A DNA stretch of 24,000 nucleotides, taken from positions 37,687 through 61,686 of the forward strand of contig NZ_CANMZV010000016.1 in assembly GCF_947502415.1 (NCBI RefSeq). Direction: 5' to 3'. Below the pieces are notes generated by a model, which was given only the letters and a program-made list of their open reading frames with translations, did no database searches and was not told the origin of the DNA. Each line of letters begins with the position of its first letter. Positions within the stretch are counted from its first letter, which is position 1. The stretch comes from an uncultured Photobacterium sp. Its GTDB lineage: Bacteria; Pseudomonadota; Gammaproteobacteria; Enterobacterales; Vibrionaceae. The position numbers and the translations under genes are program-made. This document shows positions 1 through 24,000 of this stretch, one piece after another.

Positions 1-1
1 T

Positions 2-304
2 GAACCAAAAGAGCCGGAACTACTGACCAACCAGATGGAAAACAGCAGTGATATCTTTGAATCTGACGCACCTCAGCAAGAGGATGCAAAGCCAGAAACA
101 CCAAAGATACCAAAGACATCTTATGAAAAAGCCATCGACGCGTTGAGTAACAATCAAGTTAACTGCACCAAACGAGCTGTAACCCGCTTCCTAAAAATCA
201 GCAGCGAAGAAGTCGACGAAATCTTCAAGCTACTGTTGGAAGATGGTATTGTCAGTAAGAAACCCAACAACCACTATCAGTGGCACGGAGTATCTGAAAG
301 CTAG
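2..304 (+). CDS. Partial CDS (3' end only); unknown protein with an acidic/Pro-Lys-rich linker and a winged-helix-like C-terminal segment
   Basis: The frame is open from the window edge, with no stop between position 2 and the ATG at 35. The stop is at 302-304. The C-terminal ~55 aa (YEKAIDALS...RAVTRFLKISSEEVDEIFKLLLEDGIVSKK) has a helix-turn-helix/wing pattern reminiscent of FtsK-gamma-like wHTH domains. An intrinsic terminator follows directly. Confidence 0.45.
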   Translation, partial: EPKEPELLTNQMENSSDIFESDAPQQEDAKPETPKIPKTSYEKAIDALSNNQVNCTKRAVTRFLKISSEEVDEIFKLLLEDGIVSKKPNNHYQWHGVSES

Positions 305-323
305 GTTTCAGGCCAGATAAAAC

Positions 324-360
324 AGCCCGCTATACTTGGTAAGTACTGCGGGCTTTTTCT
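324..360 (+). terminator. Rho-independent terminator
   Basis: Stem AGCCCGC (324-330) pairs with GCGGGCT (348-354). An inner TACTT/AAGTA pairing extends it, and a TTTTT run follows. Confidence 0.6.
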
Positions 361-515
361 TGCAATCCATTTTATCTACACGACGTTCCTGCCAAGTAGT
401 TAGCAACAATTATCCGATAGATGCTACTACGCACATATAAATAAGACTACGCAGAATAGCAGCAATCACAATACAATTAGCTACATAGAATAATCATCTT
501 TCAAGGCTATCGGAC

Positions 516-2084
516 ATGGAGCCCCAAAATTTTGCCAAGCCTTTTTATCTCTTGCTGCCTCAGCTTACTCACCATATTAACTTCAGGCTTCTTAAGCTCA
601 GTCTGATAGGTACACTGCTTGTCGGCTGCGCTCAACAAATACACCATGAAAAAGAATTCAGTACCGCCATTCCACTCAACCGCAACACAACGTTAGCCAC
701 CTATAGCCGTCCATACCTTGTTGGCACCCCTAACCTCTCAGGGTTTTATCCTCTTGGTGACGGACAGGAAGCGCTGCTGGCGCGGCTCGCCTTAATCCAG
801 AGTGCTGAAAGTAGTATTGATCTTCAGTACTACATCTACCGTGACGACCATACCAGCTCACTGATGACATGGGCGCTCTACCAGGCAGCCGAACGAGGTG
901 TTCGCGTTCGTATATTGCTCGATGACATGCAAGCCCGAGATGATAACGTACTGGCAACCCTCTCCAGCCACCCCAACATTAAACTACGCCTTTTTAATCC
1001 TTTTACGCAACGGACTTTCCGGATGCTCGGATTTGTCGGAGATTTCGACCGCCTGAATCGTCGCATGCACAATAAAGCACTTGTCGCAGATAGCGCCTTT
1101 GCTGTAACCGGAGGCAGAAATATCGGTGACGAATATTTTGCCGCTAACGATGCCGTTGATTTCGGTGATTTTGACCTGCTCCTAATTGGCTCCGCGGTTC
1201 CTGATATCGCCCGTCAGTTTGACCTGTACTGGAACAGCCGCCCAGCCACACCTATCGAGCATCTGGTGGATAATATTCAACCTCCCACACGAGTGCAGCT
1301 ATCACAGTGGCAACAATCATTAGAGAACCGCTTCAAAAATTCAGATTATATCAACGCATTATCCGATCTACCGCTTGCCCAGGAAGTAAAAAATCAATCT
1401 CTGAATTTTTATCTGGCTGAGGCTGAAGTGATTTATGACATGCCATCAAAAGTCTATGCCAAAGATACCAATGCACTGTTACTACACCAGATCTCAGCCG
1501 TCTTACAGCAAGCAAAATCTGACTTTTTGCTGATATCACCTTATTTTGTTCCGACTCAAAACGGCACGGAAGCATTAGTTGAGGCAGCAAGAAAAGGGAT
1601 TAATGTCACCATAATTACTAACTCACTCGCCTCGAATGATGTTTTTGCCGTTCATGGCTGGTATGCGAAATACCGTAAACCACTACTCAAAGGTGGCGTG
1701 AAACTTTACGAAGTTAAAGTCGATTCCAGCCTCAAGAAAGATCGCTCATGGCTAGGTAGCTCCCGAACCAGCCTGCATGCAAAAACATTTATCATTGACC
1801 AGCACAAGATTTTTGTCGGCTCATTTAACTTCGATCCGCGTTCGGCGTATATCAATACTGAAATGGGCGTTTTTCTTGATACACCTGAATTTGTCGAATA
1901 TATTTATCAACAAATGGGAATAGGGCTCATAAAAAACACTTATCGCCTAGAGCTGAATGATGACGAGATTATTTGGGTTGATGACCATACAGGCGTCCGT
2001 TATACCTCAGAGCCCTACGCTGGCTTTTGGTCTCGGTTAGGCGCTTGGTTTTCTGGCCTGATGCCTATCGAAAGCCAGCTATAA
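516..2084 (+). CDS. Phospholipase D family protein (cardiolipin-synthase-like fold), probable lipoprotein
   Basis: There are two HKD motifs, HNKALVADSAFAVTGGRNIGDEY and HAKTFIIDQHKIFVGSFNFDPRS. The hydrophobic N-terminus ends in the lipobox-like LLVGC. The ORF is 522 aa and uninterrupted. Confidence 0.85.
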   Translation: MEPQNFAKPFYLLLPQLTHHINFRLLKLSLIGTLLVGCAQQIHHEKEFSTAIPLNRNTTLATYSRPYLVGTPNLSGFYPLGDGQEALLARLALIQSAESSIDLQYYIYRDDHTSSLMTWALYQAAERGVRVRILLDDMQARDDNVLATLSSHPNIKLRLFNPFTQRTFRMLGFVGDFDRLNRRMHNKALVADSAFAVTGGRNIGDEYFAANDAVDFGDFDLLLIGSAVPDIARQFDLYWNSRPATPIEHLVDNIQPPTRVQLSQWQQSLENRFKNSDYINALSDLPLAQEVKNQSLNFYLAEAEVIYDMPSKVYAKDTNALLLHQISAVLQQAKSDFLLISPYFVPTQNGTEALVEAARKGINVTIITNSLASNDVFAVHGWYAKYRKPLLKGGVKLYEVKVDSSLKKDRSWLGSSRTSLHAKTFIIDQHKIFVGSFNFDPRSAYINTEMGVFLDTPEFVEYIYQQMGIGLIKNTYRLELNDDEIIWVDDHTGVRYTSEPYAGFWSRLGAWFSGLMPIESQL

Positions 2085-2144
2085 CGGCTCAACTCGGCAA
2101 GACCGACCTTTGCCAACTCATACCCTGAGAGAATTCTACGGCAG

Positions 2145-3221
2145 TCAATTATCTTCCGCACCCAGCACGCCCCGGCGGATCTGATCCAGCTCAATGGATT
2201 CAAACAGCGCCTGGAAATTGCCTTCACCAAACCCCTGATTCCCCTTACGCTGAATGATTTCAAAGAAAACAGGACCAATTACGGTATCTGTAAAGATCTG
2301 AAGCAAAATGCCGGTCTCATCACCATCTATCAAGATCTTCAATTCATTCAAACGGGCAACATCTTCCTGATGCCCGGGAAGGCGTTTGTTAACGTTCTCA
2401 TAATAGGTATCCGGCGTATCCATAAAGGCCAGACCGCCATCTTTAAGCTTCTGCACCGTGGTATAAATATCCTGAGTACTTAAAGCGATATGCTGAATCC
2501 CCTCGCCATTATATTGCTCCAGATATTCCGCAATCTGAGACTTATCATCCCTCGATTCATTGATCGGTATCCGGATCTTGCCGCAAGGTGATGTCATTGC
2601 CCGTGACAGCAGGCCGGTCATCTTACCCTTAATATCGAAATGGCGAATTTCCCTGAAATTAGCAATCCTTTCATAAAAAACAGCCCAAACATCCATATTG
2701 CCGCGTTTGACGTTATGGGTAAGGTGATCAATCACTTCCAGGCCAGCATCCTGTTTATCCATCCTCGCTAAGTAATCAGGGTAATAATCGAAATCAATCT
2801 CGTAAATATCATGCTCACCATAACGATCTACCAGATAAATCAATGAGTCACCGATACCGTAAATCGCCGGGATATTCAGCTCCATAGGCCCGGTCTGCGG
2901 GGCACAAATTTTTGCTCCTTTATTAACAGCATAGGCAAGTGCCTGACCGGAGTCGCCCACACGAAACGCCATCGCATTAACACTGGCACCATGCAATCCT
3001 GCAAAACCTGCAGCCTGTGAATGTGATTCACCATTTACAATGAAGTTAATATCACCCTGCCGATACAACCAGACCACCTTGTGCTTATGCTTAGCAACTT
3101 CAGCAAAGCCCATCAGGCGGAACAGGTTCTTCAGCTTTGCTATCCCCTCTGGTGTTGGCGCTGTATATTCAACAAATTCAAAGCCATCCGTTCCCATCGG
3201 ATTATCAATTATCTTGCTCAT
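2145..3221 (-). CDS. hppD: 4-hydroxyphenylpyruvate dioxygenase
   Basis: Full-length similarity to HppD/legiolysin-type enzymes (NPMGTDGFEFVEY..., GIQHIAL, FFEIIQRKG..GFGEGNFQALFESIE). The ORF track begins at a GTG at 3236. I prefer the ATG at 3221 (MSKIID...) because GAGGA lies 8 nt upstream of it. Confidence 0.9.
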   Translation of the reverse strand: MSKIIDNPMGTDGFEFVEYTAPTPEGIAKLKNLFRLMGFAEVAKHKHKVVWLYRQGDINFIVNGESHSQAAGFAGLHGASVNAMAFRVGDSGQALAYAVNKGAKICAPQTGPMELNIPAIYGIGDSLIYLVDRYGEHDIYEIDFDYYPDYLARMDKQDAGLEVIDHLTHNVKRGNMDVWAVFYERIANFREIRHFDIKGKMTGLLSRAMTSPCGKIRIPINESRDDKSQIAEYLEQYNGEGIQHIALSTQDIYTTVQKLKDGGLAFMDTPDTYYENVNKRLPGHQEDVARLNELKILIDGDETGILLQIFTDTVIGPVFFEIIQRKGNQGFGEGNFQALFESIELDQIRRGVLGAEDN

Positions 3222-3526
3222 CCGCATGATCCTCACTTGCTATGATCAATAAGCGTGATCATTCAAACCTGTTACTTATTAATAGGATTAGCAGTTACGG
3301 CATAAGATGAGACATTTGAACCCGAAAGCCTGTTAAGCCAATGTAAATAACGTACGTAAACTCAAATTGCCACTTAAAAAAGTAACCCTACGTAGCATTT
3401 CAACCTGCGCTTCAAGCTAATTTTAGGCCGATGGTAATTAGTAACTTTGCAATCTCGATACCAGTTTCAGAAGCTTTACTCCTCACCTCTAAAGTAGCGA
3501 CTAAGATTTAGTAAAGAGGTGAAAAA

Positions 3527-4498
3527 ATGAATGTAAACAAGCGTGATCAGCTCAAATTACCCAAAAAGAAAAAACCTGAAATATCACTGTCAGCAAACGC
3601 TGACATTTATCTGCCTACTTTCCATTTCTTAAAATCAGAATACAACCATGCCAGACAGCATGAAAAAGGCATTATCCGAGATGATGACGTTGAGTTTCTG
3701 CATCAATACCGGGTTGCCCTCAGGCGCAGCCGTGCATTAATAAGCCTGCTAAAATCCCTGTTCAAACCTGAACAGAAAAACATGCTAAAAGCAGAGCTCA
3801 AAACCATGATGTTAGAAACGAATCTGCTCAGGGATTTGGATGTTTTCCTTATTAAAATGGATGACTACTTCTCATGCCTTGATCACCAGTATCACCAAGG
3901 ACTGACCTGTTTTTTTGACGAATTACAGCACATGCGGAGGAAAACCCACAAAGAACTAAAAAAATGGCTGCGTTCAGATAACTATGACCAACAATGCCAG
4001 TTAGTTAAAGGACTCATTGCCGAACTTGAATTCTGCACAACAGCAAAGGGGCATGCTCACAGCCAGGATTTCGGTAGAGATATAATCTGGAAACATTTTG
4101 ATGAAGTACAAACACTTTGTAATGAACTAACAAGCAACAGTCCGGATCAATCTATCCACGAGCTGCGTATTTGCTGTAAGAAACTACGCTATCTATTGGA
4201 GTATTTCTCCCCAATATTTCCAACAAAAGTCGGCAAAGAACAAATAAAACACCTGAAGCAGCTACAGGATGAACTCGGTGAATTTAATGATTCATCCGTT
4301 CAGCAGCACTTTTTTGAGCATTACCTTAACGATCATCCTGCATCAAACCCAAGCCACGAGGCCATTTCCCAGCTAAAAGCCATCACAGAACGTCACCACA
4401 AAGAGACAAAAAAGCAGGTTATACATCAAATAGGACTTTTTACACATCCTAAGAATATCAAAAGCTACAAAGCCTTATATTTCGCAGGAGCTAAATAA
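3527..4498 (+). CDS. CHAD domain-containing protein (stand-alone, no CYTH domain)
   Basis: Characteristic CHAD motifs are present: HQYRVALRRSRALISLLK, LLRDLDVF and IHELRICCKKLRYLLEYF. AGAGG RBS lies upstream of the ATG. Confidence 0.8.
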   Translation: MNVNKRDQLKLPKKKKPEISLSANADIYLPTFHFLKSEYNHARQHEKGIIRDDDVEFLHQYRVALRRSRALISLLKSLFKPEQKNMLKAELKTMMLETNLLRDLDVFLIKMDDYFSCLDHQYHQGLTCFFDELQHMRRKTHKELKKWLRSDNYDQQCQLVKGLIAELEFCTTAKGHAHSQDFGRDIIWKHFDEVQTLCNELTSNSPDQSIHELRICCKKLRYLLEYFSPIFPTKVGKEQIKHLKQLQDELGEFNDSSVQQHFFEHYLNDHPASNPSHEAISQLKAITERHHKETKKQVIHQIGLFTHPKNIKSYKALYFAGAK

Positions 4499-4501
4499 GA
4501 A

Positions 4502-4522
4502 AAGCCTGACAATATCAGGCTT
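4502..4522. terminator. Bidirectional intrinsic terminator between convergent genes
   Basis: Stem AAGCCTGA (4502-4509) pairs with TCAGGCTT (4515-4522), with a 5-nt loop. The T-rich tract is good on the minus strand (TTTTCTTATTT) and weaker on the plus strand (TTTATATATA). Confidence 0.6.
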
Positions 4523-4562
4523 TATATATAACAACCTACAATAAAGACCAGCTTCTTAAGCC

Positions 4563-5045
4563 TTACGCCTTCAATTCGCGAACAATATCTTGCTCTATAG
4601 ATTCCGGCGCTTTATTCGGGGCAAAACGTTTAATCGGTTTACCATTACGGCCAATCAAAAACTTGGTAAAGTTCCATTTTATTTTTTGACCAAATAATCC
4701 TGGCAATGCTTTCTTCAAATACTGGAAGACTTCGTGGCTTTCTGAACCGTTAACATCAACCTTCTCAAACATCTGGAAATCAACACCGTAGTTTATCTGG
4801 CAAGCTTCAGCTATTTGCTGATTTTCACCCGGCTCCTGACCACCAAATTGATTACATGGAAATCCCAAGATAACCAACCCTTCATCTTTATATTTGGCAT
4901 AAAGCTCCTGCAGCCCTTTATATTGATGAGTAAAACCGCATTCACTAGCCGTATTCACTACCAGCACTACTTGGCCAGCGTATTCATTCATGGAAATTTC
5001 CTCACCGCGAATACTATTCGCAGAGAGTTCATAAAACGTCGTCAT
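4563..5045 (-). CDS. Glutathione peroxidase (BtuE-like, Cys-type)
   Basis: GPx signature NTASECGFT...LGFPCNQFGGQEPG...WNFTKFL. GGAGAAAGG RBS lies upstream. Confidence 0.9.
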   Translation of the reverse strand: MTTFYELSANSIRGEEISMNEYAGQVVLVVNTASECGFTHQYKGLQELYAKYKDEGLVILGFPCNQFGGQEPGENQQIAEACQINYGVDFQMFEKVDVNGSESHEVFQYLKKALPGLFGQKIKWNFTKFLIGRNGKPIKRFAPNKAPESIEQDIVRELKA

Positions 5046-5204
5046 TACCTTTCTCCATTAGCGGAAAAACATTACAAAAAAGCCACCAGCACTAACGCAT
5101 CCCCCCAATTTAGCAAATTTGATTAGAATGATTATTCTATTTATCAATCACAAACAAACAAATACGGAAACAAACGCTAAGAGTAGTCATTAAAACCATT
5201 TAAA

Positions 5205-5218
5205 TTCAACAAGTTGAA
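5205..5218. promoter_or_regulatory. Candidate operator dyad TTCAA-CAAG-TTGAA (distal site in the gpx / yhfZ-like divergent intergenic region)
   Basis: A perfect 5-bp inverted repeat with a 4-bp spacer. It has the same arms and spacing as the sites at 5400-5413 and 14379-14392. Confidence 0.4.
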
Positions 5219-5351
5219 AACAAACACCATCACTCACCCCAGCTCATTCTTTCAAATGTTTTTTTATATTAAGTTCTGAAATGTAAGGCATTCACAATAT
5301 TTGCTACCCCCATCACGCCCTAAAAGCTTAAGTAAGAGCTAGATCTCATAT

Positions 5352-5372
5352 TCTATAAACTGGTCTATAAAC
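5352..5372 (+). promoter_or_regulatory. Tandem direct repeat TCTATAAAC x2 (12-nt period) containing ACTGGTCTA; candidate GntR-type operator
   Basis: TCTATAAAC occurs at 5352-5360 and 5364-5372, about 60-80 nt upstream of the yhfZ-like start. The GTCTATA core resembles HutC/GntR half-sites. Confidence 0.3.
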
Positions 5373-5399
5373 AAGCAGTTTTTGTTGTTATTTTAAACA

Positions 5400-5413
5400 T
5401 TCAAAATATTGAA
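5400..5413. promoter_or_regulatory. Candidate operator dyad TTCAA-AATA-TTGAA immediately upstream of the yhfZ-like start codon
   Basis: A perfect inverted repeat whose 14-mer is identical to the reverse complement of 14379-14392. The surrounding 26 nt (5399-5424) match 14334-14359 at 23/26 positions. Confidence 0.5.
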
Positions 5414-5431
5414 GATTAAAATATTGTTACT

Positions 5432-6328
5432 ATGACAACTCAATACATCAGCAAAGAAGGGGCCGCAATAATTAATATTGCGCGGTATTTAATGACAACT
5501 TCAGTCAATGACCGACTGAGGACCATAGACTCTTTATCTGAAGATATTGGAGTTTCCGTCGGCTTTATTCAAAAAGCATTAAGCACGATAGAAAAACAAG
5601 GCGCTGTCGTATTATCCAAACAGGGCAGGAATGGCACTTTCATTTCTAAACTGGATTATCAGGCTCTGGTTAAGCTTGCCGGTTTTTTCCATGTTGTATG
5701 CGCTATGCCCCTCCCCTACACCAAGCATTATGAGGGCCTTGCCAGCGGACTAAAAAAACAAATTGGAGATTTGCCGCTGTATTTTGCCCACATGCGCGGC
5801 GCAGATGTGCGGGCGGAATGCCTAAAAGCCGGCACTTATGATATTGCCATTATGTCCAAACTGGCGGCGCAAACCTACTCTGACAGCTTTGTTACAGCCA
5901 TAGACCTTGGCAGAAACTCCTATTCGCATGAGCACAGACTTATTTACCGAAGTGGCGAATACGACACAATCAAAAAAGTTGGTGTCGACCAGGATTCACC
6001 AGACCAAAAAATACTCACTCAACTTGTGTTTGAGCATAAGCCAGTAGAAATCGTCGAAATCAATTACGCAGACAGCCTTACACACCTATTACATGGTGAA
6101 ATCGATGCTGTTGTCTGGCTACCTGAAGCTATCGATATGGAAAAATACGGCCTGACGGAACAACCGCTGGATCATATCAAGCAGTGTACCTTAGCCTCTG
6201 AAGCGGTAATGCTGGTCAGCGGGGAAGCGCCGCACATCAGCACGCTGCTCCGTAAGTTAATCAATATTCCTGAGTTACTCGACCACCAACAGCAAGTTGT
6301 CAGGGGCGACATTACCCCTAGCTACTAA
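5432..6328 (+). CDS. yhfZ: YhfZ-like transcriptional regulator (GntR-like wHTH N-terminus plus YhfZ-type C-terminal domain)
   Basis: The N-terminal wHTH (IDSLSEDIGVSVGFIQKALSTIEKQGAVVLSKQGRNGTFI) is followed by a ~220-aa domain. The size (298 aa), and its position at the head of a yhfY-php-yhfU-yhfT-yhfX-yhfW set, match E. coli YhfZ as I recall it. There is no obvious Shine-Dalgarno sequence. Confidence 0.7.
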   Translation: MTTQYISKEGAAIINIARYLMTTSVNDRLRTIDSLSEDIGVSVGFIQKALSTIEKQGAVVLSKQGRNGTFISKLDYQALVKLAGFFHVVCAMPLPYTKHYEGLASGLKKQIGDLPLYFAHMRGADVRAECLKAGTYDIAIMSKLAAQTYSDSFVTAIDLGRNSYSHEHRLIYRSGEYDTIKKVGVDQDSPDQKILTQLVFEHKPVEIVEINYADSLTHLLHGEIDAVVWLPEAIDMEKYGLTEQPLDHIKQCTLASEAVMLVSGEAPHISTLLRKLINIPELLDHQQQVVRGDITPSY

Positions 6329-6349
6329 TTCATACAACAGGAGTGCGCA

Positions 6350-6727
6350 ATGAAGGATCGCCTAACCTTGTTACTACAAGCCAATGTAATCAGCCAGGAT
6401 GCTTATCAGGCTACCTCTTTGGCCGTAGAGCTTATTTCCCGCCATCTCAATGTTGATGAGAGTAATGAACAGTACCAAATGGCCATGACGCATTTGGCAA
6501 GGGCTTATGATCGTATCAAGTCTGGTGATCCTATTGCCGAAGGCTTAGACCCGGACATTTTCGATGAAATTATATCGGACGAGGGTTTTGAACAAATCAA
6601 CGCCCTGAATCAGGAAATACTTGATTCACTTAATATCAGCAATGTTCCGGAAACAGAAAACTCATTTTTACTGAGCAACCTCTTTTCACTGCACTGTGCA
6701 AGCCAAACCAAGGAGGCTGCATGTTGA
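6350..6727 (+). CDS. yhfY: YhfY-like stand-alone PRD-domain protein
   Basis: 125 aa. It has a PRD-like helix with a conserved His (MAMTHLARAYDRIKSG). AGGAG RBS is present. Its stop overlaps the php start (ATGTTGA). Confidence 0.65.
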   Translation: MKDRLTLLLQANVISQDAYQATSLAVELISRHLNVDESNEQYQMAMTHLARAYDRIKSGDPIAEGLDPDIFDEIISDEGFEQINALNQEILDSLNISNVPETENSFLLSNLFSLHCASQTKEAAC

Positions 6728-7599
6728 TTAATAATGCAGGCTATACCTACTGCCATGAGCACCTACATATCGATTTATCACCACAAAAAGGTGATATCGA
6801 CTGTCGTCTTGATCAATATGAACTGATCAAAGATGAAATGCGCGATCTTATTGATCATGGCGTTTATAACATTATCGAAGTAACAAATTCCTTTATGGGA
6901 AGAAATCCTCAATTTATTGAAAGTTTAATATTCGAAACAGGAATAAATGTACTCCTGTCGACCGGATATTACATTGATGGCTTCTTTCCACCTGAGCTTT
7001 ATTCCAAATCAGCCCAACAGATTAGTCAGGAGATGATTAGGGAAATCATTGTCGGCATTGATGGTAGCAACCTTAAAGCCAGTGTCATCGGCGAAATCGG
7101 CAGCAGCGAAAACACCTTCACCGAAACCGAAAAAACTGTCTTTGAAGCTGCGGCAATGGCTCACTACGAAACAGGCCGTCCAATCTCTACCCACCAGTCC
7201 ATGAGCACAATGGGGCGACAGCAAATCGAGTTGTTCAAAAACTTCGGTGTTGATATGGAAAAGGTGACTATCGGCCACTGTGACCTGAAAGATAACCTTG
7301 ATGAAATTCTCTGGTTACTTGACCAGGGCTGCCACATCCAATTCGACACTATCGGTAAAAACTCTTACTACCCGGATACCAAGCGCTTAGCAATGCTCAA
7401 AGCACTGTCCGAGCGCGGTTTACTCGATCGGGTGATGTTATCAATGGATATCACCCGTCGTTCGCACCTGAAACAAAATGGCGGACTGGGCTTTTGCTAC
7501 CTGATCGAAACCTTTGTACCGATGCTCAAAGAAATTGGCATCAGTCAGGTAGAAATCAACGCCATGTTAAAGCACAACCCCTACACACTTTTCCAATAA
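6721..7599 (+). CDS. php: Phosphotriesterase homology protein (amidohydrolase superfamily, cog1735)
   Basis: N-terminal metal-binding HxH motif (GYTYCHEHLHIDLS). 292 aa. TIM-barrel amidohydrolase pattern with later His/Asp ligands (GHCD, SMDI). Confidence 0.85.
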   Translation: MLINNAGYTYCHEHLHIDLSPQKGDIDCRLDQYELIKDEMRDLIDHGVYNIIEVTNSFMGRNPQFIESLIFETGINVLLSTGYYIDGFFPPELYSKSAQQISQEMIREIIVGIDGSNLKASVIGEIGSSENTFTETEKTVFEAAAMAHYETGRPISTHQSMSTMGRQQIELFKNFGVDMEKVTIGHCDLKDNLDEILWLLDQGCHIQFDTIGKNSYYPDTKRLAMLKALSERGLLDRVMLSMDITRRSHLKQNGGLGFCYLIETFVPMLKEIGISQVEINAMLKHNPYTLFQ

Positions 7600-7626
7600 A
7601 AATAAGTTAAACAGAAGGTTCCCGTT

Positions 7627-7986
7627 ATGAAAAAGATTGGTATTGCAGGACTACAACGCGAGCAAATCAAAGAACAAATTGATATGGCATCACCCGGCCA
7701 ATTTGAATGCCACATCCTCAATGACATGGATGCTGCAATGAAAGTGAAATCTGGCGAGCTTGATTACTACATCGGTTGTTGTAACACCGGCGCAGGCGCT
7801 GCGCTGTCCATCGCTATCGCTATTATTGGCTTCACCCAGAGCTGCACTATTGCCAAACCAGCAATAAAAGCCAAACAAGATGAAGTTCAACGCTTCATTG
7901 ACGAAGGCAAAGTAGCCTTCGGCTTATCCGTTGAACATATTGAACACGCAGTCCCCATGCTCGTCACTTCACTCGCTAATAAATAA
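7627..7986 (+). CDS. yhfU: YhfU-like protein (DUF2620 family)
   Basis: 119 aa with the motif MKKIGIAGLQREQIK...DYYIGCCNTGAGAALSIAIA. It sits between php and the yhfT-like membrane gene, as in E. coli. Confidence 0.7.
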   Translation: MKKIGIAGLQREQIKEQIDMASPGQFECHILNDMDAAMKVKSGELDYYIGCCNTGAGAALSIAIAIIGFTQSCTIAKPAIKAKQDEVQRFIDEGKVAFGLSVEHIEHAVPMLVTSLANK

Positions 7987-7995
7987 GGCTATCAC

Positions 7996-9297
7996 ATGGA
8001 CATAATGCAAATCGGCTTAGTTGCCACGCTCTGTGCCATGACGGCACTTATCGCCAACATGAGCGCTTCTGTCTTCCATGACGGGATACGCCCAATACTG
8101 CCACAGCTGGTCGAAGGAAACATGACACGACGCGATGCCGGTTCTGTGGCTTTCGGCTTGTCGATCGGCTTTGTTGCCTCTGTCGGGATATCTTTCACCT
8201 TGTCGACAGGACTGCTCAACCCCTGGCTGCTATTCCTTCCTACCGATATCATCGGAGTCATGCTCGGAAGCCGATTACTTGCGGCGATTGGAGGTGGTTT
8301 ATGGGGCGTTCTTGTCGTCACCTCACTCAGTGGTGTTAATGCCGTATTAACCGGGTTACCTATAGACGCTCTGGGTGCGCTGGGCGAGCTTGGTACACCA
8401 GTCATGACCGCTTTTGCCTTGTTCCCGCTACTGGCTATTTTCTACCAATTTGGCTGGAAAGCAGGAGCTCTAGCCAGTGCCGTCGTTCTGGTATCTCGGT
8501 TACTGATCATAAAATATACGGGCATCTATCCAGAATCTATCCAGATTTTTGTTGGTATGGTAATGCTTGTCGGAACCGCCATCCATAAAGACATCCAAAA
8601 CAAAAATAACGGGATCAATCCACCCGATATGTCCGGCATGCATAGCCTGTTTGAAGAGCGCACCAAGCGAATCATGAAGAACATGCCATTTCTGGCTGCA
8701 ACAGGTGCACTCATCGCAATCGTGGCCAATGCGGGTATTTTTGCCGGCTCAGAAGTCTCTATTTATTCTCTGGCTGACGCATACAAAATCGCCGACCCAA
8801 TTGAGCAAGATGCCGCAATCAAACAAGTCGCTCTTTCTGAATTCATGCGCGGCCTTGGCTTTGTGCCACTCATCGCCACAACAGCACTGGCTACCGGGGT
8901 ATACGGTGTCGTCGGTATGACCTTTGTGTTCGTCGTCGGCTACCTGGCGCCAAACATTCCCGTTGCAGCCTTGCTCGGCGCAATCACTATCTGCATTGAA
9001 ATTGTCCTGCTTCGTAAAATTGGCCACTTCCTGGAGCAATTCCCATCGATCCGCAACGCTTCGGATAACATTCGAAACTCAATGAATACCCTGATGGAGT
9101 TTGCATTACTGATTGGCGGAGTGCTGGCTGTAATGAAAATGGGATCAACAACCGGCCTGACCATCTTCACTGTTCTGTTCTTCCTTAACGAAGTCATGGG
9201 ACGCCCGATCCTCAAAATCGCAGCACCGGCGGTTGCCGCCATCCTAACCGGTATTGCACTGAATGTGCTGTACGTATTCGGTCTGTTCGCTATCTAG
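7996..9297 (+). CDS. yhfT: YhfT-like polytopic inner-membrane protein, putative transporter
   Basis: 433 aa, highly hydrophobic with roughly 10 or more predicted TM segments. Its size and context match YhfT. Confidence 0.75.
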   Translation: MDIMQIGLVATLCAMTALIANMSASVFHDGIRPILPQLVEGNMTRRDAGSVAFGLSIGFVASVGISFTLSTGLLNPWLLFLPTDIIGVMLGSRLLAAIGGGLWGVLVVTSLSGVNAVLTGLPIDALGALGELGTPVMTAFALFPLLAIFYQFGWKAGALASAVVLVSRLLIIKYTGIYPESIQIFVGMVMLVGTAIHKDIQNKNNGINPPDMSGMHSLFEERTKRIMKNMPFLAATGALIAIVANAGIFAGSEVSIYSLADAYKIADPIEQDAAIKQVALSEFMRGLGFVPLIATTALATGVYGVVGMTFVFVVGYLAPNIPVAALLGAITICIEIVLLRKIGHFLEQFPSIRNASDNIRNSMNTLMEFALLIGGVLAVMKMGSTTGLTIFTVLFFLNEVMGRPILKIAAPAVAAILTGIALNVLYVFGLFAI

Positions 9298-9308
9298 TTA
9301 ACGGGTAA

Positions 9309-9376
9309 AAGAGCCAGTCTGACTTCCCCTTCCACAATCATGGTGACGTAATGGTTACCCTTGTGGACTGGCTCTT
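9309..9376 (+). other. Structured intercistronic inverted repeat between the yhfT-like and yhfX-like genes
   Basis: AAGAGCCAGT (9309-9318) pairs with ACTGGCTCTT (9367-9376). An inner stem pairs CCACAA (9332-9337) with TTGTGG (9361-9366). The 5' side carries an asymmetric bulge of about 13 nt. No U-tract follows. Confidence 0.5.
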
Positions 9377-9399
9377 ATCGTCATTAAAAAGGTGCTTAT

Positions 9400-10578
9400 A
9401 TGTTTCTAAATACGTTAATACAACAAAATCCGGCACTGATTGACGGAGCCATTAAGCTGCTTGAAGATGGGTCGATCCTGCCCGATACCTATGTCATCGA
9501 TGTCGACCAGTTCAAAGAAAATGCCCGTTTAATAAAAGACAAAGCCGATAGTTATGGCATTCATCTCTATGGCATGACCAAACAATTTGGCCGAAATCCA
9601 ATGTTAGCAAAAATGCTTGTCGATGAACTGGGATACGATGGTATTGTCTGCGTCGATTTCAAAGAGGCCCGGCAACTTCACAAAGCCGGAGTGAAAATTG
9701 GCCACATAGGCCACTTAGTTCAACCTCCGAGTCGCTACATTCCTTTTATCGTTTCCGAGATCAAACCAGAAGTCATCACTGTTTATTCCATTGAAAAAGC
9801 ACGAGAGGTTTCAGCCGCTGCTCAACAGGCCAACCGAACCCAAGGCATACTGCTGAAGTTCTTCCGTTCCAGTGATCAGCTGTACCCTAACCAGGAAGCA
9901 GGCTTTCCCATCGAATCACTCGAAGGGGTCATTTCCCAAATTTCTGCCCTACCGAACCTTCATATTTCGGGACTGACCCATTTTCCCTGCTTCCTCTATA
10001 ACCCTAAAACACATAGTACTGAGCCAACACCGAATATCAAGACACTATACGCGGCTAAACAACAAGCTGACGAACTGGGTTACCGTTTCACTCAACTCAA
10101 TTCCCCTTCAGCAACCTGCTGCGAAACCATACCGAATATTAAGCACTTCTCCGGAACGCACGGTGAACCGGGTCATGCCCTGACCGGAACCATTCCTGCC
10201 AATCTGGATGGCAGTCAGCCGGAAAAGATCGCCATGCTGTATATCAGCGAAGTCTCGCACCATTTCGGGAGAAAAAGTTATTGCTACGGTGGCGGCTATT
10301 ACAGCCGAAGCCAATTAACCAGTGCACTAATCCGAGAACAAATACAGGCCGAAACCAAAGATACGATCGTCAATATCAGCAACGGGGATGAATCCAATAT
10401 CGACTATTACCTACAGTTCGATTCGCCCTGCGCTATTGGGACTCCTGTCGTCATGGCCTTTCGCACACAAGTTTTTGTTACACGAAGTGATGTTGCTCTT
10501 GTCGAGGGACTATCAAGCAATGCTCCGAAGCTGCTTGGTTTATTCGATGCACAAGGTAATGAGGTGATACATGGCTAA
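9400..10578 (+). CDS. yhfX: YhfX-like PLP-dependent enzyme (alanine-racemase N-terminal fold family)
   Basis: 392 aa. The N-terminal TIM-like region and C-terminal beta domain are arranged as in alanine racemase or ornithine decarboxylase fold type III. AAGGTG RBS is present. The gene overlaps the next gene by 8 nt. Confidence 0.65.
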   Translation: MFLNTLIQQNPALIDGAIKLLEDGSILPDTYVIDVDQFKENARLIKDKADSYGIHLYGMTKQFGRNPMLAKMLVDELGYDGIVCVDFKEARQLHKAGVKIGHIGHLVQPPSRYIPFIVSEIKPEVITVYSIEKAREVSAAAQQANRTQGILLKFFRSSDQLYPNQEAGFPIESLEGVISQISALPNLHISGLTHFPCFLYNPKTHSTEPTPNIKTLYAAKQQADELGYRFTQLNSPSATCCETIPNIKHFSGTHGEPGHALTGTIPANLDGSQPEKIAMLYISEVSHHFGRKSYCYGGGYYSRSQLTSALIREQIQAETKDTIVNISNGDESNIDYYLQFDSPCAIGTPVVMAFRTQVFVTRSDVALVEGLSSNAPKLLGLFDAQGNEVIHG

Positions 10579-11830
10579 ATTTATTGTCGTGGTATTAGAT
10601 GGTTTTGGCATTGGTGAAATGCCGGATGTTGCAACAGTCCGCCCACAAGATCTGGGCGCCAATACGGCAGGAAAACTACTGAATCATTTTCCGCTCAAAA
10701 GGCTCCCGACACTGGAAAAACTAGGGCTAATCAATATTGTCGGCGCAACTAACTCGGTGATGAACCTCGCTCCAGACGCAAACTGGGGAAAATCAAAGCT
10801 CGCTCACTACGGATGTGACACTTTCATGGGTCACCAGGAAATCATGGGCACACACCCCAAGCCGCCCATGATCAAACCGTTTCAGCAATCCATTGATGAT
10901 ATAGAAGAAGCGCTCAATCTAGCCGGCTATCAAGTTGAGCGAATCAGCCGGAAACAACTGCAATTACTGATGGTCAATGGCAGTGTTGTAATCGGTGATA
11001 ACCTTGAAGCCGATCTGGGTCAAGTCTATAACCTGACAGCGAATTTCGGCCAGATCAGTTTCGATGACGTCAAAAAAATCGGACAAGTAGTTCGTTCTGC
11101 CAATGCGGTAAGTCGCAATATCGCTTTTGGTGGATTCGTCCCGACAATACAGAACATCCTGAATGCCATAGAAACCAAAACCGATAAAAGTGGCAAGGAA
11201 TTGTATATCGGTGTCAATGCGCCCGATTCCGGTACTTACGACAATGGATTCCAGGTTGTCCACCTTGGCTATGGTGTCAATGCCAAAACCCAAGTGCCCT
11301 ATCAGCTGAATCAAGCAGGTATTCATACTTACCTCTACGGTAAAGTTGCCGATATTGTCCAGAACGACACCGGCACATCTTTTACCTCTGTCGTTGATAC
11401 CGATCGAGTTTTCGAACTGCTAATCAATGATCTGCACCAATACGATAAAGGTTTTTTCTGCGCCAATGTGCAGGAAACTGATCTCTCCGGCCACCAGCAG
11501 GATCCCAAGCGCTACTGGACAATTTTAGAAAAAGCAGATCGGGGATTAGCTTCGGTAATCGCTGAGATGGAGCAAGGGGATATGCTGGTTGTCATGGCCG
11601 ACCATGGTAATGACCCATTCATCGGCCATACCAAACATACCCGAGAACAAGTGCCGTTGATGGTCTATAGCCCCGGAGTAAAAGGCGTTCAGCTCGATAC
11701 CTGCGAAACGATGGCCGATATTGGTGCCAGCGTCGCAGCTTACTTTGGCGCCCCTTTCCCAGAATTCGGTTGTCCGGTGATAGCAACGAAAATCAAGAGG
11801 GCAACCCCCACACTCTCAGAAGCGTTCTAA
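10571..11830 (+). CDS. yhfW: YhfW-like phosphopentomutase-family metalloenzyme
   Basis: The N-terminus (KFIVVVLDGFGIGEMPD) and the ADHGNDP motif are typical of the DeoB/phosphopentomutase (alkaline phosphatase superfamily) group. 419 aa. Confidence 0.8.
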   Translation: MAKFIVVVLDGFGIGEMPDVATVRPQDLGANTAGKLLNHFPLKRLPTLEKLGLINIVGATNSVMNLAPDANWGKSKLAHYGCDTFMGHQEIMGTHPKPPMIKPFQQSIDDIEEALNLAGYQVERISRKQLQLLMVNGSVVIGDNLEADLGQVYNLTANFGQISFDDVKKIGQVVRSANAVSRNIAFGGFVPTIQNILNAIETKTDKSGKELYIGVNAPDSGTYDNGFQVVHLGYGVNAKTQVPYQLNQAGIHTYLYGKVADIVQNDTGTSFTSVVDTDRVFELLINDLHQYDKGFFCANVQETDLSGHQQDPKRYWTILEKADRGLASVIAEMEQGDMLVVMADHGNDPFIGHTKHTREQVPLMVYSPGVKGVQLDTCETMADIGASVAAYFGAPFPEFGCPVIATKIKRATPTLSEAF

Positions 11831-11936
11831 CAGCGTGACAAATTTAACGGGCGATCTGATTCATTTGCCTTTCGAATAACACGTAACACCAATAACAAAA
11901 AAACATTACCTACTGTATCCTACCAAGGAGATAAAA

Positions 11937-14120
11937 ATGACATTCAAGAAGACCATAACCGTGGCAATTGCGCTGGCTTTAGCTCCCGCAGCCTTTGCCT
12001 CAAACGGCGGTATGCAAGACTTTCTCGATAGTTTGAGAGACTTTGAATCAGGCATAAACCCGAGCCTGAGCACTTTCTACTACGACAACCTAGACAACCC
12101 CGTATTCACCTATGCCAAAGTTACAAAACCAGGTCGCTTAGTCCGGGATTGTGCTACCGGTATGATGATATCGGAGCCAACCACCATCAATCAGTTTTTC
12201 CAGAAACTCGGCATCGACGACATCTACAACCCTGCCACTCCACACAACCGCGACATGTTCCGTTCAATGCAATACAACTCAATGAATGCATGGGGCTTTG
12301 TCGGCTATCAGCTAGGTGAAGCCGTACTTATTGATGCCGGCTACTACAGCCCCAATACTGTGACCATCGACGGTAAAAAATATGACAGCTTCTACATGTT
12401 TGTTCCTGATTCCACATGGATAGGATGTAAAACCGAGGCGCTTTCAGAAATTCCAGGATCGGGCGGCAATCAGGTTTACGTCACTGATACAAACCGCTGG
12501 GAAGGTAAGTTTGTCGGTAAAAACGGCATAAATAACTTCAACGACTTGTTACTACCTGAAAAACAGGAACTAGTGATCCGGGATGCAATGCATTTCAACT
12601 ATAAGATCATTTCTAAATTGCTGTCAGATGCCAATATGACCTGGGAGCAAGCCCTTTCGAAAAGCTGGCCAGATAAAGATGACAACGGCCAACCAATTCA
12701 GGTACAGGCAACGATGTCAGGTATCCTGGCTGCAGCACACTTACGTGGAGCCTGGGGTACTGGCGCACTTCTGACCAAAGATAAAATTACCTGCGATGAA
12801 ATAGGAACTTGCATCACCAAGTATGTACATAAATTTGGTGACTACGATACCCTATTTGATGTACCGGGAGACAGCACTACTCACGGTTCCATCTATGATG
12901 AAGTACTTACTGCCGGTTGGGGCAATGACACCGTCATTACCGGCGGCGGCAACAACCAAATACTGCTAAACGAGCAAAACGGTTCGACAACAACCATTAC
13001 CGATTTTGTTCTTAACAAAGATCTAATCATTCTACGTGGATGGAAAGCGGCAGATCCGCTAGCATCCCTTACAGTGACTGATGCTAACGGCAACAGTGAA
13101 TTGCAGTTTGCCGGACAAACAGTGGTACTTAAAGGCGTTGCTGCTAAAGATGTACAGGCAAACCCATCAGCTGTTATCGAAAAGTCAGATGTTTACACAC
13201 TGGCTTGGAACACCGGCAAGCAAGTCGTTGAAGGCTTCAACCCTGCAGTTGATAAAATTGAAGGTAGTGCAGGCATCGGCTTCAAACACCTTAAAGCCTA
13301 TGAAACAGAAAGATCTGTCATCATTGGTCCACAGGCAGAAGATGGCGGAATTTATGCCTCTTATGAGCTAGTAGGACTAACATTGGCAGATCTTACACCA
13401 GAGATGTTTGTTAACATCACCGGTGGGTACGACCGCCTTGGTTACATTGTTCCACTTAACCACATTAACTGGGGTTGGAACATGATGCTGACTGTCAAAA
13501 CTTTTGACGTCAAAAAAACTGTCCTCACAGTACCAAGCAATCAACCAGTTCCATTCTCAGCCCTCAAACTGACCCAAGAAGGCGCCAATGTCGTTATTAC
13601 GCTGCTAGAACCCTATGCCAAAGGTGATAAGAAGAAGATTGTTCTCCATAACACTGATGTCAAACTACTTAGTGCAGCTAATTTCTCGGGCTTCTCAGGT
13701 AACTACAGTGAAGCCACAACCGACATTTCTGTAATGTTCGATATTAGCGTATCTGTTGATGGTTCTGGTGGTACGATTTCTCCAGTTCCTGGCGTTGATG
13801 GGGTTTTGCAGGCTAAAGGTGGCTCAGACTTCGTCATCAACTTTATCCCTGATGCTGGATATAAAGTGAAATCAATTGTTGTTGACGGTATTACTTATCC
13901 GGCAGCAAACTCCTACACCTTCTCTGCGGTAAAAGGCAACCACCAACTGAGTGTAAGCTTCGAACAAGGATCATCCTGCCCGGCCCTTTGGGATAGTAAT
14001 GCCGTATATGTCGGTGGAGATCGCGTAACATACGAGGGGAGAATATACCAAGCAAGCTGGTGGACTAAAGGGAATAAACCTGACTTAGGAGGCCCTTGGA
14101 AACCTGTTGGCAATTGTTAA
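11937..14120 (+). CDS. Secreted multidomain protein: unassigned N-terminal ~300 aa, RTX-like Gly/Asp segment, InlB-B-repeat-like domain, C-terminal CBM5/12 chitin-binding module
   Basis: Sec signal peptide (MTFKKTITVAIALALAPAAFA|SNG). GWGNDTVITGGGNNQILL resembles Ca-binding RTX nonapeptides. GGTISPVPG...GYKVKSIVVDGITY...SVSFE fits the divergent InlB B-repeat pattern. The C-terminal WDSNAVYVGGDRVTYEGRIYQASWWTKGNKPDLGGPWKPVG is a classic CBM5/12 pattern. Strong AAGGAG RBS. Confidence 0.8.
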   Translation: MTFKKTITVAIALALAPAAFASNGGMQDFLDSLRDFESGINPSLSTFYYDNLDNPVFTYAKVTKPGRLVRDCATGMMISEPTTINQFFQKLGIDDIYNPATPHNRDMFRSMQYNSMNAWGFVGYQLGEAVLIDAGYYSPNTVTIDGKKYDSFYMFVPDSTWIGCKTEALSEIPGSGGNQVYVTDTNRWEGKFVGKNGINNFNDLLLPEKQELVIRDAMHFNYKIISKLLSDANMTWEQALSKSWPDKDDNGQPIQVQATMSGILAAAHLRGAWGTGALLTKDKITCDEIGTCITKYVHKFGDYDTLFDVPGDSTTHGSIYDEVLTAGWGNDTVITGGGNNQILLNEQNGSTTTITDFVLNKDLIILRGWKAADPLASLTVTDANGNSELQFAGQTVVLKGVAAKDVQANPSAVIEKSDVYTLAWNTGKQVVEGFNPAVDKIEGSAGIGFKHLKAYETERSVIIGPQAEDGGIYASYELVGLTLADLTPEMFVNITGGYDRLGYIVPLNHINWGWNMMLTVKTFDVKKTVLTVPSNQPVPFSALKLTQEGANVVITLLEPYAKGDKKKIVLHNTDVKLLSAANFSGFSGNYSEATTDISVMFDISVSVDGSGGTISPVPGVDGVLQAKGGSDFVINFIPDAGYKVKSIVVDGITYPAANSYTFSAVKGNHQLSVSFEQGSSCPALWDSNAVYVGGDRVTYEGRIYQASWWTKGNKPDLGGPWKPVGNC

Positions 14121-14150
14121 TTTATCAACCTCTATAACCAAATAGAATAT

Positions 14151-14182
14151 ATGGTCGCGATATTTTGTCGCGACCATTTTTT
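14151..14182 (+). terminator. Rho-independent terminator
   Basis: A perfect 10-bp stem, ATGGTCGCGA (14151-14160) with TCGCGACCAT (14168-14177), followed by TTTTTT. Confidence 0.85.
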
Positions 14183-14334
14183 GTTAGTCCAGACTAAAGG
14201 AAAAAAATAAAAACAAACCTCATAAACAACATAAAAGTTCATTCTAGATTAAGGTGCAAATATTACACCACCTAACAAATGTAATACTTACAAACATATC
14301 AAAACAAGTGGAATTTAATTCACAAAAACATATA

Positions 14335-14348
14335 TTCAAAATATTGAG
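14335..14348. promoter_or_regulatory. Candidate operator dyad TTCAA-AATA-TTGAG (one arm mismatch) upstream of the PTS operon
   Basis: 13/14 identical to 5400-5413. The extended segment 14334-14359 matches 5399-5424 at 23/26 positions. Confidence 0.45.
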
Positions 14349-14378
14349 GATAAGAATATGTGAGCGCAAACATTTATT

Positions 14379-14392
14379 TTCAATATTTTGAA
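14379..14392. promoter_or_regulatory. Candidate operator dyad TTCAA-TATT-TTGAA upstream of the PTS operon (inverted copy)
   Basis: The exact reverse complement of the 14-mer at 5400-5413. It is 44 bp centre-to-centre from the 14335-14348 site and about 54 nt upstream of the IIB start. Confidence 0.5.
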
Positions 14393-14445
14393 AATTAATA
14401 TTCATATGTACCCTAACCTATTAAAGAAATACAAGGATGACCACT

Positions 14446-14757
14446 ATGAATATATTCCTATGCTGCTCCGCAGGCATGTCTACCAGTATGCTGGTAAAAA
14501 AAATGCAAGATGCAGCCAAGAGCCAAGGTATCGAATGTTCTATTAACGCTTATTCTATTTCTGAGTTTGAACCAGCCCTTGCTGAAAATGATGTCTGCCT
14601 GGTTGCCCCTCAGGTTAAATTCCAATATGAACAGTTTAAATCCAGAGCAGAAGAAAAAGGCAAAGCATGCGGACTTATTGAAATGATGGATTACGGCATG
14701 ATGAAAGGTGACGTCATTCTTAAGCAAGCTGTAGAACTCTACAACTCAATAAAGTAA
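14446..14757 (+). CDS. PTS lactose/cellobiose-family EIIB component
   Basis: MNIFLCCSAGMSTSMLVKKMQ contains the phospho-Cys loop typical of ChbB/CelA-type IIB. The ORF track starts at 14437. I prefer the ATG at 14446 because AAGGA lies 8 nt upstream of it. Confidence 0.9.
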   Translation: MNIFLCCSAGMSTSMLVKKMQDAAKSQGIECSINAYSISEFEPALAENDVCLVAPQVKFQYEQFKSRAEEKGKACGLIEMMDYGMMKGDVILKQAVELYNSIK

Positions 14758-14767
14758 GGAATACATA

Positions 14768-16093
14768 ATGAGTATCTTTAATAAGGTCATGCAGTTTGTG
14801 GAAGCTGTTGTCGCCCCCATGGCGGCAAAGGTTTCCTGCCAGCGCCATATTAATGCAATCAAAGATGGTTTCGTCGCCACAATGCCATTTTTGATTGTCG
14901 GCTCCCTGTTACTTGTTTTAGCCTTCCCACCGGGAGAAGGAAACTTCTTCCTCGACGGCTGGCACTCTTTAGTAGACAAGATCGGCCAGCAAAACATCCT
15001 CGCATCTTTCCAGATCAGCATGGGTATCTTTGCTGTCTATGCCGCTTTCAGTATCGGCTATAACCTCGCAGAATCATATGGTCTTCGCTCCCTGAACTCC
15101 GGCCTGTTATCCTTGTTCACCTTCCTGCTGGCAGTTGCTCCGGTGCAGTTCATTGATGATATCGGTGGCATTATGCCAATCGCTAACATGGGCGGTACCG
15201 GTGCGTTTACCGCCATTCTTACAGGCTTATTAGTGCCTGAACTACAGCGGTTCTTACGAGACAAAAACATTCGCCTGAAAATGCCAGATGCCGTACCACC
15301 AAAAATTTCAGCGTCATTTGACCTGCTCATTCCGGTTGTGATTGTTTGTATTGTCGTTGTTTCGATTAATGCCATGCTATCAAACTATGATCTGAACATC
15401 CCAACCGCCATTATGGAGATCTTCAAACCACTAGTTTCAGCCTCTGACTCGTTCTTTGCCTGTCTGCTGGCAGTTATCATGATTCAGCTACTGTGGTTCG
15501 GTGGTATTCACGGTTCATCCGTTGTTGTTACCGGGATATTGTATCCGGTTTTAATTATCAACCTTGGACTAAACCAGGAAGCATTGGCAGCAGGTCAGGA
15601 ACTGCCTAAAATATTCGTAAACCCAATTCTGGATTTCTTTATTTTCGTTGGTGGTGCTGGTGGCACATGGGGTTTTGTTGTATTGATGATGCGTTCTAAA
15701 TCAACTCACCTTCGTACTATCGGTAAAATGTCGATTATTCCAAGTACATTTAACATTAATGAACCAGTTATTTTCGGCACCCCAATTGTAATGAACCCTA
15801 ACTATTTCATTCCTTGGATGCTATCGCCAATGATTAATACCTGTATCGTTTGGGCAGCATTTAAAACGGAAATAATTTCAAAAATTATTGCCTTACCTCC
15901 CTGGACAATGCCTGCGCCTATCGGTGCTGTAATTGCAACAAATTCAAGTACAGCCGCATTTGTTGTTGTCCTCTGTGTTCTTGTCAGTGTCATTATTTAT
16001 TATCCGTTCTTCAAGATTCACGAAAAGCAACTTCTTGAAGAAGAAAAAGCGACTGAAGAACAGGAAATGGAATTAAAACCATCTAAGGCCTAA
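14768..16093 (+). CDS. PTS lactose/cellobiose-family EIIC permease
   Basis: 441 aa polytopic protein with ChbC/CelB-like motifs (INAIKDGF, LLWFGGIHG, INEPVIFGTPIVMNP, PWTMPAPIG). Confidence 0.9.
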   Translation: MSIFNKVMQFVEAVVAPMAAKVSCQRHINAIKDGFVATMPFLIVGSLLLVLAFPPGEGNFFLDGWHSLVDKIGQQNILASFQISMGIFAVYAAFSIGYNLAESYGLRSLNSGLLSLFTFLLAVAPVQFIDDIGGIMPIANMGGTGAFTAILTGLLVPELQRFLRDKNIRLKMPDAVPPKISASFDLLIPVVIVCIVVVSINAMLSNYDLNIPTAIMEIFKPLVSASDSFFACLLAVIMIQLLWFGGIHGSSVVVTGILYPVLIINLGLNQEALAAGQELPKIFVNPILDFFIFVGGAGGTWGFVVLMMRSKSTHLRTIGKMSIIPSTFNINEPVIFGTPIVMNPNYFIPWMLSPMINTCIVWAAFKTEIISKIIALPPWTMPAPIGAVIATNSSTAAFVVVLCVLVSVIIYYPFFKIHEKQLLEEEKATEEQEMELKPSKA

Positions 16094-16095
16094 TC

Positions 16096-16467
16096 ATGAC
16101 ATTTGAAATTAACAAGCAAGAAGATATCACCGAAGAATTTTTGATGACGCTGCTCTGTAAAGTTGGAGAAGCACGAGCATCATTAATGAATGCCATTTCT
16201 TTAGCTAAAAAAGGTGACTTTGCCCAGTCTGAAGAAATGATTGCCATTGCAGATGATGCTCTGGCCGATGTCCACCGGACACAGACAGGACTTATTGGCT
16301 TTGATGAAGGAGAAGGAAAAGTCACTATGACTTTAATCCTGACCCATATTCAGGACCACATAATGACGACCATGCTATGTCGTGATTTGGCAACAGAAAT
16401 CATTGCGATCCACTCGATTATCGCTAACAAAGAGGAATTGTCAGAAAATGAAAAAGCGTATATTTGA
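16096..16467 (+). CDS. PTS lactose/cellobiose-family EIIA component
   Basis: 123 aa helical protein with the ChbA-like pattern (GEARASLMNAI..AKKGDF..AE..I..A...L..VHRTQT...LTHIQDHIMTT), including the conserved His region. Confidence 0.85.
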   Translation: MTFEINKQEDITEEFLMTLLCKVGEARASLMNAISLAKKGDFAQSEEMIAIADDALADVHRTQTGLIGFDEGEGKVTMTLILTHIQDHIMTTMLCRDLATEIIAIHSIIANKEELSENEKAYI

Positions 16468-17338
16468 TTTAACACGCCACGATATCGCCAATATGAGTCG
16501 TACCGATATTGTCGATTGCATCCGTCGCTCTGAAGGGCGTTCCATGATGGTTGAAAATGTCACCTCTATGGCTCCGCCGGTTGACCTCGTCTCCGGAGCC
16601 GAAATTGCCGCCGCCTTTGGCGCTGACATGATCACCCTCAACTGCCTCGATCTAATGGAACCTCGCGCGGAAGTTAACGGTGCAGCAGATCATGGAAGCG
16701 CTGATCATTTCACCGTACAAGAACTCAAACAGCTTTCCGGACGCATGATCGGCTGTAACCTGGAGCCCGTGCCTCAAGGCTTCACCGATATCAATATCGG
16801 CCGTTCATTAACAAAAGAGACCGTTGAAAAGGCTGTTGAACTCGGCATGAACTACATCATGCTGACAGGTAACCCGGGAATGATGGTCTCGCAAGAAACA
16901 ATTCTTAATGCGATAGCACTCACCCGCGAAGTATCGAAAGACATCCTGATCATCGCCGGCAAAATGCACGGAGGCGGCGTAGGTAACGACTATAACCTGG
17001 AATTCATTCCTCAATTTGCAGAAGCTGGCGCTGACATCATGATGTTCCCGGCTCCTTACACGACTCCAGGAATGAACCCGGCGCTAGCCTCAACGGTCAT
17101 GGATGCAGTCCATGAAGCCGGTATGCTGGGTATGCTTGCCATTGGAACCTCACAAGAGGGCGCTTCAGAAAGTTATATCGAAAAGGTCACCATTGAATCT
17201 AAAGGCGCGGGAGCTGATATCGTTCACATTGGCGATGGCGGCTACGGTGGCATTGCTGTTCCGGAAAATATCATGCGAATGGGCATCACACTACGTGGCA
17301 GACGCCACCAGTTCAAACGCATGGCTAACCATCGCTAA
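16448..17338 (+). CDS. Uncharacterised 296-aa protein, probable alpha/beta (TIM-barrel-like) enzyme, fourth gene of the PTS operon
   Basis: Start chosen at the ATG at 16448 (MKKRIFDL...), which overlaps the IIA stop by 20 nt. The ORF-track extension from 16382 would run through the IIA coding sequence. Alternating beta/alpha pattern with Gly-rich loops (LTGNPG, IIAGKMHGGG, GADIVHIGDGGYGG). I recognise no family with confidence. Confidence 0.7.
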   Translation: MKKRIFDLTRHDIANMSRTDIVDCIRRSEGRSMMVENVTSMAPPVDLVSGAEIAAAFGADMITLNCLDLMEPRAEVNGAADHGSADHFTVQELKQLSGRMIGCNLEPVPQGFTDINIGRSLTKETVEKAVELGMNYIMLTGNPGMMVSQETILNAIALTREVSKDILIIAGKMHGGGVGNDYNLEFIPQFAEAGADIMMFPAPYTTPGMNPALASTVMDAVHEAGMLGMLAIGTSQEGASESYIEKVTIESKGAGADIVHIGDGGYGGIAVPENIMRMGITLRGRRHQFKRMANHR

Positions 17339-17396
17339 TCATCGGCGTGAATAATGGTTTATGTCCCTTTTTGGGGCCATAACCCTATAACTCAAC

Positions 17397-17431
17397 GAGC
17401 CCCATCCACTGCCTTGGGGCTCATTATTTTT
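17397..17431 (+). terminator. Rho-independent terminator of the PTS operon
   Basis: Stem GAGCCCCA (17397-17404) pairs with TGGGGCTC (17415-17422), followed by ATTATTTTT. Confidence 0.75.
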
Positions 17432-17552
17432 ACGAAGAAAAACTCTGCTTTCAAATTATCGTCTTGCCGAAGAACCAATAAACTCTTACTGAACAAGCAT
17501 CTTGAAGTTACTTGGGTATAATAAGCTAAAGCTTTCAAGATGATATTTAATA

Positions 17553-18131
17553 ATGACTAACTTACTCAAAGAACTGGAAAAGATGGGACTTAACTCTCTG
17601 AGCTTCACTGAGCAGGAAACCTCTTTGCTGGAACAATTTATCGATCATAGTTCAGCGTTCTTTGACAATGTCTGCCAACACAAGCCGGATAAACCACCCC
17701 ATGATATGGCTCTGGGGCTACTTACCAAAGCTCACCAAGAAGCATTCGATAATTATCAGGCCACCCAGCCAAAAATTTCCGAACTTCAAACTATGTTCAC
17801 CGATAACGTCGGCGCCGAACATGCCAGCAAGTTTTCAACACTCAATCAGGCCGAGCTTAGTGTTATTTCATCATTGTGGTTTATGGCACAAGGCTTCACT
17901 GGTATTGATTTCAGCTATGCCAATGATAAAGCAGCAGAAACAGCCGAGCTGCTCACAGAGAATCAAACGTCAACAGAAGATACAAAAAAGAAGTCGATAA
18001 AGAATAGTGAAGATTATCGTTCATTGTTTATGAAAGCTTACTACACAGGCATTGATGCGGCACATCAGAATCAACCACACCTATCATTTTTGTTAACAAT
18101 CAAAAACTATCTAAAACACCTGTTTAAATAG
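17553..18131 (+). CDS. Hypothetical protein (192 aa), no recognisable domain
   Basis: A long ORF with plausible composition and no signal peptide. The RBS is weak or absent. A competing 112-aa ORF in another frame looks like low-complexity noise. Confidence 0.5.
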   Translation: MTNLLKELEKMGLNSLSFTEQETSLLEQFIDHSSAFFDNVCQHKPDKPPHDMALGLLTKAHQEAFDNYQATQPKISELQTMFTDNVGAEHASKFSTLNQAELSVISSLWFMAQGFTGIDFSYANDKAAETAELLTENQTSTEDTKKKSIKNSEDYRSLFMKAYYTGIDAAHQNQPHLSFLLTIKNYLKHLFK

Positions 18132-18396
18132 AACTTCCCCCTTTAATCTGCAGTACTTTAAGCCATATTTCCATTAATTTTGGATGTTGAGGCACTGCAT
18201 TTTTAAAGGCATATAAAATCCATAGTGATTAAAACATGGCATTCAGTGAAAAAACTTTCATCAGCTAAGTTTTTAACACCAAACCGATTTAACATAAATA
18301 CATACAAACTTTACAAAAACGATCATTGAGCATTTTTCACTCAAGCGATAAACTGCTCATGCTTTAAACAAATATGTTGTTCCTTATACTTTATTC

Positions 18397-18429
18397 TACG
18401 CCTATCACTATTTGATAGGCGTATTTTTT
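18397..18429 (+). terminator. Rho-independent terminator, plus-strand oriented, ~265 nt downstream of the nearest plus-strand CDS
   Basis: An 11-bp stem, TACGCCTATCA (18397-18407) with TGATAGGCGTA (18413-18423), followed by TTTTTT. There is no T-tract in the minus orientation. Confidence 0.7.
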
Positions 18430-18459
18430 AAGGGCGTAAGAAAGAGTCCCCTTACCAAG

Positions 18460-19230
18460 TTACTGTGTCAGCTCCTCATCAACCCAATATTTCGAACCGG
18501 AAATGTTGGCATCAAGCAGTAGACCTTTCTCACCAATCTGATAAATCGCCATACCACCATTGTACTTAGCTGCCAGCTCTGCACTGTCTGTTCCGGCGAC
18601 AACCCCCGCTTCTGACGTAGCTTCCCAGCCATCTGTCACGAAACTGTCGAAGGTTTTCTTATCTTCGAAAAAGATCAACTGCTGGTAAAACTTGCCGCCA
18701 ATTCCGAGCGCTAAGCCAGCACCAAACATTTTCATGTATGTTCGCTTATCGGTCTTCCGATTGACCGCTACCCCCGCCCCTTGGTTGGTGTGAAGCATTA
18801 AAGAAAACTTACGGGAATCAAACACGGCATAACCATAAGCACTATCAAATAACAACTTGGCTGACGGCTGTTCGTTAAACAAACGTACCAATGCCGTATC
18901 AGACATAGTATCTAACGCCAAACGAGCCTCTTCCGGGGTTTCAGGCTCCAGCATTTCATCAAGCTTTGCTTCACCGGCTTCAAGCCATTCTTCACCTTTT
19001 TCTATCGATGCATCGGTCCACTCACCAGCGGTATTAAATGCATCCTCTCCCCACTCTGAAACAGAATCCCAGGTCTCTTTGGAAAAGTCAGTAACATCCT
19101 GCCAGGCTTTTTTCGAACCTTCACTGACCTGTTGACCAAGATCCGACGCCGCTTCCTTAAATTCCTCCCAACTGGCATGAGCCGGAGTCACAGCAAGGCA
19201 TAATACAGCAACAATTACCTTCAACTTCAC
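18460..19230 (-). CDS. Secreted protein with a Trp/acidic repeat N-terminal region and a SYLF/DUF500 (Ysc84-like) C-terminal domain
   Basis: GTG start with GGAGGG 6 nt upstream. Signal peptide MKLKVIVAVLCLAVTPAHA|SW. The C-terminal ~140 aa (AYGYAVFDS..GAGVAVNR...GAGLALGIGGKFYQQLIFFED...W.ATSEAGVVAG) follows the SYLF lipid-binding domain pattern. This assignment is from pattern memory only. Confidence 0.6.
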   Translation of the reverse strand: MKLKVIVAVLCLAVTPAHASWEEFKEAASDLGQQVSEGSKKAWQDVTDFSKETWDSVSEWGEDAFNTAGEWTDASIEKGEEWLEAGEAKLDEMLEPETPEEARLALDTMSDTALVRLFNEQPSAKLLFDSAYGYAVFDSRKFSLMLHTNQGAGVAVNRKTDKRTYMKMFGAGLALGIGGKFYQQLIFFEDKKTFDSFVTDGWEATSEAGVVAGTDSAELAAKYNGGMAIYQIGEKGLLLDANISGSKYWVDEELTQ

Positions 19231-19246
19231 GGGTTACCCTCCATAC

Positions 19247-19276
19247 AAAACTGGCAACTAATTAGTTGCCAGTTTT
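19247..19276 (-). terminator. Perfect 30-nt palindrome acting as the intrinsic terminator downstream of mog
   Basis: AAAACTGGCAACTAATTAGTTGCCAGTTTT. The GC-containing stem is flanked by an A-run and a T-run, so it could function in both directions. Confidence 0.75.
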
Positions 19277-19295
19277 CAATCCAATATTTCGTCTT

Positions 19296-19829
19296 CTATT
19301 TCTTCTTCGGACGGAAAGGCTTCATAACCTCTTCATTACACTCAAGGTATGGACCTTCCATCAGGTCGATACAATAAGGTATAGCAGGAAAAACCGCATC
19401 CAGACATTCGCGAATAGATTTCGGCTTACCCGGCAGGTTAACAATCAGGCTGTCACCGCGCAGGCCTGCTGTCTGGCGAGACAAAATCGCCGTCGGGACA
19501 AATTTCAGTGACTCTGCACGCATCAACTCGCCAAAACCTGGCATCATGCGATCGCAAACCGCTTCGGTAGCCTCAGGCGTCACATCACGTTTAGCTGGGC
19601 CTGTACCGCCGGTTGTTACGATCAGGCTACAATCTTGCTCATCCGCCATTTTGATCAGTGTCGCTTCGATAATATCCTGCTCATCAGGGATCACTTCATA
19701 AACAGGCTCCCATTCTGATGTCAGGTAATCATTCAGTGTTTCAATAATCGCCTTACCAGAAATATCATCGTACACGCCTGCACTTGCGCGGTCACTGACC
19801 GTTACAATACCGATTTTTGCTTTTGTCAT
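19296..19829 (-). CDS. mog: Molybdopterin adenylyltransferase (MogA)
   Basis: KIGIVTVSDRASAGVYDDISG...TTGGTGPAKRDVTPEAT...MPGFGELMR...PTAILSRQ...NLPGKPKSIRE aligns closely with E. coli MogA. Confidence 0.9.
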   Translation of the reverse strand: MTKAKIGIVTVSDRASAGVYDDISGKAIIETLNDYLTSEWEPVYEVIPDEQDIIEATLIKMADEQDCSLIVTTGGTGPAKRDVTPEATEAVCDRMMPGFGELMRAESLKFVPTAILSRQTAGLRGDSLIVNLPGKPKSIRECLDAVFPAIPYCIDLMEGPYLECNEEVMKPFRPKKK

Positions 19830-20001
19830 TAATTATCCCTCAGGCTTTAACCTTGCTTGTTTTCATTATTACTGACTGGCTAGCAACCGCCAACCAGCTA
19901 TTCAATCAAATTGAATGCAAGTTTAAGGAATAACAGAAGCGGGATAAACCTTAAAGTGAAAAAACGTGGCAAACGTGGTAGTTAATCCTAATCTACAGCT
20001 A

Positions 20002-20035
20002 GAAAAAAGCCCCGCTTAAACGAGCAGGGCTTTTA
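20002..20035 (-). terminator. Intrinsic terminator at the end of the APE-type cluster
   Basis: Stem AGCCCCGCT (20008-20016) pairs with AGCAGGGCT (20023-20031) with one mismatch. It is flanked by AAAAAA and TTTT, so the minus-strand reading has a 6-T tract. Confidence 0.7.
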
Positions 20036-20059
20036 ATTGAAAAGGCATTAAACAGGTAA

Positions 20060-21292
20060 TTAACCCTGCCAGCGCTTGAAGATTAGTGATGTATTAATGC
20101 CACCAAACGCAAAGTTATTGCTCATGATGTACTGACAATCAATCTCACGTCCTTCACCACGGATATAATCCAGGTTTCCACAACGATCATCAATATTGTC
20201 CAGGTTCAACGTTGGACTAAACCAACCCGTATGCATCATTTCCAGGCTAAGCCAAGCTTCGATCGCACCACATGCACCAAGCGTATGTCCTAAGTAGCTC
20301 TTAAGGGAACTGATTGGCGCATTATCACCAAAGATATTGGCTGTCGCATTACTTTCAGCAATATCGCCTTTTTCAGTTGCCGTACCGTGAGCTGAAATGT
20401 AATCAATCGCTAGCGGAGAAAGATCTGCGTCTTTCAGCGCCATTTCCATACACAGCTGCATGGTTTCCATCTGAGGCTGAGTAACATGTGCAGCATCGCA
20501 GTTACTTGCAAAACCAACAAGCTCAGCATAAATTTTCGCACCACGAGCCACTGCATGCTCATATTCTTCAAGAACCAGCGTACCGGCACCTTCTCCGATC
20601 ACCAAACCATCACGTTCAGTGTCATACGGGCGCGGTGTCGACTTCGGCGCATCATTTTTCAAACTTGTCGCGAAAAGGGTATCGAATACTGCCGATTCAG
20701 TCGGGCACAACTCTTCAGCACCACCAGCAACCATCACTGTCTGGTAACCATGCTTGATTGCCTCATAGGCGTAACCAATCGCCTGGCTGCCCGAAGTACA
20801 AGCACTGCTCGTCGGGATGACTCGACCACGCAGGCCAAAAAACAAGCCAACATTTACTGCTGTTGTATGCGGCATCATCTGAACATAAGTTGTAGCCGTA
20901 ATTGCCTTGGTGTCTTTTTCATTCAGCATCACACCGAACGCACCAATCGCTGGCGTACTGCCAGTAGATGAACCATAAGCGATGCCTGTCTGACCATTGG
21001 TCAGAACCTCATTACCGATAAGCCCACTTTGAATCAAGGCATTTTCACTAGCCAGTGTTGATAGCTTAGAAACACGTCCCATACCGCGCACTTTCTTGCG
21101 GGTATAGTGAGCCGGCAGTGTGAAGTTATCGATTGGCGCGGCCAGCTTGGTATTCAGCCCATTATATTGCTCATAACTCGGCATATATTGTGATGCATTT
21201 TCGCAAGCACGCAGCTTCGGCTCAATGCTCTGCCAATCGTTACCCAAAGCAGTAACCCCGGACATACCGGTAACAACTACGCGACGACTCAT
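20060..21292 (-). CDS. Beta-ketoacyl-ACP synthase (FabB/F-like), ApeR-type position in an aryl-polyene cluster
   Basis: The Cys-His-His triad is intact (SSACTSGSQ, SAHGTATEKGD, YLGHTLGACG). The start overlaps the upstream KR stop (ATGA). Confidence 0.85.
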   Translation of the reverse strand: MSRRVVVTGMSGVTALGNDWQSIEPKLRACENASQYMPSYEQYNGLNTKLAAPIDNFTLPAHYTRKKVRGMGRVSKLSTLASENALIQSGLIGNEVLTNGQTGIAYGSSTGSTPAIGAFGVMLNEKDTKAITATTYVQMMPHTTAVNVGLFFGLRGRVIPTSSACTSGSQAIGYAYEAIKHGYQTVMVAGGAEELCPTESAVFDTLFATSLKNDAPKSTPRPYDTERDGLVIGEGAGTLVLEEYEHAVARGAKIYAELVGFASNCDAAHVTQPQMETMQLCMEMALKDADLSPLAIDYISAHGTATEKGDIAESNATANIFGDNAPISSLKSYLGHTLGACGAIEAWLSLEMMHTGWFSPTLNLDNIDDRCGNLDYIRGEGREIDCQYIMSNNFAFGGINTSLIFKRWQG

Positions 21293-22014
21293 ACCAAACC
21301 TCCGTTCACCGAAATCACCTGACGAGTTACATAACCCGCAATATCTGACATTAAATAACTCACCAAGCCTGCAACTTCTTCCGGTTCGCCCATACGGCGC
21401 AGCGGCACCTGCGGCAGCGCATGCTCTTTAACGTGCTCATCAACCATACCGGTATCAATCAGGCCCGGTGCCACACAGTTTACGGTGATCTTACGTTTAG
21501 CCAGCTCCAATGCCAATGACTTGGTCGCACCAATCACACCGGCTTTCGCTGCACTGTAATTAGTCTGGCCCCGGTTGCCCATGATCCCCGATACAGAAGC
21601 TAAGGTAACAATACGGCCACCTTTACGCAGCTTCACCATCGGCATTACACATGGGTGAAAAACATTATAAAAACTATCTAAGTTGGTATGAATTACCCCA
21701 TCCCACTCTTCTTCGGTCATGGCCGGAAAAGCAGTATCACGAGTAATTCCCGCATTGCTCACCACGCCGTAATACGCACCGTGCTCAGCGATATCTGCCT
21801 CAAGGCGCTCGCGGCATTGTGCGCGGTCACTAATATCAAATTGGATCAGGCGTCCGGTACCACCGGCTTTTTCAATTTCTGCCAGTGTTAATTCGGCACC
21901 GGCTTTATCACTCATATAATGAACAATAATTGCAAACCCATCTTTTGCGAGTTGAGTAGCGACAGCGCGTCCGATGCCTTTACTCGCCCCTGTAACTAAA
22001 ACCTGTCGAATCAT
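21289..22014 (-). CDS. 3-oxoacyl-ACP reductase (SDR, FabG-like), ApeQ-type position
   Basis: TGASKGIGRA cofactor motif and the YSAAK catalytic motif. ATGA overlaps at both ends. Confidence 0.9.
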   Translation of the reverse strand: MIRQVLVTGASKGIGRAVATQLAKDGFAIIVHYMSDKAGAELTLAEIEKAGGTGRLIQFDISDRAQCRERLEADIAEHGAYYGVVSNAGITRDTAFPAMTEEEWDGVIHTNLDSFYNVFHPCVMPMVKLRKGGRIVTLASVSGIMGNRGQTNYSAAKAGVIGATKSLALELAKRKITVNCVAPGLIDTGMVDEHVKEHALPQVPLRRMGEPEEVAGLVSYLMSDIAGYVTRQVISVNGGLV

Positions 22015-22481
22015 GAAGGGTTCCTATTAAGCATTTGATCTAACTTTTCTTTTGTAGGTACGAATGCATTGAGCTGGCTAGAAGCAAGTACCTTGCCCTG
22101 ATGTTCAATTCGGCATGAAAAAACAGCCATGCCATTGTTTTCCATCACTTGCTCTGCATAAATATCAAGTACCTCATTTTCTTTGAATGCACTGGCGTCT
22201 GCCTGATAGCGGCGACAGCCCAGTAAAAAACCAATTGGAGAAACTTCTCCCTTTTTCCAGGCGTGATAACCGGACCATCCGGCAACAGATTGTGCCATAA
22301 ATTCAATGCCGACATAGCCTGGAATTGTACGGGATTCGCTATCAAAAAATAAGTTGCTCTCCGATGGCGTAACCTGGCAATGGATATAAGTCTCGCCAAC
22401 ATCGATAAGCTCATCCACCAATGCCATTGGCATATCATGAGGCAGTAACTGGTGTAGGTGAGGTATGTTAGTCATGGGCAT
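22011..22481 (-). CDS. Hotdog-fold 3-hydroxyacyl-ACP dehydratase, ApeP-type
   Basis: LLPHDMPMALVDELI...GIEFMAQSVAG is a FabA/FabZ-like hotdog pattern with the His in LPH. The start is uncertain (TTG 22487, ATG 22481 or ATG 22475), and every candidate overlaps the upstream KS stop. Confidence 0.8.
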   Translation of the reverse strand: MPMTNIPHLHQLLPHDMPMALVDELIDVGETYIHCQVTPSESNLFFDSESRTIPGYVGIEFMAQSVAGWSGYHAWKKGEVSPIGFLLGCRRYQADASAFKENEVLDIYAEQVMENNGMAVFSCRIEHQGKVLASSQLNAFVPTKEKLDQMLNRNPS

Positions 22482-23700
22482 ATCCAAAAATCAGGCTGAT
22501 ATTATTACCGCCAAAAGCAAATGAATTACTTAAAATCGCTGGCTTAGCGAGTTCAGTTCCCGCTTCTACCAACTTAACCGGGGCCAATGTGTCAGCAATC
22601 TGGCCATCGTTGATCTGTGCAGGCAATGGTAACTGGTGACGCAGGACATTCCAGCAAATTGCCGCCTCAACGGCACTAGCCGCGCCCAGTGTATGACCCG
22701 TTAACGGTTTGGTTGAACTAACTGGCGTCTGATCACCAAAGATCCGGTAGATCGCCTTAGCTTCCATCTCATCATTCAATGGTGTCGCCGTGCCATGGGC
22801 ATTAACATAACCGATATCTTCCGGATGTAAGCCCGCATCAGCCAGCGCCTTACGCATTGCCTCTTCCGCTCCTTTGCCTTCAGGATGCGGAGCTGAGATA
22901 TGGTGAGCATCGGAGCTGTCTCCCGCACCAAGCAAGGCAATGGCCGGTACATCATCAGCAGCCGCAGAATCATCTGAGTTTAGCGACAATAGCATAAATG
23001 CTGCCGCTTCACCGATATTGATACCTTTGCGATTTGCACTAAACGGATTACAAAGTGAATCCGATAGCGCATCCAGGCCATTAAAACCGTTAAGAGTCAG
23101 GCGGCAAAGTGAATCAGAACCACCGACAACTACGGCATCAACAATCCCAGCTTTTAACAGACGACGGGCAGATAAGAAGACACGGCCGCTCGAAGAGCAG
23201 GCCGTTGATAAGGTATAAGCAGGGCCTTCAATACCAAAATAATCCGCAACAAATTCCCCGATATTGCCCACTTCCTGCACTCGATAGTGGTAGCCTTCCG
23301 GGAACTCGCCATTCTCAATATGGGCGGATAACGCTTTCTCGCCGTCAGCAATACCTGATGTGCTCGTACCGACGATCACCGCAACACGGTCGCGACCATA
23401 TTTGTCAACGGCTTGCTGAACCGTTTCTTCAATTTGCAGCAAAGAAGAAAGGGCCAGGCGGTTATTGAAAGTTGTGTGATGCCCCAGTCGCTCAGGAATA
23501 GTCGGTAATTCACTGACTACTTTACCAATAACTGTATCTGCACCATTGTTTAGCCAACCGGAAACAGGCAGCATATCAGGAGAGCTTCCCTGCTTCAGCC
23601 GAGAATGAATATCCTGCTTAGTGAGTCCTAACGCTGAGTTAAAACCACATCCGTGGATATAAATCGGGGTTGAAGTATATTTCGATATTTTTATATTCAT
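22468..23700 (-). CDS. Beta-ketoacyl synthase, ApeO-type
   Basis: Active-site Cys (LSTACSSSG) and both His residues (NAHGTATPLND, LTGHTLGAAS) are present. The ORF track starts at a GTG at 23715. The ATG at 23700 (MNIKISKY...) is my preferred start. Confidence 0.85.
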   Translation of the reverse strand: MNIKISKYTSTPIYIHGCGFNSALGLTKQDIHSRLKQGSSPDMLPVSGWLNNGADTVIGKVVSELPTIPERLGHHTTFNNRLALSSLLQIEETVQQAVDKYGRDRVAVIVGTSTSGIADGEKALSAHIENGEFPEGYHYRVQEVGNIGEFVADYFGIEGPAYTLSTACSSSGRVFLSARRLLKAGIVDAVVVGGSDSLCRLTLNGFNGLDALSDSLCNPFSANRKGINIGEAAAFMLLSLNSDDSAAADDVPAIALLGAGDSSDAHHISAPHPEGKGAEEAMRKALADAGLHPEDIGYVNAHGTATPLNDEMEAKAIYRIFGDQTPVSSTKPLTGHTLGAASAVEAAICWNVLRHQLPLPAQINDGQIADTLAPVKLVEAGTELAKPAILSNSFAFGGNNISLIFGYAHD

Positions 23701-23718
23701 CGCGATTCTTCGCACTTT

Positions 23719-24000
23719 TTATCGGCTGTAATTTAAGGTTCGAATTGAGATAAGGTATCCCAGTTTTTTATCTTTAAACAGGATGTCGCCATCAAGATGA
23801 GGTACAGAGTTGTAATGAATTTCTATCACAACATCACCTTTATCATCGATTAGCTGTCGCAGCTCAGGTGAATCCTTTAAACGCCACCCTACCGCTTGTA
23901 ACGACTGTTGCCAGGATTCAGCAGGCCACAGTGTCAACATCAAATTGAAAAGTACCTGCTCAGGCTTAGGCAAGGTTTCTCCCAGTCCTGGTAATACCTG
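23719..24000 (-). CDS. Partial CDS (3' end), APE-cluster-associated protein at the ApeN (DUF3261-like) position
   Basis: The frame is open to the right window edge; the TTG at 23973 in the ORF track is probably internal. The stop lies 3 nt before the KS gene. The assignment rests on position only. Confidence 0.4.
   Translation of the reverse strand, partial: QVLPGLGETLPKPEQVLFNLMLTLWPAESWQQSLQAVGWRLKDSPELRQLIDDKGDVVIEIHYNSVPHLDGDILFKDKKLGYLISIRTLNYSR

Follow-up and report, generated by a model that had tools for sequence, protein, structure and literature searches.

A 20-bp palindrome that marks the yhf gene cluster from Photobacterium to Escherichia coli is probably an operator of YhfZ

The yhfZ-like locus of this uncultured Photobacterium raises the question of whether a short inverted repeat that stands in front of a predicted regulator gene, and again in front of a PTS operon further downstream, is a genuine regulatory element and, if so, which protein reads it. 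Throughout, the window is the whole 24-kb stretch of DNA analyzed here (Table 1). An earlier note, made from the letters of the stretch, had drawn attention to three perfect copies of the dyad TTCAA-N4-TTGAA, and its coordinates and sequences are all as it gave them. Exact matches to TTCAANNNNTTGAA in the window number three (starting at 5205, 5400 and 14379), the copy at 5400-5413 is the exact reverse complement of that at 14379-14392, and direct reading gives identity at 23 of 26 positions between 5399-5424 and 14334-14359. The judgment that such a set was unlikely to arise by chance is likewise borne out: dinucleotide shuffles lead one to expect 0.06 copies, and none of 100 shuffles contained three or more. 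When one mismatch is allowed, TTCAANNNNTTGAA has nine matches in the window against 2.1 expected; the one-mismatch copies that had been reported at 14335, 4714 and 6908 are real, but the list was incomplete, as 2338, 3168 and 7931 also match.

The orthologous loci, on the other hand, redraw the limits of the element. The dyad had been delimited as two 5-bp arms around a 4-bp spacer; the orthologues point instead to 7-bp arms around a 6-bp spacer, and the stretch conserved among them is a palindrome of 20 bp, ATMTTCA-N6-TGAAKAT with an A/T-rich N6, of which the dyad is the core. Its TTCA and TGAA half-sites are spaced one helical turn apart and flanked by A/T-rich DNA, and the fifth arm pair of the original dyad is variable. 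A 20-bp matrix (PWM), trained on 66 orthologous yhfZ-proximal sites and with a maximum of 29.7 bits, finds four matches of at least 15 bits in the window, namely the predicted operators O_Z, O_php, O_P1 and O_P2, and none in 30 shuffles. In front of the CBM gene and of yhfX in the window, the matrix scan found no further operator of 10 bits or more.

The dyad at 5205 fares differently. It had been counted as a related regulatory copy, yet the matrix gives it 4.5 bits versus approximately 20.6-29 for the other copies in the window, and its region has no counterpart in the three related Photobacterium loci that were aligned (L001, L003 and L005). On these two observations it was rejected as a further operator. 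The bare core, TTCA-N6-TGAA, has three matches versus 0.9 expected, a number reached in 9 of 100 shuffles; matrix score, alignment and core-shuffle test together indicate that the 5205 copy is probably a chance match. Extended to the whole set, the same explanation would make the repeat an accident of A/T-rich intergenic DNA. In its favor one may cite the 5205 copy itself and a Tb-scale metagenome scan for ATMTTCAAWWWAWTGAAGAT, in which 2 of the 120 matches listed adjoin yhfZ; against it stand the shuffle tests, the conservation of position over a wide phylogenetic range and the synonymous-site constraint in php described below. For the four main copies a chance origin is thereby refuted, and as an account of the element it retains practically no credibility. 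The metagenome matches listed are mostly chance ones in A/T-rich contigs of unrelated origin, and the scan is uninformative on specificity within the gamma-proteobacteria.

Table 1. Coordinates of the predicted sites and genes in the window, with the basis of each assignment
Feature	Position	Strand	Basis or remark
Third perfect dyad of the earlier note, TTCAACAAGTTGAA	5205..5218		Probably a chance match, outside the system
First promoter reading for yhfZ: -35-like TAAACA (5394-5399), 17-bp spacer, -10-like TAAAAT (5417-5422)	5394..5422	+	Consensus scan
O_Z, 20-bp predicted operator, ACATTCAAAATATTGAAGAT	5397..5416		PWM 28.8 of 29.7 bits; encloses the dyad 5400-5413
yhfZ-like regulator gene (HTH_41 winged helix and YhfZ_C), proposed binder	5432..6328	+	Pfam, 60.8 and 255.4 bits
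yhfY-like gene, stand-alone PRD protein, possible PTS-dependent modulator	6350..6727	+	Pfam PRD
php, yhfU (DUF2620), yhfT, yhfX, yhfW and gene for a 727-aa CBM5/12 protein	6721..14120	+	Pfam, NCBIfam
O_php, predicted operator inside php, about 185 nt into the gene; minus-strand ACTTTCAATAAATTGAGGAT	6905..6924		PWM 20.6 bits
Terminator-like hairpin (12-bp stem, then T-run) between yhf/CBM unit and PTS operon	14151..14177	+	
O_P1, distal predicted operator of the PTS promoter, ATATTCAAAATATTGAGGAT	14332..14351		PWM 24.1 bits
TGTGA, CRP-like half-site between O_P1 and O_P2	14359..14363	+	Pentamer kept in every PTS promoter compared
O_P2, proximal predicted operator of the PTS promoter, abutting the -10-like hexamer, ATTTTCAATATTTTGAAAAT	14376..14395		PWM 22.0 bits
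-10-like hexamer TAATAT of the PTS promoter	14396..14401	+	Read from sequence
PTS operon: lactose/cellobiose-family IIB, IIC and IIA, then DUF7916 gene	14437..17338	+	Pfam

Conservation across species ties the palindrome to the yhf system. Footprinting of the orthologous regions, which had been proposed earlier, recovers TTCA-N6-TGAA upstream of yhfZ (at most one mismatch, 10-70 nt 5' of the gene) in 73 of 81 sequences, spanning Photobacterium, Vibrio, Enterovibrio, Aeromonas and many Enterobacterales. In E. coli K-12, two copies in tandem precede yhfZ and a third precedes yhfX. More widely, enterics carry the site in front of yhfX, Vibrionaceae carry it within php, and it stands in front of linked PTS operons too; the Yersinia loci have weak sites only, about 100 nt 5' of yhfZ. 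The comparison set comprised 80 loci or genomes from Vibrionaceae to Enterobacterales, all picked for carrying yhfZ, and in it the matrix at 15 bits or more finds 182 matches in 606 kb of cluster DNA versus 4 in 1,021 kb outside (the 10-kb flanks), that is, 3.0 versus 0.039 matches per 10 kb or an approximately 77-fold difference in density. Three of the four outside matches adjoin genes inserted into the cluster in L019, leaving a single one that is truly outside in 1.02 Mb of flanks from 80 genomes; the source genome was scanned over the 24-kb window. Around 110 of the cluster matches are independent of matrix training (39 in php, 32 at yhfX, 33 distal to yhfZ and 10 at PTS operons), and the site accompanies yhfZ paralogs and rearranged clusters as well (L019, L014 and L020). 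By these counts, the 20-bp predicted operator is specific to the yhf gene cluster.

This restriction bears directly on the possibility that the element is bound by IHF or a similar architectural protein with a global role; TCAA-N4-TTG resembles the IHF consensus, WATCAANNNNTTR. The window sites do fit WTCAANNNNTTR on both strands, with 15 matches versus 7 expected. However, the "TT" of IHF is lost across the orthologues, in which T precedes TGAA at 22 of 66 sites, the conservation is dyad-symmetric whereas the IHF consensus is asymmetric, and a global regulator sits ill with the one match truly outside the clusters. On lost "TT", symmetry and cluster restriction, IHF or another global regulator was rejected, and we rate it as exceedingly improbable. 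The ARG box of ArgR, TGAAT-N4-ATTCA, contains the same pentamers as the dyad, but with the order of the arms reversed and a different spacing.

Within the cluster, the placement of the copies is informative. All perfect copies had been described as intergenic, but confinement to intergenic DNA is not strict, a conserved matrix site lying inside php. This copy had been set aside as a one-mismatch occurrence at 6908; it proves to be a conserved site, kept in 39 Vibrionaceae loci. Over it, the entropy of third codon positions in Vibrionaceae is the lowest of 286 php windows (0.305 versus a mean of 1.41; z = -4.0), whereas the same codons in enterics have ordinary entropy (z = -0.6). Selection on the DNA of the php copy is confined to the Vibrionaceae, the clade in which this copy occurs, and the copy offers a clean case of a regulatory site constraining synonymous codons. 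Taken as a whole, the earlier interpretation stands insofar as it saw a regulatory DNA site, not due to chance, common to the yhf and PTS control regions; its boundaries of the site and its treatment of the 5205 and php copies do not.

At yhfZ itself, the dyad ends 18 nt 5' of the ATG at 5432, the letters show no Shine-Dalgarno sequence, and positions 5417-5422 read TAAAAT, all as originally described. Two readings of the promoter fit these letters. In the first (Table 1), the operator takes up the 17-bp spacer, the predicted start falls at about 5429 and the leader would be some 3 nt long, a geometry that agrees with that of the PTS promoter. In the second, suggested by cross-species spacing, a -10-like TATTTT at 5389-5394 would put the start at the operator's left boundary, with a leader of 22-31 nt. 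The proposal of a nearly leaderless transcript survives as one of the two readings, but in most species only 5-9 nt separate the end of TGAAGAT from the ATG, leaving no room there for a -10 element 3' of the site. As both readings fit, a start position for yhfZ from sequence alone was abandoned, and with the assignment ambiguous, repression at yhfZ is something that we infer; the idea that regulator binding could block initiation suits a site at the core promoter or start region.

The proximity to the start codon, together with a nearby gene for a PRD protein, could also be taken to mean that the element acts as RNA, in the form of a yhfZ leader hairpin serving translation control or antitermination, perhaps with YhfY. 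RNA folds of the sites from L013 and E. coli lend this some color, at -7.5 and -11.2 kcal/mol (z = -2.9 and -4.1), but that of the window folds only weakly (-3 kcal/mol; z = -0.5). Moreover, the three inner pairs hardly vary, and the outer pair, 3-18, is Watson-Crick in 35% of sites, without compensating changes. Copies occur in both orientations and, at the PTS promoter, also 5' of the likely -10; YhfY lacks the CAT RNA-binding domain, and a search of positions 4900-5500 for a terminator-like site found none. Rfam 15 at its gathering score has no match anywhere in the window. The lack of arm covariation and of an Rfam match indicates a DNA site, and these results, along with the folding, led to the rejection of an RNA element, for which we see very little likelihood.

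The second control region heads an operon whose IIC component belongs to the lacE subfamily (TIGR00410, 366 bits). An arrangement like that at O_P1 is also found in L040, L020, L028, L031 and L036; O_P1 and O_P2 are spaced 44 bp apart in the window and 45 bp in L040 and L036, and a single site is present at the PTS promoters of L005 and L041. TAATAT or TATTAT lies directly 3' of O_P2 in the window, L040, L036 and L005. The layout O1, TGTGA, O2, TAATAT, with operators 44-45 bp apart, is common to the window, V. ezurae and four other Photobacterium, and the site recurs at PTS promoters in independent lineages. CRP-dependent promoters have TGTGA-N6-TCACA centered at -41.5 or -61.5 from the transcription start; the TGTGA pentamer here is a putative CRP site with a poor right half, which would lie near -41.5 if TAATAT is the -10. 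The predicted Photobacterium regulon takes in a chitobiose-type PTS, the DUF7916 gene and a chitin-binding protein, and that of Vibrio comitans includes a sulfatase and a NagB-like gene.

This promoter invites comparison with that of the E. coli chbBCARFG operon for the chitobiose PTS, which is controlled by NagC, ChbR and CRP, with two repressor sites flanking the CRP site. Both are promoters of lactose/cellobiose-family PTS operons with two predicted or known repressor sites around a CRP or CRP-like site. However, the chb system uses the ROK-family NagC with a longer, different operator and an AraC-type activator, whereas here the yhfZ-type palindrome is found, and Pfam detects no AraC-type gene in the cluster. 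The layout could also accommodate a YhfZ that activates, or that both activates and represses, for instance by assisting CRP from O_P1, which lies upstream of the CRP-like site at a position near -66 that suits activation equally well. A CRP-like 16-mer (at least 8 of 10 core matches, with poor right halves) is likewise found at a fixed distance 5' of the yhfZ operators in about 37 loci, centered 80.5-83.5 nt 5' of the yhfZ ATG. Nevertheless, the best-conserved copies cover the -10/spacer or +1 region, a position from which proteins normally repress, and GntR-type local regulators are mostly repressors; we rate activation or a dual role as improbable.

The regulator encoded at the locus is the best candidate for the protein that binds. 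The window YhfZ matches the full-length family NF041241 (NCBIfam YhfZ_full; 351.7 bits against a cut-off of 260) and is 44% identical to E. coli YhfZ; the solved structure, 2OZZ, covers the C-terminal domain only. Pfam and NCBIfam detect no DNA-binding domain in the proteins of the cluster other than that of YhfZ. Since yhf clusters carry the site in lineages from Photobacterium to E. coli K-12, and the PTS operon here carries it too, it is most likely a YhfZ operator, and we consider it probable that YhfZ represses both its own operon and the PTS operon. A cluster-specific operator could instead be read by a protein encoded elsewhere in the genome: the binding by YhfZ is itself predicted, the DNA examined was local, and the TTCA half-site is unlike the classical GntR cores. 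Against such a distant binder, the site in the loci compared always occurs with yhfZ and on the promoter of yhfZ itself, the usual pattern of autoregulated local regulators, the domain searches turned up no second DNA-binding protein in the cluster, and the site goes with yhfZ paralogs and with rearranged clusters such as L019, L014 and L020. We regard it as improbable.

The assignment to YhfZ fits a familiar pattern. FadR, GntR, NagR/YvoA and PdhR are autoregulated GntR-family repressors with palindromic operators, and YhfZ resembles them in its N-terminal winged helix-turn-helix, in a dyad-symmetric predicted operator of the kind bound by dimers, and in a cluster-specific site on the promoters of both the regulator and catabolic or transport genes. 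It differs in its effector domain, which is YhfZ_C rather than FCD, UTRA or a domain of the MocR or YtrA type, and in a DNA-binding domain assigned to Pfam HTH_41. Classical GntR operators have cores of the GT...AC type (FadR-like TGGT-N3-ACCA, HutC-like GT-N-TA-N-AC), whereas the logo of the 66 sites is TTCA/TGAA with a 6-bp A/T spacer. Searches of the literature on the yhf genes, YhfZ included, and on the motif found no report of regulation, targets or operators, including any published operator for the YhfZ subfamily; YhfZ appears there only as a "putative transcription factor".

The neighboring YhfY protein suggests how such a regulator might sense the PTS. PRD-containing, PTS-controlled regulators include the BglG/LicT antiterminators and the MtlR, LicR and LevR activators, and YhfY shares with them a PRD with a conserved histidine (His48), encoded beside a regulator and near a PTS operon, which by analogy suggests control by PTS phosphorylation. 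Unlike them, it is a separate 125-aa protein with no fused DNA- or RNA-binding domain and with one invariant histidine, where PRD domains usually have two conserved ones; and unlike BglG/LicT it consists of the PRD alone, without a CAT domain or a RAT-like terminator. His48, Arg55, Asp67, Glu103 and Asn110 are invariant in 70 sequences. The order of the structural genes is conserved across loci. We also considered whether YhfU (DUF2620) might be a PTS EIIB in disguise, through which the PRD protein of enterics would be connected with transport, but rejected this, as the confident predicted model of YhfU (pLDDT 96.5) matches the RpiB/LacAB sugar-phosphate isomerases instead.

Under the preferred reading, a YhfZ dimer would bind the 20-bp palindrome. 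O_Z, lying over the core promoter or start region of yhfZ, would provide autoregulation of yhfZ-yhfY and the genes downstream, and at the PTS promoter O_P1 and O_P2 would bracket the CRP-like TGTGA, with O_P2 abutting TAATAT. Bound YhfZ would occlude RNA polymerase at both units, and repression might be lifted by an effector, probably derived from an amino sugar, that acts on the C-terminal domain of YhfZ, by YhfY in response to how far the PTS is phosphorylated, or by both. The php site may act as a roadblock, pair with another site in a loop or control an internal promoter. The analysis itself establishes the motif with its conservation and cluster restriction, the constraint on synonymous sites and the geometry of the copies; the binder, repression, the transcription starts, the effector and the role of YhfY are all elements that we infer. 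A bolder proposal, which we offer tentatively and think more apt to be wrong than right, is that YhfZ and YhfY form a new two-protein PTS-responsive switch, in which YhfY, once phosphorylated on its single invariant histidine by HPr or by the co-regulated lactose/cellobiose-family PTS, modulates YhfZ as a GntR-like repressor, the operators double as core promoter or translation-start elements, and the php operator, kept by synonymous-site selection, gates the structural genes separately from the regulator genes.

More generally, E. coli K-12 and many other gamma-proteobacteria share the conserved yhfZ-yhfY-yhfX-yhfW-php-yhfU-yhfT-yhfS cluster, a predicted sugar-utilization system. The content of the predicted regulon points to amino-sugar or chitin-derived compounds, and the pairing of YhfZ with YhfY may tie a GntR-like regulator to PTS signaling. 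A precise, conserved predicted operator, present in K-12 itself, provides a direct experimental handle on this cluster.

The perfect dyad TTCAANNNNTTGAA occurs three times in the window (at 5205, 5400 and 14379), against a mean of 0.06 in dinucleotide shuffles, none of 100 of which reached three, and with up to one mismatch there are nine matches where 2.1 are expected. The repeated dyad in the yhf and PTS control regions, to which an earlier note had drawn attention, is confirmed: its sequences and coordinates are correct, 5400-5413 and 14379-14392 are reverse complements, and 5399-5424 agrees with 14334-14359 at 23 of 26 positions. The accompanying list of one-mismatch copies (14335, 4714 and 6908) is accurate but overlooked those at 2338, 3168 and 7931. 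By protein comparison the window corresponds to a contig of an uncultured Photobacterium (P0001, 100% identity).

We compared 80 loci containing yhfZ homologs (a single genome for each species, 10-kb flanks each) from Photobacterium, Vibrio, Enterovibrio, Thaumasiovibrio, Aeromonas and many Enterobacterales. Of 81 sequences, 73 have a TTCA-N6-TGAA core, with one mismatch allowed, 10-70 nt ahead of yhfZ, in most cases at a nearly constant distance from the gene. The logo of 66 distinct sites displays a 20-bp palindrome, AT(A/C)TTCA, six A/T-rich bases and TGAA(G/T/A)AT, within A/T-rich flanks. The dyad had been described as 5-bp arms with a 4-bp spacer; however, its fifth pair is unconserved, T preceding TGAA in only 22 of the 66 sites, whereas the outer AT...AT pairs are conserved. 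The shared 26-nt segment thus consists of the 20-bp operator and its A/T-rich flank.

A scoring matrix built from the 66 sites (maximum 29.7 bits) identifies four sites in the window at a threshold of at least 10 bits (see table). All four also reach 15 bits, which no site in any of 30 shuffles does, and the two intergenic regions hold one and two such matches against 0.002 expected. The 5205 dyad, counted in the note as a member of the family, scores 4.5 bits, and the intergenic sequence in which it lies has no counterpart in the three related Photobacterium aligned. The bare core is too common to rescue it (three matches in the window versus 0.9 expected, with 9 of 100 shuffles reaching three), and we therefore reject it as an operator and regard it as probably a chance match. 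The copy inside php, which had been set aside as intragenic, is on the contrary a conserved site. When php is aligned by codon across 42 Vibrionaceae, none of 286 windows shows a lower third-position entropy than the 7-codon window at 6904 (0.305 bits versus a mean of 1.41, z = -4.0), whereas the same codons in 36 enterics, where the site is absent, show no such constraint (1.14 versus a mean of 1.26, z = -0.6, rank 86 of 286). Thus, this copy is maintained at the DNA level, and only in the clade that carries it. The substance of the original interpretation stands, with the motif redefined and its membership revised at these two copies.

Predicted operators and surrounding features in the window
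Feature	Position	Strand	Basis
gpx	4563-5045	minus	Pfam/NCBIfam
O_Z, predicted operator at the yhfZ promoter	5397-5416		matrix, 28.8 bits
yhfZ-like regulator	5432-6328		HTH_41 + YhfZ_C; NCBIfam YhfZ_full 351.7 bits (cut-off 260)
yhfY-like gene, PRD only	6350-6727		Pfam/NCBIfam
O_php, copy inside php	6905-6924		matrix, 20.6 bits
php, yhfU (DUF2620), yhfT, yhfX, yhfW	to 11830		Pfam/NCBIfam
727-aa protein, C-terminal chitin-binding CBM5/12 module	11937-14120		Pfam/NCBIfam
Terminator-like hairpin	14151-14177		
O_P1, distal predicted operator, PTS promoter	14332-14351		matrix, 24.1 bits
O_P2, proximal predicted operator, PTS promoter	14376-14395		matrix, 22.0 bits
PTS operon, lactose/cellobiose family: IIB-IIC-IIA + DUF7916	14437-17338		Pfam/NCBIfam

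Across 1.63 Mb of loci, the matrix finds 186 matches of at least 15 bits, about 110 of them independent of its training set, and nearly all fall into five classes. The first comprises one or two sites upstream of yhfZ, with a tandem pair 24 bp apart in loci of Buttiauxella, Cedecea, Enterobacter, Klebsiella and Citrobacter. The second, in enterics, where yhfX follows yhfY, lies 50-60 nt upstream of yhfX (77 nt in L078), and the third, in Vibrionaceae, where yhfY is directly followed by php, lies about 185 nt into php. Sites upstream of linked PTS operons (L005, L020, L028, L031, L036, L040 and L041) form the fourth; the fifth comprises sites before a second yhfT-like gene in L014 and, in Vibrio comitans (L019), before a sulfatase and maturase and before a yhfY-yhfX-yhfW-nagB-like unit. 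Within the clusters (+/-300 bp) there are 182 matches in 606 kb, as against 4 in 1,021 kb outside, three of which adjoin genes inserted into the V. comitans cluster. Escherichia coli K-12 MG1655 has the same pattern, with ATCTTCAAATTCCTGAAGAT and ATATTCAATTTACTGAAAAT 24 bp apart before yhfZ, the latter ending 5 nt before the ATG, and ATATTCAAAAAAATGAATAT (24.8 bits) before yhfX.

In V. comitans (12850-16682 and 17065-20885), the maturase that accompanies the sulfatase downstream of an operator copy is of the radical-SAM/SPASM type, and the yhfY-yhfX-yhfW unit has a NagB-like gene behind it; the regulon of this species may handle sulfated amino sugars. Two yhfZ paralogs lie about 13 kb apart in Photobacterium frigidiphilum, P. 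sagamiensis, P. lipolyticum and MAG HN18 (L020/L022, L028/L024, L036/L025 and L031/L021, respectively), the second being without an adjacent yhfY and divergent from a PTS operon, with operator copies in the common intergenic region. In the Yersinia loci (L067-L076), which lack yhfW, the operator adjoining the yhfZ start is absent; a weaker copy (15.9-18 bits) lies about 100 nt upstream in L067, L068, L069 and L075, and three loci retain the copy before yhfX. The yhfW/PTS IIC gap of P. alginatilyticum (L001, 16380-16530) contains tandem (TAGAAAC)n and (AGAGAAT)n repeats and no operator copy.

The palindrome might act as an RNA element, but this is unlikely. The three inner pairs (TCA/TGA) show essentially no variation across 105 distinct sites. 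Changes in the outer pairs are uncompensated, and only 35% of sites have a Watson-Crick pair at 3-18. Both orientations are represented, the sites of the PTS promoter precede the likely -10 element, the hairpin of the site in the window is weak (-3 kcal/mol, z = -0.5), and an Rfam search gave no match. A PRD/RAT antiterminator is likewise rejected, as domain searches of YhfY found the PRD and no RNA-binding domain, and a scan of 4900-5500 found no terminator-like site downstream of the operator. A transcript of 14328-14400, with its near-identical inverted operators, could fold into one long hairpin (-19.8 kcal/mol, z = -5.7); this is probably incidental to the pairing of two palindromic operators.

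In the window, V. ezurae (L040) and four other Photobacterium, the PTS promoter reads operator, 6-8 nt, TGTGA, operator and directly TAATAT/TATTAT, with the operators 44-45 bp, or about four helical turns, apart; it resembles the E. coli chb promoter, which has a CRP site between two repressor sites. Taking TAATAT (14396-14401) as the -10 element would center TGTGA-N6 near -41.5, with the proximal operator filling the spacer and the distal one centered near -66. A consensus scan of the yhfZ promoter suggests the same geometry, TAAACA, 17 bp and TAAAAT, with the operator within the spacer and a putative leader of about 3 nt. A second reading comes from most other species, where just 5-9 nt separate the end of TGAAGAT from the yhfZ ATG, making a -10 element downstream of the site impossible there. 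About 37 loci, K-12 included, have a CRP-like 16-mer at 80.5-83.5 nt upstream of that ATG. The enteric TTGCCA, 17 bp and GAAGAT, the last supplied by the distal operator's right arm, would fit a promoter with transcription beginning where the proximal operator begins. On such a reading the operator would cover +1 to +20, and GAAGAU, which is well conserved 6-8 nt ahead of the AUG, may be a weak ribosome-binding element. Either way, bound protein would be placed to block transcription.

Some neighboring genes merit comment. The start of PTS IIB is more likely ATG 14446 than 14437, AAGGA at 14430-14434 being its ribosome-binding site. The DUF7916 frame, listed from GTG 16382, probably has its true start further downstream, given an 86-nt overlap with IIA (16382-16467) and a Pfam match that does not begin until residue 28. 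The 727-aa CBM5/12 protein, linked to yhf clusters in several Vibrionaceae, has no recognizable catalytic domain; residues 304-409 match a polyurethane-esterase model only weakly and locally. YhfU (7627-7986) was considered as a PTS EIIB; its confident AlphaFold model (pLDDT 96.5) instead matches RpiB/LacAB-type sugar-phosphate isomerases (Foldseek TM ~0.7), and its invariant GACNTGAG loop, which contains Cys52, is reminiscent of the active-site loop of RpiB. Most probably, DUF2620 is an isomerase-like enzyme and not a PTS EIIB.

YhfZ is the sole cluster protein in which Pfam/NCBIfam searches find a DNA-binding domain. The yhfZ promoter carries the site in nearly all lineages, and the site also accompanies paralogs of yhfZ and clusters that have been rearranged. 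The YhfZ proteins of the window and E. coli are 44% identical, and the motif is recognizably the same in both. A winged-helix dimer would suit the dyad symmetry of the site, its half-sites being one helical turn apart; the solved structure (2OZZ) covers the C-terminal domain only. IHF was rejected as binder: the consensus 'TT' is unconserved, conservation is symmetric and matches are restricted to the cluster. We propose that a YhfZ dimer would bind the palindrome at its own and the PTS promoters, and we infer from these comparisons that the palindrome is the operator of a previously uncharacterized local regulon. Such a system would be functionally typical of an autoregulated local GntR-type repressor, although its palindrome differs in sequence from the classical GntR-type operator. 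The literature searched on YhfZ, other yhf genes and the motif describes neither an operator nor a regulon of YhfZ; one published note records only that a BIME repeat precedes yhfZ in E. coli. A REP/BIME-like repeat (gccggatgcggcgtgaacgccttatccggcctac...) between trpS and the yhfZ promoter of K-12 (L081, 14400-14630, minus strand) agrees with that record.

The yhfY gene is nearly always adjacent to yhfZ, and its product has one invariant histidine, His48, which, together with the co-regulated PTS operon, suggests, speculatively, a phosphorylation input. The predicted operator, present in E. coli K-12, offers an exact handle on a conserved, uncharacterized cluster, and the stand-alone PRD partner raises a testable idea.

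Follow-up and report, generated by a model that had tools for sequence, protein, structure and literature searches.

The closest described relative of this locus is the E. coli K-12 cluster yhfZ-yhfY-yhfX-yhfW-php-yhfU-yhfT-yhfS (b3383-b3376), an order that an earlier note on this DNA had given and that we verified in NC_000913.3. The same note held that the substrate of the pathway has never been established; we likewise found no assignment in the literature or in annotation, and the E. coli K-12 RefSeq products still read "putative" or "uncharacterized." We compared this cluster with a 24,000-nucleotide stretch of DNA (the window) from an uncultured Photobacterium. Seven plus-strand ORFs at 5432-11830 lie exactly where the note had placed them and are full-length orthologues of E. 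coli yhfZ, yhfY, php, yhfU, yhfT, yhfX, and yhfW (31 to 72% identity across all seven proteins), thus covering seven of the eight E. coli genes. Pfam and NCBIfam profile searches place them in the same families as their E. coli counterparts, bearing out the one-to-one match that had been proposed (Table 1). The two clusters also share a palindromic motif upstream of yhfZ. Unlike E. coli, the window has the order Z-Y-php-U-T-X-W, lacks yhfS, carries one copy of the candidate operator upstream of yhfZ (E. coli has two in tandem) and none upstream of yhfX, has a structured spacer between yhfT and yhfX, and has a CBM5/12 gene and a PTS-DUF7916 operon attached.

Table 1. Features of the yhf/php locus and its 3' neighbours, in window coordinates.
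Feature	Position	Strand	Basis
Candidate YhfZ operator, ACATTCAAAATATTGAAGAT	5397..5416	.	13-mer repeat and family consensus ATCTTCA-N6-TGAAGAT
yhfZ, GntR-like regulator, HTH_41 plus YhfZ_C ligand-binding-type domain	5432..6328	+	NF041241 YhfZ_full
yhfY, stand-alone PRD protein, 125 aa	6350..6727	+	Pfam PRD
php, binuclear-metal amidohydrolase, PTE family	6721..7599	+	Pfam PTE
yhfU, DUF2620, predicted RpiB/LacAB-like fold	7627..7986	+	Pfam DUF2620; structure model
yhfT, polytopic membrane protein, presumed permease	7996..9297	+	Pfam YhfT
Intercistronic stem-loop yhfT/yhfX, no T-run after it	9309..9377	+	MFE -29.3 kcal/mol
yhfX, fold-type-III PLP enzyme	9400..10578	+	Pfam Ala_racemase_N and YhfX-like_C
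yhfW, phosphopentomutase-like metalloenzyme	10571..11830	+	Pfam Metalloenzyme; PRK12383
Secreted 727-aa protein, orphan N-terminal domain and C-terminal CBM5/12	11937..14120	+	CBM_5_12, E 9e-11
Intrinsic-terminator-like hairpin with T-run	14151..14186	+	12-pair stem, 6 G-C pairs, then TTTTTTGT
Two inverted copies of operator-like motif, upstream of PTS operon	14332..14395	.	Exact 13-mers
Lactose/cellobiose-family PTS and DUF7916	14437..17338	+	Pfam PTS_IIB, PTS_EIIC, PTS_IIA, DUF7916
IIB	14437..14757	+	Pfam PTS_IIB
IIC	14768..16093	+	Pfam PTS_EIIC
IIA	16096..16467	+	Pfam PTS_IIA
DUF7916	16448 (probable start)..17338	+	Pfam DUF7916

The locus is the Vibrionaceae-type version of a conserved yhf/php operon. 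The genes are tightly packed, with overlaps of 7 nt (Y/php) and 8 nt (X/W) and gaps of 21 nt (Z-Y), 27 nt (php-U), 9 nt (U-T), and 102 nt (T-X). The order had been described as rearranged here, but Z-Y-php-U-T-X-W without yhfS occurs in about 30 of 80 surveyed loci and is the normal arrangement in Photobacterium, Vibrio, Enterovibrio, Thaumasiovibrio, and Aeromonas. The reported lack of yhfS is correct for the window (tblastn with E. coli YhfS, best E 0.15) but is no peculiarity: just 22 of 82 loci carry yhfS, an accessory gene, and its absence is commoner than its presence. The proposed module boundaries (ZY, php-U-T, XW) are inexact. The order Z-php-U-T-Y-X-W of V. barjaei and V. mediterranei joins Y to X-W. 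The invariant core is U-T alone; in Enterovibrio the cluster is split into Z-Y-php-U-T and U-T-X-W.

Across orthologue alignments of 69 to 80 species, every catalytic residue expected is conserved, and each protein has 57 to 107 positions conserved at ≥97%, except the short, divergent YhfY with 8. YhfZ scores 351.7 bits against NF041241 (cut-off, 260), shares 44% identity with E. coli YhfZ, and matches PDB 2ozz over its C-terminal domain (E 3e-56). YhfY (31% identity with E. coli YhfY) just passes the Pfam PRD cut-off (E 2e-5; 25 bits versus 23), and its His48 is invariant in 71 orthologues; a PRD protein is present in every cluster type. Php (Pfam PTE, E 8e-94; 60% identity with E. coli Php) has its best PDB matches in 4lef and 1bf6 (about E 1e-116 to 2e-116), and PDB 3pnz, which we take to be Lmo2620, matches at E 2e-27. 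The HxH motif noted earlier is present as H12-E13-H14; H12, H14, E125, H158, H186, and D243 are shared by all 80 orthologues, with Glu125 as the metal bridge. YhfX belongs to the alanine-racemase fold family, matches PDB 4kbx (E 1e-121), and has an invariant Lys61 (75 orthologues). YhfW scores 584 bits against PRK12383 (cut-off, 254), matches B. cereus phosphopentomutase 3m8w (E 2e-36), and keeps D10, T94, D304, H308, D344, H345, and H356 in all 69 orthologues. The stem-loop in the T-X spacer has equivalents of differing stem sequence in other loci, with z < -2 in 25 of 34 (median, -2.55).

Two proteins were examined through structure models. YhfU (Pfam DUF2620, E 2e-48; pLDDT 95.7) is predicted to fold like ribose-5-phosphate isomerase B (RpiB) and keeps that enzyme's Cys-x-Thr-Gly-x-Gly loop: the top 22 matches of a Foldseek PDB search are all RpiB (query-normalised TM, 0.59 to 0.75; probability, 1.0), the loop Cys52-Asn-Thr-Gly-Ala-Gly is invariant, and Cys52 and Thr54 occupy the aligned positions of Cys66 and Thr68 in RpiB. 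YhfT (Pfam YhfT, E 1e-154; pLDDT 83), always encoded adjacent to yhfU, resembles no solved structure, known EIIC and other transporters included (best E 0.17, TM ≤0.18).

No terminator is predicted in the 106-nt gap between yhfW and the CBM5/12 gene, which therefore probably belongs to the operon as its eighth gene; where present, it lies immediately 3' of yhfW in 9 of 11 loci. The hairpin at 14151 is the first strong terminator-like site after the yhfZ start, the scan having found only 5- to 6-pair stems before it. The orphan N-terminal domain has only 18 homologues, none with a Pfam match to that domain. One of these homologues bears a LysM domain. The PTS exceeds the TIGR00410 cut-off (366 bits versus 236) and stays below the cellobiose- and chitobiose-specific ones, and DUF7916 has TIM-barrel matches, all weak. 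The neighbourhood comparison that the earlier note had called for upholds its context clue. At least five different layouts place the PTS-DUF7916 operon beside yhf, and the CBM5/12 gene is likewise recurrent (in Photobacterium, Aeromonas, Thaumasiovibrio, and an Enterobacter), although the Vibrionaceae associations are partly inherited and not all independent events. Beside yhf, Photobacterium loci L002, L003, and L032 keep only IIC and L004 keeps the CBM gene and IIC, so the yhf genes persist without a complete adjoining PTS. Among distant clusters, L083 reads U-T-php-Y-S-X-W-EI-HPr, with the start of EI (Enzyme I) overlapping the W stop, L087 adjoins a GH18/CBM4_9 enzyme and a GntR/UTRA regulator, and some add an amidase gene that neither the window nor E. 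coli has.

The window has three copies of the 13-mer TTCAAAATATTGA, where 0.15 would be expected, all of them at the yhfZ and PTS promoters. The candidate operator ends 16 nt before the yhfZ ATG, and the copies before the PTS operon (14335-14347, plus strand; 14380-14392, minus strand) form 22-nt inverted arms. The palindrome ATCTTCA-N6-TGAAGAT lies upstream of yhfZ in loci from Vibrionaceae, Enterobacterales, and Fusobacteria; of 77 yhfZ genes, 62 have its TTCA-N6-TGAA core in the 120 nt before them, as do four of eight IIB genes, where the match to the core is exact (the window, L026, L027, and L034), against a background of about 0.05 per kb. The palindrome at both promoters therefore suggests that the yhfZ and PTS-DUF7916 operons form one regulon.

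Together, the neighbours, the common motif, and the predicted YhfU fold provide testable clues to the role of the yhf pathway. We tentatively favor, as a possible rather than an assured reading, that the operon is inducible and PTS-linked and breaks down an amino- or amino-acid-bearing sugar (or sugar-phosphate) derivative, probably released from a chitin-like polymer. YhfZ would bind the palindrome at its own and the PTS-DUF7916 promoters, where the motif positions are observed, its C-terminal domain would sense an effector, and YhfY would signal PTS phosphorylation state to it via His48. The secreted CBM5/12 protein may act on insoluble glycan outside the cell, with the product imported and phosphorylated by the lactose/cellobiose-type PTS, imported by the YhfT permease, or both. 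Php would then cleave an ester, lactone, or amide bond, YhfX would carry out PLP chemistry at the amino-bearing carbon, YhfW would shift or transfer phosphate via Thr94, and YhfU could be either a sugar-phosphate isomerase-like enzyme or a phospho-cysteine carrier partnering YhfT; yhfS would be an optional extra step missing from this lineage. Against this reading, the steps beyond the sequence features are ones we infer, the cluster encodes no kinase, the YhfT model is unlike any known EIIC or other solved transporter, Php scores below the phospho-sugar lactonase cut-off, and YhfU lacks the Asp9-His10 pair and phosphate-binding helix of RpiB, with His residues that are not conserved among distant DUF2620 members.

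Also against it, E. coli and most Enterobacterales loci have no PTS or CBM gene nearby, and IIB, IIA, and DUF7916 have been lost in close relatives within Photobacterium. These observations fit a rather unlikely account in which the neighbours are incidental, the yhf pathway is complete in itself, and YhfT imports a non-phosphorylated amino-acid-like compound (e.g., a D- or L-amino acid lactam, lactone, or ester) that Php would open and YhfX, in keeping with its alanine-racemase fold, would racemise or eliminate, the PRD protein exerting general catabolite control only. Persistence of php-U-T alone in some Serratia and Shimwellia loci agrees with it, but the phosphopentomutase-like YhfW (intact phospho-Thr and metal site) and RpiB-like YhfU point to sugar-phosphate chemistry, and the operator motif common to the yhfZ and PTS promoters and the translational coupling of EI and HPr to W in L083 speak against it as well. 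The pairing of sugar-phosphate enzymes (W, U) and a hydrolase with PLP enzymes of the amino-acid type (X, plus S elsewhere), together with the amidase of distant clusters, would also suit an operon that degrades amino acids in glycated form or as opine-like sugar conjugates (Amadori or Heyns compounds, or their lactones), as frl and gfr do, and that is unrelated to chitin. We consider this distinctly unlikely: the E. coli K-12 cluster does abut frlABCDR, but that adjacency is E. coli-specific (in other Enterobacteriaceae a different conserved gene set follows yhfS), no FrlB/FrlD-type deglycase or kinase is present, and the recurrent CBM5/12 and GH18 neighbours are left unexplained. CBM5/12 modules bind GlcNAc polymers, and with the LysM-bearing homologue, the distant amidases, and the racemase-fold PLP enzyme this gives some weight, though little, to uptake and breakdown of peptidoglycan or another amino-sugar-peptide fragment, in which the secreted protein would cleave a glycan strand, leaving the peptide or D-amino-acid part to the amidase, hydrolase, and racemase-like enzymes; MurQ-, AnmK-, NagZ-, and AmpD-type genes are absent from all clusters, however, the amidase is missing from the window and E. 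coli, and the orphan domain is only putatively catalytic. We know of no E. coli study that has found a yhf phenotype and found nothing functional on the cluster in the literature, yet a cryptic or decaying remnant without present function is barely credible given seven intact ORFs, strong residue conservation that includes every predicted catalytic residue, and gene order and operator kept over three phyla.

Returning to the favored PTS-linked catabolic reading, the locus resembles several known systems in part. The COG1735 proteins Lmo2620 and Bh0225 are reported to be phospho-sugar lactonases (Xiang et al. 2012, Biochemistry 51:1762, cited in PMC4191879). Php shares their PTE-family (beta/alpha)8 binuclear-metal fold, but at 88.9 bits it falls below the phospho-furanose lactonase model NF045706 (cut-off, 630) and belongs to the E. 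coli PHP-type subfamily (1bf6/4lef), so the Lmo2620 analogy drawn earlier serves as a lead only. The YhfU loop aligns with Cys66-Gly-Thr68-Gly-Val-Gly of E. coli RpiB (PDB 2vvr; RpiB/LacAB family), whereas YhfU is 30 residues shorter, has Leu9-Gln10 in place of Asp9-His10, lacks the C-terminal helix, scores below the Pfam LacAB_rpiB threshold (14 bits versus 24.7), and is always encoded beside a membrane protein. Like the chitobiose operon chbBCARFG, the window has an IIB-IIC-IIA set of the same family, here beside a chitin-binding-module protein, and its IIA is closest to ChbA (98 bits); in contrast to chb, its PTS reaches no equivalog cut-off, GH4 phospho-glucosidase and ChbG deacetylase are absent, and DUF7916 is the last gene. 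Finally, PRD-controlled PTS operons (BglG/LicT antiterminators, MtlR/LevR-type activators) share a PRD with a conserved His in a PTS-linked operon, but YhfY consists of the PRD alone, the Pfam search finding no RNA- or DNA-binding domain beside it, and DNA binding would have to come from the separate YhfZ in a "split" arrangement.

The earlier note, read from sequence alone, had placed seven consecutive plus-strand genes here (yhfZ, yhfY, php, yhfU, yhfT, yhfX, and yhfW), and we confirmed all seven at exactly the coordinates it claimed; Pfam and NCBIfam also agree with its family assignments for every protein. YhfZ combines HTH_41 and YhfZ_C domains (NF041241 YhfZ_full, 351.7 bits against a cutoff of 260), with its E. 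coli identity spanning the full length, and YhfY is a stand-alone PRD protein (Pfam, 25 bits against a cutoff of 23; match to E. coli YhfY, E = 1e-15). Php belongs to the PTE family (Pfam, 314.8 bits) and qualifies as an E. coli PHP-type protein, scoring slightly below the cutoff of NCBIfam model PRK09875 (465.4 against 486 bits). YhfU is a DUF2620 protein (PF10941, E = 2e-48), YhfT matches PF10797 (E = 1e-154), YhfX carries Ala_racemase_N and YhfX-like_C domains, and YhfW is a Metalloenzyme family protein that matches the PRK12383 mutase model. Protein lengths, given in the note as close to those of E. coli, proved nearly identical in full-length BLASTP alignments to the translated K-12 proteins (identity: YhfZ, 44%; YhfY, 31%; Php, 60%; YhfU, 72%; YhfT, 61%; YhfX, 50%; YhfW, 53%). 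A nucleotide search against E. coli genomes returned no match, and the likeness to E. coli exists only at the protein level. YhfT and YhfU are 100% identical to NCBI proteins listed as "uncultured Photobacterium sp."; an exact-sequence look-up of the window YhfT found no record.

To compare gene order, we retrieved 80 loci that encode relatives of YhfT, together with 10 kb of sequence on either side, and located the genes by tblastn mapping and all-ORF clustering (yhf genes are written below by their last letter). The E. coli order given in the note is that of the K-12 record (yhfZ-Y-X-W-php-U-T-S), and yhfS is indeed missing, as tblastn with E. coli YhfS found no match in the window. The description of the operon as rearranged here did not survive, however, because about 30 loci from Photobacterium, Vibrio, Thaumasiovibrio, and Aeromonas share the arrangement Z-Y-php-U-T-X-W, lacking yhfS, which is the norm in these genera and not special to the window. 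In Enterobacterales the order is Z-Y-X-W-php-U-T, with S present in some and absent in others; a Sebaldella genome shows Z-Y-php-U-T-S-X-W, and V. barjaei and V. mediterranei share Z-php-U-T-Y-X-W. W is missing from most Yersinia, and some Serratia and Shimwellia loci retain php-U-T alone. Two Enterovibrio species divide the set over separate loci, Z-Y-php-U-T and U-T-X-W; each half-cluster in E. coralii and E. qingdaonensis (loci L007/L067 and L009/L035) has its own yhfU-yhfT pair. This pair is adjacent in every surveyed locus having both genes, with a spacing of 9 nt in the window. yhfS counts as accessory: 22 of 82 loci have it, and none of the 34 Vibrionaceae/Aeromonas loci does within the 10 kb searched on each side. 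Adjacency to frl in E. coli was rejected as a functional clue, since other genes follow yhfS in other Enterobacteriaceae.

The window operon is the known yhf/php operon in its lineage-typical form and adds nothing new as sequence. Its value lies in context, which offers as hypotheses a putative YhfZ operator, a coregulated PTS, a secreted glycan-binding enzyme, an RpiB-like YhfU, and possible PTS phosphorylation. The cluster is a long-standing E. coli gene block without an assigned function, despite solved structures for Php, YhfX, and YhfZ, and the K-12 record still names its products "putative" or "uncharacterized." Literature searches on the yhf genes, DUF2620, DUF7916, and the Pfam accessions returned no functional study and no expression or biochemical data. 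Mentions of yhfZ in sigma-54 and BIME contexts were uninformative, and yhf-related proteins go unmentioned in the main text of a proteomics paper on Aeromonas and chitin.

Features of the window, with positions and strand where assigned
Feature	Position	Strand	Description
Operator-like site	5397-5416		Upstream of yhfZ
yhf/php operon	5432-11830	plus	yhfZ, yhfY, php, yhfU, yhfT, yhfX, yhfW
Operator-resembling sequence in php	~6909-6926		Codons 64-69
yhfT-yhfX stem-loop	9309-9377		102-nt spacer folds into long hairpin
Secreted CBM5/12 protein	11937-14120	plus	727 aa; ~300-residue orphan N-terminal domain, C-terminal CBM5/12
Terminator-like hairpin	14151-14186		12-pair stem and T-run, after CBM5/12 gene
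Operator-like sites	14332-14395		Upstream of PTS IIB
PTS-DUF7916 operon	14437-17338		IIB-IIC-IIA-DUF7916
DUF7916 gene	16448-17338		ORF as listed begins at GTG 16382
192-aa ORF	17553-18131		No family match
Lipid biosynthesis-like gene set	20060-23973	minus	Two beta-ketoacyl synthases, short-chain ketoreductase, ApeP-like dehydratase

In alignments of 69 to 80 orthologues per protein, 57 to 107 positions are at least 97% conserved, against only 8 in the short, divergent YhfY. All six Php metal ligands (H12, H14, E125, H158, H186, and D243, in the pattern His-x-His, Glu, His, His, Asp) are invariant, as is the phosphopentomutase-like set of YhfW (D10, T94, D304, H308, D344, H345, and H356), and Lys61 of YhfX and His48 of the PRD protein YhfY are among the conserved positions. 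Judged by this conservation, the yhf genes look functional. Among solved structures, Php is nearest to E. coli PHP (1bf6/4lef, E = 1e-116), YhfX to 4kbx, and the C-terminal domain of YhfZ to 2ozz. The lead that Php might be a phospho-sugar lactonase of the Listeria Lmo2620 type was rejected at the level of family membership, with NF045706 giving 88.9 bits against an equivalog cutoff of 630.

The transcription unit probably extends beyond yhfW. From the yhfZ start to position 14151, a terminator scan found no site comparable in strength to the hairpin after the CBM5/12 gene, only weak stems of 5 to 6 pairs. No terminator is predicted in the 106 nt that separate yhfW from the CBM gene. Of the 11 loci with this gene, 9 have it on the yhfW strand immediately after yhfW, and it is therefore probably an eighth member of the operon. 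Within the operon, the hairpin between yhfT and yhfX is followed by no T-run, and no Rfam match was found anywhere in the window, so we rejected both an intrinsic terminator and a known RNA family. Other loci have hairpins with unrelated stem sequences in the same spacer (25 of 34 with z < −2). We read the element as a putative intercistronic stabilizer or attenuator-like structure, which may determine how strongly the two operon halves are expressed, or how stable they are, relative to each other. Elsewhere in the window, the minus-strand gene set resembles a portion of a biosynthetic cluster for aryl-polyene-type lipids, and the 192-aa ORF recurs at the same position in four related Photobacterium loci (L002, L003, L004, and L032).

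Three copies of the 13-mer TTCAAAATATTGA are present in the 24-kb window (0.15 expected): one begins 32 nt before the yhfZ start codon, and the other two form an inverted pair 57 to 102 nt before PTS IIB. A palindrome, ATCTTCA-N6-TGAAGAT, is conserved just upstream of yhfZ in Vibrionaceae, Fusobacteria, and Enterobacterales; many Enterobacteriaceae, including E. coli, have two tandem copies there, and Enterobacterales have an additional copy before yhfX. Its exact core, TTCA-N6-TGAA, occurs 190 times in 1.63 Mb of loci, and 80 of these precede a yhfZ start by at most 120 nt and account for 62 of the 77 yhfZ genes; a further 19 lie upstream of yhfX, and 4 of 8 IIB genes are preceded by the core. 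From this distribution we infer that the palindrome is a candidate YhfZ operator. If it is, the PTS-DUF7916 operon next to yhf falls under the same control and is a probable regulon partner of yhf. The sequence ATCCTCAATTTATTGAAA inside php resembles the putative yhfZ operator, and most php genes of Vibrionaceae conserve it at this position; either it serves as a regulatory site within the gene, or it may simply reflect coding constraint on the residues NPQFIE. By tblastn, Photobacterium lipolyticum, P. frigidiphilum, and P. sagamiensis (L013, L014, and L022) have a second YhfZ paralogue beside the PTS-DUF7916 operon, with a similar but degenerate motif upstream. Its position could be resolved in L022, where it points away from the PTS genes and a second php comes after it. 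Taken together, these features hint at a duplicated yhf-like system.

The note had pointed to the neighboring genes as a clue that E. coli does not offer, and this was borne out: CBM5/12 and PTS genes recur beside yhf, and E. coli has neither as a yhf neighbor. At least five arrangements place the IIB-IIC-IIA-DUF7916 operon, of the lactose/cellobiose family, next to yhf: it can be downstream, convergent, upstream in the same orientation, divergent from yhfZ, or beyond the CBM gene. Its IIC clears only the lactose/cellobiose subfamily cutoff. DUF7916 is always the last gene of the PTS operon beside yhf (7 loci; sequences 74 to 78% identical to one another), and its profile has only weak, nonsignificant matches in the PDB, to sugar-phosphate enzymes and others of the TIM-barrel type (DHDPS-like aldolase, E = 0.11; NanE, E = 0.25). 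The CBM5/12 protein accompanies yhf in four genera, one of several ties between yhf and chitin-like glycans, and as a secreted chitin-binding protein it would be expected to produce the pathway substrate. Its orphan N-terminal domain has no Pfam family and only 18 homologues among 5.8 billion proteins, one with LysM and one with RTX repeats, and the protein may represent an undescribed family of glycan-active enzymes. Among distant clusters, L087 (Y-W-X-U-T) has a GH18/CBM4_9 enzyme and a GntR/UTRA regulator as its neighbors, and an amidase and yhfS join the set in further distant clusters, Firmicute-like ones included. Three of the closest Photobacterium relatives keep IIC alone beside yhf, and a fourth keeps CBM and IIC; together with the lack of PTS and CBM neighbors in E. 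coli, this implies that the yhf genes can persist without these partners. The associations within Vibrionaceae are in part due to inheritance and not to independent events.

A PRD-only protein occurs in every cluster type and, with the recurrent PTS operon and the L083 cluster described next, links yhf to the PTS; no kinase is present in the cluster. In L083, from a distant MAG (GCA_031556335.1), the genes U-T-php-Y-S-X-W are followed by Enzyme I (EI) and HPr (cluster at 528-9131), with the EI start overlapping the yhfW stop; this dedicated pair points to possible PTS-driven phosphorylation. As a classical EIIB, YhfU is unsupported by the fold search, with no EIIB among its top 50 structural matches, but given its P-loop-like Cys motif and the EI and HPr genes in the L083 operon it may still be an EIIB-like protein phosphorylated on Cys. 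For YhfT, we rejected the fold of a known PTS EIIC or of any other known transporter: in a Foldseek search of solved PDB structures, its model (pLDDT, 83) reached no better than E = 0.17 and a TM score of at most 0.18. One joint reading, which we put forward as unlikely in its entirety, is that yhf is an unrecognized PTS-dependent module with YhfT as a new permease and an amino-sugar conjugate supplied by the orphan-domain enzyme. YhfY, the PRD protein, would receive phosphate from EI and HPr, as would the putatively RpiB-fold cysteine protein YhfU and/or Thr94 of YhfW; YhfT would represent a new type of permease, either group-translocating or gated by the PTS. The amino-sugar conjugate serving as substrate would be freed from chitin-like material by the secreted enzyme, whose catalytic domain would lie outside known families. 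Marine Vibrionaceae with the full gene set would be better models than E. coli for a substrate search.

Two of the proteins can be set against known enzymes. The closest structure to YhfW is B. cereus phosphopentomutase (3m8w, E = 2e-36), but YhfW scores 149 bits against the TIGR01696 cutoff of 341 and is therefore not DeoB itself. For YhfU, the comparison supplies a predicted fold for DUF2620, a small family (146 representatives at 50% identity among 1.84 billion proteins): the structural model (pLDDT, 95.7) predicts the three-layer alpha/beta fold of RpiB, and the best 22 PDB matches in Foldseek are all RpiB (probability, 1.0; query-normalized TM score, 0.59 to 0.75). Of the 11 distant DUF2620 members examined, 10 retain the C-x-[ST]-G core of the loop motif, the eleventh being a Cys-less stand-alone paralogue without a YhfT partner. 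In L097 to L099, whose genomes look enterobacterial by their dapF/lptM-cyaY context, a stand-alone DUF2620 paralogue (10001-10360) lies between dapF/lptM and cyaY without YhfT and has Phe-His in place of the conserved Cys. The RpiB set of an N-terminal Asp-His pair, His99-Asn100, and a C-terminal phosphate-binding helix is not reproduced in YhfU, which has Leu9-Gln10 in place of RpiB Asp9-His10, lacks the helix, and is about 30 residues shorter at the C terminus. Without Asp9-His10 and these C-terminal residues, it is not a strict RpiB family member, and it scores 14 bits against the Pfam LacAB_rpiB threshold of 24.7. Its Cys52 and Thr54 are invariant in the orthologue alignment, and hhalign and the subthreshold LacAB_rpiB match both align the loop after strand 3 (Cys52-Asn-Thr54-Gly-Ala-Gly), at the same residues, with the catalytic Cys66-Gly-Thr68-Gly-Val-Gly of RpiB.

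Follow-up and report, generated by a model that had tools for sequence, protein, structure and literature searches.

A secreted Photobacterium protein with a chitin-binding module, encoded beside a yhf-like cassette, carries an undescribed domain remotely related to phage tail lysins

Chitin turnover is a major marine flux of carbon and nitrogen, and its enzymology (GH18, GH19, GH20 and AA10) is considered well mapped. The window analysed here, a stretch of 24,000 nt from an uncultured Photobacterium sp., raises the question of what a protein with a chitin-binding module does next to a set of yhf-like genes, and whether the two belong to one pathway. The gene, designated X (11937..14120; all features given here lie on the forward strand), appears in the ORF list as a CDS of 727 aa with an ATG start, and the sequence AAGGAG was read directly as a Shine-Dalgarno element 6 nt upstream of that codon (11925..11930), confirming the ORF as real. 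The N-terminus, MTFKKTITVAIALALAPAAFA followed by SNGG, has the pattern of a Sec signal peptide (aa 1–21; 11937..11999) with predicted cleavage between AFA and SN. An orthologue in Andreprevotia ripae was SignalP-positive and present in the secretome (2021 A. ripae proteomics paper), in keeping with the secreted modular protein outlined in the preliminary description. We identified 56 full-length orthologues of 51–89 % identity, and X loci in 71 species (species-representative genomes), mostly in genera that include known chitin degraders.

The C-terminal module (aa 679–727; 13971..14117) is a genuine CBM5/12, as first described. PF02839 matched aa 685–722 (E 9.2e-11, 42 bits against a gathering cutoff of 26.2), and the C-terminus matched the CBMs of chitinases in the PDB with E values of 1.3e-8 to 1e-5. 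The aromatic residues W685, Y691, Y704, W708, W709 and W721 were invariant across 16 orthologues, as was the terminal pair C681 and C727, which aligned with 4txg and 2d49 in the same way as the aromatics. We propose that this module would anchor the protein to chitin, a binding predicted from sequence. The preliminary description had also called an RTX-like segment, of which part stood. PF00353 at aa 317–342 remained under the family threshold (E 0.053, 13.9 bits against 23) and covered one degenerate stretch only, but aa 304–409 (12846..13163) matched the C-terminal beta-roll part of the NCBIfam family PueAB (E 9e-8), and precomputed PF00353 matches were present in 15 of the 56 full-length orthologues. 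This segment is described here as degenerate, beta-roll-like and putatively Ca-binding; the A. ripae orthologue carries the InterPro label 'serralysin-like C-terminal' (2021 A. ripae proteomics paper). A third call, that of an InlB-type B-repeat, was not sustained: PF18998 (InlB B-repeat / Flg_new_2) at aa 608–677 (13758..13967) gave E 0.11 and 12.9 bits, below its cutoff of 23.6, with a precomputed match in one orthologue and weak PDB matches at aa 646–721, so that an Ig-like or B-repeat-like module is marked there as sub-threshold. The middle region (aa 410–607; 13164..13757) displayed many invariant residues among the 16 orthologues, for example W424 and W512-G513-W514, and had no family match in Pfam, NCBIfam or PDB sequences. 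Internal repeats were not detected in aa 305–612, where all z-scores were below 0, and we therefore make no repeat claim for X.

The remaining N-terminal domain (aa 22–305; 12000..12851) had been presented as the probable catalytic part without a recognizable family. Consistent with this, its ~285 aa gave no match in Pfam, NCBIfam or PDB sequences, and a profile built from 32 family sequences matched no PDB chain at E<=10. Judged by sequence, the domain is a large family (2,032 cluster representatives) that is so far undescribed with respect to Pfam, NCBIfam and the PDB. Beyond the orthologues of X, the family includes phage tail lysins, alphaproteobacterial RTX-type secreted proteins, LysM fusions (2 of 80 short family members) and one fungal sequence; the alphaproteobacterial homologues begin at residue 2 of the domain and lack a signal peptide. 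A Pfam scan of the same 80 short members at E<=10 returned LysM only, with no recurring weak match to SLT, GH19 or GH46. The FESG motif highlighted previously is present, and its E37-S38-G39 residues were invariant in 102 of 102 homologues, with Glu37-Ser38 (codons at 12045..12050) conserved to at least 90 % in 80 distant family members. Ser38 and Glu37 were joined by Tyr124, Gln125, Glu128, His268, Asp287 and Glu288 as residues invariant in all 102 homologues. The most conserved block, N117..G123-Y124-Q125-x-G127-E128, was predicted to form short strands and includes an invariant G-Y-Q-x-G-E segment C-terminal to Glu37-Ser38. Two cysteine pairs, 72/164 and 286/292, co-varied across the same homologues. 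The AF2 model of the domain was confident (pLDDT 94.9), as was that of a compact family member of 224 aa (pLDDT 95.0), and DSSP assignment placed a helix at residues 5–17 of the domain, ending at E16/S17, equivalent to E37/S38 of X.

These patterns bear on whether the domain acts as an enzyme at all. It might instead be a non-catalytic binding or disrupting module, either a factor that loosens the chitin surface or a Ca/CaCO3-associated accessory protein assisting chitinases and LPMOs. In the A. ripae study, the orthologue was suggested to be an accessory protein that binds Ca, and databases label X homologues merely 'carbohydrate-binding protein'. We regard this as very improbable, however, given that the eight invariant residues form a pattern typical of an active site and that two phage domains occupying enzyme slots likewise retain the positions of Glu, Tyr-Gln, His and Asp.

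Structural and profile searches pointed to those phage proteins. The preliminary description had suggested a structure model and Foldseek as a check on the domain, and this proved informative for the compact member, which matched gp5/Vgr-type 'baseplate hub + tail lysozyme' proteins in BFVD (E 9e-7 to 3e-5, probability 1.0), the phage 'tail lysozyme' label being an annotation by position. Weaker BFVD matches were to SLT-domain proteins (TMt 0.43, E 0.2, probability 0.69). Against the PDB, nothing fell below E 0.6 for the family models; among these non-significant matches the lytic transglycosylases Cj0843 and phiKZ gp144 recurred with the best TM-scores (0.27–0.29 by query length, E 0.9–2). 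The full 291-aa model of the X domain returned only noise from the PDB (E>=2, TM ~0.1), and insertions probably mask its core in this search, because the 224-aa homologue did give a signal. At the sequence level, PHROG 27932 ('baseplate hub subunit and tail lysozyme') matched the X domain with E 3e-5 over 34 aa, the compact member with E 4.8e-9, and P0186 with E 3.3e-13 at profile positions 356–487, the central domain. A tblastn search located the domain in 40 phage records (E 1e-19 to 1e-4). It lies in the central slot of the hub protein of Agrobacterium phage Atu_ph04 (ASV44619.1), makes up the C-terminus of a 1,610-aa E. coli phage protein without an assigned role, and is present in proteins annotated as LysM in Tenacibaculum phages. 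The phage homologues read RESGG or RESSG at the Glu37-Ser38 position and share with X the motifs (R/F)ESGG, N..G(F/Y)xGKYQFG, W.GK.G, AHL.G and D..GT; in the gp5-type hub proteins, the domain takes the place that the lysozyme has in T4 gp5. The phage versions differ in being compact (a matched core of ~125–150 aa), without the insertions and disulfides of X, and in being embedded in virion proteins that attack the host wall from its outer side as the phage infects, whereas X is a free secreted protein with a CBM5/12.

Comparison with characterized families places the domain near, rather than within, the individual lysozyme-like families compared. Both compact phage homologues showed the same sub-threshold match to PF06737 (Rpf-type 'Transglycosylas') at the RESGG motif, with 16–19 bits against a cutoff of 27. 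In the Rpf and IsaA-type domains of PF06737, a catalytic motif of the ESGG type likewise precedes a G-x-Y-Q-F-type segment; X itself, however, had no match to that family and its domain is about three times longer. Hallmarks of the lysozyme superfamily (the core shared by GH19/22/23/24/46) are a Glu in a helix and a conserved Gly/Gln-rich beta-hairpin facing the cleft (PMC2976769). The X domain resembles GH23/SLT and goose-type lysozymes in having a helix that ends in Glu-Ser, a putative Gly/Gln-rich hairpin after it and a lobe made up mostly of helices. It differs from GH23/SLT in large beta-rich insertions (aa 57–82 and 140–183), two extra disulfides, invariant His268, Asp287 and Glu288 residues outside the GH23 signature, and TM-scores of 0.27–0.43, which are under the same-fold level of ~0.5. 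Membership of GH23/SLT was rejected, as PF01464 gave no match at E<=10 in the X domain, 79 short members or the phage homologues, and so was a GH46 chitosanase, a family represented by no entry in the results from Pfam, PDB sequences and Foldseek. The homology to phage tail lysins and the invariant Glu37-Ser38 mean that the earlier lysozyme-like hunch therefore holds, supported by the weak SLT likeness, but the two families it had named do not. The analysis bore out, through sequence and model comparisons, that the domain is a remote relative of the wall-digesting domains of gp5-type hubs, probably within the lysozyme-like superfamily, and it is the likely catalytic part of X. On this placement, catalysis can be hypothesized to depend on one specific residue, Glu37. 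The GH23 chitinase of Ralstonia sp. A-471 is an earlier example of a catalytic domain with the lysozyme fold that is coupled to a chitin-binding module and has chitin as its substrate.

The phage homologues would act on peptidoglycan and not on chitin, and the case for chitin as the substrate of X therefore rests on the CBM, proteomics and neighbouring genes. In A. ripae grown on chitin, the orthologue ranked with the most abundant proteins of the secretome, and the neighbouring ABC binding protein IGB42_04176 was detected essentially only on chitin; both were induced by chitin, whereas neither glucose nor GlcNAc had this effect (2021 A. ripae proteomics paper). This was the only publication found in a literature search for characterization of X or IGB42_04172, and papers on growth on chitin by Pseudoalteromonas rubra, Jeongeupia, Aeromonas and Microbulbifer do not mention X in their main text.

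The commonest neighbours of X were an ABC transporter (SBP-permease) and a NagZ-type GH3, which X followed in 50 of the 71 species loci and which were its only partners in the deeper-branching groups. The transporter is of the CUT2 type. CUT2 transporters usually carry monosaccharides, which counts against the reading favoured below. Each of the five GH3 proteins examined had the NagZ motif KHFPGHGxxxxD[ST]H and lacked a signal peptide. In muropeptide recycling by AmpG and NagZ, a cytoplasmic NagZ-type GH3 is the classic enzyme, and by functional analogy the cassette may work in the same way, a small GlcNAc-capped product being imported and its GlcNAc removed in the cytoplasm. The cassette differs from AmpG-NagZ in having a CUT2 ABC transporter with a periplasmic binding protein, in being chitin-induced and in being without AnmK, AmpD and MurQ.

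This likeness also lends itself to a different reading, in which X is a bacteriolytic, peptidoglycan-degrading enzyme that the CBM5/12 merely parks on chitin particles, where competitors would be lysed or muropeptides scavenged; the GH3 would cleave GlcNAc-MurNAc-type products, and yhf products such as racemase-like YhfX and amidohydrolase-type Php would treat the peptide or MurNAc part. Besides the role of NagZ in recycling, every annotated relative of the domain is either a wall-digesting domain associated with virions or a LysM fusion, and a homologue without the CBM adjoins genes for an Opp-type peptide transporter, DHDPS-family proteins, a YhfX-like protein and an M20 peptidase. We nevertheless consider it unlikely. 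The CBM5/12-bearing clade occurs in chitin-degrading genera, the orthologue and binding protein responded to chitin as above, and in Microbulbifer HZ11 a GH20 chitobiase lies inside the X cluster. Genes for MurQ, AnmK, AmpD or amidases were not seen in the cassettes examined, and the wall of Gram-negative neighbours is out of reach for a secreted muramidase unless it has help. The alphaproteobacterial RTX-type homologues (Ruegeria and a MAG) had no conserved sugar-catabolic neighbours and are therefore silent on substrate.

In the window, X is instead preceded by a yhf-like cassette (5432..11830) comprising yhfZ, a PRD-domain gene, php, yhfU, yhfT, yhfX and yhfW, whose identities from yhfZ to yhfW, as assigned earlier, were confirmed with Pfam and NCBIfam; the YhfX protein matched PDB 4KBX with E 1e-121. 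The two contexts were mutually exclusive. X was found with a yhf cassette in 13 of the 71 loci, distributed over Photobacterium, Aeromonas, Vibrio and Thaumasiovibrio, the cassette being directly upstream in 12 and divergent in 1 more. The gap between yhfW and X in the window spans 106 nt (11831..11936), and reading and a consensus scan of its forward strand found neither a terminator-like nor a sigma-70-like promoter sequence. Downstream of X, a sequence scan identified an intrinsic terminator with a 12-bp stem, 6 G-C pairs and a T-run (placed at 14151..14177 or 14151..14184). The preliminary observation of a hairpin-free gap and a strong terminator after X was thus corroborated. In eight other species the gaps from yhfW to X measured 0–76 nt and were also free of terminators.

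From this spacing and the lack of terminators, X is probably co-transcribed with the yhf cassette. The suggestion that it is the last gene of a yhf-like operon was accordingly borne out in part: the shared strand, the short terminator-free junctions and the 13 loci speak for it, but ABC/GH3 is the commoner partner. Rather unlikely, though deserving of weight, is the alternative that adjacency is incidental, X having its own promoter and independent transcription and the yhf pathway being functionally unrelated. The 106-nt gap could house a promoter and is poorly conserved, AAGGAG being its sole conserved block in comparison with two other Photobacterium species (three compared in all); a different partner lies upstream in 50 loci, and E. 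coli has yhf but is not known to have X. Against this stand the eight short junctions, the absence of a promoter consensus from the scanned gap, the recurrence of yhf–X adjacency across four genera, one of the cases being divergent, and the CBM-less homologue that adjoins an orthologous ABC cassette with a recruited YhfX-like gene. In a neighbour-joining tree of X, built to see whether the gene had switched repeatedly between the two contexts, three yhf-context groups were solid, and monophyly of all yhf-context sequences was recovered in 4 % of bootstrap replicates.

Further downstream, the window encodes a lactose/cellobiose-family PTS (IIB-IIC-IIA) and a DUF7916 protein (14437..17338; Pfam and NCBIfam), which in other genera are again found close to the yhf cassette, at varying positions and in varying orientations. 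DUF7916 had no match to PDB sequences, and our literature search for yhfX, yhfW and yhfT found no report of a function for the yhf operon.

On balance, we lean towards X being a chitin-targeted, glycan-cleaving enzyme of a new family in the lysozyme superfamily that feeds a dedicated uptake pathway. The modular build of X, its homology, conservation and synteny, and the chitin-specific abundance of one orthologue are demonstrated; its catalysis, substrate, product and operon membership are inferred. X would be exported by Sec and anchored to chitin by the CBM5/12, with aa 22–305 as the catalytic part. Glu37, located where the first helix ends, would serve as the general acid, and the invariant G-Y-Q-x-G-E segment would form the substrate-facing beta-hairpin, as in lysozyme-superfamily enzymes. 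Cleavage of the beta-1,4 linkages of chitin, or of chitin that has been partly modified, may then yield small GlcNAc-containing products that are taken up and processed by the system encoded beside X. In most lineages this would be the CUT2-type ABC transporter with the cytoplasmic NagZ-type GH3. In the Photobacterium examined here and in certain Vibrionaceae and Aeromonas, its place would be taken by the yhf cassette, frequently accompanied by the lac/cel-type PTS and DUF7916. The yhf cassette holds no recognizable glycosidase, and the two systems are therefore not obviously equivalent. As a long shot, X would cleave chitin by lytic-transglycosylase chemistry and not by hydrolysis, releasing chito-oligosaccharides with a 1,6-anhydro-GlcNAc end that could be handled by the ABC transporter and NagZ-type GH3, in the manner of GlcNAc-anhMurNAc, or by the yhf pathway, often with the PTS and DUF7916. 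If true, this would define a new class of chitin-acting enzyme as well as the physiological substrate of the yhf operon.

Under the favoured reading of a glycan-cleaving enzyme, the mutually exclusive neighbours point to a pathway reserved for a non-canonical product; they would also offer experimenters a first handle on the yhf operon's substrate, YhfX still being an 'uncharacterized protein' in PDB 4KBX. A route of this kind has been described for oxidised chito-oligosaccharides in Pseudoalteromonas prydzensis, where the ong cluster encodes an SSS transporter, the periplasmic GH20 OngA, the D-aminoacylase OngB, the deaminase OngC and a MurR/RpiR regulator (PMC9537276). The cassettes beside X were ruled out as versions of the ong cluster, as the gene families differ; that study describes no X homologue. 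Like the ong cluster, they would provide a non-canonical product of chitin with its own receptor in the outer membrane, transporter in the inner membrane and set of enzymes, apart from the pathway for chitobiose.

The gene at 11937-14120 (+ strand), which the preliminary description had taken to encode a secreted protein, proved to be an ORF with an ATG start and a predicted Sec signal peptide; AAGGAG lies at the Shine-Dalgarno position 6 nt 5′ of the ATG, and residues 1-21 of the 727-aa product (MTFKKTITVAIALALAPAAFA) read as the signal. The proposed C-terminal chitin-binding module was also upheld. PF02839 (CBM5/12) matched aa 685-722 (E 9.2e-11) as the sole module above its curated Pfam threshold, and solved chitinase CBMs among PDB sequences matched down to E 1.3e-8. 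The suggested RTX-like stretch (aa 317-342) and InlB-B-repeat-like module (aa 608-677) both fell below Pfam thresholds, although the former was strengthened by a match of aa 304-409 to the C-terminal beta-roll part of the polyurethane esterase PueAB (E 9e-8). This match, and the record of PF00353 in 15 of 56 full-length orthologues, still support a putative degenerate beta-roll in this region.

The N-terminal ~300 aa, previously left without a family, stayed so: aa 22-305 had no match in Pfam, NCBIfam or PDB sequences, including searches with the family profile, and apart from its CBM the protein stands outside all described families. Full-length orthologues (n=56, identity 51-89 %) were found in Photobacterium, Vibrio, Aeromonas, Pseudoalteromonas, Thalassotalea, Microbulbifer, Lacimicrobium, Andreprevotia and Iodobacter. 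Searching 1.84 billion cluster representatives with a profile recovered 2,032 relatives of the domain, many of them stand-alone proteins of ~290 aa; LysM was present in 2 of 80 short members. Short stand-alone members also occurred in a filamentous fungus (P0145, Peziza echinospora KAI5799200.1) and a cyanobacterium (P0253, Oscillatoria princeps MBW4494588.1).

AlphaFold2 models of the domain and of a compact, 224-aa alphaproteobacterial version had pLDDT values of 94.9 and 95.0, respectively. Among PDB structures the full model found no match and the compact version nothing significant; the best TM-scores of its non-significant hits (0.27-0.29) recurrently belonged to the lytic transglycosylases Cj0843 and phiKZ gp144. 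Predicted viral structures gave significant matches to the compact version (E 9e-7 to 3e-5, probability 1.0), those with names being gp5/Vgr-type 'baseplate hub + tail lysozyme' proteins and one 'peptidoglycan-binding' phage protein, followed by SLT-domain proteins (E 0.2-0.8). Sequence methods agreed with this phage relationship: PHROG 27932 (baseplate hub subunit and tail lysozyme) matched the domain at E 3e-5 and its relatives at 5e-9 and 3e-13, and tblastn located the domain in 40 phage genomes. The 853-aa hub protein of Agrobacterium phage Atu_ph04 contains it at residues ~357-481, ahead of a weakly matching gp5 C-terminal/VgrG-like region; T4 gp5 has its lysozyme in the corresponding slot. 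A hypothetical protein of 1,610 aa in Escherichia phage PJNS034 (locus L014, 1-3480; WWV91972.1) ends with it. These compact phage domains read ...QRESGGKY..N.LGYVGKYQFG...W.GK.G...AHLLG...D..GT..., aligning with the window protein motif by motif, and both share a sub-threshold match, at the RESGG motif, to the Rpf-type 'Transglycosylas' Pfam family. The matching protein of Pseudoalteromonas phage pYD6-A is labelled 'virion RNA polymerase' in RefSeq (NC_020849.1) and hypothetical in its GenBank record.

Across 102 homologues, F36/E37/S38/G39, N117, G123-Y124-Q125-x-G127-E128, W188, H268-L269, D287-E288, T291 and Y296 were (nearly) invariant. The domain is homologous to phage wall-digesting domains and has an invariant Glu-Ser along with other polar residues. 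This conservation pattern speaks against a non-catalytic accessory role for the domain, which we regard as very unlikely. In the model the first helix ends at Glu37-Ser38 and the most conserved block, G-Y-Q-x-G-E, is predicted as short strands, which may correspond to the lysozyme-superfamily pattern of a helix bearing the catalytic Glu and a conserved hairpin containing Gly and Gln (PMC2976769). We conclude that the domain represents a distinct, undescribed family inside the lysozyme-like superfamily, probably a new family of a known type of glycan-cleaving enzyme, and one whose members range from free secreted enzymes through RTX-type proteins to phage tail lysins. The earlier guess that its Glu-Ser was lysozyme-like therefore stood at superfamily level, on phage homology and the invariant Glu-Ser, but not at family level. 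GH23/SLT membership was ruled out by the absent profile match and TM-scores <0.5, and no relation to GH46 was detected.

Cysteine pairs 72/164 and 286/292 were always jointly present or jointly absent among the 102 homologues and were confined to the signal-peptide clade, a distribution that would fit disulfides made during Sec/periplasmic export. The window protein itself is Sec-type, disulfide-bearing and modular, with a bona fide CBM5/12. Long alphaproteobacterial proteins begin directly with the domain, lacking a signal peptide, and some of them carry recognizable RTX repeats. Homologues P0069-P0112 (e.g. from Ruegeria and Devosia), 600-1,050 aa in length, begin it at residue 2 and lack both a signal peptide and cysteines at the disulfide positions. 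The missing cysteines fit the type I secretion by which this clade is presumably exported, and these features together point to one family having switched between type I secretion and Sec export. The degenerate RTX segment of the window protein may be a vestige of this past.

Across the first 611 residues, the Andreprevotia ripae orthologue IGB42_04172 and the window protein share 51 % identity. In a published supplementary table its log2 LFQ on alpha-chitin was 27-30 from day 3, one replicate excepted (18.7), compared with 14-24.6 on glucose or GlcNAc. IGB42_04176, annotated as 'D-allose-binding periplasmic protein', reached 24-25 on chitin from day 3 and was otherwise almost never detected; contig gene order (locus L068) identifies it as the binding component of the ABC cassette that directly precedes IGB42_04172. 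Both the orthologue and the binding protein of the adjacent transporter show a high abundance specific to chitin. We found no later literature characterizing IGB42_04172. For this abundant orphan of the chitin secretome a catalytic hypothesis can now be offered, in which the N-terminal domain, using Glu37 as general acid, would cleave a beta-1,4-linked glycan containing GlcNAc, chitin or modified chitin would be the physiological substrate, the product would be a small GlcNAc-capped saccharide outside the canonical chitobiose route and, in this Photobacterium, the gene would be co-transcribed with yhf. We hold this combined picture to be somewhat better than an even bet. Its main rival is that the peptidoglycan specificity of the wall-digesting relatives was retained, making the protein a chitin-parked bacteriolytic or scavenging enzyme, which we judge rather improbable. 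Lytic-transglycosylase-type cleavage of chitin, yielding 1,6-anhydro products for processing by the two cassettes described below, appears a long shot.

A survey of one genome per species yielded 71 loci, whose flanks were searched with reference proteins. Directly upstream of the gene, 50 loci from most lineages carried a Peripla_BP_4 binding protein, permease, ATPase and GH3 gene, and 13 carried the full yhfZ-PRD-php-yhfU-yhfT-yhfX-yhfW cassette (nine Photobacterium species, Aeromonas sobria, Vibrio maritimus, Vibrio sp. ES.051 and, with the cassette in divergent orientation, Thaumasiovibrio), a context found further in P. gaetbulicola, Photobacterium sp. J15 and this window. The remaining 8 (loci at contig ends, A. 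media DSM 4881 with its IS transposase inserted upstream of the gene, and distant PKD-type variants) were uninformative. Almost everywhere the gene stands last, after one or the other of two uptake/catabolic cassettes. Where the cassette is of the ABC/GH3 type, a TonB-dependent receptor often separates it from the gene, as does a GH20 chitobiase in Microbulbifer HZ11, and the adjoining regulator is ROK (NagC/Mlc-like) or GerE-type. The NagZ signature KHFPGHGxxxxD[ST]H was present, and a signal peptide absent, in all five GH3 proteins examined, marking them as cytoplasmic N-acetylglucosaminidases. Photobacterium, Vibrio and Aeromonas each contain both contexts. Neighbour-joining bootstraps gave three solid yhf-context groups (100, 73 and 100 %) and a single origin of them all in only 4 % of replicates, with deeper branching weakly supported. 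The cautious guesses of the preliminary description were largely right, and its yhf linkage recurs, but its emphasis needed correcting, since the ABC/NagZ-type cassette is the commonest partner and the sole one in deeper-branching groups.

On a metagenome contig (L009, 8001-17926), a 641-aa homologue without CBM or signal peptide neighbours an orthologue of the ABC cassette comprising a ROK regulator, two permeases and a paralogous pair of binding proteins (47-53 % identity for the latter); this cassette ends in a YhfX-like gene (34 % identity to window YhfX) and an M20 peptidase, and on its upstream side are two genes of the DHDPS family and genes for an Opp-type peptide transporter. In A. 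media DSM 4881 (L028, 8694-9710) a DDE transposase directly precedes the gene where strain FiBL-01 (L076) has the ABC/GH3 cassette; an IS element has apparently broken up this neighbourhood. In Vibrio sp. ES.051 (L085, 10001-10252) the yhf cassette is complete, but residues 49-132 alone were matched after it, so that the gene may survive there as a decayed remnant.

In the window the gene follows yhfZ, a PRD-domain gene, php, yhfU, yhfT, yhfX and yhfW. The earlier reading of this junction was sustained: the 106-nt gap after the yhfW-like gene contained no terminator-like or promoter-like consensus, and beyond the gene, at 14151-14177, lies a G+C-rich stem-loop of terminator type, with a 12-bp stem and a T-run. 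The corresponding gaps in eight species were 0-76 nt and terminator-free, while strong terminators separate the gene from TonB receptors at loci where it lies behind one. Transcription independent of yhf, which could coexist with a real functional link, is somewhat unlikely. Our literature search found no functional report on the yhf operon, and its adjacency to the window gene provides a concrete, testable lead to its substrate.

Downstream, 14437-17338 encodes a lactose/cellobiose-family PTS (IIB-IIC-IIA) and a DUF7916 protein, a domain with no sequence relative in the PDB. Such genes recurred near the yhf cassette across several genera in varied positions and orientations (loci L008, L015, L017-L020, L040, L056 and L085), which suggests that they are functionally part of yhf. 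From its listed GTG start, the DUF7916 ORF (16382-17338) shares 86 nt with the 3′ end of the PTS IIA gene. Since the Photobacterium sp. J15 homologue is annotated with a length of 296 aa, translation probably begins near 16450. In Photobacterium frigidiphilum, sagamiensis, lipolyticum and a MAG (L017-L020; about 16.6-18.4 kb), the best tblastn match for at least one of YhfZ, Php and YhfU lay not in the upstream cassette but about 5-6 kb downstream from the gene, past an inverted PTS-DUF7916 block, suggesting second copies of these genes. Finally, 18460-23715 (minus strand) carries fatty-acid/polyketide-type genes (beta-ketoacyl synthase, SDR ketoreductase); given further ApeP-like and ApeI-like matches in the syntenic J15 region, this block looks like an aryl-polyene-type cluster and appears unrelated to the window protein.

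Follow-up and report, generated by a model that had tools for sequence, protein, structure and literature searches.

GntR-type repressors such as FadR and those of the HutC/NagR type pair an N-terminal winged helix-turn-helix with a C-terminal effector domain, bind dimer-type palindromic operators that lie over the core promoter and, where the regulator gene comes first in its operon, autoregulate that operon. The operator cores of FadR and HutC are of the GT-N-AC type. Cooperative or looped repression through two operators is known for GalR and for NagC at nagE-nagB, and at deoP2, cdd and udp the repressor CytR, acting together with CRP, brackets the CRP site. Among PTS operons, chbBCARFG of E. 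coli is under the control of NagC, ChbR and CRP. LacI-linked operons of the IIB-IIC-IIA-DUF7916(-GH20) type are found in V. mimicus, V. scophthalmi and P. swingsii. The locus that we describe here resembles each of these systems in part. We consider it probable, judging from comparative sequence analysis, that the paired dyads in its PTS promoter are operators bound by a YhfZ-family, GntR-type repressor on a CRP-type promoter, and that its yhf and PTS operons form one regulon.

The locus lies within a 24,000-nucleotide stretch of DNA from an uncultured Photobacterium sp., the whole of which we call the window. The yhf cluster (5432–11830) has the gene order yhfZ, yhfY, php, yhfU (DUF2620), yhfT, yhfX and yhfW. 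It is followed by the gene of a 727-aa protein in which nothing is recognisable except a C-terminal CBM5/12 chitin-binding module, by the PTS genes for IIB (14437–14757), IIC (14768–16093) and IIA (16096–16467), by a DUF7916 gene (16448–17338; product of 296 aa) and by a 192-aa ORF without family match. The PTS operon (14437–17338, plus strand) is defined by the Pfam families PTS_IIB, PTS_EIIC, PTS_IIA and DUF7916, and NCBIfam places its IIC in the lactose/cellobiose IIC subfamily. With chbBCARFG it shares IIB-IIC-IIA genes of this family, a CRP-type site, putative repressor sites that flank or overlap the promoter and a chitin-related context, provided here by the CBM5/12 protein. It differs in having DUF7916 and no counterpart of the AraC-type regulator ChbR or of ChbF and ChbG, and its identification as an enterobacterial chb operon was rejected on account of these missing genes and of its own composition, IIB-IIC-IIA-DUF7916 plus the 192-aa ORF. 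The LacI-linked operons consist of the same four-gene module, with DUF7916 proteins 62–68% identical. An earlier reading of the window, made from its sequence only, had stated that the PTS operon encodes no regulator of its own; this holds for the called ORFs, among which, apart from the yhfZ- and yhfY-like genes, no regulator was recognisable anywhere in the window.

Two dyads occupy the intergenic region between the 727-aa CBM5/12 gene and IIB (14121–14436). Ahead of them, a terminator-like hairpin with a T-run (14151–14177, plus strand; 12-pair stem with 6 GC pairs) follows the CBM5/12 gene and sets it apart from the PTS promoter. The first dyad (14335–14348) reads TTCAAAATATTGAG; the second (14379–14392) reads TTCAATATTTTGAA, of which 13 of 14 letters agree with the reverse complement of the first. 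The two centres, at 14341.5 and 14385.5, lie 44 bp apart. An exact search of the window found the 13-mer TTCAAAATATTGA at 14335–14347 (plus strand), at 14380–14392 (minus strand) and at 5400–5412 (plus strand), the last copy 20 nt ahead of the start codon of the yhfZ-like gene. With up to two mismatches the same 13-mer has eight matches in the window against 1.46 expected, a number that none of 100 shuffles reached. The mirror-image pair with its coordinates and spacing, and the presence of the same dyad in the promoter of the yhfZ-like gene itself, are thus as the sequence-only reading had them. Other parts of that description need adjustment. The composite palindrome exists, but it is slightly larger than the 58 bp or so assigned to it: an inverted-repeat search gave arms of 22 nt each (14332–14353 and 14374–14395) with 86% complementarity and 20 nt between them, about 64 bp in all. 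The convergent orientation of the copies, put forward as a feature, has little meaning for near-palindromes; the best-scoring strand varies among orthologs, and at locus L036 both dyads have the same orientation.

The 13-mer belongs to a larger unit, a 20-bp palindrome of the form ATCTTCA-N6-TGAAGAT, whose invariant core TTCA-N6-TGAA gives TT-N10-AA with an invariant C and G and differs from the GT-N-AC cores of FadR and HutC. We compared the yhfZ loci of 80 different species, each taken with 10 kb of DNA on either side (1.63 Mb in total), and built a weight matrix from 64 unique sites upstream of yhfZ in other genomes, with the window excluded from training; the median score of the training sites was 25.0 bits. 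Four positions of the window scored above 14 bits, and no match of at least 14 bits appeared in 20 shuffles of it. They are a predicted YhfZ-type operator in the yhfZ leader (5397–5416, plus strand; ACATTCAAAATATTGAAGAT; 28.4 bits), 15 nt before the ATG of the yhfZ-like gene, an intragenic site at +184 of php (6905–6924, unstranded; 20.6 bits) and the two predicted operators of the PTS promoter, an upstream one, Op1 (14332–14351, unstranded; ATATTCAAAATATTGAGGAT; 25.3 bits), and a promoter-proximal one, Op2 (14376–14395, unstranded; ATTTTCAATATTTTGAAAAT; 24.9 bits).

The motif stands upstream of yhfZ in 78 of the 80 genomes, from E. coli to Photobacterium, and its position there is kept in the same proportion of loci. 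Throughout the 1.63 Mb, matches of at least 16 bits were nearly all located upstream of yhfZ, inside php, upstream of yhfX (mainly in enterobacteria) or upstream of PTS IIB/IIC, with a handful outside these four contexts, a distribution that fits a local regulator and not a global one. In these loci no DNA-binding protein other than YhfZ is found with the motif every time. In Vibrionaceae the consensus upstream of yhfZ is ATCTTCAAAATAATGAAGAT, which ends 5–15 nt before the ATG, and nearly all of their loci also have the php site, at +175 to +184 (mostly +181 or +184), where synonymous codon positions are frozen and the flanking codons variable. Enterobacteria have two tandem copies before yhfZ, 24 bp apart, with a CRP-like TGTGA-N6-TCTCC ahead of them; in E. 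coli the tandem sites are ATCTTCATTTTTATGAAGAT and ATATTCACTTTATTGAAAAT, and a third lies 31 nt before yhfX, making three matches in 15.6 kb. The yhfZ promoters further show a CRP-like TCACA or TGTGA half-site upstream of the operator, at 51 nt in the main group and at 46 nt in L038–L042, the distance being fixed within each locus group; the CRP position that this implies is non-canonical. A TTGAnn-N16-TATCTT arrangement is visible in the yhfZ promoter of many vibrios.

The yhfZ-like gene (5432–6328, plus strand), which encodes the candidate repressor, matches Pfam HTH_41 (8.4e-17) and YhfZ_C (5.9e-76), and its product scores 351.7 bits against NCBIfam NF041241 (the YhfZ_full equivalog; cut-off 260). 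It is 87–88% identical to the homologs of P. alginatilyticum, P. kasasachensis and P. proteolyticum. The YhfZ_C domain is periplasmic-binding-protein-like and matches PDB 2OZZ; together with HTH_41 it distinguishes YhfZ from FadR and HutC, with their FCD or UTRA domains. Among 85 YhfZ homologs, which overall are about 45% identical between orders, the HTH_41 residues S42-V43-G44, Q47, A49 and G65-R66-N67-G68 are invariant or nearly so, and this matches an operator that is itself conserved across orders. The yhfY-like gene (6350–6727, plus strand; 125 aa) follows yhfZ in most of the loci compared and encodes a stand-alone PRD protein (Pfam PRD, 25 bits against a cut-off of 23) in which Pfam detected no DNA- or RNA-binding domain and nothing besides this weak PRD match. 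Having no binding domain, YhfY, which the sequence-only reading had named alongside YhfZ as a regulator, cannot by itself be the binder. A PRD regulator of the BglG/LicT or MtlR/LicR type was also rejected, as the PRD is not fused to a CAT or HTH domain. YhfY is possibly a PTS-coupled modulator.

We aligned eleven YhfZ-linked IIB promoters, including that of the window. Their layout consists of TGTGA, 12 nt, the 20 bp of Op2 and then, directly, a −10-like hexamer. Exactly 12 nt separate the TGTGA (TGTGC in one promoter) from Op2 in the window and in L086, L036, L020, L040, L082, L083 and L084, and the distance stays within 1–2 nt of this in L028, L030 and L031; in the window and the seven promoters with exact spacing the TGTGA precedes the −10 hexamer by 32 nt. 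The hexamer is TAATAT, TATTAT, TATAAT or TAAAAT right after Op2 in 10 of the 11 promoters and TAACCT in L086. In the window, the predicted −10 hexamer TAATAT (14397–14402, plus strand) follows Op2, with transcription expected to start near 14408–14410. The putative CRP-like site (14356–14377, unstranded) comprises TGTGA (14359–14363), N6 and ACATT (14370–14374); its right half is weak, with a 2/5 match to TGTGA-N6-TCACA. The segment between the dyads (14360–14371, GTGAGCGCAAAC) is probably an activator site and not a neutral spacer, given a conserved TGTGA at fixed distance from Op2 and from the −10. A scan of 14100–14460 for two-hexamer sigma-70 promoters gave no plus-strand promoter and no −35 consensus; this outcome would suit a promoter that depends on an activator, and we do not read it as a sign that no promoter is there. 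There is a possible second CRP-like half-site further upstream, at 14309–14324. On the assumption that the hexamer occupies −12 to −7, on which all of these positions depend, the PTS promoter would be of the class II CRP-dependent type, with a TGTGA-N6-N5 site centred at −41.5, Op2 spanning −32 to −13 and Op1 about −76 to −57.

Beyond the window, IIB-IIC-IIA-DUF7916 genes adjoin the yhf cluster in Thaumasiovibrio, V. ezurae, V. maritimus, a V. amylolyticus-like contig and Photobacterium sp. J15 (L086), and in P. frigidiphilum, P. lipolyticum, P. sagamiensis, V. hepatarius and V. mediterranei the PTS module is divergent from a yhfZ paralog; PTS operons of the 296-aa DUF7916 class are found in one or the other of these arrangements. 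In some vibrios the cluster may also be tied to a sulfatase with its maturase and to a NagB-like (glucosamine-6-phosphate-deaminase-like) gene. YhfZ-type sites precede orthologous operons of Photobacterium, Vibrio and Thaumasiovibrio as well. Measured from the IIB ATG, they lie at 41 and 85 nt in the window, at 43 and 88 nt in V. ezurae, at 48 and 93 nt in P. lipolyticum and at 92–93 nt in P. frigidiphilum, P. sagamiensis and HN18; L082, L083, L084 and L086 have a single proximal site at 38–50 nt. In V. maritimus, where IIC, DUF7916 and yhfZ form a tandem on one strand, a site lies 33 nt before IIC and the weight matrix detected no separate site before yhfZ. The paralogous class with a 293-aa DUF7916 (V. 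mimicus, V. scophthalmi and P. swingsii) served as a negative control: none of the three operons has a match upstream of IIB, and none has a yhfZ nearby. A LacI-family gene is located upstream in two of them (V. scophthalmi and P. swingsii, not V. mimicus), whose promoters, unlike that of the window, have AAACCGGTTTC-type palindromes, and a GH20 chitobiase downstream in two (V. mimicus and P. swingsii). A role of the dyads as operators for repression of the PTS promoter, with YhfZ as the candidate to bind them, had been suggested from the window; the comparative evidence on the motif, its linkage and this negative control strongly supports it.

The same comparison separates the two operators. 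A site in the place of Op2, 38–50 nt from the IIB ATG and directly next to the −10, occurs in L086, L040, L036, L082, L083, L084 and L005, and one in the place of Op1, 85–93 nt before the ATG and 7–8 nt before TGTGA, in L040, L036, L028, L020 and L031. Photobacterium sp. J15, the closest syntenic relative, has a degenerate Op1 and L082–L084 have none, so that the operator pair is not essential to the system. The sequence-only reading had treated the two dyads as a unit; the conserved part of it is Op2, and the best reading would make Op2 the core operator and Op1 an auxiliary site present in some genomes only. The arrangement recalls the CytR-CRP, GalR and NagC promoters, in that two predicted repressor sites flank a CRP-like site about four helical turns apart. 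It departs from them in the dispensability of the upstream operator in several orthologs and in phase: the spacing (44 bp in the window, 45 bp in L040 and L036) corresponds to 4.2–4.3 turns and offsets the sites by 70–100 degrees, which makes the previously claimed four turns on the same face of the DNA an approximation.

The mechanism that we propose can be outlined as follows. The binder would be a YhfZ-family repressor of the GntR type with a winged helix, for which the YhfZ-like protein encoded at 5432–6328, 9 kb upstream, is the simplest candidate, and a YhfZ dimer would recognise each 20-bp palindrome. CRP would activate the PTS promoter. A repressor on Op2, extending over −32 to −13 of the modelled promoter, would keep RNA polymerase out and collide with CRP at its promoter-proximal edge. 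Op1 lies a little upstream of the CRP site, and a second dimer bound there would probably strengthen repression, either by cooperating across that site or by hindering CRP. Through the operator at 5397–5416, YhfZ would also autoregulate the yhfZ-yhfY-php-yhfUTXW operon, in the manner of other operons headed by their regulator gene. The inducer would presumably be a ligand that YhfZ_C binds, and the PRD protein YhfY may provide a further input. If the same protein acts at both promoters, the yhf cluster and the IIB-IIC-IIA-DUF7916 operon form one regulon. The mechanism itself is conventional, with a local repressor overlapping a CRP-dependent promoter and palindromic operators.

The alternative that survives best also involves the YhfZ family. 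The binder could be a different paralog encoded outside the window and dedicated to the PTS operon, with the YhfZ of the window merely showing cross-talk. Divergent yhfZ paralogs do stand beside IIB in L083, L084, L020, L028, L030, L031 and L036, divergent yhfZ2 genes are present in V. hepatarius, V. mediterranei and P. frigidiphilum, and P. alginatilyticum has two yhfZ genes. The paralogs of V. hepatarius and V. mediterranei form a deep clade, 40–44% identical to the others, and their promoters still match the same matrix. Yet no paralog lies beside the PTS operon in the window or in the syntenic locus of Photobacterium sp. J15; the PTS operon directly follows the yhf cluster, and both Op1 and Op2 carry the exact 13-mer of the window's own yhfZ operator. 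We regard a dedicated paralog as unlikely and the YhfZ of the window as the preferred binder.

It is more improbable still that an unrelated regulator, whether NagC/Mlc, CytR or another amino-sugar or global regulator, binds a motif that merely co-occurs with yhfZ. The cellobiose/chitobiose type of the PTS, the chitin-binding CBM5/12 module encoded by the neighbouring gene and the AT-richness of the sites, which they share with NagC sites, would suit such a regulator. NagC/Mlc sites, however, are 23-bp elements of odd length in which the sole invariant positions are TT and AA at +/-5,6, that is, TT-N9-AA (PMC4288165). The even-length 20-bp site described here, with its TT-N10-AA core, breaks that rule; NagC/Mlc was rejected, and in this respect too the locus differs from chbBCARFG, the regulator that we infer being YhfZ. 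Against any unrelated regulator, the motif tracks yhfZ in enterobacteria without chitin genes nearby, hardly occurs in some 1.6 Mb of flanking DNA and is absent from the PTS-DUF7916 class that lacks yhfZ, a class in which a chitobiase is part of two of the three operons.

We give scarcely any credence to a structural reading, in which the 64-bp composite palindrome would work as a cruciform or as an RNA element (attenuator, terminator or processing hairpin). Its fold is strong (14326–14401 forms a 19-bp stem of −19.8 kcal/mol, z = −5.7 against shuffles), but the palindrome precedes the conserved −10 hexamer and would hence not be part of the PTS transcript, and the upstream gene has its own terminator (14151–14177). 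No U-tract follows the stem, and Rfam gave no match. Across genomes, what is conserved is the TTCA/TGAA sequence of the arms and not their pairing, with no covariation pattern; the P. lipolyticum sites are not mutually complementary beyond the dyad symmetry of each, and several orthologs have one site only. A structural role was rejected on the grounds of position, Rfam and covariation. Finally, chance AT-rich palindromes, for which one could invoke a very AT-rich intergenic region full of short inverted repeats, can be dismissed as having a negligible probability in view of three exact 13-mers, two 25-bit matches by an independently trained matrix whose threshold of 14 bits no shuffle reached, and a site position kept across genera.

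E. coli K-12 shares YhfZ and the yhf/php cluster with many other Gammaproteobacteria, and neither has an assigned function, ligand or binding site. Full-text literature searches for yhfZ, its operon partners, HTH_41, YhfZ_C, DUF7916 and a regulator of the php operon retrieved no YhfZ operator, regulon, ligand or characterised member; the nearest match was an 'attenuator' before E. coli yhfZ, ascribed to a BIME repeat. The 20-bp operator model and its predicted targets make this orphan E. coli regulator and its cluster experimentally tractable. The predicted targets are yhfZ itself, yhfX or the site inside php and, in Vibrionaceae, also the chitobiose-type PTS/DUF7916 operon. In a broader reading, which we consider speculative and rather doubtful, the YhfZ motif would tie the yhfZYXW-php-yhfUTS genes to a cellobiose/chitobiose-type PTS with DUF7916, to a secreted CBM5/12 protein and, in some vibrios, to the sulfatase, its maturase and the NagB-like deaminase. 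In the most far-reaching form of this reading, YhfZ would be set jointly by its ligand and by the separate PRD protein YhfY, phosphorylated by this PTS, as a 'split' PRD regulator, with the site embedded in php or proximal to yhfX serving as a distant auxiliary operator. Membership of the regulon, with its chitin-binding protein, PTS, sulfatase and glucosamine-6-phosphate-deaminase-like gene, gives a first hint, from gene context, of what the cluster's substrate may be. If this reading of the regulon is true, the yhf/php cluster would belong to a PTS-coupled pathway for a compound derived from chitin, chitosan or sulfated amino sugars.

Within the php gene, a YhfZ-type site lies in the coding region (6905-6924, php +184; 20.6 bits with the weight matrix from yhfZ upstream regions); the yhfZ operator precedes it by about 1.5 kb. 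It translates as N-P-Q/H-F-I-E and, across about 40 Vibrionaceae, its codons AAT CCT CAx TTT ATT GAA are near-invariant, synonymous positions included, the exceptions in a few loci being CAT in place of CCT (P. frigidiphilum group), AAC (in the compared locus L031) and, occasionally, GAG. The Gly, Thr and Ile codons flanking the site vary freely in the same comparison. Such frozen synonymous codons amid variable neighbours suggest selection at the DNA level, making the php site a candidate intragenic operator. In enterobacteria, php also encodes NPQF, using codons that vary, and lacks a YhfZ-type site at this place.

In the enterobacteria, including E. coli (loci L043-L080 and L081), yhfZ is preceded by a tandem pair of YhfZ-type sites with a spacing of 24 bp; a CRP-like TGTGA-N6-TCGCC stands ahead of the pair, and a third site lies 30-40 nt upstream of yhfX. 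In the E. coli locus (L081), the tandem pair occupies 7148-7191 and the yhfX site 8514-8533; the motif is therefore open to direct test in E. coli K-12. In the window, a conserved block, ggAATTTAATTCACAaaa (TGGAA-N6-TCACA, 14309-14324), stands upstream of Op1, the promoter-distal of the two YhfZ-type sites preceding the PTS IIB gene. It also occurs in L005, L086 (Photobacterium sp. J15) and L040, its spacing to Op1 differing by about 10 bp, and is possibly a further CRP site, near -92.

Several loci have a yhfZ paralog divergent from PTS IIB, namely those of V. hepatarius (L083, paralog at 6801-7697) and V. mediterranei (L084, 6820-7716), and also the loci L020/L022, L028/L024, L036/L025 and L031/L021. 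The V. hepatarius and V. mediterranei paralogs form a deep clade that shares 40-44% identity with the other YhfZ proteins. Within a genome of P. frigidiphilum or its relatives, the two yhfZ copies share 89-96% identity; the second copy is the first gene of a yhfZ-php-yhfU-yhfT set without yhfY.

The closest relatives, namely P. alginatilyticum, P. kasasachensis, P. proteolyticum and MCCC 1A19761 (L001-L003, about 16400-18700; L005, 18630-20500), have a decayed PTS operon: a short IIB remnant is followed by IIC, and IIA and DUF7916 are absent, so that IIC adjoins the 192-aa ORF. L005 retains only Op2 of the two operators. A second class of IIB-IIC-IIA-DUF7916 operon (L085, L088, L089) encodes a DUF7916 protein of 293 aa and has no yhfZ nearby. 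Upstream of it lies a LacI-family gene in V. scophthalmi and P. swingsii, whose promoters before IIB both hold AAACCGGTTTC-type palindromes, likely LacI-type operators by prediction; downstream, V. mimicus and P. swingsii have a GH20 chitobiase.

On one side of the PTS operon, a gene at 11937-14120 encodes a 727-aa protein whose sole recognisable domain is a C-terminal CBM5/12 chitin-binding module, accompanied by a faint RTX-like stretch; its N-terminal 650 residues have neither a family match nor a solved relative. The protein is conserved, with its gene adjoining yhfW, in many Photobacterium, in Aeromonas sobria and in Thaumasiovibrio. Downstream, on the minus strand, is an aryl-polyene-type cluster (19296-23973; ketosynthases, ketoreductase, ApeP-like dehydratase, DUF3261), a synteny shared with Photobacterium sp. 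J15. The yhf cluster of V. comitans (L019) contains an inserted sulfatase and radical-SAM/SPASM maturase (12850-16682), preceded by two YhfZ-type sites, and ends with a NagB-like glucosamine-6-phosphate deaminase (19879-20670). Genes for a sulfatase and a SPASM enzyme (L084, 16729-20192) also lie near the YhfZ-linked PTS operon of V. mediterranei. The presence of sulfatase, SPASM and NagB-like genes by YhfZ-linked loci hints that the substrate of the regulon may be a sulfated or amino-sugar compound.
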